Part shown: in pieces, positions 1 to 64,000 of the stretch
Layout: every line of letters starts with the position of its first letter
Position numbering within the stretch: the stretch's first letter is position 1
Source of the DNA: Azolla caroliniana
Lineage: Eukaryota; Plantae; Polypodiophyta
Assembly (NCBI GenBank): GCA_043228905.1
Contig: JBHGNT010000007.1
Coordinates: 16,120,001-16,184,000 of the forward strand
Reading direction: 5' to 3'
DNA: 64,000 nucleotides
The notes under the pieces: generated by a model
The model's input: the letters and a program-made list of their open reading frames with translations, nothing else
Databases searched by the model: none
Told to the model about the DNA's origin: nothing
Position numbers and translations under genes: made by a program

Positions 1-589
1 AACTCTGCTCTAATAATGTCATGTGGTATTGTCAATTTGCTTCGGATTGCATCCACATGAAAGATGGTAGACCTGGAGCCCATACTACTGATGCATACAT
101 GAGGGAAGGGGTCACTTTTGAGTCAAAGAGCCATCCCTTAGTCTGTGGCTCTTGAAAGTATGCGTGGTGGCATTGTCTCTCTAAGAGTGAGAGGGATGCA
201 TACACTCTGGTTAGCCTATCTTTGGTTGCATGGGTCATTGAGAAATTACCTGAGCGAGCACTAAAAGTGACTCCCAAGTATAAATATGATCCAACTACCT
301 CAACTAGTTTATGAGAGAGGATTAGGTGACATTTACTCCCAAGTCGGGACGATGTATGAAAGAAAAGGACTTTAGTTTTTGCAAGATTCACTACCAGTCT
401 TCGTTGTGTACAAAAGTCATCTAGGGCATTAAGAGGCATTAAGATGCTTTTGCAGGTCGTGTTCCAACTCCGAGAGAAAGACAATGTCATCTGCGTAGAG
501 TAAGAGACTAACTTGCATATCCCCAATAGCTACTCCCTTGCCTCCCTTATGTGCAATAAAATCAGTGATCTCATCAATTTAGATCTGGT

Positions 590-1368
590 GTTTATGTAGG
601 TCCGTATTTAACGTTTAAATACGTATAGTACCTCATCATTTGTATAGTACGGTATTTAACATATTTATAAAAAAAACATGTATAATACGTATTTATAAAG
701 AAAATGCAAGTAAAACCCCAACAAAAAGCAAAAGAACAAAAAGATTTTAGTGAAAAAGAAGCCAAAGGAAGGAAGAAAGAAGAATAGAAGAGACGACGAT
801 GAAGAAGATGATGAAGAAAAAGGAGAGAAAACAAGACATAAACCTGTCCTGACTCTATGTGTGATAATCACAGAAGATAGAAGAAGAAAAAGAAAATGAA
901 GAAAAGAGAAACCTATCATGAGTTTGATAATCGTAGACAATTCCTCAATCTATGAAGGCATAATTGTAAATAATTACAATTTGAAGTAGAAATCGTGATA
1001 CACACTTACACTGATTTATAGAATAAGGGAATGTCGACATCCATATTACTACAAATATTTTAGGATGTTAAATGTTCAAATGTCTTATATGCATTTTAGG
1101 ATGTAGAACTATATTGTATATCACAAAATTGTGTAAACATAGATGTTTTTTACAATATTATAGATATTTTTTAGAAAGGTAAATAATTTTCAAATTCTAG
1201 AAGTATTTAACGCACTATACGTAAAATACATATTTTACGTATTTTATAAGTATTTAACATATTAAGAAAACATATTTAACGTATTTTTAAATTGGTAGGT
1301 ACTATATGCGTATTAATATGTTATATACGTATGGTATCCATATCGTACCTAACGTACCTAACAACCTT
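590..1368. mobile_element. AT-rich non-coding insertion in the LINE RT, probably a non-autonomous DNA element
   Basis: It separates adjacent RT motifs and has TACGTA-like subterminal motifs at both ends. The right end reads CAAGGTTGTTAGGTACG on the - strand; the left TIR is degenerate. Confidence 0.45.
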
Positions 1369-1632
1369 GGATAGGGGGCAACCTTGTTTTACACCAATGG
1401 TACTAGTGAAACAATCGGATAGGCCACTTGGGCATCTTACACACCCAGAGACTATTTAACGTATTTTTAAATTGGCAGGTACTATATGCGTATTAATACG
1501 TTATATACGTATGGTATCCATACCGTACCTAACGTACCTAACAACCTTGGATAGGGGGCAACCCTGTTTTACACCAATGGTGCTAGTGAAACAATCGGTT
1601 AGGCCACCTAGGCATCTTACACACCTAGAGAC
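1273..1632. repeat. 180-bp tandem duplication spanning the insertion/LINE junction
   Basis: 1273-1452 and 1453-1632 are near-identical. Confidence 0.9.
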
Positions 1633-1711
1633 TTGCTCATATAGGGCATAAATGGCCCAGATAATGTCATTTGGTATCTCCAAGCTCTTAACTACATCAA
1701 ACAACTTCTCG

Positions 1712-4700
1712 CTATGATCACAACAACATTCGAGGCTGTTTACACTGTGTAGAGAGAGTGTTGTACTTTGATCTCATTGTTGTATATCCATTGTATAGTC
1801 AAGCTCCGTTCTCTATGGTTTTCACCCGCTTTAGGGTTTCCACGTTAAATCTGTGTACATTGTTTTTTGTGCATCAGAGTTGTGTATTTCAGCATATTCC
1901 CCTTCTAGTGGATTGACAATTCCTTTCCCAACAAAGTGGTATCAGTGCTTGAGGTGCAAGCATGGAAAGAGGTGTGAGTGGCTTCCCAAAAATGATAGTT
2001 CTAAACTCTCACAACTATGTAGACTAGAAGATAAAGATGGAGGACCTTCTCATTGTCAAAGACCTATACGAACCGATCGACAGAGTAGAAATACCCACGG
2101 GGGTATTAGAGTCAGAATGGAAAATTCTTAACAGAAAGGCGGTGGCCACCATTCGACAATGCGTCGATGTAAGCGTCCTTCAACATGTGGCGAACGACAG
2201 AAATCCTCACGAGATGTGGCAGATGTTGTGAGGTCTATATGAGACGAAGAACGCCCTCAATAAAACCTCACTGATAAGAAAGATCTAACAACTGAAATAG
2301 AGAGAGGGTGAGAGCATTGTCGATCACATCAACACATTCATGGGGTATGTAAATCAACTTGCTACAACCAAGTTTCCCCTTGATGATGCTATTCAGGCCA
2401 TCCTTCTTATGTGCACACTGCTGGGTAACTGGGAGAACCTGGTGGTTACTCTCAGCACTTCCAGTCAAGAAAAAACTTGTCTTTACAAGCGGTGAAGACA
2501 AGCATCCTGAATGAGGAAGCGAGAAGGAAGGACAAGGGTTTCCTTGTCCAGTCAGAGTCAAATTTGACTCAACACATCGGCAATGGAAGGAATCGGCAAA
2601 GAAGTCCACCAAGGAGAGAAAAGTCTCAAGCCAGGTCGAAGTCCAAAGGAAAGCTCGTGTGCTTTTATTGTGGAAAGCTTGGGCATTTCCAAAAGGAATG
2701 CCGATACCTTAATAGGGCAAAGAGTGTCGGTAATAATGTCAAACCAAGGAAGATCCCTGATGAGAAGTACACTTCAGCCATTCCTACGAGCAATGGAGAA
2801 CTTGTGTTCATTTGTGAATAGACAAGTGCAAATCTTGCAAGCGAAGAATGCACTTGGGTGATCGACTTCGGTGCATCCTTCCACATACCTCCGTCGAGAG
2901 AGTATTTCTCGACTTACATAGCCGGTGATCATGGTTATGTAAAGATGGGTGACAGTTGGGAGTGCAAGTTAGCCGGAATCAGAAGTGCATGCCTGACGAC
3001 ATCGACTGACTTTGAAGGATGATCGACACGCCCCCAATATCAGATTGAATCTGATATCGACTAGAAGACTGGACGACGAAGGCTACAATGGTAGTTTTCG
3101 GAATTTGGCAAGTGGAAGTTCTGCCATGGAAATCTTATAGTGACCCGAGCACAGAAGGAAGGCACATTGTACATGATGCAAGCCTGACTGTGCAAGACGG
3201 AAGTGAATGTGGTAGCCGACTCGGTAGGACAAATATAGCATAAGAGGCTAGGCCACATGAGTGAGATGGGACTGCATCTGTTGGCCGACCAGAAGCTTCT
3301 ACTGGAAGTAAAAGGAGTGCACTTGGAGAAGCGTGTCGACTGCTTAGTTGGAAAGTAGAATAGAGCAACATTCCACACACGGCCACCAAGAAGAAGAGAA
3401 GTTGCACTCGAACTAGTACACACAGATGTGTGTTATGTAGATGCTCTGGCGCATCGAGGCGGACAGTACTTTGTGACTTTCATTGATGACTACAGTCGGA
3501 AGTTGTGGGCTTTCGTCCTAAAATCAAAAGATCAAGTACTGCCATTTTTCAAGGAGTTCCAGGCAACAACCAAATGGGAGTCAAGTCGGAAGTTGAAGGC
3601 TATCCGAACCGACAATGGTGGTGAATATAAAGGGTCGTTCGAGGAATATTGCAAGGCACAAGGTATTCGAATCGAATGCATAGTACCAAAGAACCCTGAG
3701 TTGAACGGGCTTGTAGAGAGAATGAACCGGACAATCATGGAGAGAGTAAGGAGCATGTTGTCGCATGCTAAATTGCCGAAAATATACGGAGTTGAGGCGA
3801 TGTACACAACTGTTTATTTGATCAACTGTTCCCCCTTAGTACCATTGAAAGGTGATGTCTCACAAAGGGTGTGGATAGGAAAGGATGTCTCCTACTGACA
3901 CCTGAGGGTGTTTGGATGCTTAGTGTATATGCATGTGCCTAAGGATCAGAGGTCAAACCTCAACAATAAGTCGAAACCATGCATATTCATGGAATACTCG
4001 GAGGACGAGTTCAGCTACAAGTTGTGGGACTTAGTCGACAGGAAGGTAGTGAGGAGTCGGGACGTAGTCTTCTTGGAAGACAACACGATTGAGGATTGGA
4101 AGCAACAGAAGTCGGAATTGAGTTCCCAGTCGACTCCCACTACCACCGACTTAAGGCCAAGTGAACCGACACAGTCGACTGCTTGGAAACAGCCAGTTGG
4201 CACAGCAGAATCCGAGTCATTCGACTTGGAACAACCGATCAACACTGAGGGTGTGAACACTGAGGGTGTTCAGATGCCTAGGGAACATGCATGTACATAG
4301 CTGAGGATCAGAGGTCAAAGCTCGACAGTAAGTCGAAACCATGCATATTCATGGGATACTCAAAAGATGAGTTTGGCTATAGGCTATGGGACCTAGTCGA
4401 CAAGAAGGTAGTGAGGAGTCGGGACATATTCTTCTTGGAAGACAAGACCATAGAGGACTGGAAGCAACAGAAGTCAGAATCGACTAACTAGTCAACCTCC
4501 ACTACTATCGACTTGAGGCCGAGTGAACCAACACAACCAACTGATTCGAGACACCTAGTTGACATAGCTGAATCCGAGTCGGTTGACTTGGAGAGACCGA
4601 CCGACCATGAGTCTGAGTCAACGGAGATGTTAAGATCGATCAAGGAATATGAGTTGAAGTCGTCCAACCTTGAGAAGCCGATCAACATACATGAACCTGA

Positions 4701-6978
4701 GCGAAGAGTAGAGTTTGCAGAGACATCCGAGCTGAAGCCGACAATAAGTGGAAGGAGATACCCATTTAGAGAAATGAGAGCACCGACAATATATGCCAAT
4801 CAATACATCCTCTTGACTGATGAAGGTGAGCCAGAGTGCTATGATGAAGCAATTGCTGACAAGCATAGAGAGAAATGGTTGAGCGCGATGCAAGATAAGA
4901 TGGATTCTTTGCACGAGAATTATACCTATGACCTAGTAGAGTTGCCGAAAGGTACGAGAGAACTCAAGAACAAATGGGTCTACAAGGTGAAGACTGGAGA
5001 AGTCGACAACGCGCCTAGGTATAAAGCCCGCATTGTGGTGAAGGGGTTCCAACAGAGAGATGGTGTTGACTTTGACGAAATATTCGCTCCAGTCATGAAG
5101 ATGACATCCATTAGAACTATTCTAATCATAGCTGCTGATATGGATCTGGAGATCAAATAGTTGAATGTCTAGAAAACGCTCATGCATGGGAGTTGGATGA
5201 AGAGATTTACATGCAACAACCCGAAGGTTTGAAACAAGCTCCTAGTGTGTCAAGTGAAGAAAAACTTGTATGGGTTGAAACAAGCTCCACGCCAATGGTA
5301 CAAGAAGTTCGAGTCTTTCATGGTGGAACATTGGTTCCAGAAAACACAGGTTGATCATTGTGTGTTCGTCAAAAGGTGCGACGAAGGTGACTTCTTGATT
5401 CTCTTGTTATATGTAGATGACATGTTGATAGTCGGTCAAGATACAGGGAAGATCGGAAGCTTGAAGAAAGCTCTAGGCAAATCATTTGCCATGAAAGATC
5501 TTGGACCAGCTAAATAGATCTTAGGGATGCATATAGTTCAAGATAGAACTAAGAAAGTGTTGTGGTTGTCACAAGAGAAATATGTGACTAAGATCCTACA
5601 AAGTTTCAACATGTCGGAAGCAAAGCCGGTTGCCTCTGTGTTACCGACTAACTACAAGTTAAATGCAAAGCAATGCCCGAGAGAGGAGAAAGAAAAGGCT
5701 AAGATGACGAGAGTACCATATGCCTAAGTTGTCTGCAGTCTAATGTATGTTTTGGTCTGAGTAATCTAGGACGAGAACACGGCGCAACGGTGAAATGGAT
5801 ACTGAGGCACTTAAAAGGCACCTCTGGTATGTGTCTTAAGGATGGTGTCGGAAAACCCATGCTCGAAGGGTTTACCGACTCGGACATGTCGGGGGATGTA
5901 GACTCAAGCCGATCCACTTCAAGGTATGTGATGACCTCTGTAGGGGCAATAGTGTCATGGTAGTCACGACTGCAGAAATCTCAGGGCTTGTCGATCACAT
6001 AGGCAGAGTACATGGCAGCTGTAGAGGACGCTAAGGAGCTGAATTGGGGATGAAGCAAAAGGATTTCTTGCTTCACTGTGAAAGCCAGAGTGTCATACAT
6101 CTAGCCAAGAATGCTACATACCACTCTCGAACCAAGCATACACAGAAAAGGTATCACTGGCTATGGGAGAAAGTCGAAGAAGGAGAGTTTACCCTCGTGA
6201 AGATCCATACTAACAACAATGGATCCGACATGCTGACAAAGAAGCTACCGATGGACCACTTAGAGTATGTCAATAGAGGACAGGAATAACGGACTCCTCC
6301 CCATTGGAGTGAAGGGGGAGTTTGTTAGGAAGATGTTCCTCCAGTGGTAGGAGCCAACTGCTCAAAGAGAACCGACATTCGAAGATAGGGAGCAGGCGAC
6401 TGAACGGATGAGAACCGGCAGTTGAGGAATCGACCTAGAGAGAGTTGATCGAGGTTGAAGACACGACCATCTAGTCGGGCCGACTAGATGGTCGATGACC
6501 AGGCTGACTAGTCGGACCGACCTGACAGTCGACTAATTAGTAAGACCACTATTATTATTATTGGATAATATTAATGGCCATGATTGTAAATAACCCATTC
6601 TGTGTATTAGTATAAATACACCTAGGGCAAACAGAACATGGATATATATAGATAGGCGTGTGTTTGAGAGCCTCAGGTGTACAGCATGAGAGACAAGGGA
6701 AAAGAGGGTAAGGGAGTGTGAGTGAGTTAGCGGTGTCATAGTGTGATAAGAACAACATATGCCAAGAGTCCTTCGAGGTTGTGTACACTTTGTGTAGAGA
6801 GATGGTTGTACTCTGATCTCGTTGTTATATATCCATTGTATAGTGAAGCTTTGTTCTCCGTGGTTTTCACCCGCTTTAGGGTCTCCACGTTAAATCTTTG
6901 TACATTGTTTTCTGAGCATCAAAGTTGTGTATTTCATCAAACTCCTCTTCGAGTGGATTGATCATTCCTTTCCCAACA
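1712..6978 (+). mobile_element. Ty1/copia LTR retrotransposon, family A, decayed; 5' LTR truncated
   Basis: Partial 5' LTR ends ...CCCAACA at 1933. PBS-Met TGGTATCAGTGC at 1937-1948. Gag zinc knuckle CFYCGKLGHFQKEC; integrase FIDD/RTDNGGEY/ERMNRT; RT LYGLKQAPRQW and YVDD; RNase H. PPT GAAGGGGGAG at 6311-6320; 3' LTR 6323-6978 (TG..CA). Many stops. Confidence 0.93.
3902..4600 (+). repeat. Diverged ~350-bp internal tandem duplication of the integrase C-terminal region in copia A
   Basis: ORFs 3908-4300 and 4291-4491 both encode DQRS.L..KSKPCIFM.YS.DEF.Y.LWDLVD.KVVRSRD. The junction carries a repeated AACACTGAGGGTGT. Confidence 0.85.
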
Positions 6979-9187
6979 TCAAGCTCGGCTGGGCTGCAAT
7001 AGAAAGACCCAGGTTCGTCGTGAACTGTCGTAGCTTGTCGGCTCCCAAGGCTTTCGTGAAGATGTCGGTCGTTTGTAGATTCGTACTGATGTGGTGCAAA
7101 TCGACATCTCTAGCCAGCCAATACACATTATCAGATGAAATGATAGTGCACCTTGATGTGCTTGGTTCGAGCATAAAATGTAGGTTTTCGAGCTAGATGA
7201 ATACTGCTCATGTTGTCGTAGTAGAGGATAATTGAATCCGTGATAGGAACGCCCAGATCCTTCAATATTTGTTTCAGCTAAACAACTTCACATGTGGAAA
7301 TTGCCACGCCGCTGTATTCGGCCTCTGTGCTCGACAATGCGATTGTCGGCTGCTTCTTACTACTCCACGATATGGCTCCACTACCAAGGGAGAAGACGAA
7401 TCCCAATGTTGACCATCTGTCGGCATCAGTGTACCCTTTGAGTGAAATTGGTGTGGCTGATTTGTAGTGAATGTCGTAATCCATTGTCCCAGTTACAAAG
7501 CATAACACTCACTTAGCACAGTCTAAGTGAATGTTTCGTGGTTTCAACATACACTGGATAAGATGGCCAACCATGTAGCTGAGGTCGGGTCGAGTAATGG
7601 TGAGGTAGATTAGGCTTCTGACTAGCTATCGATAGAGAGTTGACTCAACACTCTTTTGTGCCAAACTCAGCATCTACCTTTAGGTTTCGATCAAGAGGGG
7701 TGGTGACGGGTTTACACTTTGTCATCCTGAACGGAAGATTGAGGATATAGTATCATTGGGAGATCAGGATGCGCTCACAAGTTCGAATGACTTCTATGCC
7801 AAGAAAGTAATGGAGCTCCTTCATGTCTTTCATTTCGAATTGGCCGGAGAGAAGATTTCTGATGTTCTCAATATTTGCTAGGTGCTCTCCTCCAATAACC
7901 AGGTCATCCACATATATTTTGATAAATACTTGTCCTTTGGAGTCACTCCGAATGTATAGGGAATTGTCGGACCTTGACATTTCGAAGCCAATTTGGTGAA
8001 GACATTGGGTTATCTTCGAATGCCAGGCTCTAGGTGCTTTGCTTGATGCTGTAGAGAGGCTATTTGAGTCGGCATACTGCTTGTGGGTGTGAGCTCGACT
8101 TGAAACCAGGTGGTTGTACCATGTACACCTTCTCATCTAATTCACCTTGGAGAAATGTTTCCTTGATGTCCATTTGGTGGAGGTGCCAGCTTTTGGCTGT
8201 TGTGAGCACAATCAATGTTCGAACGATAATCATATTTGCTACTGGGGCGAAGAACTCTTCATAATCTACACCATGTGTTTCTGCGTGGCCCTTTTCCACA
8301 AGCCGGACCTTATACTGATTGACGGTGCCATTTGCATTGTGCTTCACCTAAAATATCCACCAACAGCCGATTGTCTTTTGGTGGGGTGAAGAGGGGACAA
8401 GATCCCATGTCTCGTTCTTGGAGAGTGCTTGCCTCACCTCGTTAATCTCTTCGACCCACCTCGGCTTCGGAATTTTTTTTCGGCTCTTGGACTATCTTCA
8501 CCTTCATCATGAATGCATAATGATATGCCACGTAATCAATGTAGCCGAATCGGCTGACCACATTTTTCTCTTGGGTGGACCGATGGAGTTGTTCACTTTT
8601 CTTTGTGAACACTTTCTTGGCCCCTGGTGTTCTCATGATAAGCACATCAAACCACCATAGTCATTGTGAAGTGAGTGAGCCAATTCATTTCCATTTGAGT
8701 CTTCGAACTCAGCCTTTTTGGCCTTCCCTTTGTCCGACTTTGGACTTGACCGTGACGTGCTTTGGTCGCTTGGAGGCTCTTGTGCTCCAATCAATCTGGT
8801 TGAGATTGGACTTTCTTCTAGTGTGAGCCTCAGTCGATCCCCTCCTCTGAGTCTATGTTGAGAGTGGTTTTGATTGGTTCGGATGGAGCTGAGTAAATTA
8901 TGTACCAAAATGCCGATTTGTCGAATACGACATCCCTACTTACTCATACCTTCCTAGTAGAGGGGTTGAAGCATTTATACCCCTTTTGTTCAGGCGAGTA
9001 CCCCTGGAGGATACATTTCTCTGACTTAGGATCAACTTTCTGCCACTCCTCATCGGGAATATGTACGTACGTGATTGAGCCAAATATCCTAACGTGGGAT
9101 AGATCCAACTTCTTTCCATAGAACCTCTCATGGGGGCTAATATCGTGCACTCTGGATATTCAACAACGATTCATTAAATAGATGACC
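6979..9187 (-). mobile_element. Ty1/copia fragment, family B (integrase C-terminus, RT, RNase H)
   Basis: Motifs DPKSEKCI, WHLHQMDIK, YVDDLVI, SWSSKKQPTIALSSTEAEY and ISTNLQTTDIFTKAL; colinear with the element at 55219-60647. Confidence 0.9.
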
Positions 9188-9441
9188 AATGAGAGCGAGT
9201 TTTCAAGCAACTCATGTATATCCGAAACGACCAAGAGACGAGGGGTTCTTCACATAGTCCGTTATTTGCTAGAAATAACGAAGATATTTAGTGAGGAGGA
9301 TCGTAGGGATATTATATGTAGAGTGTTACACCATCAACGTTTCGATGAAGACATGATTATAATTAAATTTAGGATCCAATGTATTTCAAAAGATATTGTA
9401 GAATCTATGAAGTCATCCCTAGACTTAGTGAAAGGTGTAGA

Positions 9442-9736
9442 GTGTTGGGAATATATCCCTCCAGTGGGAGGAGTCGATTGTTGAACATAGCCGACAGTCA
9501 AGGACAGGGAGCAGCCGACTAGTCGGATACGAGCCAACAATCGAAGAGTTCACTTTGAGAGAGTCAACATAGAGTGTTGACTAGGAGAGAGAATCGACAA
9601 GAGGTGATCAAGGTCGAAGACACGACCGGCTAGTTGGGCCAATCGGATGGTCGATGACCAAGCCAACTAGTTACACTGACCCAATAGTTGACAGATGAGT
9701 CGGTTGATTAGTAAGACTATTATTATTATTAGATAA
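9442..9736 (+). mobile_element. Partial LTR of copia family A
   Basis: Similar to 6323-6570 and preceded by purine-rich GTGAAAGGTGTAGAG. Confidence 0.75.
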
Positions 9737-10340
9737 TGTTGAGAATCAAGCTCAACCTAGTGCAATGTGTGAACACACCATTTGAGAATCTCTGATCACT
9801 CAAAGGTCAAGAGTCACACCACTACTCTCTACACATTAACTATGTGTCATAGAATCATATTCTATGACACATAAATGATGAGTTCCATATTTCCCATGAC
9901 TATGAGTCTTCACATTCCCTAAGAGAGAGTAGTTGTTGTAGTGAGTTAATTAAGAGAGAGGGTGACCTTATATAAAGCACCCTCCTCCTACTTCATATGG
10001 TGTCGGTTGTGACTCCTTGTAATGCTACATTTTATAATTTGTATTCTCCTTGTTAATATACACCTTCTTCTTGAGTACTTCATTTTTCTTTCATATATTC
10101 ATTTTGTTTTTCCACTTCTCTCATCTCTTTCCTCTCACACATACACATAATACAAATCTCTTCGGATGCACAAGAATCAAATTTGATACTTTACATGGTA
10201 TCAGAGCGGTTTGGTAGCTCAATCTAACCCATCCACATGTGTTGTGTTCTACGCCAACGCTCAAGAAGAACCGGCTCATCGTTATCTTAGTGCCACTACA
10301 TGGCTCGTGTTCGAGAGAAAAAGAAAAGAAGAAGTAGATC
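9737..10340 (+). mobile_element. Copia family B 5' LTR (9737-10195) with PBS-Met and leader, inserted in the family A LTR
   Basis: TGTTGAGAATCAAGCTCAAC matches the reverse complement of the LTR at 60299-60647. TGGTATCAGAGC at 10196-10207. The leader matches 60150-60286. Confidence 0.85.
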
Positions 10341-10754
10341 AATTTGTATCAATTTGTGGCTTATGTCACAATTGTGCAAATTACAACCACCATATTTGGA
10401 TGTATATGTGCATACCTCACACCATCCATTTATTTGTGACATATTTTTTTAAGTAGGTAACACATGGGTTTTTTGACCCTTGTTTTCGTCATTGCTTGAT
10501 TCTTATGGGTAGTGCCTTATTTTATCGTTTTTGTCATAACATTTGCTTGTTACTCGCAAGACTAGAATATTACTTGCGAGTGATAGGTGTTTTTTCACGT
10601 AATACACTTTCTCAACCATAGCAATGCATGTTGGGTTGGCATTCTAATATAAGGCTAACTAGGAAACTACGTTGATGTTAGAACCATGGTTGAGCCTTGG
10701 GGAGCCGCCATGATTATTCAAGATAGAGATCCGAGAAGGACATCTTAGCTATGT

Positions 10755-11796
10755 TTTCATCGTGATACATTAGATAGTACACGCAATTTTTTGCAAGACA
10801 TGAACCAAATGTTGTATATTGCCAAAGAGAATGTCAAGACGGCTCAAGATCGTGCTCGATTTTATGCTGATTAGGATAGACGACCTCGTGCATTTACTAT
10901 TGGCCAAAAAGTTTTTTTGCGTGTCCCTACTGACTCTACGTCATTGTCTACGGGTAAGTGCGCGAAATTAACCCCACGATATTGTGGGCCATTTCAAATC
11001 CTTAAGCGGCTTGAGTCATCTGCTTATCACCTTGCCTTACCCCGTAACGTTGGTATTCATCCTGTTTTTCACGTTAGTCATCTAAAACCATTTTTAGGCG
11101 CTGGTGATAACACCATCACAATCCAAGATCTTGTAACATTAGAGGATTTTTCTTACAAACCTCATGTTCCTGAACGAATTCTTGATTCTCGTACTAAACG
11201 TTTATCTTCTAAAGAGATTCGGCTATTCAAGATGAAATGGATTGATAAACCTATTGATGATGCCACATGGGAATGCAAGCATACTGTTAAGGCACAATTT
11301 CCTTACTTTATATTGCAAGAGTGCAATCTTTTGAAGTAGGGGAGTATGTTATGTACACATAACGTTGGTGAGGCTAGGTCACCAATATTTTCACTAATGT
11401 TAAAAAGGGAACTAATGATTGGATAGAAGGAATGATAGGTCCATGCACTATCATGATTTGGACAACCAATGAATGGAGAGCCTTTTACAAAGGCACATCT
11501 ATTCAAGGGGCCTAGGAAAAGGTATTTGAGGCTTAGCTACCCTCATAATCACATTACATCGGAACGTTGCTATCTTAGACACCGGTGGTGCGGGCTAGGC
11601 TTTCGTCTCGACAATTGTGTTGATCTCTTCCAAGGTATTAGTCATCCTAATATCTGGCAGTATGGGACGTCGGTGGTAGGTTGGCTATGTCTAGATCATA
11701 GCTCGGGGGTGCTCGGGTGGAACGAGTTCTTCTATCCATTCTATTTTCCTTCTTTTACTTTAGTTTGGTTTATTGATTAGTAATAGAATCTTAACA
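10755..11796 (+). mobile_element. Ty3/gypsy chromovirus 3' end: integrase GPY/F region, chromodomain, PPT and 3' LTR 11347-11796
   Basis: KLTPRYCGPFQI, IHPVFHVSHLK, PERILDSR..KW....ATWE. PPT GAAGTAGGGGAG. LTR TG..CA, homologous to 51878-52353. Confidence 0.88.
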
Positions 11797-12754
11797 AGTA
11801 GGGCGTTGATTTGGGTTGACCATTACTAAGTATGGCACTGCAGTCGCATGTGGATTAATCTTCATTTCTCTTTTTAAGTTTTGCACGTACATTGAATGTG
11901 GCTCTCAAATTTCTAGAGCCCATCTTCCTATCTCTGGATCGATTGGTGGCAGTTGAATAGAGCAGATCAGGAAGTGAAATAATTGTCCTTCACGAACAAG
12001 CTTCATCTTTACAATATTTTCTCTGATCTGGTTCTGCTCTGAGGTGAGTATCCCTGATGAAATGTGGGCCCCTAGAGGAATAACTTTGAGCTTGGCTTCC
12101 TCCTCCTCATCTTCTACGAACTCGAGGACCTCCGACTCGTTCTCTTCTGGTTGATGCCTTTTCTTGTACTTCTTATGTTCTGGTTTGGACTTCTGGGTAG
12201 ACTTTGGTGGGGTTGTTGCTTGTGTGACCATCAGCTCTCCCTTAATGTACAGGGGCAAAGAAACAATTAAGTTATTTTTTGTTTGAACATCCTTTTTTAG
12301 GGCTTTAGGGTGGCAAGAGTCAGTAATGAAATTACGTTCATCGATCATGACTCTACGAACGCCCACCAACCTATCAACATTGAAGAAGAGGTTCGATGAG
12401 TCGTTGTCTTCATATTCGATGTTTCATACGTAGTCGTATGTGAATGTCTTTCCGACTTGCAACTTGCCTTCACCTTCAGACTTTGCAAGAATAAGAAGCA
12501 GGTCCCCTTCTTCCTCGGTGTAGATCAGTGTCCACTCCACATGGTGGTAGCTCTTCAGGCGAGGCTCCCCACTCTATTCGCCTAAAGTCTTCGGCATCTT
12601 ACCAACAAAAGACTTTGAAGTTTCGTCACCTCTTGACTCGATAAGTGTTTTGTGAGAATCAACTTTCATCATGGTGTCAGAAGATCTTTTTGTTGGTGAT
12701 AGAATTTTCAGTTTGAAAGACGGCACCTTCTATCGTGGCTCACTGAAAACAACA

Positions 12755-15700
12755 AGTCATGACACAAGGATATAAAAATAATGTTAATAATAAACAATAT
12801 AGACCTCTTAACTAAGGTAAAAATTAGCGAAAATCATACGTTTTTGTATAGAATGTTACATAAAAAACTTGAATAAATAGACCAAAAAACAACAAAAAAT
12901 TTGACCAAATCTGATCTATTGATCATGAAAAGCCCATTTTTCAACGGGAACTCGATGTAGTGCATCGAGTTCAACGTGTGTCGAGTTCTCGTTGAGAGGG
13001 AACCACCTCGATTATGGAAGCAATAGTTGAATAAAACAAAAAAGAATCTTTAAGGAATCTTTTTGGAATCTAAAATATTGGGTTGGAAAACATACCTGGC
13101 AATTTTCTTTCCTTTGTTTATGTTGATCTCCAAGATGTTGAATTGACTGGGGAGGCGAAAACTCAACGATTTTGATTGCTAAGTGCTCTTTGTGCTCCTG
13201 TGCTCTTCTTCTACTTGAAGGTGATAATGAGAAATAGGAGATGAGTTCCCTTTAAATAGAAGAACGTGATAAAAAATATGTTTCTGGACATGGTGCTTAT
13301 TATAGAACCAAGCTTGTGCCTATTTTGGACGTTGTTGTTGTTACTTAGCCTTGAGAGCAGATGTCCTCAAAGTCGAGGGAAAAATCTTTGTTTTCTATTG
13401 AGCCAGTTATATTATCTGATAACTCCTTATTCTCAATCGAGGAATATAGCCATATTAATAATAAAAGGTACCATGTTAAAACCAACGACGATCAAGAGCA
13501 AAGGTCGACGTCAATTTTTTCGATAGAGCCATTAAACTTAGGTAAAGCACGATATATTAAAGTAGATACAACTCATGTCGAGTCTAGTTTATCGAATGCA
13601 GAACGAAGATTGTGTCAATAAGCCTCTGAATTTTCAAAGAGTTCCTCAACAAGTGAGTGTTAAACGATATAATTTTTTCTATTCGGATCGACAAATTTCA
13701 ATTGATATATGCAAGGTATGTTGTGGGAGCCTTTGTCTATCAAAATTTGGAAAGGCAAACTTGTGGGGGTTGCGACAAAAGTATTTGTCTCTCAATGGCG
13801 ACGAACAAGATACATTAAATTTTAAAATTTCTTATAGCATCAGGAACATGAGGCTACAGAGAATTCAACATCGATTACTGAAGGGCTGGTGGGTGCCTTT
13901 CAACAATACATAATTTTCATGGAAGGGCCTGATTGGGTGACATGTTGTTAGATGGTTGGAGATTTATTTCTCGAAGCAATGTGATGTTATGACCACCATT
14001 GGAAGGTTACATTTGTCAGATAACTTTACTCATCATGAGGTATACCAAGCCTATAAAGATGACATGTTATTGGAAAGTGTACCTTATATACAATATCGGC
14101 ATTTTAATCGTTTATGGCAATCAAAGTTTAACAATGTAGTCATACCCCACAAGGTCCGGATGGGTGTTTGTTCGATCCGCACGAGTATAAAAAGCTTGGC
14201 AAAGAGTGGGACAACAGATGAAGAAATAACAAAATATAAGACTTTATTGAGAGAGCATCGACAAAGCCAAGCGTTGGAAAGATCTAAATCTATGCACCAT
14301 TGTCAAAAAAGGCTTCAATTGCCAGAAAGATACATGTGCTTGATTATAGATGGGATGGATCAAAAGAAAACTTGTTTGCCACATTTTCGAAGGTTGCCCA
14401 AGGATATTGGAGATGAATGCCTAGTGCAAATGCACTTAGTAGGATGTCCTTTGTATTGTCAGGTAATAAGGCCTCAAGTGTTCTTAACTTATCCAAATAT
14501 CCACAACGATCCCAATCTTACAATTACAGTTATGCAAAGAGTTCAACAGAGTTGGCAAGGTTTACTCCCACCAGTACTATACGTGCAAATTGACAACACG
14601 ATGAGAGAAAACAAGAACTCAACTATGTTTGGTTACCTGAGCATGTTAGTAGACAAGGGTATTTTCAAAAAGATTAAGGTCAACTTCTTGCTAGTTGGTC
14701 ATACACATGATCACATTGATCAAGTGTTAAGTTCTCCAAGAAATTAGCCAGGTGCGATGCTTTCGCACTTCATGTGCTATCAAGGTTGATCCCTGAAGCT
14801 TATACCCCAAAGCCAGATGTGCAACATTTAGATGAAGTATATGATTTCAAGTGCTTTTGTTTGGATGATGATGAGACTGGATGTAGGGTTCTTGCTCCGC
14901 TTAATAATATAAGTTTTAACCACGTCTTCCTCATCCAAAAAAGTGTGGTCGGTCACAACCAAACCATGTTGTATGCCAAACAATACTCATCTAGTTGGCA
15001 ATCGGAGCCACAAGACGGATGTAGGCTCTTATTGCATTTCCCAAATGCAATAATCTGTGGTGCTGAGCAAATGCCCTATGACGACCATAAAAGATTGGTT
15101 GTTGGTAGTTCAATTGAAGAGCAAAAGATCCATTGGATGCGGTACCTTGAGGAAAAACGAAAAAATATTGAGCGAACCAAAAAGTACGTTGGTGATCAGG
15201 ATGTTGATTGGTGGGATGTCTTCTTTAATCATCAACATACAATATTAGATAACCACGTTACAGGGTATTGGCCACTACAAAATCAATTCGAATGGGATCT
15301 TGGTGGCCCATCAATGGCAAGCACGACTCCTTTACAACCACTAGATAATCTTGAATTGAATAATCTAGTTCGTCCACGACAAAGAGATATTTACATGGGA
15401 CCAAGATTATCACATGTTGGAGAGGCGAGGTCGCAAGCCAATCTACATGGGCTACAGGTTGGTATGTTAGTTGCAACATTAGCTAGGGGAGATAAGTTGG
15501 GTCATCCCTTCTGGATTGCCAAAATCATTGAAATTATTAAGGATGATGGAGGCAATAAGGTAAAGTCTATTATGGTTCATTAGTATCATACCTCTTCCAA
15601 ACATGAATTTACTGGGAAGTACTCTTTAGATATGGTTAAGGATGTCAAAGGCACAAGCAGAAAGCGAAGAAGAAAGAATCTACCAAGCATGTCTACTCTA

Positions 15701-16220
15701 GCACTTGATAATGTCGCCATACTCGTGTATGACTTCTCCTTGACCAAAACAAGCCATCTAAGACAGACTACAATCAGGATAATAAAAGAGAAGATACCAG
15801 ATGTGCATGTTGATGCCACAGAGACAAACAAGGAGTATGTCTCATAATCATGGTGACGTTGGATTGCAATTGGATGAAGACAATGCATTGGTTGCTAGTG
15901 ATGATGAGGATGAGCCCTCACAAAGCTCTTCTAGTTCATCGGGTGGGTCTGAAGGGGAAGGCGTATCTCTGGGAAGTGATGGATCTCATATCTGAAATGT
16001 AAATATTGTATGTTACATCGATATGGCGATTCACAAATATGTATAAATATACATGTTAGTCATTTTGTAATTTTGGTACATTCTCTTGTATATTTCACGT
16101 GTCAATTATTAGGGGCATTTTTTGAAAGCCCTAAATTTTTGGACATGGTATAAATCAATATATTTTGATTCAATTTCCAGAACCCTTTACGTATGCGATG
16201 GTCCTTTTTGTGAAATGACC
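12755..16220 (+). mobile_element. DNA transposon with a disrupted Sola-like (DUF7869-type) transposase, coding about 13361-15995
   Basis: Motifs LIIDGMDQKKT, LYVQIDNTMRENKN and FLLVGHTHDHIDQ; frameshifts and stops split the ORF. Ends are tentative (AGTCATGACACAAGGA / TCCTTTTTGTGAAATGACC). Confidence 0.7.
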
Positions 16221-16689
16221 TACTTTGTGCCTTTTTTGGACAGACTGTTCTTAAATTGCGACATATTACCTGTTTCAAATGACCTCAGGGTGTTATCGTA
16301 GTTTTTGAGACAATTAGCATCACAAAGGGCATTGCTAAACATCGGCTACAATATATAGTGCAATTAACCAACAAATTGGTTGAGTAACTAACGTAATTAA
16401 TAGACTTTTCTGCATAGCAACCTAAGGTAACATTGTCACCGTTATGCCTAACATATCATGTTGTATGATTAGTTTAATGCTACAAGTCACGAAGTTGTAT
16501 TTGTATCCTCATTTCTTGTTTTGTAATAGCAAGCAATTTGATACTCTTCAGTATTGTGCATTGTCTATTTTATCTACAATAGTTAGTGATCCAATTGTTA
16601 ACATGAACCATGAAAGCTCTAACAACTATATGTATGACAACTAGTATATATGTTTTGAGTACAACACATTCAGAGGACTAGTATAAAGG

Positions 16690-17025
16690 AGTATCATATA
16701 CTCTATATATGGCTCAGATGTATATATATGTTTTAATTCCAAACACATGTATACATCAAGATGTGAGCCATTATTCTATTTCAAGAACAACAAATTCTAT
16801 GAAACGTAGGAGCGCCCCGCAACAAGAGCCTACATTTATGATGACTAAAGGCTAAAACTTATGAAGTGATAATGAAACATGACACTCACTTCGGAAGATT
16901 TGGATGTGTTGAGACTAAAGAATGTGTGTCTCTTGCAATGCCTTTGTGACGACTTTCTGATCTCGACACGATAACTTTGATGGAATAACCAGAGTGATTC
17001 TTGACAAGGCCATCGGCAACGTCTT
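16690..17025 (-). pseudogene. Degenerate duplicate of the FRO last exon and 3' UTR
   Basis: Colinear with 17270-17668; encodes a decayed ...FHYHFISFSL*. Confidence 0.85.
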
Positions 17026-17480
17026 GTTGAACTGTCCTCATTATCGGCACATTACATTGGAATGTTAGATATTGGATCTTGTGGGCATTTGGATTAAACT
17101 TTATGTGCTTGAAAATTTCAGTACAATTAACACAATTATTGAAACAAGCAGTTTTCCTTATTAAAAACCAAACTTTTGGTTTATCGTTTATTATGATGAG
17201 GATGGGAATATGTTTATGTTTTCACAAGAGGTGAGGATTAGTATGCAGTAAGATACAAAAAAATATGAGGTTATATATACTCTGTATATGGCTCACATGT
17301 ATACATGTGCTTTAATCCAACACGTGTGTACATTGTGATGTGGGTCATTATTCTCAGGGAAGAAGAACAAATTGTATAGAAAATAGGAGAGCCCTGCAAC
17401 AAGAGCCTCCATTTATGATGTCTAAAGCTTATGGGTTGATATTAGGATAGCCCTGCAACAAGAGCCTACATTTATAATGG

Positions 17481-20400
17481 CTAAAGGCTAAAGCTTATGG
17501 AGTGATAATGAAACATGGCACTGGCTTTTGAAGATTTAGATGCGTTGAGACTAAAGGAAGTGCGTCTCTTGCACTCCATTGCAATGCCTTCTTGAAGGCT
17601 TTCTGATCCCGACACGAGAACTCCTACGCACTCGCCGGAGTGATCCTTGACAAGGCCATCGAAGACATCTGCGAATCGCATCCCATAAAAAAAATAGATT
17701 AAGTAGGAGAGAAATATAAATGGAGAGAGAGCATAGAAACATTACAATCTCTACAAGAGATTGTTGGCGAACCTCTCCAATTTGGACGGGATCGAATGTG
17801 GACATCACCAACCCACGATGATTCTCCGGCTCCATATGCTTCCTGATCGAAAACGTCCGATTCGAATGCCTCAACTGGCGAGGGAGTCGTGCTATTTGTT
17901 GTCGGTTGCACGGCAGCGAAACTCTTCCTTTTTTGTGTGGATTTGAAAATCCACAAGAGAACCACAAATCCACCAAATATGACAATCCCCAGTATCATGG
18001 AAGCTACCATTACGTGTGTGCGATTGTAATTGGTGAAGGTATGGCGATGGTAAGTCTTGATAATGAAGGTGTTAGCTATGCCTGACAGCAAAAAGTATCC
18101 CAACATAGATGCAATGGTGATGCAGGCCACCCATTTAGTGTTCCCTGTTGTGCTTACGTTGGATATAATCCCTTGTGTTGCTACTACGTTAACGACGAAA
18201 TCCGGTGGACGCAGCACCGACGGTTGTGCTGGAGGATATGCTACCCTAAACTGTGATAGGCTAAAATCTTGAGCTTCGGAATCCAATTCCATATCTTCGC
18301 CACCGCCACCACGTCGATAATCTTTCATGTCCTTTGAGGTTATGTAAACCTGAACTTTGATGCTCAACCCTAATGTGTCATAACCAGGAAGAATTTGGTT
18401 AGGGTATACGCTATCGAGTACATCTAGATCCTCTGGCTTTCTGATACAGTGATATAGTGTAATGGAGGTTGGAAGAGATGTGGATGTTGTATGGATGTCT
18501 TTATATCGATATAAAATGTGGCGAACAATGGCCATGGCAGGAGTGATGCCTATACCCCCAGCCACAAGGACGAGCGATTTATACCTGTAAAAAACAAACA
18601 AATCGTTGTCAACGCACAGAAACAAACAATGCTAAAGCATCAAAAACCATGAATGGACATGATGGAATGACAAATTCTAGGGTTTGTGGCAATGTACTTA
18701 CTTTAGGTAAAATTCAGACTCATCTCCATAAGGGCCTTCCACTCTAGCTTTGAAGGAGAAAGGGCAAGAAGCTGAATCCCCTTTCTTGGCGTCGGAGAAT
18801 TGATCACGCAATGCATTCGTCCATCCGTATGTTGTACTCTAAAATTTATACGTATAGATTGAATAGTCTGAAGGTCTGCTAAGATGTCGCAAGGACTTAT
18901 TAATGACATTTCAAAACTGTGTCCTCGTTTACGTTTAAGCCCCCTTTACATGTAGGGTTTTAGCTAGGTAAATATTTGAATGGATTCGACGGAAATGCGC
19001 GACATGTGTATGTACTCTAGATCAAGGTTTATTTTCTCGTGTATGATTGTTTGTTTACATTAGTGCAATGTTGTGATCGACTTAAGATTAGCTAAGTACC
19101 ATCAATTCTCACATGAATTCGAGCATCTTGCAGCTCACTTGCACCCCACCTTGAACTCAAGGTGTGGTTAATTAAGTTATCTTAACGGTAACACAATTAT
19201 CATCATAGTTGACACTGAATAGTGGCCAGGCATACCAAGTGGTCTCTATCGGTGTAGCTGTATGCGACAATGTAGCCGACGCTATGAATAGTTAGCATGA
19301 GCATGGTCGAACCAGCGAGCCAAATGTGATAGCGCACCGCCTGCTCGAAGGGAATGCCGACCAACCGAAGCAATGGAGAGCCTCTCGACATGGGAATCCA
19401 CAGTAGTGCAAATGGCAACATGGCCATCCTCCCAAAATTGAAAGACACATTAATGACCTTCTGCCAGTACCTGTGTCATATATAACACGGTAAACAAATA
19501 TCGTTCCATCAAAGCTCTAGCTTCTGTTGTTTCCATCATGTATGTATATATATATATATAGGTTAAATTAATGTACGCGAGATGAGAGATGTACTTGACG
19601 GATGGTGTTCGGTCCGATTTCTCGATGTGATGGAAGGAAAGATCTGTGACTCGGCCGAAGTGGTACACCATTACAAAGAGAATGATAAGAATTCCCACTG
19701 CCTCTGCCCCTGTGATGATGCCCAATGGGCTTCTCTCCACCCAAACCAGATACGTGTTCAGCCGCCATCGGGTCCTCCAACCCGCCGATGATCCGTCGCC
19801 ATCGCCCCCACCAACCTTCTGGAGCTCCGCTGCTTTTGCTTTTATGAACGCGCGGAGCTCGATCACCACAAAGCTTAGCATTGTCGCCACGATGAATGGC
19901 AGCGCGTGGAATATCAATGAAGGCCCTAAGAAACACAAATTCGAACATTCCGAGAAGAAGGTTTAGTATAATTAAGAAGAGATTTAATCCACAACTACGA
20001 TTCGGGATCAAATGATATTATAATCTTCATGTGGGGAAAAAAAAACCTTCGCCGCCATCCGTGTTGAAGAAGCGAGAATTCGATATTTTGTCGCCGATCC
20101 AAATGTCGACGTATTTGTGCCTATCTTCGGGATCAGGAGACAAGAGCCACCATCCTATCCAGAATGCGCATGCTGCCATGATCACGGCTTCGAGGCACCC
20201 CTTCGCCACCCTTGCTCGCTTAATCACCCCAATCAGTCTTAACTTCTCGTCCCTAATTGATCCGCCATTACCATCATTCCTCTCATTCTGAGCTATACCT
20301 GCATCAAATTTCCGTTGTAATAAATATATATGGTTACAGTTGCATTAATTGCATTCCAACAAATCAGTAAATGCATTGTCTAATGATTGGTTCTTGGTTG

Positions 20401-20503
20401 CATTATCTCATGAAGTGTCCATAAGTGCTAGATTTGTACTCATGTCTTCTTGCATACCAAATGCCATGGATACTTCGGTAATCCCCTCGTGAATTTCGGC
20501 CAT
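17481..20503 (-). CDS. FRO: Ferric reductase oxidase-like gene, internally deleted and possibly a pseudogene; predicted exons 20503-20458, 20298-20047, 19925-19595, 19470-19236, 18838-18702, 18584-17773, 17668-17481
   Basis: GT/AG junctions are phase-compatible. Motifs PMSRGSPLLRLVGIPFEQAVRYHIWL, VEGPYG, LVLVAGGIGITP, SRPNW, VGVLVSG and YHSISFSL*. The second heme-His helix and the WHPF FAD motif are absent. Confidence 0.85.
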
Positions 20504-21390
20504 CGGTACGGTATGCCACAACACGATTATTCGATTAAATGGAATGAGACGTATTTGTGCACCAAGGGATGAAAACTTTAGTAGGGGGTGGACTTTCTTA
20601 TATACCCAATAGGAAGGCTAGAAACAACAAATAAGTGATGTTGGTTTTTTTAAGTCAATGGTTAGGGTATGTGCCTACCACATGCCCACTAGTAGGCCCT
20701 TGTGTATTGCCGGCACAACCATACCACACACATTTGCATGCACAACACACACGAACATCATAGGCATGCACAACACACACAAACATTTGCTTTTATGTGT
20801 ATAATTTGCACACTCCATATTAGTCGCCGAGAGTGTAAGGGACCAACCCCATTCTAATGATTTGGTATATATTAGAAGCATAAAGCAAGAACTCTTTCCA
20901 TCTTCAATGATTGTCTGAAAAAATGACCGAGTGCCATCTGTTGCTTTCATTCGGTTGATAATTGGTGTTATAGGGGCATCAAAATCTAGAATGTGATGTA
21001 ATACAAATAACACAATTTTGTGGTCGTAAAAATTCAATACAAGTGGGTTGTTATAGTTATCTGAAAATAATCGAGAAATTTGATTTAAATCAGCACGTGT
21101 AGGTTGAATTTTAGTTCTTCCATCCAACTTGGCCCTTAAAAGAGTTGAGAAATCAAGTCTAGACTAAGAAAACGTGTTGGGTAATTTTAGTATTGTTACA
21201 AAACTTACAATGAACAACCTTTTATGTATTCACACTTGTCATTTTGACATGCGAGTTTTAAATCTCTATTTTTTTTCCAATAATATTTCATACTACTAAC
21301 GGGAAACCTTGAGATCATGAGGTCAAAACTCACAAGCGGATTGTACATGTTGTTATGACACTTAATCTTCTTCAGAAATTTATGCAAACT

Positions 21391-22012
21391 AGTAAAGCTC
21401 AACTAAATGACGCCTTAATGTCAAATTCATAGTTTCTCACTAGACATTTCTTGGAAGAAGGGGTAGGAGCCGAGTAGTCGGACTTGGCCGAATCAATCGG
21501 GTAGCAGCAGCCAGGTGCGACTACAGAAATACCTCCGACAATGGCCAGAGAAGAGCCGCCAGCCAGAGATGAACGAACAAAGGAAGCCCGGTACTAACTG
21601 ACAACACCGCCATTGGGAACAACAAAACGGCTCAGCAGGAGCCGAACATTTTGCACATTTTTGACGACGCGTAGCCGGCAATTTTTTGTGGATTCGACCA
21701 TGCAAGGAACTGCCCCACATGCGTGCCATGTATTGGCTAGTCAAGTCAGCCAAGGTATGAAAGGGCTATTGGGACAAGTGTGGGTTGAAGCCAAGACAGG
21801 TGGGGCTGGACATCAAGCTAAGACGAAAGGAGAAAATGTAACGTATCTATAATAATTAGAGGAAGTAGTAGTAGTGGTTTACGTTCTCGACGTAACAAGC
21901 CATGCTCCCTATAAAAACGGACATGAAGCCTTGTACAAAGTTTATTGGTTGTATTGAGTTAGTTGCCTAATAGTAACTCTATTTGCTTATACTTTGTATC
22001 TGTGTCCTAACA
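21391..22012 (+). mobile_element. Probable solo LTR upstream of FRO
   Basis: AAACT direct repeats at 21386-21390 and 22013-22017; ends ...CCTAACA; TATA-like CCTATAAAA near 21908. The 5' end reads AG instead of TG. Confidence 0.5.
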
Positions 22013-22327
22013 AAACTGAAATAAACCTCATTTACCCCGACTCTACTTATCCCAACTAAGTCTTTTAAACTACCATGTTTTTTTATCATTGAGGGTGAAA
22101 AAGCAACAATTATACCATGTTTGTTGTAGTAGAGTTATGGAGTACAAATGTTGTCTAATAGAATATTATGAGACCTAAAAACTGAACATCAACATTGTCT
22201 TGTTGCATATGGTATATGATGTGACACAAACCAAGTACATTCTCCGTTATTTATCGTTATTATGATTTCAATTTATACGAATAATTGAAAACAATAAAAA
22301 GTGAACGATGGGTTTCGAACCCCATAC

Positions 22328-22332
<5 letters not shown>

Positions 22333-22371
<39 letters not shown>
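22333..22371. repeat. (AT)n microsatellite
   Basis: Seen directly. Confidence 0.95.
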
Positions 22372-22374
<3 letters not shown>

Positions 22375-23326
22375 AATGCTAGTTTAATAGATTAAAGTGT
22401 ATGGTTATTAAGTTAAAGGTTGTACATTCAAAGCTTATTCCGTTATTGTAGATTTGACAAGTGTCATGCTCGTTAAAGGCCATTTTGCCCGTCAACAACA
22501 TACATGTACCCAATAAAAATGTTTGTCAAGTGACATATAAAGTTTAAATTGCCATTTTAATATGAAAGGCCCATAAAAATTATACACATAAAATGATATT
22601 CTAAAATTTTATTCTTCCATATCATATATATTATATATATGCCACATATACTATTATCAAGTGTGTGTATAATTATATATTATATGTTTTTGTACAACAT
22701 GCTTAAAATAATATCATGTAATGATGCGATATGTTATCAAACCTTTATTCTTTACCAATAATATTAGTTAAATTTTGATTTTAAAATTTACACTAACTTT
22801 TATTAAATATTTTAAGAGCCTAAAGTCTGGACTCTAGGTTTGATTCTAATGTTTTCAGCTTGAATTTAAAACCAAAATTTACTAACCAAAATTCTTTTAT
22901 TAACCTATTTTTTTCATAATTTGCAAGAATGGATTATGATAATCGATCCATATCTTGTTTGTGCTTCGGGGGCTTTAAAAACATTAACACGATATTTATT
23001 TTATGTATTTTATTATCTTTGTGAAGTAGTTGTATTGATTTTTGTATCTTTGCGTACTTTTTATAGTAATCAAACGTATACAACAATGTAGCATTATATA
23101 GAGGTTTTCATTTATATGTCAAATGACATGTTAGTTTTTGTTTTAAATATATGTCATAGGACATAACATCTTTAAAAATGCTTGTCAAAAAACTTTTTAT
23201 ACCAACCCGTCAAATTTGGGCCCTTTAATATATACTAATCTAGAAATAATAACCCTTTAATCATAAGAAAGAGATAGTTAGGCTAATTTGTGAAGAGTAT
23301 TTTGTTAAGTGTAGAGTGGGAGAACT

Positions 23327-23824
23327 TAACAATCGGCAACGGTTCGGTTTGAACCGAACCGAACCGCGAAACTGCAGTTTAATGGCTTAACGGTTTCAAC
23401 TGTTCGGTTCGGTTCAGGTTTAGGTTTTTATTAATGTTTCGGTTCGGTTTCAACAGTCAAAAACCACGGTTTAAACGGTTTAATGGTTTTTTATTTTTTA
23501 TTTTTTAAAAATTTACAAAATTCTAAAATATTTTAAAAATTATTTTTAAACAATCTTTTCATTTTTAGACCTTATTGTCACATTTTAGGAACATCTTAAA
23601 TATTTTAAAATTTTTAAAAAATGAAATTTTATAAATTTTTAAAAATTAAAATTTTGACCTATTTTAAAAATTGAAACCGAACCATGAAACCGCGGTTTTT
23701 ATGGTTTAATGGTTTAATGGTTTAATGGTTTGAAAAATGTTTAGCGTTTCGGTTTGGTTCAGGTTTTAAAAAAAATTAACGGTTTGGACCCTCTCAAACC
23801 GAACCGAACCGTTGTCGATTGTTA
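23327..23824. mobile_element. Non-autonomous hAT-like MITE
   Basis: TIRs TAACAATCGGCAACGGTTCGGTT / AACCGAACCGTTGTCGATTGTTA; AACCG subterminal repeats; 8-bp flanks GGAGAACT/TAAGAACT (6/8). Confidence 0.8.
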
Positions 23825-24620
23825 TAAGAACTCTCAAATTGTATGTAAGAGAAGAGCTAGTTCATTTTTCATATCGATCTTTTACTATGCCTATAGTGGA
23901 TAACTCTTAAATCATATAGAAGAGAATGTTTTGCTCAATTTTTTAGGAGTTTTTTCCTAAGCCTATAGAAATACATATTATAGGCTTAGGAAAAAAAAAC
24001 ATACTGACATATAGGCTTGTGTCTATCTGCTACCAAATCATAAAGAGACTTGGTGAGGGAATAACGACCACGAACTATGCACGATGCTTAGCTAAGGGCA
24101 CATGCAATTTGCACTGTCCAATCTTTATCCAAAAAAAGCACCCATCAAAAAAGCTGAGAGCCTCTATCACCAAGCGTGTGGTTCTGATTGCCTCTATCAC
24201 CAAGAGCCCTACCCTTTGAATACATGAGCCCAACCGTCTCAAGAGAGGCACCTGACAGAGGTAGGTGCCCGACTCAAATTCTGACATAATTTATGTAGTG
24301 TGGCATGAAGAGGTCTCATTTTGCATGAAGTGTATAAAATAAAAGTGAAAATAAACTAAAAAGAAACTGAAATAATAACTAAAAGTTTGAATTGATGTAG
24401 TGTGGCATTAAGAGGTCTAATTTTGCATCTTGGTCAATTTTGGGGTTTTCTACATTTTCTTTTTCTTCGACTTTTTTCTATTTTAGGGTTTCAACTTTAA
24501 GTTGTTTATTTGATCATGAATTCACACATGATAGATCTTTGCATAAGATGGAACCTTCTAGCATGTGATTTAGACAAATTGGAAATTGATTAATTTGTGA
24601 TACCCAAAATAAGTTAACAC

Positions 24621-24760
24621 TTATTCAAGGGGTGTGATACCCATGTTGCTTATCACTCTCTACCTAACCTATATACTAAAGCTTATCATAACAATTATTC
24701 AAGGGTGTGTGATACCCATGTTGCTTATCACTCTCTGCATACCTATATACTAAAGCTTAT
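24621..24760. repeat. ~74-bp tandem duplication
   Basis: TTATTCAAGGG..TGTGATACCCATGTTGCTTATCACTCTC...AAAGCTTAT occurs twice. Confidence 0.85.
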
Positions 24761-27154
24761 TGAGCAGTATATGTGCTATATGGATCAGGCCACATTTCAC
24801 ATACATATCAATCACGATATTGACAATACAATATCGCTTTCTAGTACACCTTTTTCTCAGATTATATAGAACTTCCTAATTTTCATTTCTCTAACAAACA
24901 AGCAATCTACTAAGTAAATGTATACTGTTTTAGTCTCCAACCTTACAAAATGACCTTTCTAGAGACATTTACACATTGTCTTTATCATCTTATGAGACAG
25001 TTACTCAGCATAAGCAAAAGCAACAACTCTTAATGATGTCAATGTTTCATGGATTGGACATTACTGGGCATTTAGATTAGCTTATCCAATATATACAAGC
25101 AAATGATAACTAGCACTATAACGATAATATCATTCCATTTCCTTCCTCCACCGAGAGGGTACACAATGTGTCCTTCAAGCACAATAGCCTTGAGGATATA
25201 ATAACTTTAAGCGTACTCTTGAAACCTCCTTTTGTAGAGGACCATATTTGTTCAGTCCACAATTATACTTCAGAAACATGTCCTCAAGAAATTCAACAAG
25301 TAACATTCTGTAGAATGAATGAACTGGATGCTGATTTAAGCAAGATTTGTTAAATCACACCAAAAATTTTGAAGGTTGAACTCAAAACAATTTGTTTCTT
25401 GCATGTTGATGGAACTATTTTACTTCTAAAATAAATTGGATTTAAAACAGAATGGTTAATGTGAACTTACTGGAATATTAATAGAGCTTATTAAATAAAC
25501 ACTAGAAAGTTTGCAACAAACTCAGAGACATGCAAAGCGCACATTACATAATGAAAAATCAAGTGTTTCCATAGTACACGCATATCTCTTAAAAAACAAC
25601 TTGCTATAATAATGAAACATGTTTCAAATCAAACCATTACACCTGAGGTTCAAATGATGTTTCAAACCAACAATAATTCATTAGCCTAGAGGCACAAATG
25701 ATGGTGCAAGCACCAGATATGGAGAGTATCATCTCTCATAATCATGCATTCTCTTATAGACCATCTTGTTCTAATGAAGGTGCAAGCACCAAATTCACAG
25801 AACCATGTATCCAACCATGATCTTGCCACGACTATTCATCAAAAAGCTCCTCAATCAAAGATCTGGAACAAAGTTTATGGCTGAGGTAAGCAGTTTTCTA
25901 CAATCAAAACAAACATATTCATTCAATGATTTTCCATCAAAAAGCTCCTGCATAAAGACGGAGAGGAACAAGTTATGGCTTAAGATGAGCAATTATCCAT
26001 AAACATATCAAACTCATTTCAACTCAAAATCCAAGAAAACCAGACAAGTTATGGCTTAGGGTTAACGATGATGATGAAACTATCTCATCCACATTCATTT
26101 GAAATGGTGAAATGAAGCTTTTGAGCTGCTCCTCTGACTGCACAATGATATTCTCTTGATCCCACATCCTTGTGTGTTTTAAGTTCTATAATCGCCTTAT
26201 CCCACATACCTCGAAGAGAAACACAACCCTTCTTAAGCAATGTTGTGAAAGAAATACAACCACTTTTAAGTATTGAATCATCTTAAACATAGCATTCTCT
26301 GAGGGAGAAACAAAACCGACCTTTTCAAGCCATCGTTAGCCTAACAATTCTATGGAAGGAAGACAGTGCACGGATTGATGTCCGTGTAGAAGAAGAAGAA
26401 ATGGAGATGAACCCAAGTCTGCTTTTGATTTATATGTGTTCGTCTTTTATTGCCTGTCATTTCCTCAAGATATGAAAGGGGGAATAATTCTCCGTTAACG
26501 TATCTAGGAGACATACTAAATAATTGAGAGATGAGCCATGATAGAGAGAGAGAGAGATCTGACGATGCATTTTTTAAAAACAAAATTAAGTTTCTTGATA
26601 CCAATGGGCCCGGTTCGGTTCGGTTGCTTGGCCTTGAAACCAAACTAAACAAATCCAAACCATTTAATAATCATAAAAACCGAACCAAATTGTTTAAAAT
26701 TTATGTAGCCATTTAAACTAAACCGTTTAAAGACGAACCGTTAAACCAAACTGTTTATGAAAAAATTTAAAACCAAACCAAACCGATTAATCATAAATCA
26801 AACCAAACCATTGTTTATTGATATTAATCATCATATTTATTATAAGTTTGTGTGAAAAAATCATCATAAATTTATTCATCATACTTATTATAAAATTTTG
26901 TGATCATACTATACTTATTATAAAATTTTGTGATCATACTTATTATAAAATTTTGTGATCATACTTATCATACATTTTGTGATCATACTTATCATAAATT
27001 TAGGAATGGGCTATTTGCCCCCCCCCCCCCCCCCAAAACAAAAAAAAAAAGAAAACTTTTTGGCCTCCTAAAAAAGAGAAAAACTTTTTGGCCCCCCTAT
27101 TTTGGCTAAACCCCCCCCCCCCCCCCCCAGGCGTAGTTACTCTTCATTCTTTCT

Positions 27155-27315
27155 CTTTCTTCTTCTTCTTCTTCTTCTTCCTCAAGTTTCCAATCAATAC
27201 TGTGGATTCCTTTCTTCTTCTTCTTCTTCCTCAAGTTTCCAATCAATACTGTGGATTCCTTTCTTCTTCTTCTTCTTCTTCCTCAAGTTTCCAATCAATA
27301 CTGTGGATTCCTTTT
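27155..27315. repeat. Three tandem ~50-bp units: (CTT)n-CCTCAAGTTTCCAATCAATACTGTGGATTCC
   Basis: Seen directly. Confidence 0.9.
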
Positions 27316-27633
27316 TCTTTTACATGATGTCTTAGGCGATGGGGAGGGTCGGTGGTGGCTGCTGGGTGCCGCCACTGGAGGAGGAGGAGGTGTGGGTAGG
27401 GAAGCAGTGGCGGAGGCAACAACTGATGGCGAAGTGAAGAGCGAGGATAGTGAGGAGAAGAAAGAGGAGAGCTGTCGTGATGAAGATAACGTGGAGGTCG
27501 AGGCTACTTCAGGAAGGGGAGGAAGAGGAGGAGCGGGCCCCGCCCGGGCGCTGGAACTCGGGGAAGGAAGGAATTCCTCATCGTGATTCTTATGATTATT
27601 GGTCTTATTGATCACTATATGGGTTTCTGCCAT
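27295..27633 (-). pseudogene. Captured 5' gene fragment encoding a Pro/Ser-rich N-terminus
   Basis: GC-rich ORF MAETHIVINK... with a CT-rich 5'UTR-like leader; cut off by tandem repeats inside the TIR element. Confidence 0.5.
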
Positions 27634-28120
27634 GGATCCACCAAAACTACAAGCAACAGATGAGGGAAGAGGAAGAAGAAGAACACATCAAGATCAAAGG
27701 AGAGTCTTAGAGATGTCTTAGAGAAGATGATAGATAGATCTTAAACCAGTGGTTAAGTTTTGATGTGAAGCATGTTTTTAGAAATCAAGGAAAAGAGGGC
27801 CTCTCAGCCCCATAGAACCTCAATTGGTTACATGATGTTTTGATCGATCTTGAATATCTCATTTTGTGGCCATCTTAAGGTCTCCATTGGTTAAATGAAT
27901 TTCTAGGAATCTGTAATATCTCAAACATAATGGCTTGTGTTTCGCATGAATCTCTTATTGTAAACCATATTCTAATTTTCCCCTTACAATAATGTGATGT
28001 TAATAGTATGCCAATGCAAATTCATTGTCTTCTGTATCATTTGATAACATGTTCATCATTCACCATCTTTTGTCACTTATATTTCAGTTTTGTTTAGCAA
28101 TATTCACTGTGAGAAGAAAG

Positions 28121-28246
28121 AGGAGAGCTATCAGAGAGCTATCAAAATGTTTTTTTTTTGGTGAGGGAGAGAGAGCTATCAAAATGTTTTTTTTTTGGTG
28201 AGGGAGAGAGAGCTATCAAAATGTTTTTTTTTTGGGTGAGGGAGGG
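28121..28246. repeat. Three tandem ~35-bp units GAGAGAGCTATCAAAATG(T)nGGTGAGG
   Basis: Seen directly. Confidence 0.85.
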
Positions 28247-31200
28247 TATTAAACCAATGGCACAAAATGAGAGAGAACACTCTTTGTATTCAATAGAAAT
28301 AAAAAAGGTAAGTGCGACTAACTAATGACTTGGTCCTTCCCCATTGGGAACCCCCCCCCCCCCTTTTCAAAATCACAACTACTTCTTTAAATAGAAACTT
28401 ATTGGGAGCCCAAACGTTCATGAGATGAAACGTTTGTGCTTCCAAGATTTATTTAAATATTCTACTATTTTCTTTTATGTAATTGTAACGGTTGTAACAC
28501 TCTCCCGCTAGTCGAGAGAGTTTCGACCTCGAAACTATTGCATAAAGGTTCCTAGGTCAGGGCTTTGGTTGTTGTAGAGGCTCAAGTAGCCATTCAAACC
28601 CTGCTTGTAGCAACGCTTCTTCAGTTACCCACGATGCTTCGGATAATGGTTTCCCTCGCCACTTGATGAAGTAGCGTCTTCTCCCTCTACGAACCTGTGT
28701 CTTCAAAAGTGCTTCAGGTTCACATCTAATAGTTGCCTCGCGCCCCCATGTTTCATCTGGGTGGAAACGTTTTAGCAGGCTAACATGAAAAACATCATGT
28801 ATCTTGGAAGCCTCCGGAAGTTGTAATTTGTAGGATACATTATTGAGTTGTTTGACCACCTTGTATGGTCCATAGAACCTATGGTTAAACTTGGGCGTGA
28901 GGCCCTGAAGTAACGGCCAACTAGCCGAATTGACAAGTACTAAATCCCCTGGGTAAAACTCCACGTGTTCCCGTTTCTTATTGACACGATTGATAATCTG
29001 TGACTTTGTTTTTATGAGATGCTCTTGTGCTGCTTGCATCCGGTCCTTCCACTCCTCCAAAAAACGAGACACATCCAATTCCTCTACTTGTGTCTTCTTA
29101 TTTGTATGCAATAAAGCAATCGGTGTGAGGACTTCTTTACCTGTGGCGAGCTCGAATGGAGAGAATCCCGTTGATGAATGGATTGCAACATTGTAACAAA
29201 ATTCTAGCATGTCGATGTGTTCCACCCAGTCCGTCTGATCCGCTTTGACATAACATCGAATGTAGTCCTCGATGCCTTGATTGAGTCGCTCAGTTTGCCC
29301 GTCTGTTTGCGGATGTGCGGATGATGACATACGGAGCTGTGTGCCTAGAATCCGAAACAATTCTTGCCAAAATCCACAAGTGAACCTTGGATCCCTATCT
29401 GATACTATGATTTCTGGCAGCCCGTGATACTTAAAAACATGTTTAAAAAACAAGTGTGCTACATGTTGCGCTGTTAGAGGTGGCTTTGCCGGCACGAAGT
29501 GAGCTTGTTTAGAAAAAAAATCCACAATGACCATAAGGATGCAAAACCCCTTGGATGAGGGTAAATCAATTATAAAATCCATGCTTATTACATCCCATGG
29601 ACGGGATGGTACCGGCATCTGTTGCAGTAGTCCGAGCGCTTTTCCTCGCCTAGCTTTCACGGCTTGACATACCTGGCATGAACGTATATAGTCAATGATC
29701 TCATGTTCCATTCTTGGCCACACGAAGAACTTTTTAACAGCTTTTAATGTGCACTTTTGTCCCCCATGCCCGGCCATGTGGCAATCATGTAATTCCCTTA
29801 GTATCTTTGCCTTTAGTGATATATTATTCGGGATTACTATTTTATCATCACTCCACAATAAGCCGTCCTGCAACTTGTACATTCCATGAGTTATGCTCCC
29901 ATTCATGACTTTGGTTACTAATTCGCGCATCTCTGCATCCTCTGTTTGTGCTTGTCGTACTTCATCTATCCATCCTTGAGCCGAGATGACAGAAATATGG
30001 AGGATGCGTGGCAATCGACTTAATGCATCAGGTAATGTATGCAACTTGCCTTTTTTATGTACAATCTCCAAATCAAATTCTGCTAACATATCTTGCCATC
30101 TCATTTGTTTTGTTGAAAGTCGTGGTTGTGTCAGAAAATATTGCAAGGAGATGTTGTCGGTCACTACTCGTGTAAATTTATCTTGTACGTAGTGCCGCCA
30201 CTTCCGAAGTGCATAAACTATTGCCAACATTTCCTTCTCGTGTGTGGGCCACCGACTTTCTATCGCTGAAAACTTTTTTGACTCATAGGCAATCGGATGA
30301 CCATCCTGCATAAGCACAGCCCCATAAGCAAAATCAGAAGCATCAGTGTGAATTTCAAATGGTTTTGAAAAGTCCGGGAGTTGAAGAACCGGTTGCACAC
30401 ACACTGCCTTCTTCAATTGATCGAAGGCATGTTGTTCACGTTCAGACCAACAGAATGTTTGTGAGCCTTTGATGAGATTCGTCAGTGGGGTTGCGATTTG
30501 ACTGAAGTTTTTAATAAATCTTCTCACATACTGGACGAAGCCTATGAATTGCTGCACTTCGAGGACTTTGGTGGGTCGTGGCCAATCTTGAACTGGTTTT
30601 ACCTTGGCCAGATCCATCTTGAGCCCTTCTCTTCCTATTCGAAATCCTAAGAATTCAAGCTCCTCCATAGCGAACTCACACTTCTCAGGTTTTGCGTATA
30701 ACTGATGCTCCCGTAATCGTTGCAGCACATTGGTGACATGTTGTTTATGTTCCTCAAAAGTCTTACTGAAAATTAACAAATCATCAATGTAAATTATCAA
30801 AAATTTATCCAAATAATCCCTAAAAATTTCATTTCCGAGCCTACAGAATGTTCCGGGTGCTCCTGTCAAACCGAAACTCATCACCAGCCATTCAAAACTG
30901 CCATATCTCGTCCTAAATGCTATCTTCTCAATATCCTCCGTAGCTACGCGGATTTGATGATACCCTGATCTGAGATCTATGCGAGAGAAATAACGGGCTC
31001 CTTGTAGTTGATCCAAGAGGTCGGAAATCAAAGGTAATGGGTATTTATTTTTTATGGTGATTTTGTTGAGAGACCTGTAATCCATGCACATGCGCAATGT
31101 CCCATCCTTCTTTGCCACAAAAATGACGGGCGCACCGTAAGGTGATTGGCTTGGTCTAATGAACCCACATGCTTCTAATTCTTGTAATTGTTGTTTTAGC

Positions 31201-33477
31201 TCTGCTAATTGAGTAGCATTCATTCGGTAAGGAGCTTTTACAGGTGGTATGCTTCCGGGAATGGTTGGGATTTTATGATCGATTGACCTTTGTGGCGGAA
31301 GAGTTTTGGGTAGCTCCGCTGTTAAGACATCCTTGTATTGCTCTAATATTTCCTTCATATTTTCTGCCCTTAGTTCTTCCTTCCTCACTGTTGTTGATGC
31401 TTGCAGGGCCGTGCAAAGAAAGAGTTGGCCGCCCTTCTTTAAGACTCGATTTGCCACCTTTCCCGTGCAAAGTTTTGCGGTCACGGTTGTCGCCTTTGCC
31501 TTTGCATTTCTCCTATGCATGTTTACAATGATGCCTCCCTTCCCATCTTCATTATCTAGTAACACCTTATCTACCTTTTTCCCGAATTGGTTGATGACGT
31601 ACTTATCCACCCATTCTAGCCCTAAGATCACCTCGCACCCATCCATGTCAACCGCTAGAAAAGGTGTTCGCCCCTTCCATTCTCCCGCTTCAATCAAGAC
31701 ATTGGCTGCTAATGAACACTTATTAGTGTATCCCTGTACAAAACTCACAGAGAGGTTGGTTAAAGGTTGCAATTTTAATCCCCACTTCTTCGCGCATTCA
31801 GGTGTTATGAAGTTGTGTGTTGCACCGTTGTCTACCATTGCCTCACAACTATGCCCATTAATTTTTACGTTGAGAAAGAGATTACTTGTGTTATTGAGTT
31901 TGACTGTGAGACAGGTAGGCCAGGTGGTGGCGGCTCCTGCACGTACAGCGACTTCTTCATCTTCTTCCTCATATTGCGCTGCTATTGCTTGTATGTCTTG
32001 CTCGGAACCTTCCTCGAGCTCTGTTAACTCGAGTTGTGAGGTGGCTGCCCGCACCGTGAGTTGCTTCTTTTTTGGACAATTGGATGCCAAGTGAGGGCCT
32101 CCACACTCAAAACAGCCTCTTCTAATTAGTGGGGTTCGTTGTGTTGAAGTAGAAATGGGACTCCCCGGCTGTCCTCCTCCTCCCCCGCTATTTGTCCAGC
32201 TCGATCTAATTGGATCCCCTCGTGTTGTTCCTCTTCCTATCGAACTAGTGGTAGTCGTCCACCCACGATTGTTGGATGTACTTCCTAGATTGTTGTGGAA
32301 AGGTCGGGAGCTCCCTTCTATGTCTCCTATCCTCTCTGCCACCCTCATGGCTTCCTCACAAGTTTGAGGGTTCATCTTTTCTACCTCTATCCTGATCCGA
32401 GGCTTCAATCCAACTAGGAACCCGTGGAGTTTGGTTATTTGATGAAGATGCGGTAGCTGCAATGTCACTTGGCGATACCTCTCAATGTACATGGTGAGTT
32501 GCCCTTCCCCTTGTCTCAACATCCTCCATTCATCCATGATGCGGAGATGTTCATTTTGTGGTATGAAATAATGACGCAATTCCCGCTTAAACTCTGTCCA
32601 AGGCGTGAACTCAAACACGCTTTCCCCCGACATGTACCAATTTTGTGCTGGTCCATCCAAAAAACACGCGGAGACCATCACCCACAAGTCGGGTTCTACT
32701 TGACTTTGGACGAGGAATAGTTCGGTTTCTCTTATCCATCTTGTAAGTACCACCAAGTTCCTCTCCCCCATGTACATTTTTGGTTTGATAGGTTTAAATG
32801 ATCCCAAGTTGTGGCGGCGGTTCTCGGCATTCCCGACTTCCAGCCTCTGCACCATCTCCTCCAAACGCCCTGGTGCTCCTTCCGTGGGCCTTCTCCCTTG
32901 CAGCCCCGATTCCTCTTCTTCTCTCTCCCATCTTTGATCTTCCATATTGAACCTTCCATTCTCTAATTCGGTGGCCTCTTGGTCTCCTCGATCTAGGGCT
33001 ATCTCCCCTAATGGAGTGTCTCCTTCGTTCCCTAGCTCTCCCAAGTTGATCCCTCTTCTTCGCCTTCTTCCCGCCATTGGTTAGATAAAAGAGAGAGAAA
33101 AAATAAATAAAAATAGTCTACTATCTTTGTGGTTACCTTGACTCCTCTCGTGGTGTCGTGTGCCACTTCTTCAATCTCTTCTTGCTGGAATGGCTTGCCA
33201 ATCCTTATCTTGCTCTGATACCAAGTATTAAACCAATGGCACAAAATGAGAGAGAACACTCTTTGTATTCAATAGAAATAAAAAAGGTAAGTGCGACTAA
33301 CTAATGACTTGGTCCTTCCCCATTGGGAACCCCCCCCCCCCTTTTCAAAATCACAACTACTTCTTTAAATAGAAACTTATTGGGAGCCCAAACGTTCATG
33401 AGATGAAACGTTTGTGCTTCCAAGATTTATTTAAATATTCTACTATTTTCTTTTATGTAATTGTAACGGTTGTAACA
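28247..33477 (-). mobile_element. Full-length young Ty3/gypsy chromovirus; LTRs 33226-33477 (5') and 28247-28499 (3')
   Basis: LTRs appear identical except for one C in a homopolymer. TSD GAGGG/GAGGG; PBS-Met at 33212-33223; PPT AGCGGGAGAG at 28500-28509. Confidence 0.97.
28557..33077 (-). CDS. Gag-pol polyprotein, 1506 aa (gag, CCHC knuckle, PR, RT, RNase H, IN, chromodomain)
   Basis: Uninterrupted ORF with CFECGGPHLASNC, VDNGATHNF, YIDD, TDASDFAYG, HHCC, D-D-E, FYGPY and YFIKWRG..SEASW. Confidence 0.95.
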   Translation of the reverse strand: MAGRRRRRGINLGELGNEGDTPLGEIALDRGDQEATELENGRFNMEDQRWEREEEESGLQGRRPTEGAPGRLEEMVQRLEVGNAENRRHNLGSFKPIKPKMYMGERNLVVLTRWIRETELFLVQSQVEPDLWVMVSACFLDGPAQNWYMSGESVFEFTPWTEFKRELRHYFIPQNEHLRIMDEWRMLRQGEGQLTMYIERYRQVTLQLPHLHQITKLHGFLVGLKPRIRIEVEKMNPQTCEEAMRVAERIGDIEGSSRPFHNNLGSTSNNRGWTTTTSSIGRGTTRGDPIRSSWTNSGGGGGQPGSPISTSTQRTPLIRRGCFECGGPHLASNCPKKKQLTVRAATSQLELTELEEGSEQDIQAIAAQYEEEDEEVAVRAGAATTWPTCLTVKLNNTSNLFLNVKINGHSCEAMVDNGATHNFITPECAKKWGLKLQPLTNLSVSFVQGYTNKCSLAANVLIEAGEWKGRTPFLAVDMDGCEVILGLEWVDKYVINQFGKKVDKVLLDNEDGKGGIIVNMHRRNAKAKATTVTAKLCTGKVANRVLKKGGQLFLCTALQASTTVRKEELRAENMKEILEQYKDVLTAELPKTLPPQRSIDHKIPTIPGSIPPVKAPYRMNATQLAELKQQLQELEACGFIRPSQSPYGAPVIFVAKKDGTLRMCMDYRSLNKITIKNKYPLPLISDLLDQLQGARYFSRIDLRSGYHQIRVATEDIEKIAFRTRYGSFEWLVMSFGLTGAPGTFCRLGNEIFRDYLDKFLIIYIDDLLIFSKTFEEHKQHVTNVLQRLREHQLYAKPEKCEFAMEELEFLGFRIGREGLKMDLAKVKPVQDWPRPTKVLEVQQFIGFVQYVRRFIKNFSQIATPLTNLIKGSQTFCWSEREQHAFDQLKKAVCVQPVLQLPDFSKPFEIHTDASDFAYGAVLMQDGHPIAYESKKFSAIESRWPTHEKEMLAIVYALRKWRHYVQDKFTRVVTDNISLQYFLTQPRLSTKQMRWQDMLAEFDLEIVHKKGKLHTLPDALSRLPRILHISVISAQGWIDEVRQAQTEDAEMRELVTKVMNGSITHGMYKLQDGLLWSDDKIVIPNNISLKAKILRELHDCHMAGHGGQKCTLKAVKKFFVWPRMEHEIIDYIRSCQVCQAVKARRGKALGLLQQMPVPSRPWDVISMDFIIDLPSSKGFCILMVIVDFFSKQAHFVPAKPPLTAQHVAHLFFKHVFKYHGLPEIIVSDRDPRFTCGFWQELFRILGTQLRMSSSAHPQTDGQTERLNQGIEDYIRCYVKADQTDWVEHIDMLEFCYNVAIHSSTGFSPFELATGKEVLTPIALLHTNKKTQVEELDVSRFLEEWKDRMQAAQEHLIKTKSQIINRVNKKREHVEFYPGDLVLVNSASWPLLQGLTPKFNHRFYGPYKVVKQLNNVSYKLQLPEASKIHDVFHVSLLKRFHPDETWGREATIRCEPEALLKTQVRRGRRRYFIKWRGKPLSEASWVTEEALLQAGFEWLLEPLQQPKP

Positions 33478-34699
33478 GAGGGGGAGGAGCCAAGCTATAT
33501 CAGACTTATTATGAAATAGCCCATTCCTAAATTTATTCATCATACTTATTATGAAATTTTGTGATCATACTTATCATACATTTTGTGATCATTCTTATCA
33601 TAAATTTTGTCATCATACTAATCATAAATTTGATCATCATACTTATCATATTTGATCATCATAAATAAAAAGGAGACTCTACATATAATGCATATAAAAT
33701 TTAATAAGTTAAAACTAGAGTTTTAAATTAAAAGTTGAAAGTTAGAGCATATAAGGAAAATTTATAAGTATTTTTTAACCAATAAACCTATAAACCTTTA
33801 AACTGACCACATAAACAAAAACTGATAAGCTAATAAACTGATAAACCGCTAAATTCAAAAACGAACCAAACTGAACCGAAACCGATTAGTAACATTTGAA
33901 ACCAAACCAAACCGTTTATTTATCTTCGAACCTATAAACCGTTAAGCCATGGTTTATCGGTTCAATTCGGTTTGAGCCAGAACCGGACCCATTGGTACTT
34001 CTTGATGAGAATTTTGAGCAGCTTCATGTTTTATGCAAACAAAAACTAGCCTTTCTTATCATCATCTGTCACTCTAGCAAAGTATTTTTACAAAGTTGAT
34101 TTCTATCTCACCATACAATAGTTTCATTTGGTTCCTTCTATAACTCATAAATGGCATTGTTGTGATGACTCCGTTGTATTGATCCTTGTAGAAATATGCT
34201 CCAAATAGGATTCTACAAGGATGGATACAACCTAAGCCATCATTCCAATGCCATTCAAGAACTATAGAAGTAACCATATGCGAATATTGTGTGATATGGT
34301 AGAAATAAACTTGGTAAAAACTTGATGAGAGTTAGAGAAGAGGATAAGAAACTCTAGTTTTGATTTGTAGAAAGAATTTGATGTGATAAACTTCTTGTCC
34401 CTCTTATTTCCACTCTTTATTTGGCGGTAGGTGATTGTCTTCGTTATTAAATTTCTATTCTTCTAACGTTTTTATTCTTCATGTTTTCTTTTGTCAATTA
34501 CCGATTTTCTATATTCAAATTCAATTGAAAATCAAAGCTATCATCAAAGCCCTATTCTTGGGTTTTGAATGCGATGCCGTTTTGCTACAATGTAATATGG
34601 ACAAAGGTTCTTTTATAGTTCTCATGAAACATTAGTGATGTTTTGATTGAAAATTCTTCCTTTCTTGGAGATGAACCCTTTCACTATTGTGAAAACAAG

Positions 34700-35071
34700 T
34701 GAGCAAACAATGTAAATAATGTTACACGATCATTTTGAATTTTGCATTACTAAAACAAATGTGATTGCCATTTTTTTTTGTGAATGGGAAAGAACGATTG
34801 TCTTGAGCGATCTAATGATGGTGTCACATCTAAGCTCAACATCATGGTGCAAAAGAGAGTTTAGGGCAGAGAGGAGTTAATCAGCCCGATCTTTTTCCAC
34901 CATGATGCTAAGCTTTGATTTGAGCCCCAAACTTGGGAGCTTGGATGTGAGTTCATCATCAGACCCCTCATAACGATCATTTTTTTCCAAATTTACATGA
35001 TACAAGAAATGGTCCAACATTTGCTTTAATTATGCAATGTTCAAAACAATTACAACATTGTTTTGAGGGCC
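34700..35071. mobile_element. Foldback / MITE-like long inverted repeat
   Basis: About 34705-34840 pairs imperfectly with about 34935-35065; an inner IR pairs 34833-34857 with 34889-34914. Confidence 0.65.
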
Positions 35072-36923
35072 ACAAACTATATACAACTATATATTATGGA
35101 ATCACTACGTACCAGTGAGAAGTAATCCCAAGTCATGCTATTTTTGTTTTGTCAATGAAAGATTATGGGCACATCACCTACAATGGATGAGCAAAAAATA
35201 GATACATACAAAAGTTATCAAATTTTAACACAAACTCAATACAATGTATCAAGTTCGTGTTGAAAACTCTATTTTTAAACACGAACTCGATATATTGTAT
35301 CGAATTCATGTTTAAATGTTTTAAATGCAAACTCGATACATTGTACCGAGTTGGTGTTGAAAAGTTGAGTTTTTCAACACAAATTCGATACAATGTAACG
35401 AGTTCATGTTGAAAACTCTGTTTTTGAACATCAATTGGATACATTGTATCGACTTCGTGTTTAAAATCTGACTTTCCAACATGAACTTGATACAATCTAT
35501 CGAGTTCATGTTTAAAGTTTTTTTTTTTTTTTTGATTTTTTTCTATTTATTTGGGGTCTTTTGTTTTTGTTTTAAAAAAAAATTGAAGTGATGAAAAATC
35601 AAGAGTTTTGATCACAAGTCGATACAATGTATCGAATTCATGTTTAAAGTTTTTTTTTCCAAAAAAAAATTTAAAAAATTTAAAAAATTACTTTAAACAT
35701 GAACTTGATACATTGTATTGAATTGTGGTGAAAATTTTGGTTTTTTCATCAACTCAATCTCAATTTCTTTATTTCTTTAAATCAAGGGAAAAATATTTTG
35801 AACATGAATTTGATACATTGTATGTAATTGTGATCAAAACTCTGTTTTTTTTACATCAACTCGATACAATGTATGGAGTTCATGTTTAGAAATATTCTTT
35901 TTTATCAAATAAAAAAGGTTTACGGTTTACATGAACTTGAATGGTACTAAAATCTTTGTTTTTACAAGAGAAAAAGATGCATATCAATACTGCAAAGAAG
36001 TATGTTGCACAACAAAACACCTTATGGTGAACATGTGCTTTATTGCTTAACAAAAAACCATTAATAATTGTGTTGATGGTAATTGAACCTTACAAATGCC
36101 ATTTACATGTTCTATAAAATATTCTCGTGGTTCTTAATCACCACTTCAAGCACTTAATGTTGATCTTCATAGTTTGGTTCATTTACAATTGAGAAACATT
36201 TATGTGGAACTAAGAATTACAACACGTGCATAACTCAGGTGACAAGGAAAGTTGCAAGAACTCAAGGTGGGGATATTAATAGCTACACATGTAGATGGCC
36301 ATGACCTAGGGCACCAATTCTGCATTGGTAAAGTTTTGGACGTTGTGATGCATTAAACTTTTGTATTACATCTATCATTGACATTAGTGAGGTGGATATC
36401 ATTGTGTATGACTTTACACTAACAACAGTTGGGTGTTTAAGGATGACAACGATAGACATAATAAAAGATATATTACCAAGTCTAGAAGATATCTCAAATT
36501 GAAGGCGAACAAGAATTAGTGCACACCATTTGATGAAGACAATGATTTGATTGGTACATTTGAAAATGAGGAGGAAGAGTCACACATGTATATTAGCTAT
36601 AGTAGTGATTCTCATGAAAGGAATGATAATAGTGATGCAAATAACTCCTAAATGTATTTTTTGTGCAATGATATGTAACAAATTTAGACAACATTTTATC
36701 GAATGAAATAAAAAAGTTGATTGTTTTGATATCTTTCGCTTATGATTTCGTTAGGATCTAAAATACTACTAGTTGTAATTTCTCCTTCAAAATACACAAC
36801 GTTACTTTTCATATTTGGCCAAAATTTGACATTTTTCAATTTTACCAAATGGTGAAAATTTTAGCTTTTTCATCAAGTTTTCGAGAACATGTGATACTGG
36901 TATCATGGTGTTTTGTGAAATGG
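35071..36923 (+). mobile_element. Decayed non-autonomous relative of the Sola-like transposon
   Basis: 36190-36650 resembles the transposase C-terminus at 15380-15950 (LKVGILIA...DLGHQF.IGK vs LQVGMLVA...KLGHPFWIAK). The right end TTTTGTGAAATGGC resembles 16206-16220. About 10 palindromic CGATACAATGTATCG motifs. Confidence 0.7.
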
Positions 36924-38156
36924 CTAAAAAAGCCCCAAAATCAAACGGAATATTCCTTATCCTTCCATTTGCGCGCTACGTTTCACTTGTGAATGCGAAC
37001 GTGATAGAAGAGGGAAAAGGGGCGAAAGAAGAAGCTTGCGAGAGGAAGGGATGCAGAGGTCGCTCATGAGGCTAGTGACCTGCTGAATAGAAGACAAAAA
37101 GCAAAGAAAAAGAAAACTTGTTTATCCTAAACCCTTGCAAATAGAGGCCATGAGTTCGATTCCTCCCAAAACAACCTTTGCTTTTCATTAGCAAGTTTGT
37201 AATATAAAGATGAAGAATGTTATAAAATCAATACCAAAAGAAAAGTGTTGAAGTGATTGATTTGATAAGCCTTACTCGTAAGGGAGGATAGGTCTTGCCA
37301 AGTAATCTTTTGCAAATAAGTATTGTAAGTTGTGTTTTACAAATAAAATTATTTTCGTGCATCCATCTTGGCTTCTTGTCATCGCACCGTCTGCGATTAC
37401 GCCCTGTCATCCCGATCATCGCTGAGTCACAGAACCCTGGCGGTTGCGACACACAATCACAATCTTTACAACGTAGATGACAAAGCAAGGATATATTATT
37501 GGGAGACTCACGACGATTGTTGGGATGTGTGCAAAGCTCAAAGAGTTTTGTACGAACCACATGATGGTACGAAAAGTTACATACATTAGGTGCATTATTC
37601 AATATGTGTTTGTTGTAGGAGGAGGAAAAGTTTCTACCTTCTTAACTACCTAGGAGGAAACCATGGATGATGGATGTTATTAGCGAAGACAACCTTATCC
37701 CAAAAGATATAAAGATAGGCTTGATACTAGACAAACTTCCTGAATTGTGGGGAACATTCACAACGATGAATAACAACATTAAATTTCAGAGTTTACTTAC
37801 AAAAGATTCGTCATGACATAAATCAACTAGCAAATCGACGAATGACATAAATCTTGGAAAGGCAAAACACAACTTACAATATTTACTTGCGACATTGTTT
37901 TGCGCAATATTTATATAACTTTTATTTTATTTACAATATCTATGTGCGGAATAAATCTTGGAAAGACAAAAGTTATACACATGGGAGGGACTACACAAAG
38001 TGGAAGGCTTGAAGAGGACATGCATGGAAAATGATTATCCAAACAACATAAGGATGTACTGTACACACCCTTATGTGCTGGAAAATCAATGAGGGCACAA
38101 TGACAGATTGTTATTATGGTACACTGCAAAGAGAAGGATCATGAGAAAAACAGTGA

Positions 38157-39689
38157 TCAGAAGTTCCCGACGTGAGGAATGAGTAGGGAGTACCATTCGG
38201 CGCTGGGCTCGTTGAAGCAGAGATTCTTCCATTCCTTGATTGTTCCGGCCGTGGCCAATGCCAAGGTGGCCAAGCTCAACCACGGGGAGAGGATCCACAT
38301 GTTCCAAAGTTGTAGATGTCGAAATGGCGGTACAAGGAGAATGACAGCTAAACACACAGCCGATGCGTAGCACACACGGGAATGATGAGCGGCTTTCTTG
38401 AAGTAGGAACCGTATCGGAATAGCATGGAGGATGGCAGCCAACTGGTGCAGATAATGATGATGAGAAATCCGACAATGTAGAGGGCTCTGAGGGAAAGAG
38501 GCTCTTTTTCCTCTTTAACTTTCTCGGCTTCTTGGATGTGCTTGACTTGCTGCTGGAAGGATGAGAACTCGGCCGGGGTGAGGTTAATGAGGACTGGGCG
38601 TTGGGTGCTAATGCTGCCAAACATTTGGAACAAGACCTGGAGTAGCGACACGCATGAGAAGAACATCGCTACTACCTCGATCGGTGACATGATTCGGTCC
38701 TCGAAGATGCGGATCATGCCGCTCACAATGTAGCCCAGGGATTGCAATCCCAGGAGCATCATCCCCCACGAAGTGTTCGTGCGCAGATAGCTCAGCTCCT
38801 CGTAATCGGGAACGAACCCTAGCTGCAACAAGGCCTGTTTCTGTGCAGGTTCACGCAAAAACATTACTCTGTCGAGAACTGCCGACAGTTCAGACGAATC
38901 GTCGTTGTTGTTCGTGCTGCATTCGGGCATGGGGACTATATGCTCTTCCTGCTCATTCACACTACCGGTGCCCCCTGGCGCATGTGAGGTACCCCCATCT
39001 TTCATGGATAATGGACTGTGCTTATAGCACAGCATTTCCTTCCCTTGTATCTGCAGCGGATGAGTGGCTTCCAGATCTTGCAATCTCTTTGTTTTTGATG
39101 GCGTGGGTGCTGTTGGTGGCGATGGAGAGGGATCAATGACCTTGTTAACGTCGAATTTGCCAGTTTTGAGAATGATCTTTAATTCAGATAAATGCGGCCG
39201 AATCCGGTTCCTCATGATTTCGAATACGATACTCATCACTTCGATTAGGACACAGCATGACTCAGAGGACTCGATATTTTCAGGGTTCCAGTATTCTTCT
39301 CCTGAGTATCCGATCCATATGTCTGCCACCATAAGGACTTTAAGTGATCGAGGATCCCAATACAATTCCTTGTCACTACTCCCGCTGCTGCGTTTCAATG
39401 GCTCACCTTGCCAGAATTTCTTCCTTTTTAATCTCCACGATGTCTTCCAGGTATTAACGCTGCTGGAGAATGCTGCCATAGCTCCAAGTCCCGGCACCGT
39501 CATAGCCGTGAGAATCTTTATGAAGTAGCTGATGCGTATACCCAGTACTTGTGCCACGAACGACCTATTCATTAGGTCTGCAGCCTGAGCCAGGTAGATC
39601 ATGAAGACGGTCACCACACCGGAGAGAGTGGCAAACAGGGATCGCTCATCCCCAGAAAATGGTGTACAGCTGCCTACAGCTTCTGCCAT
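38157..39689 (-). CDS. Uncharacterised intronless ~7-TM membrane protein, 510 aa (paralogue 1), fungal-family-like
   Basis: Long intact ORF with a conserved paralogue at 45241-46794. Two N-terminal and five C-terminal hydrophobic segments; ends W...IPHVGNF. Confidence 0.9.
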   Translation of the reverse strand: MAEAVGSCTPFSGDERSLFATLSGVVTVFMIYLAQAADLMNRSFVAQVLGIRISYFIKILTAMTVPGLGAMAAFSSSVNTWKTSWRLKRKKFWQGEPLKRSSGSSDKELYWDPRSLKVLMVADIWIGYSGEEYWNPENIESSESCCVLIEVMSIVFEIMRNRIRPHLSELKIILKTGKFDVNKVIDPSPSPPTAPTPSKTKRLQDLEATHPLQIQGKEMLCYKHSPLSMKDGGTSHAPGGTGSVNEQEEHIVPMPECSTNNNDDSSELSAVLDRVMFLREPAQKQALLQLGFVPDYEELSYLRTNTSWGMMLLGLQSLGYIVSGMIRIFEDRIMSPIEVVAMFFSCVSLLQVLFQMFGSISTQRPVLINLTPAEFSSFQQQVKHIQEAEKVKEEKEPLSLRALYIVGFLIIIICTSWLPSSMLFRYGSYFKKAAHHSRVCYASAVCLAVILLVPPFRHLQLWNMWILSPWLSLATLALATAGTIKEWKNLCFNEPSAEWYSLLIPHVGNF

Positions 39690-39784
39690 AGTAATTAAAC
39701 TGAAATTAAGTGCGAGTTTAAGCAGGGTTAGGCTTCTGATTAAGAGTTCGGCGCATCAAATGATTCACCGTAATTAGTGAGTCA

Positions 39785-39925
39785 GTCCTGATGCCAGAGC
39801 AAACTACTTCATAAAGCAACTTTGCCCCTCATTGACTTTGTCCTGATGCCAGAGCAAACTACTTAATAAAGCAACTTTGCCCCTCATTGACTTTGGAAAC
39901 CAACTTTTGCCTCTCATTGACTGCT
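39785..39925. promoter_or_regulatory. W-box (TTGACT) cluster upstream of paralogue 1, partly created by a 55-bp tandem duplication
   Basis: TTGACT at 39832, 39887 and 39917; further W-boxes near 40036, 40101 and 40189. Confidence 0.65.
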
Positions 39926-41317
39926 CACTTGTCCAGGGCAACATCGCTTTCGATATTGTCAACAATAATGATAATTCATTTTGTCATTGAATGATGGGCG
40001 GCATTAAAGTGTGTATATCTTTAAGGAGTCTGACAAGTCAAGGCCTTTCATTGGTTTTGGTTGGTCTTGTCTAGTGTACCACCTTGCGTTTCATTCATAT
40101 TGACCCATGCTCCAAAGAAGATTCGGCTTTCCCATAGTGTTCAATAATCCATTTGCCATTGATACACATCACATAAGCATTGATCATTTTGACTTCTCTT
40201 ACAATATGTTCAATAATTCATCTCTCATTGATAGTAGAGAGCTTTCTCGAGGAATTCATCACTTTGGCTTTTCTTAGACAAAGTTGAGAGCTTTTATTTT
40301 TGCTATCTATTCATTTGTTGTCGCATTTGTAGTGATTAAAAGAAACAAGTCACGAAGTTATCCTTTCTCTATCTTACTAGTCATATCACCTTGCAAGAAA
40401 GAGAACAGTCTCCCTTGAAACCCTACCAAGCTCCGAATTTTAGAAGACTTTTACACACCAACAACTTGTCTCTTGGTATTTGGATCCCCCGACTTCTGGA
40501 ATGCTCCAATCCGACGTAAGCATCTAGCTCGGGATTGATACCCGTTAAAATGTCTCTAAAGAGGGTGGGTTTTGTGTCAGATGAATCGACAAAAGTGAAG
40601 GGGCCTAAGTTGGCCAATTTCATACACTCGAATGAGATGAAGGTGGGGCCTTCTTGTTCCTCCTTAACAGAATTTAAGAAGAAGAAGAAATTATCCCTCC
40701 ACTAATTCTAATCCCAAGTTTTTACTCTCAACTTTACAGATTAAATAGGTCTTAACGAGACTTCACAGTTAAGTACAGATACACATACGATAAGTACATG
40801 TATAAAGACAACAACCATTTCCATTATTATGAAAGTATATGGCACGCATACAAGAGGTAGATTCATAAGGGTTTCGCTAAGTAGCAATTAACCTTAGTTA
40901 TGCTCTACTTGAACTAAATGATTGGTTACTAGAGCTCTACCAAGGTTTGTCGAGAACAGAAAGTTGAAGTGCTACTACAACCCTTTAAGATTAAAATTTG
41001 TATTTACCCAACAACAACATACAGGAACAATTGAAGAAATCCAAAGCACACATTGTTGGACTTGAAACTCACCAACCTTTGGAATATTGGCCAAACTTAA
41101 AATCCAAGGTCAAACACGCCCTATTGCAATAGCTTTTATGATCAAGGCTACATCCGAGATGCTCTATTGTTCATGTCAAAATCAAGAAATTCCTTGGTTA
41201 GACATGGTGGACATTGCCACAACATCTACATTAATCTTGCCTCAAATTTTGGAGTTCCTCAAATTCAAGGGACCTCAATATAAGAAGGCTAGCTATTCGC
41301 CATCTTATTAGGGAGGT

Positions 41318-41560
41318 TGTCAAGGTTCCGAGACAGAGAGGAGAGAGAATCATAACACACAAACAAACAAACAAGCATGACTAACACAAAAGTAAGTATT
41401 TTATAAAAAAGGAGTACAAGGATAGAAATAACTTAGGGGCTTAAGATTGGCGTTAAACCGAATTATTGCTATTTATAGGGCCTTTAGGAGCATAACCTGA
41501 AGTTTCTAGAATGTTCTGAAGAATTCTAGAATATTCATGGAGTTTCAAGATTATTCTATA
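41318..41560 (-). mobile_element. LTR-like fragment abutting and truncating the thioredoxin first exon
   Basis: TGTCAAGG boundary, reverse TATA CTATTTATAGG and TTCTAGAA repeats typical of LTRs. Confidence 0.4.
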
Positions 41561-42441
41561 AGGTCACCATCCAAATCGACAAGCTCGTATGTCTCACCTC
41601 TCCATCGCTCTTTCAAGCAGACCCCGAGTCTCTGTATTTCTCAATCATGCATGTCCTTGAAATTGATGCTTGTGCGTGGCTTTGTGCAGGTTGTGAGCAT
41701 GTATTATGCATCCTGGAGCTCCCCTTCCAAGGCCATGTATGATGTGATGGTGAAACTGACCGCGGTACAAAACCCTAATCAGGTCATCTTCTGCAAGGTT
41801 GACATCAATGAATCCAAGGTAACTTCTCTTCTGTCTCTCTATCTCATTCTAGGGTTTCAGGATTCCTAAAATTTTGCAGAATACCCCTATGTAGCTGTAA
41901 ATTTTCAAAGAAGATCCGCAGGCAGTAAGTATTCTGATAAATGTGGAAATCTTACTAGGGATATTTTGGTTTTTGCTACACTTTACAGCCATGAAGGCAT
42001 TTGAGCAGTATGCAATGTACGTACCATGTTTTGCTATTTGAAACTGCGAGCACATGATTTGTAATGATATTGTCATATGCAGAACATTGCCACTTGATTT
42101 GTAATGATATTGTCATATGCAGAACATCTCCACTCATGATTTGTAATGATATTTGTCATATGCAAGGCATCTCCACTCATGATTTGGAATGATATTTGTC
42201 ATATGCAGGGCATCTCCACTCATGATTTGTAATGATATTCGTCATATGCGGGGCATCTCCACTCATGATTTGCAATGATATTTGTCCTATGCAGGACATC
42301 TCCACTCGAATGGTGGTTCGCATGGTACCCACCATCATCTTCACACGGGAAGGAAAAGAAGTAGGCAGGATGAAGAGCGTCGTAAGCATTCAACACCTCC
42401 AGGGGAAGATCACATCGCTTTTACAACCGCAAATGACATGA
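41560..42441 (+). pseudogene. Thioredoxin-h-like gene with a WSSPS active site; exon 1 remnant ends 41586, exon 2 is 41690-41818, exon 3 is 42295-42441
   Basis: Spliced reading ...IDKL|VVSMYYASWSSPSKAM...FCKVDINESK|DISTRMVVRMVPTIIFTREGKEVGR...*. Intron positions are Trx-h-like with GT/AG ends; the exon 1 remnant has no in-frame ATG. Confidence 0.75.
42053..42306 (+). repeat. Minisatellite of six ~41-43-bp copies of the thioredoxin 3' splice-site region
   Basis: Unit CATGATTTGTAATGATATTTGTCATATGCAG|RRCATCTCCACT; the last copy supplies the in-frame acceptor. Confidence 0.9.
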
Positions 42442-43482
42442 GAACTTTTTGTGGGTTAGCACCGCGAAGAAGAAGTGGTTTGAGAAATTCTTTCCTCGGT
42501 ATGAATGAGTAAGCTAGTTTTAAGAACCCTTGGCTAGTGGTTTGCCTATACTGTAGGCCATATGTGTGTAATTGAAACAGTTTTGTTCCCAACTTTTGCC
42601 CCTTCTGAACCTTCACTTGCACCCTTGGGTTTTCACAACTAATCAACAATTGCTGCCTCATCAGCACTACATTCCATCTCCTTCATTTGTCCACATCAAA
42701 GGAAGCCTCTGGTTCAGAAGCTTGGCGTTACGAGGTTTACTTCCATGAGCCACTAACTGGGTGTGTGCCTACCTACCTTGTATTTACCCCCAAGAGGATG
42801 TTAATTCTATTAATTAGCCGCTTTTACGCTCAATAATCTTTTCTTGCTTTTAACATCTTCTATAGCATGAGAACTGTTTTGGTCATCAATCAGCCTTAAT
42901 AGGATCCAACAATTAACAAAACATGCTGAAAGATTTATCCACGATAAACGGAAATGAACTTTTAAGATTGATTATTAGCATTCCTCAAGATCTCTTGAAT
43001 TCTCTTTAATCTCTGTTATACATGATGTATATGTTTGACAACTGCTCGCCATAATGAGATTGGACTAGTAAAGCATTAAATTGATGCAGGAGTAATATGC
43101 ACAAACCTATAGCAGTATGGGCACATCATACATGATGACCCCATATGCTCCCCATATTCTACATTCAATCTTTACCGGAGTTACAAATTTAGGACATAAA
43201 TTGAAACTGAGCTAGATTGAAATACAGTCCATTCTATTATCATGTGCACAATCCCATTTTTAACACATTTGAAGTAATTGGCTCCCGGTATACCTTGAAG
43301 TAACACATTTTTAACACATTTGAAGTAATTAAGTATTAACATTACAAAAAGTACTCTTTTCTTTTAGCCAAAAATTATACTTTTTGTGTACACCATAGCG
43401 TGCTTCAACCCAAGGGTTATGACTAAGGGTTTAGAGATATATGGCTCAAGAGGATAACACTCCTATTCTTTTATCAAAACTT

Positions 43483-45106
43483 GGCTTTGATACCATGTAG
43501 CAATTATAACTTCGAAGGAGATGAACACAAAGCTAAGAAGGTACTAAATGGATAATAGAACTAAAATAAGAACTTGTAAATATGTGCTTAGATGTGTTGA
43601 GGCAGGTGCTCTAGCCTTTAAATACGTTTTGAAATGTGAATATCACAAACTTATTATATCTATTTTTAGATACTAACACGTTTCATTAACTAAATTCTTA
43701 GTTTTCAATATTGTGAAATGCACATAAGAGATCGAAACCAACGTACTTAGTGCCTTACTTCTTGCTCAATTTATAGTTGATACAAAGGTACCTATTTGGG
43801 TTGGTTTAACTACATGTGTGCTAAAAAGGGTGTGCAAAGAGGGTGGCACAAAGGAACACATGCACACCACATTTCCCCACTGAGAGAAACAAGAAGGTTT
43901 ACGACATGGGAAAGGAATGGGGGTTAGAAGCTAGGCTTGGGGTGGCAAATGGCTTGATGCAGACAACATGGGAGGAGGTGAATCAGTTGTTTGAATCGCA
44001 TCGGAACAAGTACATGGTGGATCTAATGGCACGAACTACGGTGAACGAGCCGAATCCCTCGATGCTTCTGGCACAGTTGTGCAACTTGTAGGTTCCGGGA
44101 GTTAGCTTGTCAAAGGATGTGGAGCATCTGGTGGAGATAGAGCCCCCAAGTGGCACTATCCATGTTGGTAGGGTTGGAATGGTTCAATGGATGATTCTGG
44201 TGGGAGGGGAGGCGAGGGTCACGCCCATAGAGTGCTTGAAAATGGTTGATTTGTGCGACCATCTCTTGCTTGAGGGTCTTCTCGAGGCATTCATGAAGCC
44301 ATTTGTCAGAAAGATCAATCGCATTTGTGTCAATTGCTCCTATGGACAGGAGGATGAGGCCATTTGCCTAAAAGATCAATTGCACCTAGACTTGGTTGAG
44401 ATGGAGGAAAAGAGATTTATCATGTAGGAGGGGGATCACGGAGAGATCAATTGGCAAAGAAAGATCCATCGCTCCTACGGATTGACAGCCACTTCGATTT
44501 GGTTGAGACGGGGGACAGGAAGGCTATCGTGTACGAGCTAACAATTGGCAGATAAAGATAAATCGCCCTTGTGGACAGAGGGCCACCTAGACTTGGCTGA
44601 GGTGGGGGACAGGGGGCTATCGTGTACGTGCTAACAATCGACGGATAAAGATCAATTGCTCCTGTGAATTGCGAGTATGTTTGGGCTTGATTGAGGTGGG
44701 GGCCAGGAGGGCTATCGTGTACGAGCTAAGGTGGTGCTAATGGAAAAGATACTACTACTAGAGACTAACAAGATAATGTCGGTCGAGTGATTGATGGTTG
44801 CGAGAGCGATGCATCCCTTCAAAGCGGAAGAGGCGGATGCTTGGACGTAGGGGACTGGTACCCCGCTTCTCCACCAATATGTGAAATGCACATAAGAGAT
44901 CAAAATGAGCCTACTTACTTCTTACTCAATTTATAGTTGATACAAAGGTACCCATTTGGATTGTCTTAGCCAACATGCTTGCTAAAAAGGTGGGTTGACT
45001 TAGGTACATGCATGCAAAAAAGGGTGTGCTAAAAGGGTGACATAAAGGAACACATGCAGACCACAATATATTAGAGTTTTGTTTATATTAAAAGTTAGTT
45101 CCAACA
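43483..45106 (-). mobile_element. 5' LTR plus PBS-Met of a decayed LTR element, interrupted by the mini LTR element
   Basis: GGCTTTGATACCA at 43483-43495; LTR from 43496 (TGTAG), resuming at 45070 and ending ...CCAACA at 45106. Confidence 0.55.
43712..45065 (-). mobile_element. Small non-autonomous LTR element (TRIM-like) primed by tRNA-Ala
   Basis: LTRs 43712-43871 and 44880-45065 (TG..CA). PBS TGGTGGAGAAGCGGGGT at 44860-44876; PPT AGTGGGGAAA; ATAT flanks; internal tandem repeats at 44310-44730. Confidence 0.8.
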
Positions 45107-45240
45107 ATTCCAAAACTACATAGGAAACATCATTCATTATGTGTTGCACCCGAGGGAGCTAGATAATGAAGACACAATGAAAGATTGTTATTATGGTACA
45201 CTATGAGAGAAGGCTCATGCCGTGCAGAGAAAAACACTTA

Positions 45241-46794
45241 TCAGAAGTTCCCGACGTGAGGAATGAGTACCGAGTACCATTCGCCACTGGGCTCATTGAA
45301 ACAGAGATTCTTCCATTCCTTTATCGTTCCTGCCGCAGCCAATGCGATGGTGGTCAAGCTTAGCAATGGTAAGAAGAACGGCATGTCCCCAAGGTTTTCA
45401 TGAACAAATGGTGGTGTAAGGAGAATGATGCCAAAGCACACTGCTGACCCGAACCAGAGACGGGAGTGATGAGCGGCTTTCTTGAAGTATGAACCATAAC
45501 GAAACACCATGAACAATGGCAACCAACTGGTGCAGATAATGATGAACAGATATCCGACCACGTAGAGGTTTGCGCTTCCACGAGGCACTCGTTCTGTTTC
45601 ATTGGCTTCTTTGATGTGCTGGACTTGTTTTTGGAAGGATGAGAACTCAGCCGGGGTAAGGTAAATGAGGATTGTGCGTTGGGTACTAATGCCGCCAAAC
45701 ATTTGGAACAAGACCTGGATTAGGGACACGCATGAGAGGAACATCGCCACTACCTCAATCGGTGACATGATTCGGTCCTCGAAGATGCGGATCATGCCAC
45801 TTACTATGTAGCCCAGGGATTGGAGTGCCAGGAGCGTCATCCCCCACGAAGTATTGGTGCGCAGATAGCTCAGCTCCTCGTAATCGGGAACGAACCCTAG
45901 CTGCAACAAGGCCTGTTTATCAATGGGATGCAAAAACATCACACGCTGTTGTAGTCGCGCATCTTCATCAACTGGTTCTCCTGATGGCAGTTCATTTGAA
46001 ATGTCGTGGTGGTCCCTGTTGCATTCGGAGATGGGGACTATATGGTGCTCCTGCTCATTCAGATTATCGGCCCCTCCCGCATGTGAGCAACCATCATCTT
46101 TGATGGGTAATGCACTGAGCTTATAGTACAGCATGTCCTTACCTTGTATCTTCAGCGGATGAGTGGCTTCCACATCTGGCAAACTCTTTGGTTTTGATTT
46201 GTTATCTTCCTTGGGGGATGTTGGTGGCAGCGGAGACGAAAAAATGTCATTTTTCATCTCGATTTCTTCAAATTGGACTTTGACCCTTAATCCAAATAAA
46301 TCCTTACTCGCCTCTTCTTCTTGCACATCGATTGGGTTACTGACCACGGCTTCATTTGTGCTACCATTATTACCGGCATTTTCAGGGATCTCGCCTTCTC
46401 CGGAATAAGCGATCCATATCTGTGCCACCAGAAGAGCTTTAAGTGTTCGAGGATCCCAATATAATTGGCTGTCATTACTCCCTCTGCTGGCTTCCAATGG
46501 CTTACCTTGCCAGAATTTGTCCGTCTTTAGTTTCCATGATATCTTCCAGGTATTAACGCTGCTGGAGAAGGCTGCCACAGCTCCAATTCCAGGTACCACC
46601 ATGGCCGTGAGAATCTTTCCGAAGTAGCTGTTGGGTTCGCCCACTAGCATTTCGAAGAGCGGCCCATTCATCAGGTCTGCAGCCTGAGCCAGGAAGATCA
46701 TGAAGACTGTCACCACACCAGAGAGAGTGGCAAACAAGGATCGCTCATCCCCGGAAAATGGTGTACATGATGAGCTGCCTACATCTTGTGCCAT
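45241..46794 (-). CDS. Uncharacterised intronless ~7-TM membrane protein, 517 aa (paralogue 2), fungal-family-like
   Basis: Intact ORF sharing identical blocks with paralogue 1, e.g. CTPFSGDERSLFATLSGVVTVFMI, KQALLQLGFVPDYEELSYLRTNTSWGM and IPHVGNF. Confidence 0.9.
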   Translation of the reverse strand: MAQDVGSSSCTPFSGDERSLFATLSGVVTVFMIFLAQAADLMNGPLFEMLVGEPNSYFGKILTAMVVPGIGAVAAFSSSVNTWKISWKLKTDKFWQGKPLEASRGSNDSQLYWDPRTLKALLVAQIWIAYSGEGEIPENAGNNGSTNEAVVSNPIDVQEEEASKDLFGLRVKVQFEEIEMKNDIFSSPLPPTSPKEDNKSKPKSLPDVEATHPLKIQGKDMLYYKLSALPIKDDGCSHAGGADNLNEQEHHIVPISECNRDHHDISNELPSGEPVDEDARLQQRVMFLHPIDKQALLQLGFVPDYEELSYLRTNTSWGMTLLALQSLGYIVSGMIRIFEDRIMSPIEVVAMFLSCVSLIQVLFQMFGGISTQRTILIYLTPAEFSSFQKQVQHIKEANETERVPRGSANLYVVGYLFIIICTSWLPLFMVFRYGSYFKKAAHHSRLWFGSAVCFGIILLTPPFVHENLGDMPFFLPLLSLTTIALAAAGTIKEWKNLCFNEPSGEWYSVLIPHVGNF

Positions 46795-46974
46795 AAATCA
46801 ATTGCGGTTTGGGGCGGCCTAAGCTTCTGAGGGTGGTCAAGAAGAGAAAAAGGACTGAGATAAAGTGTGAGTTTAGGCAGGTGTAGGCTTCTGATAAAGA
46901 GTTTGGTGCGTCATAAGAATCACCGTAGTTAGTTAGTCCATGCTAGAGCACATTAAAATATATGAAGGAAAGTA

Positions 46975-47185
46975 ACTTGCCTGCCTTTCATTGACTTTGG
47001 AAATCAACTTGCCTCTCATTGACTTTCGAAAGTGACTTTGCCTCTCATTTATTGACTGGTAGGTTCATGAGACTTTCAAAAGGCACTTTGCCTCTCATTG
47101 ACTTTCAAAAGTGACTTTGCCTCTCATTGACTGGTAGGTTCATGAGAGCCCCTTGCTTTCCGTTTACTCGAGGTTATAGTCAATC
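46975..47185. promoter_or_regulatory. Amplified W-box array upstream of paralogue 2
   Basis: TTGACT at 46991, 47019, 47052, 47099 and 47127; AGTCAA at 47178; plus GTGACT cores in CTTTGCCTCTCATTGAC units. Confidence 0.7.
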
Positions 47186-49395
47186 CAGAGAGTCTAGACT
47201 CTAGAGTACATAGAAACATTGTCCTCGATATTTGTCAATAATATTCTTATTGAATTACTATTCTCAATAATGGTAATTCATTTTGTCATTGAAAGATGGG
47301 AGGCATTAAAGTGTGTATATCTTTTAAGGAGACCAACAACTCATCATTTTTGGTTGGTCTGTCTATAGACCACTTTGTCTTTCATTCACTTTGACCCATT
47401 GTCCATAAAAGAAACAAATTTCAATAATGTTCAATAATTCACTTTGACCCGTGGCCCATTGATGCAAGAGAGCTTTCTCAAGGAATTGATCACTTTGACT
47501 TTTCTTAGAATCTGTTCAATAATTCATATCTTATTTATAGAAGAGAGTTCCCTTTGGGATTTGAACACTTTCACTTTTCTTAGACAAAGTAGAGGGAGGC
47601 TGGAGCCTTTATTATTGCTACCTATTCATTTGTCCTGGCATTTGTAGTCATTTAAAGAGTCAAGACGAAGTTATGCTTTCACTATCTTATTAGTAATATC
47701 ACCTTCCAAGAAAAAGAACTCCCTTGAAATCCTACCAAGCCTGGAATTTTAGAAGACTTTTCGACTGCAACAGCTTGTCTCTTGGTATTTGCATCCCCCA
47801 ATTTCTTGAATGTTCCAAATTCGACCTAAAAACATCTCTAAACAGGGTTATGCGCCACTTGAATCAATAGAAGCGAAGGGAAGGGGCCTACGTTAGCGGA
47901 TGACACACACTTGAATGTGACGCAATCGGGATCTTCCGTTTCTTCTTGGACACGCAGAAGAAGAAGAAGTTATGCCTCTACTATCTATAATCCCAAGTTG
48001 TTAAGCCATGTCATGGGTAATGCCGCGACAGTTTTACCCAGTTCAAAGAGTAAGTTTGACTATGCCACACCTTACTGTCTCTCATTCTCACTCTCTCTCA
48101 CGTTAACTCTCAACTTAATCGATTAATAGGTCTTAACTAGAATCCACATTTAAGTACACGTATAAAAACGACAATTGTTTCGATTATTATGAGAGTATGT
48201 GACACACATACAAGGGGTAGATTGATTAGGGTTTGTCTAAGTAGCACTTAACCATAATCACTCTTTGGTTCGAATGAAAGATTAAGAAAATGGAATTAGA
48301 GATCTAGTTATAATTATATGAAAGGAGAAAACCCAAGAAGTAAGAACAACTACAAAACTTGACAAAATATGACTTTCTTAGCTTTTTACAATGGGATTGG
48401 GCAAATTTCCAGGAATAGTGTCAACATTCCGGTTACATTGGGACTTTTGCTGGCCAATGTGTGTCATGAACATATGCCAAAACGCCAAGACTCGTAATTA
48501 TTTAGAGATTCGAACCCATGATCTCCTAAAAATTGATGTGTAGCTTTAACCACTAGGATACATTATATTATAAAATATAATGGAAAGTTAGAGAAATTAG
48601 TTCTAAAAATATTTTCGTGTTCCCATGAGGCATTTTTGATAGACTTATCCATCCATTTTATTTTTTCAATTCTCAGATTATTTTACGGCATAAATTTTTT
48701 GTTTTAACATCGAGAATTCTTTCTGGTACATGCAGTTTAGAAGATAATTCTTCAGAAGTAACTAGAGTTTCAGTTGTAACTGTATTCTCACGAGAACCTA
48801 GAAGTTCTTTTACACGACTTACATGAAAATTTGGATGGATTTCAACGCCATCAGGAAGAGCGAGACGATAGGCTTATGAACCAATGCGTTTGAGGACTGT
48901 AAAAGGTCCAAAAAACCGTGGGGCTAACTTAGTGCACTTACCTGTTGACAATGTCTTAGAATTGTAAGTTACACGTAAAAATACCTTGTGTCAAGGGTTG
49001 AATACACGAGGTTGCCTATTAGGATCAACATAAAAACATGCTCTATCTTGAGTTGTTTTTATGTTATCTCGTGCAATATGCAATATATTGCATATCTCGA
49101 AGAAAGTTTTGCGTACTACGCAACTCATCATGATGTATATTATGTTTGGAGCTATTATAAGCAAAATCCAAAATTGGGAGATAAAGTTCCCATTTTGTTG
49201 GTTTTGCACCAATGTATGCTCGAAGCATGTCCTCAATAATTTGATTTACTCGTTCTGTCTGTCCATCGGATTGAGGGTGATCCGTGGAGCTCATTCTCAA
49301 TGTAGTTTCTAGCTTTTTAAAGACTTGTGTCCAAAAGTCGCTAGTAAACTTTGGATCTCGATCACTCATGATATCTATCTATAACCCATAAAAAC

Positions 49396-49811
49396 TATCA
49401 CGGACGAGTATAATAGAGTAGAATCAAAATGAGACTAAGAACTAGGAGAGAGAAAAAGAACAAGAACTTGAGTTATGATTCTGTAACGGGTTAGAATCAA
49501 GGTGCACCTGAGTATTTATATCAGAAGGTAGAGGTATGTATTCTAGTTAGGAATAGAGAATGCATGTATGCAACCTAGGAATAGAGAATGCATGTAAGAA
49601 ATCTAGGAATAGAGAATGCATAGAAATCTTGGAATAGAGAATGCATGCAAGCTAGGAACTTCCAATGTTCAATCTACCATACATAAATTTGGATTTTAAT
49701 ATAAGGATGCATAGTTGGATGTAGCTTAGTTGGTAGGGTTGCCCAATGGAGACCAAGAGGTCTTGGATTCAATCCCTACCTTTCATTGTGGTGTGGCATA
49801 TGTATATGCCA
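49396..49811. mobile_element. Solo-LTR-like insertion in the integrase, carrying a tRNA-like A/B-box segment (49717-49780)
   Basis: Interrupts CATAAAAAC|GAAA with AAAAC/AAAAT flanks. Contains GGAATAGAGAATGCAT repeats and TAGCTTAGTTGG ... GGATTCAATCC. Confidence 0.6.
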
Positions 49812-50300
49812 AAAATGAAAGAACTCGTCAACAAATGCTTGGTAAGCCAATGCAGGAGTTGTTACCGTGGTTTTAGTAGCAATAAATTTGGCCATTTTAG
49901 TTAGTCTATCACTACAACCCAGATGGCATCATGGCCTTTTTGAGTGGGAGGAATAGAGAATGCATGTAAGAAATCTTGGAATAGAGAATGCATGCAAGCT
50001 AGGAACTTCCAATGTTCAATCTACCATACATAAATTTGGATTTTAATATAAGGATGCATAGTTGGATGTAGCTTAGTTGGTAGGGTTGCCCAATGGAGAC
50101 CAAGAGGTCTTGGATTCAATCCCTACCTTTCATTGTGGTGTGGCATATGTATATTCCAAAAATGAAAGAACTCGTCAACAAATGCTTGGTAAGCCAATGC
50201 AGGAGTTGTTACCGTGGTTTTAGTAGCAATAAATTTGGCCATTTTAGTTAGTCTATCACTACAACCCAGATGGCATCATGGCCTTTTTGAGTGGGAGGAA
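49578..50300. repeat. ~350-bp near-identical tandem duplication of the LTR end plus integrase
   Basis: About 49600-49950 is repeated at about 49950-50300. Confidence 0.9.
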
Positions 50301-51877
50301 GGTTAACAATAAAATTCATGGATATACTTTCCCAGTTATTATTTGGAATATCCAAGGGATGTAAAAGTCCAACAGCTTTAAGTCGCTCGGGTTTGTTAAC
50401 CTGACACCGATGACATTTAGTCACATAGCTATGTATGTGAGGGAATTGAGTGGAGATGAGAACGAGTTTGTGATGTATTCCAATGTGCCCTGTTGAGGGT
50501 GCATCATGGCATTAAAAGAGAATGCTCTTTTTGAGCTCAGGCAAATCTGGAACACAAACCTTCCCATTACGGTGGAGTTGACCGTTTGCAATGTGGAAGG
50601 ATTCCTTTGAGGATGTGGTGGTGTATGTTCCAAACTCAACCCTTGCCTAGTATTTCGCAAAATAACTTTCATAGGATACTTTCCTCGAAGGTGATCATAA
50701 AGATCTGATGTTATTTCAGTGAACCTAAGCACGTTAATTTCACGAATGCAACTTAGTGCATCAGTGACAGTGTTCATGGAACCATTACGATATCATATGG
50801 AAAAATCAAAGTTATGGATGAGATTTGCCCATCGTGCCTTACGACCTTGAAGGTCTTGTTGGTCACAAAAATATTTTAAGGACTCATGGTTCGTAGTTAC
50901 CACAAAACGATTTCCATAAAGATAATGGCGCCATTACTTTAGCACATGAATAACTGCAAATAATTCCTTTTCTTGACAGTATGTTGACATTAAACATAAT
51001 CAAGTTTCTTACACTCGAATGCTATTGGTTTACCATCTTGATATAAGACAATGCTTATAGCATAATCGCTTGCATCAGTTTCAACTTGAAAAGGTTTTGA
51101 AGGATCTGGTAAAAGAAGCAAAGGAGCCTTGCACACCAGGTCCTTGACTTCCTTAAAGGCAAGGTCTAGTATAGCATTCTGTACAATAGGTTTTGTAGAC
51201 TTATGTAGTTGACCTTTTAGAATATTTGTAAACGGCATCGTCAATTGAGAGTAATTGCGAAAAGATTTTCACAAAAACCCGACAAACCCAAGGAATGATC
51301 AAACTTCTCGAATATTCCAAAGAGTGGGCCAAAGTTTGACTTTCTCGATGTGAGAAGGATCTATTTCAACTCTTCTTTCGGTTATGAGATGTCCGAGATA
51401 AGTAATTGATTTCTTGAAGAACTCACATTTTGAGATCTTTGCGTAAAACTATTTGTCGCGTAATGTTGTAAATCAAAGTGGACATGTTTTGCATGTTCTT
51501 CTAATGTACGGCTATAAACTAGAATATCATCCAAGAAAATAATGACAAATTTTCCAAGTTTTTCTCAAAAGATGTCATTCAATTCTTGTTGAAATATGGC
51601 CGGAGCATTGGTCAAACTGAAATGCATGACCAAAATCTCATAATGGCCATAGCGCGTACGAAATGCCGTTTTAGGGACATCCTCCTCACTTGTACAAATT
51701 TTATGGCAGTATGTATGAAGATCAAGTTTTGTTAAATATCGAGCTCCCTGGAGACGGTCAATTAGATTGTCAGCTCAGGTCAATGGATATGAATTCTTGA
51801 TCTTCACTTTATTCAAGCGTTGGTAATTAATACACATACACCATGTGCCCTCTTTCTTTTTTACCAAGAGAAAGGTG

Positions 51878-53880
51878 TGTTAAGAGTCTATTACTAATCA
51901 ATAGACCAAACTAAAGTAAAAGAAGGAAAATAGATTTGATAGAAGAACCCGTTCCACCTGACCACCCTTAAGCTATGATCTAGACATAGCCAACCTACCA
52001 CCGACGTCCCATATCGCCAGATATTAGGATGACTAATACCTTGGAAGAGATAAACACGATCGTCAAGACGAAAGCCTAGCCCACACCACCGGTGTTTAAG
52101 ACAACAGCCTTGGACGACGTAATGTGCTTATGTGGGTAGCTAAGCCTCATATTTATACCTTTTCCTGGGCCCCTTGAATAGATGTGCCTTTCTAAAAGGC
52201 TCCATTCATTGGTTGTCCAAATCATGATAGTGCATGCACCTAACATTCCTTCTATCCAATAACATTAGTCCCCTTTTTAAACATTAGTGAACATACCCTT
52301 CACTTATGTAAATATTAATGATCTACCCTCACCTACGTTATGTGCACATAACATACTCCTCTATTTCAAAGATTGCACTCTTGCTATATTAAGTGAGGAA
52401 ATCATGCCTTAAAAGTATGCTCGTGTTCCCACGTGGCATCATCAATAGGTTTTTCCATCCATTTGATCTTGAATAGCCAAATGAATCTCTTTAGAACGTA
52501 AAAGTTTAATACGAGAATCAAGAATTCGCTCAGGAACATGAGTTTTGTAAGAAAAATCCTCTAGTGTTACAAGATCTTGGATTGTGATGGTGTTATCACT
52601 AGAGCCTAAAAATGGTTTTAGACGACTAACATGCAAAACGGGATGAATACCAATGTTATGGGGTAAGGCAAGGTGATAAGGAGATGACCCAAGTCGCTTA
52701 AGGATTTCAAATGGGCCACAATATCATGGGGCTAACTTAACGCACTTGCCTGTAGACAATGACGTAGAGTCAATAGGGAAATGCAAAACAACTTTTTGAC
52801 CAATAGTAAATGCAAGAGGACATCTATCTTGATCAGCATAAAATCGAGCACAATCGTGAGTTGTCTTAACATTTTCTTTAGCAATATGCAACATTTGGTT
52901 CATGCCTTGCAAACAATTGTGTGTACTGTCTAATGTATCACGATGAATCGTGACATCGACTGGGGCACATGGCTTAAAACCATACATCAACATAAAAGGA
53001 CTATATCCAGTGGATGTATGTTTAGAGCTATTATAGGAAAATTCTAAGATAGGGGTATTGCTCCCACTTAGAAGGGGTTTTTGCTACATAAGCTCGAAGC
53101 ATGTCCTCAATCATTTGATTAACTCATTCAGTTTGTCCATTAGATTCAGGATGATCTGCAGAACTCATGCTCAACGTAGTTTCTAGTTTCTTAAAGACTT
53201 GAGTCCAAAAGTCACTAGTAAACTTGGAATCTCGATCATTAACAATATCCATCGATAATCCATAAAAACGAAATAACTCATCAATAAATTGATAAGCCAA
53301 TTGTTGAGTGGTTACCGTGGTTTTGGTAGGAATAAATCTAGCCAATTTTGTTAGTCGGTCAACGACAACCCAAACGACATCATGACCCCTCTGTGTACGA
53401 GGTAAACTAACAATAAAATCCATCGAGATACTTTCCCATTTGTTGTTGGGAATATCTAAGGGATATAAAAGACCAGTAGCTTTAAGTCGTTCTGACTTAT
53501 TGATCTAACATCGTAAGCATTGAGTCATGTATTTATGCACGTCAGAGCGCATCTTAGGCTAAAAAAAAGTACTCGAGATGAGAATGAGTGTGTGTTATAT
53601 TCCAGGATGACCAACAAATGGTGCATCATGACATTCATGAAGAATTTTCTGTTTTAATTTGGTAAATCTAGAACATAGACCTATCCACTACGTTAGAGCA
53701 AATCGTTTGTAATGTGAAACATTGCCTTCGAGGTTAGGGTGCTAGTAACTACATCTAAACCAGATTCGGCTTTCGTCCAGTATTTTGAGAAATAACTATC
53801 ATCAAGGTATTTCCCTCAAAGGTGATCTAAAAGATCAAATTTGATTTCCGTGAAGCTAAGCATGTTAATTTCTCGACTCA
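51878..53880 (-). mobile_element. Chromovirus 3' half (integrase, chromodomain, PPT, 3' LTR 51878-52353) abutting the RT of the previous element
   Basis: MDFIVSLPRTQRGHDVVWVVVDRLTK. LTR and chromodomain are homologous to 10755-11796. Confidence 0.88.
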
Positions 53881-54956
53881 GGCAACTAAAGAAACGAAAG
53901 TACAACTTCAAGGTGTTTTATCGCATGTAGTCATGGCTTCGATTAATTGTGGCTCAGAGATAAACCTCATGTCCTCAGAGGTTTACAAGCAAGGAGGGTG
54001 ACTGATGACTTCTGATCATCATTCAAGCAGCAAGACAATCATCAAAGGAGTTATTGGGAGCTTGCCTAGATGTGGAGGTATCAATTGGTGGTGTTACTGT
54101 GCTTCAACATTTCTTTATTTAGGATTCAACCACACATCTAGTTATATTGAGTCAACCCTTCATGGTTGATGTTCGCATGGATGGAGACAAAGGTGTTGGA
54201 TGATGGATCTGCATATGCTCGGATCAAAGATATGGACGGTGGATGAACAATACAGTTTCAGACAGTTCGATCTAATCCTGAAAGAAATAAGGATAGTTTA
54301 CATGTATCCTCTGATCAGGTTTTTTTTATAGGACTATTGTAAAACAAGGCTACAATACTCCGGGACAACAAAAGTCCATGTATGAGAATATTGTTCCGGA
54401 CATAATAAAGTTTATGTTTCTTATACCGGAGCAATCTCCTTTTCTTCTGTTGATGACTTTAATCATAAAAGCCAAGGAAATGTGGAAGGCATTCGGGTGA
54501 TGTTTCTTAAGTATCGAATTCTGGAACTGGATGATCAGGTGTTAGGAGTTAAGGAGGAATTTTCCTTTGTGGCTACCTTTGGCGAGCTAGAAAATTCTTT
54601 GTATTCAAATGAAGGTCAATCATTTTTATTCTGGCCAATTCAATGTATATGTATGCTGAAATTGCAACATTTGGAAATTAGATGGATATGGTTGCTCGCA
54701 TCCATACAAAATATAAGACAGTGGATCGGAAAGTTCGACTTGTAGCGGAACCATTGTTTTCGCTTTTTCACCTTCAAAGATAGGTTGTTTGGACCCATAG
54801 TTGGTGGAGCCAATGATTATCTTTATTGTCCCTCATATACCTTGGAACTTGAAACCAATTCTTGTTCCAAGAGCTCATATTCCGAGGCTCATTGAGTTGC
54901 TGAAAGAGAAGGTGCATATGGGTATCTTGGTGGCTTCTAATGCTCCGTATTCTAAC
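53880..54956 (+). mobile_element. Decayed Ty3/gypsy protease to RT N-terminal fragment, different family
   Basis: Remnants INCGSEINLMSSEVY and PILVPRAHIPRLIELLKEKVHMGILVASNAPYSN. Confidence 0.6.
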
Positions 54957-57900
54957 TGTTGATGGGGTGGGGCTTCACCCCCCCTCCTAAGGGGATTACG
55001 ATAGAGGGAGAAAAGGAGAGAGTGAAAATAAGAACGACACCAAAATGAGAGGGGAAAAATTTATATTCCTTATGTGCCCCATAAGGGGTTTTTATAGTAA
55101 ATAATATAACGGTAAATAATGACCATTACAAAAACACGACCGTTACATTCTTGTCACACGCACATAATTATGCATATGCTCACACATACTCATCCTCACA
55201 CACTTGTATATATATTATTGTAACGAATCATATATGATTCTTGTGAAGCAGAAGAGATATGAGTTATGTGTGTGTATGAGAGAGAGAGTGTGAGTGAGTG
55301 AGAGAGACAAGGAGTAAGACACAGAGAATACGCAAGGTAAAAGTATATTAACAAAGGAGAAAAACTTAACTTAATACAAGGTGGGAGGAGGGTGCTTTAT
55401 GTAGTCACCCTCTCTCTTCGTTAACTACAAGACTCATGGAGCATGGGGAATGTGAAAGCTCATAAGTTATGTGTCATAGAATATGATTCTATGACTCATA
55501 CTAAATGCTAGAATACAAAGAGGTGACATAATGGTGACTCTTGACCATTGGAGTGTCTATTCACTCTCAAGGTGAGTTCACACACTAGACCAAGTTGAGC
55601 TTGATTCTCAACACGCCCCCTTAAGCTCAAGTTGGGTCGGTTTCAAATGGTATCTGAAATCCGCTTCGACTCGCGTTCTGGAGTCCGCGTCGACTCGCAT
55701 TTATGCAGAGTTGCGGAATCCGTGCTCCAGCTTGCATTGTGCGTAGTTGCGAAGTCTGCGCTTCGGCTTGCGTCTTTCTTCGCGGCTTTGTCGCGTTATT
55801 GTGTAGTGTGCGCAGTTTGCGAAATCCACACGTTATTGCGTAATGTCTTTAGTACTCCCCCTCAAGCTCAGCAGGTCAGGGATCGTCAATCCGAGATCGG
55901 TCATGAATTGCCATAGTTTGTCGACTCCTAAGGCTTTAGTGAAGATGTCGGCCGTTTGAAGATTGGTGCTAATGTGTTGTAGGTCGACATCGCCAGCTAG
56001 AAGGCGCTCTTGGATGAAGTGATAGTGCACCTTGATGTGCTTTGTCCGCGCGTGGAACACCGGGTTCCGAGCCAGATAGATACTACTCATGTTGTCGCAG
56101 TAAAGGGAAGTCAGATCCTTGATGGGTACGCCTAGATCCTTGAGTATCCTTGATGGCTTCACATGCGACCACTGTCGTGCCCCTGTATTCCACCTCTATG
56201 CTCGAAAGAGCGACGGTTGGTTGCTTTTTGCTGCTGCAGCATATTGCTCCGCTGCCGAGGGAGAAAACAATCTGGAGGCTGATCTTCTATCGGCTTTGTA
56301 GCCGGCCCAATCGGTGTGTGTGTACCCCTCAAGTCGTATTGGCATCGCAGTCTTGTAGAGGATGTTGCAATCCATTGTGCCGCTCACGTATCGTAGAACT
56401 CGCTTAGCGCAATCCAACTGAGTATCGCGCAGTGTTTGCATGAATTGACTAAGGAGACCGACCGGATAGCTGAGATCGGGTCGAGTGATCATGAGGTAGA
56501 TGAGACTCCCGATGACTTGCCGATACTGAGTCGACTCACACGCTTTGGTGCCAGAGTTCGCATCCAGTTTGAGATTGCGATCGAGCGGGGTTGCCGCGGA
56601 TTTGCACTCAGCCATCCCGAACTTGTATAACAAGTTGAGGATGTGGTGCCGTTGAGAGATCATGATTTCGGCCGGAGTCCGAATTACCTCGATGCCGAGG
56701 AAGTAGCGGAGCTTCATGTCCGTCATCTCGAACTTGGCGGAAAGGAGGGATTTGACCTTATTAATTTCGACGAGATGCTCACCTCCAATGACTAGGTCAT
56801 CCACATATAAGATAATGACGATCGGACTGGCGGAATCGCTTCGTATGTAGAAGGAGTTGTCTGATTTTGACATAAGGAAGCCGATTTGATGAAGATATTG
56901 TGTTATCTTCGAATGCCAAGCATGTGGTGCTTGCTTGAGGCCATAGAGTGGCTTCTTGAGTCACCGTACAACTTTCGGATGGGTGCTCGAGTTGAAGTCA
57001 AGTGGTTATATCATGTACACCTCCTCTTCCAATTCACCTTGTAGAAAGGCGTTCTTGACGTCCATTTGATGGAGGTGCCACCCTTTCGCTGCGGCAAGCG
57101 CAATTACGGTCCGTACCGTCATCATCTTTGCCACTAGGGCAAAGGTCTCTTCGTAGTCAACTCCGTGCGTTTGTGCGTAGCCTTTCACTATGAGTCGCGC
57201 TTTGTAGCGGTTGACGGAACTGTCGGCGTTGTACTTCACTCTGTAAATCCATCTGCATCCGATCGCCTTTTTGTGTGGTGAGGTGGGAACGAGATCCCAT
57301 GTCTCGTTCTTGCGTAGTGCCTGCATCTCCTCGTTCATGGCTTCGATCCATCGCGGATCCTTGGCTGCTTCGGAAAAAGTTTCCGGCTCGCGTACTGTCG
57401 CCACCTTCATCATAAAGGCATAGTGATATGCCATGTAGTCGTTGTAGCCGAATCGGCTAACCGGATTCTTTTCACGGGTGGAGTGACAGAGCTTTTTATT
57501 TGCAGAGATGAGGGCTTTCTTAGCTCCGATTGGTACATTGAAGCCGCCGAACTCACTGTCGAGTGAGTGAGTCGACTCATCGTCGTCAAAGCAACCGTCT
57601 TCGTAGTCCGACATTTTTGCCTTGCCTTTGTCCATCTTCGGGCTAGGCCGTGATGTGCTTTGATCGCTCAAAGGCTCTTGTGGTCCGCTCAGTCAGATCG
57701 TGATCGGACTTTCTTCGAACATGCGCATAAGGTGATCTTCATCCTCTATCTCTTGTTCGGCGGATTCCAGGTCAAGCGGAGTCGGAGTCGGAGTTGTCTC
57801 TGGTGCGTACCAGGATGCGGACTCGTGAAAAACGACGTCTCGACTTACTCGAGATTTTTGAGTTGAGGGGTTGTAGCACTTGTACCCCTTTTGCTCCAGT

Positions 57901-60900
57901 GAGTATCCTACGAGGATACATTTCTCCGACTTCGGGTCGAGCTTTTGACGCTTCTCGTCGGGGATGTGCACATACGCTATCGCGCCGAATATCCGGGTGT
58001 GCCATAAGTCTGGCTTCTTTCCGAAGTATTTTTCGTGCGGAGTGACCTCGTGCACGCCAGATGTTGTGCATCGGTTCATTAGGTAGATGGCCGTATTTGC
58101 AGCTTTGGCCCAATATGACTTGGGCTTATGCTTCTCGTTCATCATGGCCCGCGCTACTTCGAGGATGTGCCGTTTTTTGCGCTCGGCTACTCCGTTTTGT
58201 TGCGGAGTGTGTCGGCAAGTGAATTCTCGCCGAATTCCTTCCTTTTCGAGATACTCGCCAAATTCCTTCCTTTCGGAGATACGCCGTGAAATTGTCCGAG
58301 AAGTACTCCTTGCCGCCATCCGATCGAAGACAACGTACATGTCGCCCGTGGCTTTCTTGACTTCATTCTTGAATGTTTGGAAGTGCCCGGACACTTCACT
58401 CTTTTGCCGCAGTGGGTAGATCCAAGTGTGTCTGGAGAAGTCATCGATGAAGAACACGTAATATCGGCATCCGCCGAATGTAGCCGTCTGCGCCGGTCAC
58501 CATACGTCGGAATGGACTACGTCGAGTAGACCTTTGCTCACGTTTCACTCTTTCAGGAATGGGTGTCGGTGTTGCTTGCTGAATTGGCACGCTTCGCATA
58601 CACCTTCGATCTCCTTCTCTTTGAATATCGGGAGTCCGATGACGACTCCTTTCAATTTCATTGCTTTGAGTTTGTTGAGATTGATATGGCCGATTCACTT
58701 GTGCCACAGCTCTATGTCGGGGTCGGCTTTCATGCCCTTTGCGAACATGGCCGATTTCATCTCGTGTCAGTCGAGAATGAACATTCGGCCCTCTCTTCGT
58801 CCGCGTGCGATGAGTTGGCCCTCTTTTTCGATGAAGCAACCGCCTTGATTAAATCGAACTTGCATCCCTTGCTCTACAATTTGGCCGACGGAGACCAAAT
58901 TCTTTGTAATGGTCGGTACATGCAAGATATTTTTAATGTAATTTTGCTTACCATCATTTCCGAACAGAACATTGCCGATGTGCCGAATCGGGTGCGTAGT
59001 GTCATCTCCGATTTCGACATAGCCAGGTCGGTCCGGCTCTCGAAGTTCTCGAAACCATTCTTGATGCGATGTCATATGTTTCGAGGCACCGGAATCGAGG
59101 AACCATACGTCTTCCGAACGGGAGGCACTAGTTGAGGTAGAGGCTGACATAGAGTTTGCTCTATGTTTCATCATGAACATTCCGCCACGGTCGGAGTTGT
59201 GTGCATACATTCCGCCACGATCTTCGTAGTCGGAGTTGTGCCCGTACATTCCGCTATACTCTTCGTAGTCGGAATTGTGCGCGTAATTCGTGAGTTGTCC
59301 GCTTGTGGAAGCCGTTTCGCGCATCTTCTTTCGGCACTCTTCTTCGTTGTGGCCAAGCTTTCCACAATATCCGCATTCGGTTGCGTTTTGTCGGCTCGGG
59401 CCGGAGTGGAAGCTCGCCCTTCTTGCGAAGGTTCCTCATTCGCTTCCGTTTTGCGGCCAAAATTGAGAGTTATTGTCGTAGGTCGAACCTCGTCCGCCTT
59501 GTCCTTGGCCGAATCGGCCTCTCGCTCGTCCGTGTCCTCTTCCTCCGACTCGTTGCTCCTTATACTCACGTGGTTTTCTTTGACCAATAGCATTGATTGG
59601 AGCTCGAAGAAGGAGGGAGATTTCTCCCTTGCTAGAACGGCGGTTCGCATCGCGCCGAACCGTGGTGCGAGGCTGCCGAGGCATATTTGCACCATCTCAT
59701 CATCATCTATACTTACGCTTATCGAGCCGAGCGAGTCACAAAGCTCCTTGATATTCAAGGTGTATGTCGTGATGGACATGTCCCTTTGTTGAATGTTGTT
59801 CAACTCTTGGTGGAGTTGAAGCCTTCTTGCGGTTGTGTTCACTGCGAAAATCTTTCGTAGATTTTCCCATGCCTCCTTTGGCGTCTTGGCTTCGCGAATG
59901 TAGCCGAGCATGTGATCGTGAACACATGTTGCCAAACAATACATCACGCGGCTTGCGGTTTGCTCCCATGTCGCGTATCCTGGAACCGCTTCGGCGGGTC
60001 AGTCTTCGTGATCTCCTTTTATGTAGCTCCAATAGCCTTGTCCGACAAGGTATTGGTGCATCTTGTCATCCCAAGATGCGAAGTTGCTTCGATCCAACTT
60101 CTCGGTAGGAAGAGCGCTCCCCATTTGAGTATTCATTATGTTGATTCTTCTTCTTCTTCTTCTTCTCTCTTCGAATGCGAGCTATGTAGCGAAGCTACAA
60201 TAGCGATGAGCCGGTTCTTGGTTGTCGGCGTAGAGCACAACACACGATCACGATGAGGCGAATGGGCTAGATCGAGCTACCAAATCGCTCTGATACCATG
60301 TAACGAATCGGATATGATTCTTGTGAAGCGGAAGAGATGTGAGTTATGTGTGTGTGTGAGAGAGAGACAAGGAGTAAGACATAGAGAATACGCAAGGTAA
60401 ATGTATATTAACAAAGGAGAAAGACTTAACTTAGTACAAGGTGGGAGGAGGGTGCTTTATGTAGTCACCTTCTCTCTTCATTAACTACAAGATTCATGGA
60501 GCATGGGGAATGTGAAAGCTCATAAGTTATGTGTCTAAATGCTAGAATACAAAGAGGTGACATAATGGTGACTCTTGACCGTTGGAGCATCTATTCACTC
60601 TTAAGGTGAGTTCACACACTAAACCAAGTTGAGCTTGATTCTCAACAATTAGATATTACATGCCTTAGACTTTACACACCATACACATTACACCTTATCC
60701 ATCCTGTACACCTATATGGATAACACCTGTCACGCCTGTGGGACAATGCATTGCACGTCGGACCCACAAGCCCATGCCGAAAAACCTTTCGTTGACCGTA
60801 ACTCCATTGGTCTTTTCTCACAATTGGAAATTCCTCGATTGCATTACTGCTCGACGATCGATAACTTCAATCGGAGCTAGCTTGACACAAACCTTCTTGT

Positions 60901-60950
60901 TCGGTTAGCATAATCGCTCGATTGGATCGCACGCCAATCGTCTTATCCAC
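54957..60950 (-). mobile_element. LTR (54957-55218 plus 60648-60725) and adjacent internal remnant, interrupted by copia B
   Basis: TGTTGA...GATAACA ends, reverse TATA TTTATAG, and sequence continuity across the copia TSD. Confidence 0.55.
55219..60647 (-). mobile_element. Full-length but frameshifted Ty1/copia, family B; LTRs 60299-60647 and 55219-55613
   Basis: TG..CA LTRs; TSD ATTAT/ATTAG; PBS-Met at 60287-60298; PPT AAGGGGGCG. Motifs [44 protein letters not shown] and YCDNMSSI. Confidence 0.95.
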
Positions 60951-61429
60951 TGTGGTACCGTTATTTAGGTTTATCAATAATTGTGGGTGTATGTGGGTGT
61001 GTATATATAGATATAGATAGGTTTTACTTCCTTAGTATGTGTAGTGATGAATTGTGTTTCCGAAATTTTATGTCCTACCACTCAGGTTTTTTTTTTTTCT
61101 AAAATTATATTAAGTACCCTCTAGTTTTAGAAATCTCGTGTCTTGCCCTTTTGTTTCCGAAATTTGTTTGCGTGCCCTCACATTTCTAAAATTCCTTACT
61201 ATGCCCTTGTGCTTTTGAAATTTTGTCTTCTACCCTTGACCTTTTAAAATACTTGTGCGTGCCCTCATGTTATTGTAATTTTCTATATGCCCCTCTTCTA
61301 CTTCTTGAATCCTTTTCCTTGCAATCCAACTATTTTCCCAAGTTGGGCCTCAATAGCCTCCATCTTCATTCTCCAATTCACAATTCGTACTCCAGCCTTT
61401 CAATTCTGGCGAATGGTGGTGGCGGCAGC

Positions 61430-61584
61430 GGCGACATCCAATTTATCAGCAATCTTATCATGGTATTCCTCATGTTGTATGCATAGTTTTCCAAAGAATT
61501 CTTTGATTCAATCTTCTTCCTGTGCTCCTCATCCTTAGACTTGTACTTCTCAGTATCACCTACCATATTCTCAATCTCTTCCTC
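61430..61584 (-). pseudogene. HSP70: Isolated cytosolic HSP70 C-terminal fragment
   Basis: [40 protein letters not shown], then DKIADKLD after a frameshift; no other HSP70 sequence nearby. Confidence 0.85.
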
Positions 61585-61699
61585 AACTTCTTCTTCATCA
61601 TCATATTCTAATCAGGATTATTTACCTCTCCAATACCTTTGTATGTTGAATCCTCGTGCAGTAAGTAGCTGAGAGTTTGTTCCACTTTCATTGCTAGAA

Positions 61700-63505
61700 A
61701 TCATCATCCTAGTCGATATCTTCTACTCATGGCCGCCACACAATCATAAATATGGAACAGAACATTTGATAAGAATGCTCTTGTTGCAGGGCTTCGATCC
61801 TTCAATATCGTGCATTCGATTCCCGACCTTCGCCTGGTCGGTCTTTTTCTCCATGTAAAAGAGGGCGGCTCATCCCGCACCCTCTTCCATATTGGCACTC
61901 TCATGCTGATTCTGGCCCCGGTCGAACAATCCACGACTGGATCACACCCCACCCGAATCAAAGTGTCGTGCGGTTTGGACCTCGATCGGGTCGTTTCTTG
62001 GTCTCTTCGTCGACCTTCTCGCGGGCCATCTCCCATCCTTCTTCGCTGGCATCGTGCCAGGACTCCTCAATGCCGTCATCCATCACCTCGGTCTCACGTG
62101 GGCATAAGGGCCCGAATGCCGAGTTCTCCGGAATCAGTTCCGAGGGCTTTTGTCCGTTCCTTCCTCGTATTGTCTCGCCGGCGATTCTCGGTCTGATGTC
62201 GCCGCCTTCCTCCTCTTGGGACTCACGTGGGCACTCGGGCCCGACTGCCATCATCTTGGGAGCAAGTGTGGGAAGACGCGCAAAATCGCCTGTCCTATTT
62301 GTGCCCTTGTCTGTAACCATCGGATCCTTGTGGTCGGTGGTCGCCTTCTTACCAATCGCGCAAGCCCTGCTTGGCCTTTCTTCTCCAATGTCCAGAGCCT
62401 CGAGTTGACGTGCCCGAAACCGCTGGTCCCAACGTTTTGATTCCACGATCGGTATCTCGGCCTTTTCCTCGGCCGATCTATCTCCGCAATCTGAGAGGTC
62501 GTTTTGTTCCGCACCCTCTCCCGTGGTACCATCGTACAGGTCTTCTGCCATCTCGTGGGTCAAGTTTGTCTCCTCGGCATCAGCTTGCGGCCTCGTTCTT
62601 TCCTCTTCCTCGAGCATTGCCTCGAGAGCTGCGTACACCTCTGCAATCCTAGCCCCGAAGCCGAGCCTTGCCGACTCTCTTTGCCGTTCGGCCTCTTCCT
62701 GTTGTGATGTCATGTCGTCGCGCGCCTTCCTGCTAGCCTTCTTGGCTCACTCGTCCTCTAGCCGTTGGCATACCCTTCTGACCTTCGACCAGTCCTCCGT
62801 AAGGCCATTCGCTCCGTCCTCATCTTCTAGCTCAATCCTGATGGCCTCCCGCTCCGCTCAATCGATCGACTTAACAAACAACAGAACTTTGTTCGCCCCC
62901 ACCAAACCTTGCTCCCGCTCCGGGAGCCGAGCAAGTCGTTGCTCGAACTCTCGGAACGCCTTCGTTGCGCTCTGGTGGGTCTTCGCTGATGCCACCCACA
63001 AGTCGAAGCCGCGTTGTCCCCGGCTCTTCCGCCGTCCTCCATATGCCTGCAAGAGCGCCTCTTCGAAGGTCTCCCACGAACTATGAGCTTCCCGGAGCTC
63101 CTTCACGTCCGCGTGCATACGGACGGCGACGACCCGACAGAAGAACTCCAGCCTCAACGCCTCGTTTACGTCTCGCTCCTCCATTTCCACATTGTAGGCT
63201 TCTAAGTAGAATGGGACTTTGTCCCCGTTGAAACGGCCGACTCTTTCGACCACTCGCTCAACCACTTGCTGCGCCGTCTCTCTTCTTGTTGTTGCTCATC
63301 CGAACTCCCTCACCGCTTCGAGAAAAAGTTGCATGAAGTCGTCTTCTTCCAATTCCATTCTCCCTTGTTGCCCTTCACGTCGGGTTCACCAAATATGTCG
63401 CGTTATTACACGCGTGCATGTAAAAGGGGAGGGACCACGGGTGTCTCAGACGAGGGAGAAAGGGGATGCCAAGAAAACTGACACCGGACACGACCCGAAT
63501 GCAAC

Positions 63506-63561
<56 letters not shown>

Positions 63562-64000
63562 GAGGGAGAGCGTGAGCGCGACACCGACTCTTATGCACAG
63601 GAAGCAAGGGGGGGTTGTGCTCCCGGCACCACCAAATACACCTATATGCACAAACAGAGACGAGTATGTATATTACAAGGGAAAGAATACATCCCCGACT
63701 TTGAGCCGGACCAAGGTAGGTTAGGTTACAACAGCAGTTTGCTGCCAAGTGGCAGATCAGGGGAGCTCATAGGTTCGTCGCGTTGAGCGGGGTCTTGGAC
63801 AGGAGACCTAGCAGAAACAAACCCTAAACAGACATGAACTCTCAACCCACACAACGAAGAAGAAGAAGAAGAAGAAGAAGAAACTACCTAACCCTAATTC
63901 TAACGGTATACCCTCCTAACTCAAAATGGGCAACCCCTCTACAAGGGACCCTCCCTTCCTTTTATAGAACAAGGAGAGGGATGCGTTACAATGCAGGATA
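61700..64000 (-). mobile_element. Ty3/gypsy 5' part: LTR from 63396 running off the window, PBS-Trp and decayed gag
   Basis: Plus-strand TTCACGTCGGGTTCACCA (63374-63391) equals the plant tRNA-Trp 3' end as recalled. Gag-like RFNGDKVPFYLEAY...SWETFEEAL. Confidence 0.8.
63513..63556. repeat. (GA)n microsatellite in the LTR
   Basis: Seen directly. Confidence 0.95.

Follow-up and report, generated by a model that had tools for sequence, protein, structure and literature searches.

How two neighboring intronless genes, whose predicted membrane proteins resemble an unannotated fungal family, came to lie in the genome of the fern Azolla caroliniana is the question raised by this locus. The window, meaning the whole stretch of DNA that was analyzed, comprises 64,000 nucleotides of contig JBHGNT010000007.1 (assembly GCA_043228905.1, positions 16,120,001 to 16,184,000 of the forward strand). 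The original prediction read the pair as the product of a fungus-to-plant transfer that had been kept under selection and duplicated.

Gene A (38157-39689, minus strand) and gene B (45241-46794, minus strand) are, as predicted, intact and intronless paralogs. Each is a single ORF with an ATG start, of 510 amino acids in A and 517 in B, that encodes a protein with seven transmembrane (TM) segments; identity between the two is 64% across the full length. They form a tandem duplication with a spacing of about 7.1 kb, in which some 0.8-1.0 kb of upstream DNA is included. In both proteins, two TM segments precede a loop of about 240 amino acids and five further TM segments, so that the layout originally described (2 TM, a loop of about 230 amino acids, 5 TM) is recovered by Kyte-Doolittle hydropathy and by AlphaFold2 helices consistent with it. 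By hydropathy, TM1 and TM2 fall within residues ~20-76, the non-hydrophobic loop runs up to ~316, and the five C-terminal segments of B lie at 317-338, 348-366, 412-430, 446-464, and 473-491. The TM core of the AlphaFold2 model of gene B is confident, and loop residues 137-276 have a pLDDT below 50.

The product of gene B can be divided along its length. Residues 16-91 (46522-46749, minus strand) form an N-terminal module with the motif R-S-L...T-L-S-G, TM1, and a TM2 with a conserved proline; this module, delimited by alignments, by positions 5-86 of the plant HMM, and by hhalign, is common to mosses and to the fungal-type family. Residues 92-284 (45943-46521, minus strand) form a variable loop that is mostly disordered in the AlphaFold2 model, begins with a K/R-rich stretch, has a dN/dS of about 1.1, and differs in both length and sequence among family members. 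The conserved core, TM5-TM7, and the terminal W-x3-I-P-H tail occupy residues 285-517 (45244-45942, minus strand), a region marked by invariant columns, HMMER matches, and low dN/dS; core residues Q325, Y329, R336, P345, and E347 surround the TM3-TM4 hairpin. The C-terminal ends read W-Y-S-L-L-I-P-H-V-G-N-F in A and W-Y-S-V-L-I-P-H-V-G-N-F in B. All of the motifs originally listed for these two proteins can be read in the translations, with the exception that R-P occurs in A only and is R-T in B.

Known families offer no name for these proteins. Neither A nor B matches a Pfam family or a TE domain, nor do any of 10 plant relatives or the four fungal-type ORFs checked match Pfam; the sole match across all of these, Flavi_NS2A, has an E-value of 0.099 and was rejected as noise. 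A PDB sequence search with the window proteins returned no match, and Rfam matched nothing anywhere in the window. Foldseek comparison of the window and moss models with the PDB produced no match at E<=1e-3 (best E>=0.23, TM-score <=0.24), and on these grounds a GPCR- or rhodopsin-like 7-TM receptor was rejected as an identification. With VIA-align, Z did not exceed 6.8 for the window model, and it rose to 9.4, over just 87 residues, when the moss model was used; both are generic helical hairpins at noise level. A structural search of the Atlas with the moss model (pLDDT 82.9) reached TM-scores of at most 0.29, to unrelated families and to no fungal cluster. As modeled, the fold of the family is without a PDB counterpart.

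The surroundings are, much as had been stated, rich in transposable elements (TEs), including an intact chromovirus polyprotein (28557-33077), copia fragments, and DUF7869, and high-copy repeats lie between the two gene copies at 43.7-45.1 kb. This embedding would suit ORFs that were part of a TE, or that had been captured and spread by one. Such an origin is extremely unlikely, however: no TE domain is present, the read depth of gene B in the DNA runs is that of a single-copy gene, homology between A and B is confined to the ORF and about 1 kb upstream and is not bounded by terminal repeats, tblastn finds no additional copies or fragments within the 64-kb window, and the homologs in the moss Ceratodon are neighbored by ordinary genes.

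Both reading frames are maintained. In simulations at the observed nucleotide divergence of 21.3%, a lineage remained stop-free in 0.2% of cases, and every one of the 8 coding indels preserves the frame, compared with 11 out of 43 for indels of the homologous DNA upstream; because of these two results, A and B are not chance ORFs, and selection keeps both open. In the comparison of A with B, the C-terminal TM domain has a dN/dS of 0.37, the N-terminus 0.66, and the loop 1.09. The pair is under selection, as originally proposed, with a TM core under purifying selection and a loop that is drifting or diversifying. An ortholog of A (P0001, on ENA contig L002) is 96.8% identical in DNA across 3.2 kb, and between it and A dN exceeds dS, with 41 non-synonymous and 6 synonymous codon changes in clusters. 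A compensated frameshift was rejected as the source of the clustered changes, the DNA alignment having no indels; the excess of dN is compatible with relaxed constraint and with diversifying selection.

Signs of transcription are seen for gene B. Contigs of run X5 tile 45121-46843 (minus strand) contiguously and without joints, a transcript-like span composed of the ORF, about 120 nt on its 3' side, and 49 nt on its 5' side. None lies on 46844-47771, and the DNA runs X1 and X2 cover all of this region. Of all sequence words in the 8.6-kb stretch, 35% occur in X5, a share that approximates the combined size of both ORFs. Gene B is therefore probably transcribed and unspliced, X5 being presumed to be RNA, a classification that is a guess of the software. 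An overall dN/dS as high as 0.66 between A and B, and above 1 between A and its ortholog, might indicate decaying or functionless duplicates that are still open by chance; against this stand the rarity of stop-free lineages, the in-frame indels, the constrained C-terminal domain, and the transcript-like coverage, which together make decay very unlikely.

The closest relatives of A and B are in other ferns and in mosses. That no angiosperm family of this kind was recognized originally reflects a host genome that is not that of an angiosperm. An exhaustive HMMER profile search recovered 39 relatives at E<=1e-3, and all those with names come from Adiantum capillus-veneris, A. nelumboides, Ceratodon purpureus, or Sphagnum spp. 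A profile of the window group matches the fern and moss proteins with E-values of 1e-12 to 1e-3 over profile positions ~285-510, the interval on which all distant HMMER matches fall. No seed-plant or algal relatives were found in this one search, the profile of which is fern-biased, and word-indexed protein searches with B, the plant alignment, and the moss protein P0018 yielded close relatives only, their reach not extending to fungi.

The whole architecture of A and B is shared with members such as KAI5063159.1 of Adiantum capillus-veneris, KAG0563592.1 and KAG0561128.1 of Ceratodon purpureus, and KAH8972519.1 of Sphagnum fallax. The common elements are, in order, R-x-L..T-L-x-G..T, the TM2 proline (P68, invariant in the plant alignment), a variable loop, G-K-x-A-L-L..P-x-Y..L, the Q..G-Y......R....L-x-V-S-P-x-E hairpin, Q-R-P, three more TM segments, and a terminal W....(I/L)-P-x-x-G. 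Six positions (Q325, R336, P345, E347, T490, and P512) do not vary among 19 sequences, and two others, Y329 and W494, show conservation of at least 90%. Identity to A and B is only 16-22%, however, and the window clade differs from its moss and fern relatives in its very long stem (2.2 substitutions per site), in a loop of about 240 amino acids rather than 60-120, and in lacking an extra N-terminal hydrophobic segment found in the moss proteins. Many of the moss members are single ORFs, and the gene from Ceratodon has no introns, its 1251 bp encoding 416 amino acids. Annotation does not make every member intronless, since the gene model in Adiantum extends over 4.6 kb for a protein of 434 amino acids.

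The plant tree resolves fern, Sphagnum, and Ceratodon clades in a topology that mirrors the species tree, with the window group as sister to the fern clade that contains Adiantum (SH-aLRT 94). Judged from these comparisons, A and B belong to an unnamed family of predicted polytopic membrane proteins of non-seed land plants, of which the window lineage is a fast-evolving branch. The family looks to have been inherited vertically in plants since before the divergence of mosses and ferns. A vertically inherited family across green algae and seed plants would have told against the original prediction; inheritance of this kind is what the land plants indicate, although in the one fern-biased search it did not extend to algae and seed plants.

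The resemblance to a fungal family, which the original prediction proposed from motifs, proved to reflect distant homology. A motif bait applied to soil metagenomes retrieved at least 120 loci, versus about 3 expected by chance, and the in-frame span at these loci is nearly always the same; the sample is biased by the bait motif. Genes neighboring family members on the baited contigs encode Mrp51, Sen1_N, and a NACHT-WD40 protein, and only one baited contig has a domain that we take to be fungus-specific. The contigs are eukaryotic and at least partly fungal. The genes are often interrupted near position 110-120 of the family HMM, probably by an intron, the length of which is too noisily estimated from HMM coordinates to be given. 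Each of the several ORFs into which they are split was searched and aligned separately. In one full-length single ORF of 483 amino acids (L024:5008-6456:+), as in the family generally, the modules follow one another in the same order as in the plant proteins. An N-terminal R-T-x-W-D-I..S-C..T-I and two helices with a conserved P-E precede a loop, and the C-terminus ends in W-x-x-F-I-P-H. The families also differ: where the fungal-type proteins have D-K-S-K-G-D before the core and W-W-x-K-P-L after it, A and B have E-L-S-Y-L-R-T-N-T-S and T-Q-R-(P/T). Those two motifs and the fungal-type C-terminal module G-G-x-H-C-x-A-W-x-F-x-F-P...L-W-R are all absent from the plant proteins.

Profile comparisons connect the two families in both directions. 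The plant HMM matches 15 fungal-type ORFs at E<=1e-3 and no reversed decoys. These matches fall on two modules in collinear order, and the bait had no part in selecting the ORFs of one of the two: positions 5-86 of the plant HMM match bait-unselected N-terminal ORFs at E of about 1e-4, with 0 decoys. It is the plant profile that gives the N-terminal two-helix match to R-T-x-W-D-I..S-C..T; in A and B themselves the corresponding sequence is R-S-L-F-A-T-L-S-G..T. In the core, plant Q-x2-G-Y-x6-R-x7-S-P-x-E lies in register with fungal-type Q-x2-W-F-x6-R-x7-T-x-L-E. Conversely, 16 of 69 plant proteins, and none of 69 decoys, are matched by the fungal-type HMM at E<=1e-3. A and B alone score weakly against the fungal-type HMM, so it is by way of the moss-fern profile that they are linked to the fungal-type family. 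With a deep alignment, hhalign reports a probability of 88-90% (P 1.3e-6 to 2.8e-6) over 212-215 columns, and a score of 57.5, compared with 20.9 for the reversed alignment and a block-shuffled mean of 18.4 (sd 2.5, maximum 27.4, n=150). A W-x3-(I/L)-P-H tail is common to A, B, and the fungal-type family, in which 56 of 73 ORFs end in (F/L/I)-P-H. The language-model neighbors of a window protein (0.93) and of a moss protein (0.95) in the Atlas are unnamed clusters of Ascomycota or Basidiomycota.

The likeness could instead be a matter of convergence, or of the composition shared by helical membrane proteins, with the plant family a land-plant invention. Such an account would explain why the HMM scores reach just 14-20 bits, why a thin 4-row fungal-type alignment gives hhalign P=0.002 and a probability of 13.5% for the core alone, why no relation is detected between the C-terminal halves (hhalign P=0.09; reversed control 0.14), and why the Atlas holds no structural match. 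It does not sit well with two modules in the same order, one of them independent of the bait; with conserved polar residues (R; Q...R...E) aligned in register; with controls that never exceed 27.4; with the absence of decoy matches in either direction; with a C-terminal tail identical in kind; or with two independent language-model queries that lead to fungal clusters. We regard it as improbable. Taken together, these comparisons argue that the plant family is a genuine, if remote, homolog of a very large unnamed fungal-type family, and the plant proteins are best filed as its sister family and not as members.

Homology leaves the manner of descent to be considered. A fairly recent transfer of a fungal gene into this plant lineage, followed by retention and duplication, would account for intronless genes in a TE-rich region that have no seed-plant relatives and are similar to a fungal family. 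Yet full-length moss and fern homologs are nearer to A and B than any fungal-type sequence, identity between plant and fungal-type proteins is about 12%, and the fungal-type sequences go undetected from the plant side by HMMER alone. The plant tree follows the species tree, and the plant sequences form one group, a single long branch with 99% SH-aLRT dividing 53 plant cores from 45 fungal-type cores. Since this one branch separates the two sets at such low identity, recent transfer is rejected at the level of the sequences and has almost no probability; the transfer into this lineage that was originally proposed is not sustained, the window proteins lying inside the fern clade. A transfer in either direction, if there was any, would predate the moss-fern split. 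The reading that we consider probable places A and B, as a tandem duplication, in an intronless moss-fern family that is vertically inherited within plants and remotely homologous to the fungal-type family. Fungi and plants would then be linked in one of two ways: by an ancient transfer that reached an early land plant ahead of the moss-fern divergence, or by older ancestry shared among eukaryotes, with seed plants having since lost the gene.

Clues to function come from the promoters. The region upstream of A (39690-40520, minus strand), homologous to that of B by sequence comparison, has 6 W-boxes (TTGACY) at 39832-40194, and the region upstream of B (46795-47830, minus strand) has 10 at 46835-47500, against a background of 1.4 per kb across the window. 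The W-boxes lie within tandem repeats, which upstream of B measure 28-50 nt and contain most of its W-boxes, and for that reason do not count as separate events; repeat units are at 39832-40194 and 46991-47132. Induction by stress or defense is suggested by these arrays in both promoters, which lend indirect support to the receptor, channel, or defense executor once suggested. That the protein is a stress- or defense-induced membrane protein under WRKY factors acting through these arrays is a tentative and somewhat doubtful proposal. The conserved 7-TM core, together with a small juxtamembrane alpha/beta domain built of the TM2-TM3 and TM4-TM5 loops, may perform a conserved task as a transporter, a channel, or an enzyme embedded in the membrane; regulation or interaction could be the role of the long disordered loop, which probably lies on the cytosolic side. 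A bolder reading, which we consider unlikely, is that an early land plant took the gene from a fungus and non-seed plants alone kept it, with a fold unlike solved structures. In this fern the gene would since have turned into a rapidly evolving part of the defense system, under WRKY control and subject to tandem duplication, for example a channel that can be induced or an executor of cell death. Two family members adjoin the NLR-like NACHT-WD40 gene on one fungal-type contig, which under the same reading hints at a comparable role in fungi.

With these genes, a large unannotated family of fungal proteins is tied to membrane proteins of ferns and mosses that form a family not yet described, with neither a Pfam entry nor a solved fold. 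A literature search with the motif string found no paper, and the general literature on horizontal gene transfer that was searched names no such family. Whichever origin applies, the plant family offers a tractable way into the function of the fungal one, since transformation is feasible in mosses such as Ceratodon or Physcomitrium and in ferns, Ceratopteris for example. If a rooted and well-sampled tree were to nest the plant clade within Dikarya, a membrane protein would join the few ancient fungus-to-land-plant transfers that were kept only outside the seed plants.

Among known systems, GPCRs, microbial rhodopsins, and MLO have the same number of predicted TM helices as A and B, but their folds do not match the models. 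As for origin, ancient gene transfers from fungi to land plants were reportedly documented by Richards et al. in 2009, and the microbial-type terpene synthases of bryophytes are another documented example of transfer. In comparison with published ancient transfers from fungi to land plants, the divergence of the present family is far deeper, and vertical descent with loss may account for it instead. The phyletic pattern agrees with that of the documented cases, those tabulated in PMC12448838 among them: a family plentiful in fungi that also occurs in land plants other than seed plants, in which none was detected.

Genes A and B are neighbouring intronless genes on the minus strand, with open reading frames (ORFs) that run from an ATG start at 38157-39689 (A, 510 aa) and 45241-46794 (B, 517 aa). 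The two proteins align end to end at 64% identity, and hydropathy profiles divide each into two N-terminal transmembrane (TM) segments, a ~240-aa loop, and a C-terminal set of five TM segments. In the AlphaFold2 model of B, built on a 19-sequence alignment, the helical core is confident (pLDDT 70-90) and loop residues 137-276 are disordered. The genes form a tandem duplication with an offset of about 7.1 kb, in which homology spans the ORF and about 0.8-1.0 kb of upstream DNA; tblastn over the window finds neither a third copy nor any fragment of A or B. The ORFs, alignment, hydropathy, and model thus confirm the intact intronless pair of the original prediction.

The surroundings are rich in transposable elements, as had been described, and include a chromovirus polyprotein, copia fragments, and ORFs with DUF7869. 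The Ty3/gypsy chromovirus polyprotein (28557-33077, minus strand) is uninterrupted over 1506 aa and comprises gag, protease, RT, RNase H, integrase, and chromodomain; the element is possibly still active. Two adjoining plus-strand ORFs (13956-15583), the first with DUF7869, presumably represent what is left of a DNA transposon. A 308-aa ferric-reductase NAD-binding ORF (PF08030; 17699-18625, minus strand) probably derives from an RBOH/FRO-type oxidase gene, as an exon or a pseudogene fragment. An AT-rich, dense array of approximately 51-nt repeats with nested inverted repeats (35205-35900; longest arms 112 nt) resembles a MITE or satellite, and a 43-nt tandem repeat is present in about five copies at 42110-42324. 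Very-high-copy repeats lie between A and B (43700-45060), where summed contig depth in the DNA run X1 reaches about 49,000, as compared to about 30-55 for the genes.

In the public run X5, whose label “RNA?” is a guessed run type, contigs tile 45121-46843, which corresponds to ORF B extended by about 120 nt on the 3' side and 49 nt on the 5' side. These contigs pass over the gene without joints, and none lies on the adjoining unique promoter (46844-47771); in the DNA runs X1 and X2, the entire stretch is covered at single-copy depth. The X5 coverage of gene B resembles that expected of a transcript without splicing. Of the words sampled from the 8.6-kb stretch, 35% occur in X5, a share close to the combined length of both ORFs, so A is probably present in this run as well. 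X2, which is filed under a different organism label from X1, holds 78% of the sampled words; over gene B, X1 and X2 contigs differ at one position in 759 nt and at none in 2453 nt, which indicates that the two labels denote very close taxa or the same taxon.

Coding divergence between A and B amounts to 21.3% of aligned nucleotides (pS 0.28), and under random substitution at half of this load a lineage stays free of stop codons in only 0.2% of simulations. All eight coding indels are in frame (11 of 43 homologous upstream indels are multiples of three). The proposed selection on the paralogues is borne out in the C-terminal TM domain (dN/dS 0.37), but the ratio is 1.09 in the loop and 0.66 both in the N-terminal module and overall. 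Upstream DNA (39690-40520 versus 46795-47830) has 14.6% mismatches, below the coding divergence, which suggests conserved regulatory sequence or conversion. An orthologue of A on an ENA metagenome contig (L002:2280-3812) has 96.8% DNA identity over 3.2 kb, and the codon changes, 41 non-synonymous and 6 synonymous with no indels, are clustered in three multi-nucleotide patches (CDS nt 298-306, 397-428, and 796-808). The flanks differ at one site in 430 nt downstream and by 3.2% upstream. Either diversifying selection or patchy gene conversion in the loop could explain this clustering.

A and B have no match in Pfam and no sequence match in PDB, and the AlphaFold and Foldseek comparison proposed earlier, extended with VIA-align and with window and moss models, found no structural counterpart to the fold. 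A word-indexed protein search returned three close ENA relatives and nothing else. An exhaustive HMMER search of 1.84 billion representatives recovered 39 proteins at E<=1e-3, each matching the C-terminal domain end to end. All named matches are from ferns (Adiantum capillus-veneris, A. nelumboides) or mosses (Ceratodon purpureus and several Sphagnum species), and an unnamed one adjoins a B3-domain gene on a 462-kb contig, which marks that contig as plant. These proteins are already in databases as hypothetical proteins; our literature search found no account of the family or of a link to a fungal family. In full-length alignment, members have the full architecture in common at 16-22% identity, and Q325, R336, P345, E347, T490, and P512 (B numbering) are invariant. 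The maximum likelihood tree contains a fern clade (the window group, on a long stem, with Adiantum and unnamed transcripts), a Sphagnum clade, and Ceratodon/Bryopsida clades, and so mirrors the species tree; the position of the window group agrees with a fern source. Introns are absent from the Ceratodon gene, and many of the moss proteins are encoded by single ORFs; the Adiantum gene model extends over 4.6 kb.

The fungal-type family was baited from JGI metagenome contigs with the proposed fungal motif, written as a degenerate DNA pattern (D-K-S-K-G-D, a gap, and Q-x2-W-F). At least 120 loci were obtained versus about 3 by chance, nearly all with an identical in-frame 59-nt span, and their ORFs form one strongly conserved family. 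A full-length member in a single ORF (L024:5008-6456, plus strand, 483 aa) carries R-T-V-W-D-I-V-W-S-C..T-I in its N-terminal part and ends with W-V-T-F-I-P-H-I. Genes near the baited loci are eukaryotic, among them Mrp51, Sen1_N, and a NACHT-WD40 gene; Mrp51 is not known outside fungi. In a single case (L090:4731-12624), a NACHT-WD40 NLR-like gene (4731-8714) is followed directly downstream on the same strand by two family members, whose N-terminal ORFs lie at 9436-9909 and 12196-12624. Among collinear pairs of adjacent ORFs (loci L006-L125), 25 of 31 show a break in the reading frame at family-HMM position ~110-120, just past TM2, which suggests a conserved intron missing from the plant genes.

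The plant HMM matches 15 of the 1,981 ORFs of the baited loci at E<=1e-3 (none in reversed decoys) on two collinear modules, the core and the N-terminal module, the latter in upstream ORFs outside the bait selection. Against a 275-row fungal-type alignment, hhalign with the plant alignment gives a probability of 88-90% and P of 1.3e-6 to 2.8e-6 over 212-215 columns; the score is 57.5, versus a mean of 18.4 (sd 2.5, maximum 27.4) for 150 block-shuffled alignments and 20.9 for the reversed alignment. With a thin four-row alignment, the match covers the core only (P=0.002), in unchanged register. Reciprocally, at E<=1e-3 the fungal-type HMM detects 16 of the 69 plant proteins and no decoy (0 of 69), with mosses scoring highest and window proteins lowest. 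Language-model neighbours of B and of the moss relative P0018 are unnamed clusters dominated by Ascomycota or Basidiomycota (0.93 and 0.95), a lead only, and one that structural search of the Atlas did not confirm. The C-terminal halves have no detectable relation, and a tail of (F/L/I)-P-H occurs in 56 of 73 fungal-type ORFs, as in the window proteins. On these profile comparisons the two families are very probably remote homologues, and the proposed resemblance to an unannotated fungal family holds. The plant proteins lack both the D-K-S-K-G-D motif and the C-terminal module of the fungal-type family, which makes theirs a sister family rather than a part of it.

The K/R-rich stretch directly past TM2 would, by the positive-inside rule, probably place the large loop in the cytosol. 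In the models, short strands of the TM2-TM3 and TM4-TM5 loops lie beside short helices, an arrangement that suggests a small juxtamembrane domain. The best candidates for a functional site are the R before TM1 and the Q, R, and E at the TM3-TM4 hairpin, polar residues common to both families. W-boxes (six at 39832-40194 in the A promoter, ten at 46835-47500 in the B promoter) are about ten times as dense as in the window, mostly inside short tandem repeats, and these arrays point to WRKY-driven stress or defence induction. The arrays, the tandem duplication, the fast-evolving loop, and a lineage-specific moss expansion agree with a membrane protein induced in stress or defence, a tentative reading; such a protein could be a channel, a transporter, or an enzyme embedded in the membrane.

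A joint, unrooted tree of the shared core, in which the fungal-type sample is biased by the bait, parts all 53 plant rows from all 45 fungal-type rows by one branch with 99% SH-aLRT support. Together with a plant versus fungal-type identity of only ~12% and the species-like plant tree, this branch excludes a transfer into the genome that was recent or specific to its lineage; the fern and moss relatives and the joint tree leave the predicted transferred module in an angiosperm-like genome unsupported. On the unrooted tree, the link reflects either an ancient transfer that predates the divergence of mosses and ferns or an older common ancestry and later loss from seed plants; in a single search with a fern-biased profile, the family was absent from algae and seed plants. 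Ancient transfers from fungi to bryophytes or to embryophytes form an established category (PMC12448838, Table 1 and immune-gene section), for which the link between the plant and fungal-type families is at most a new candidate.
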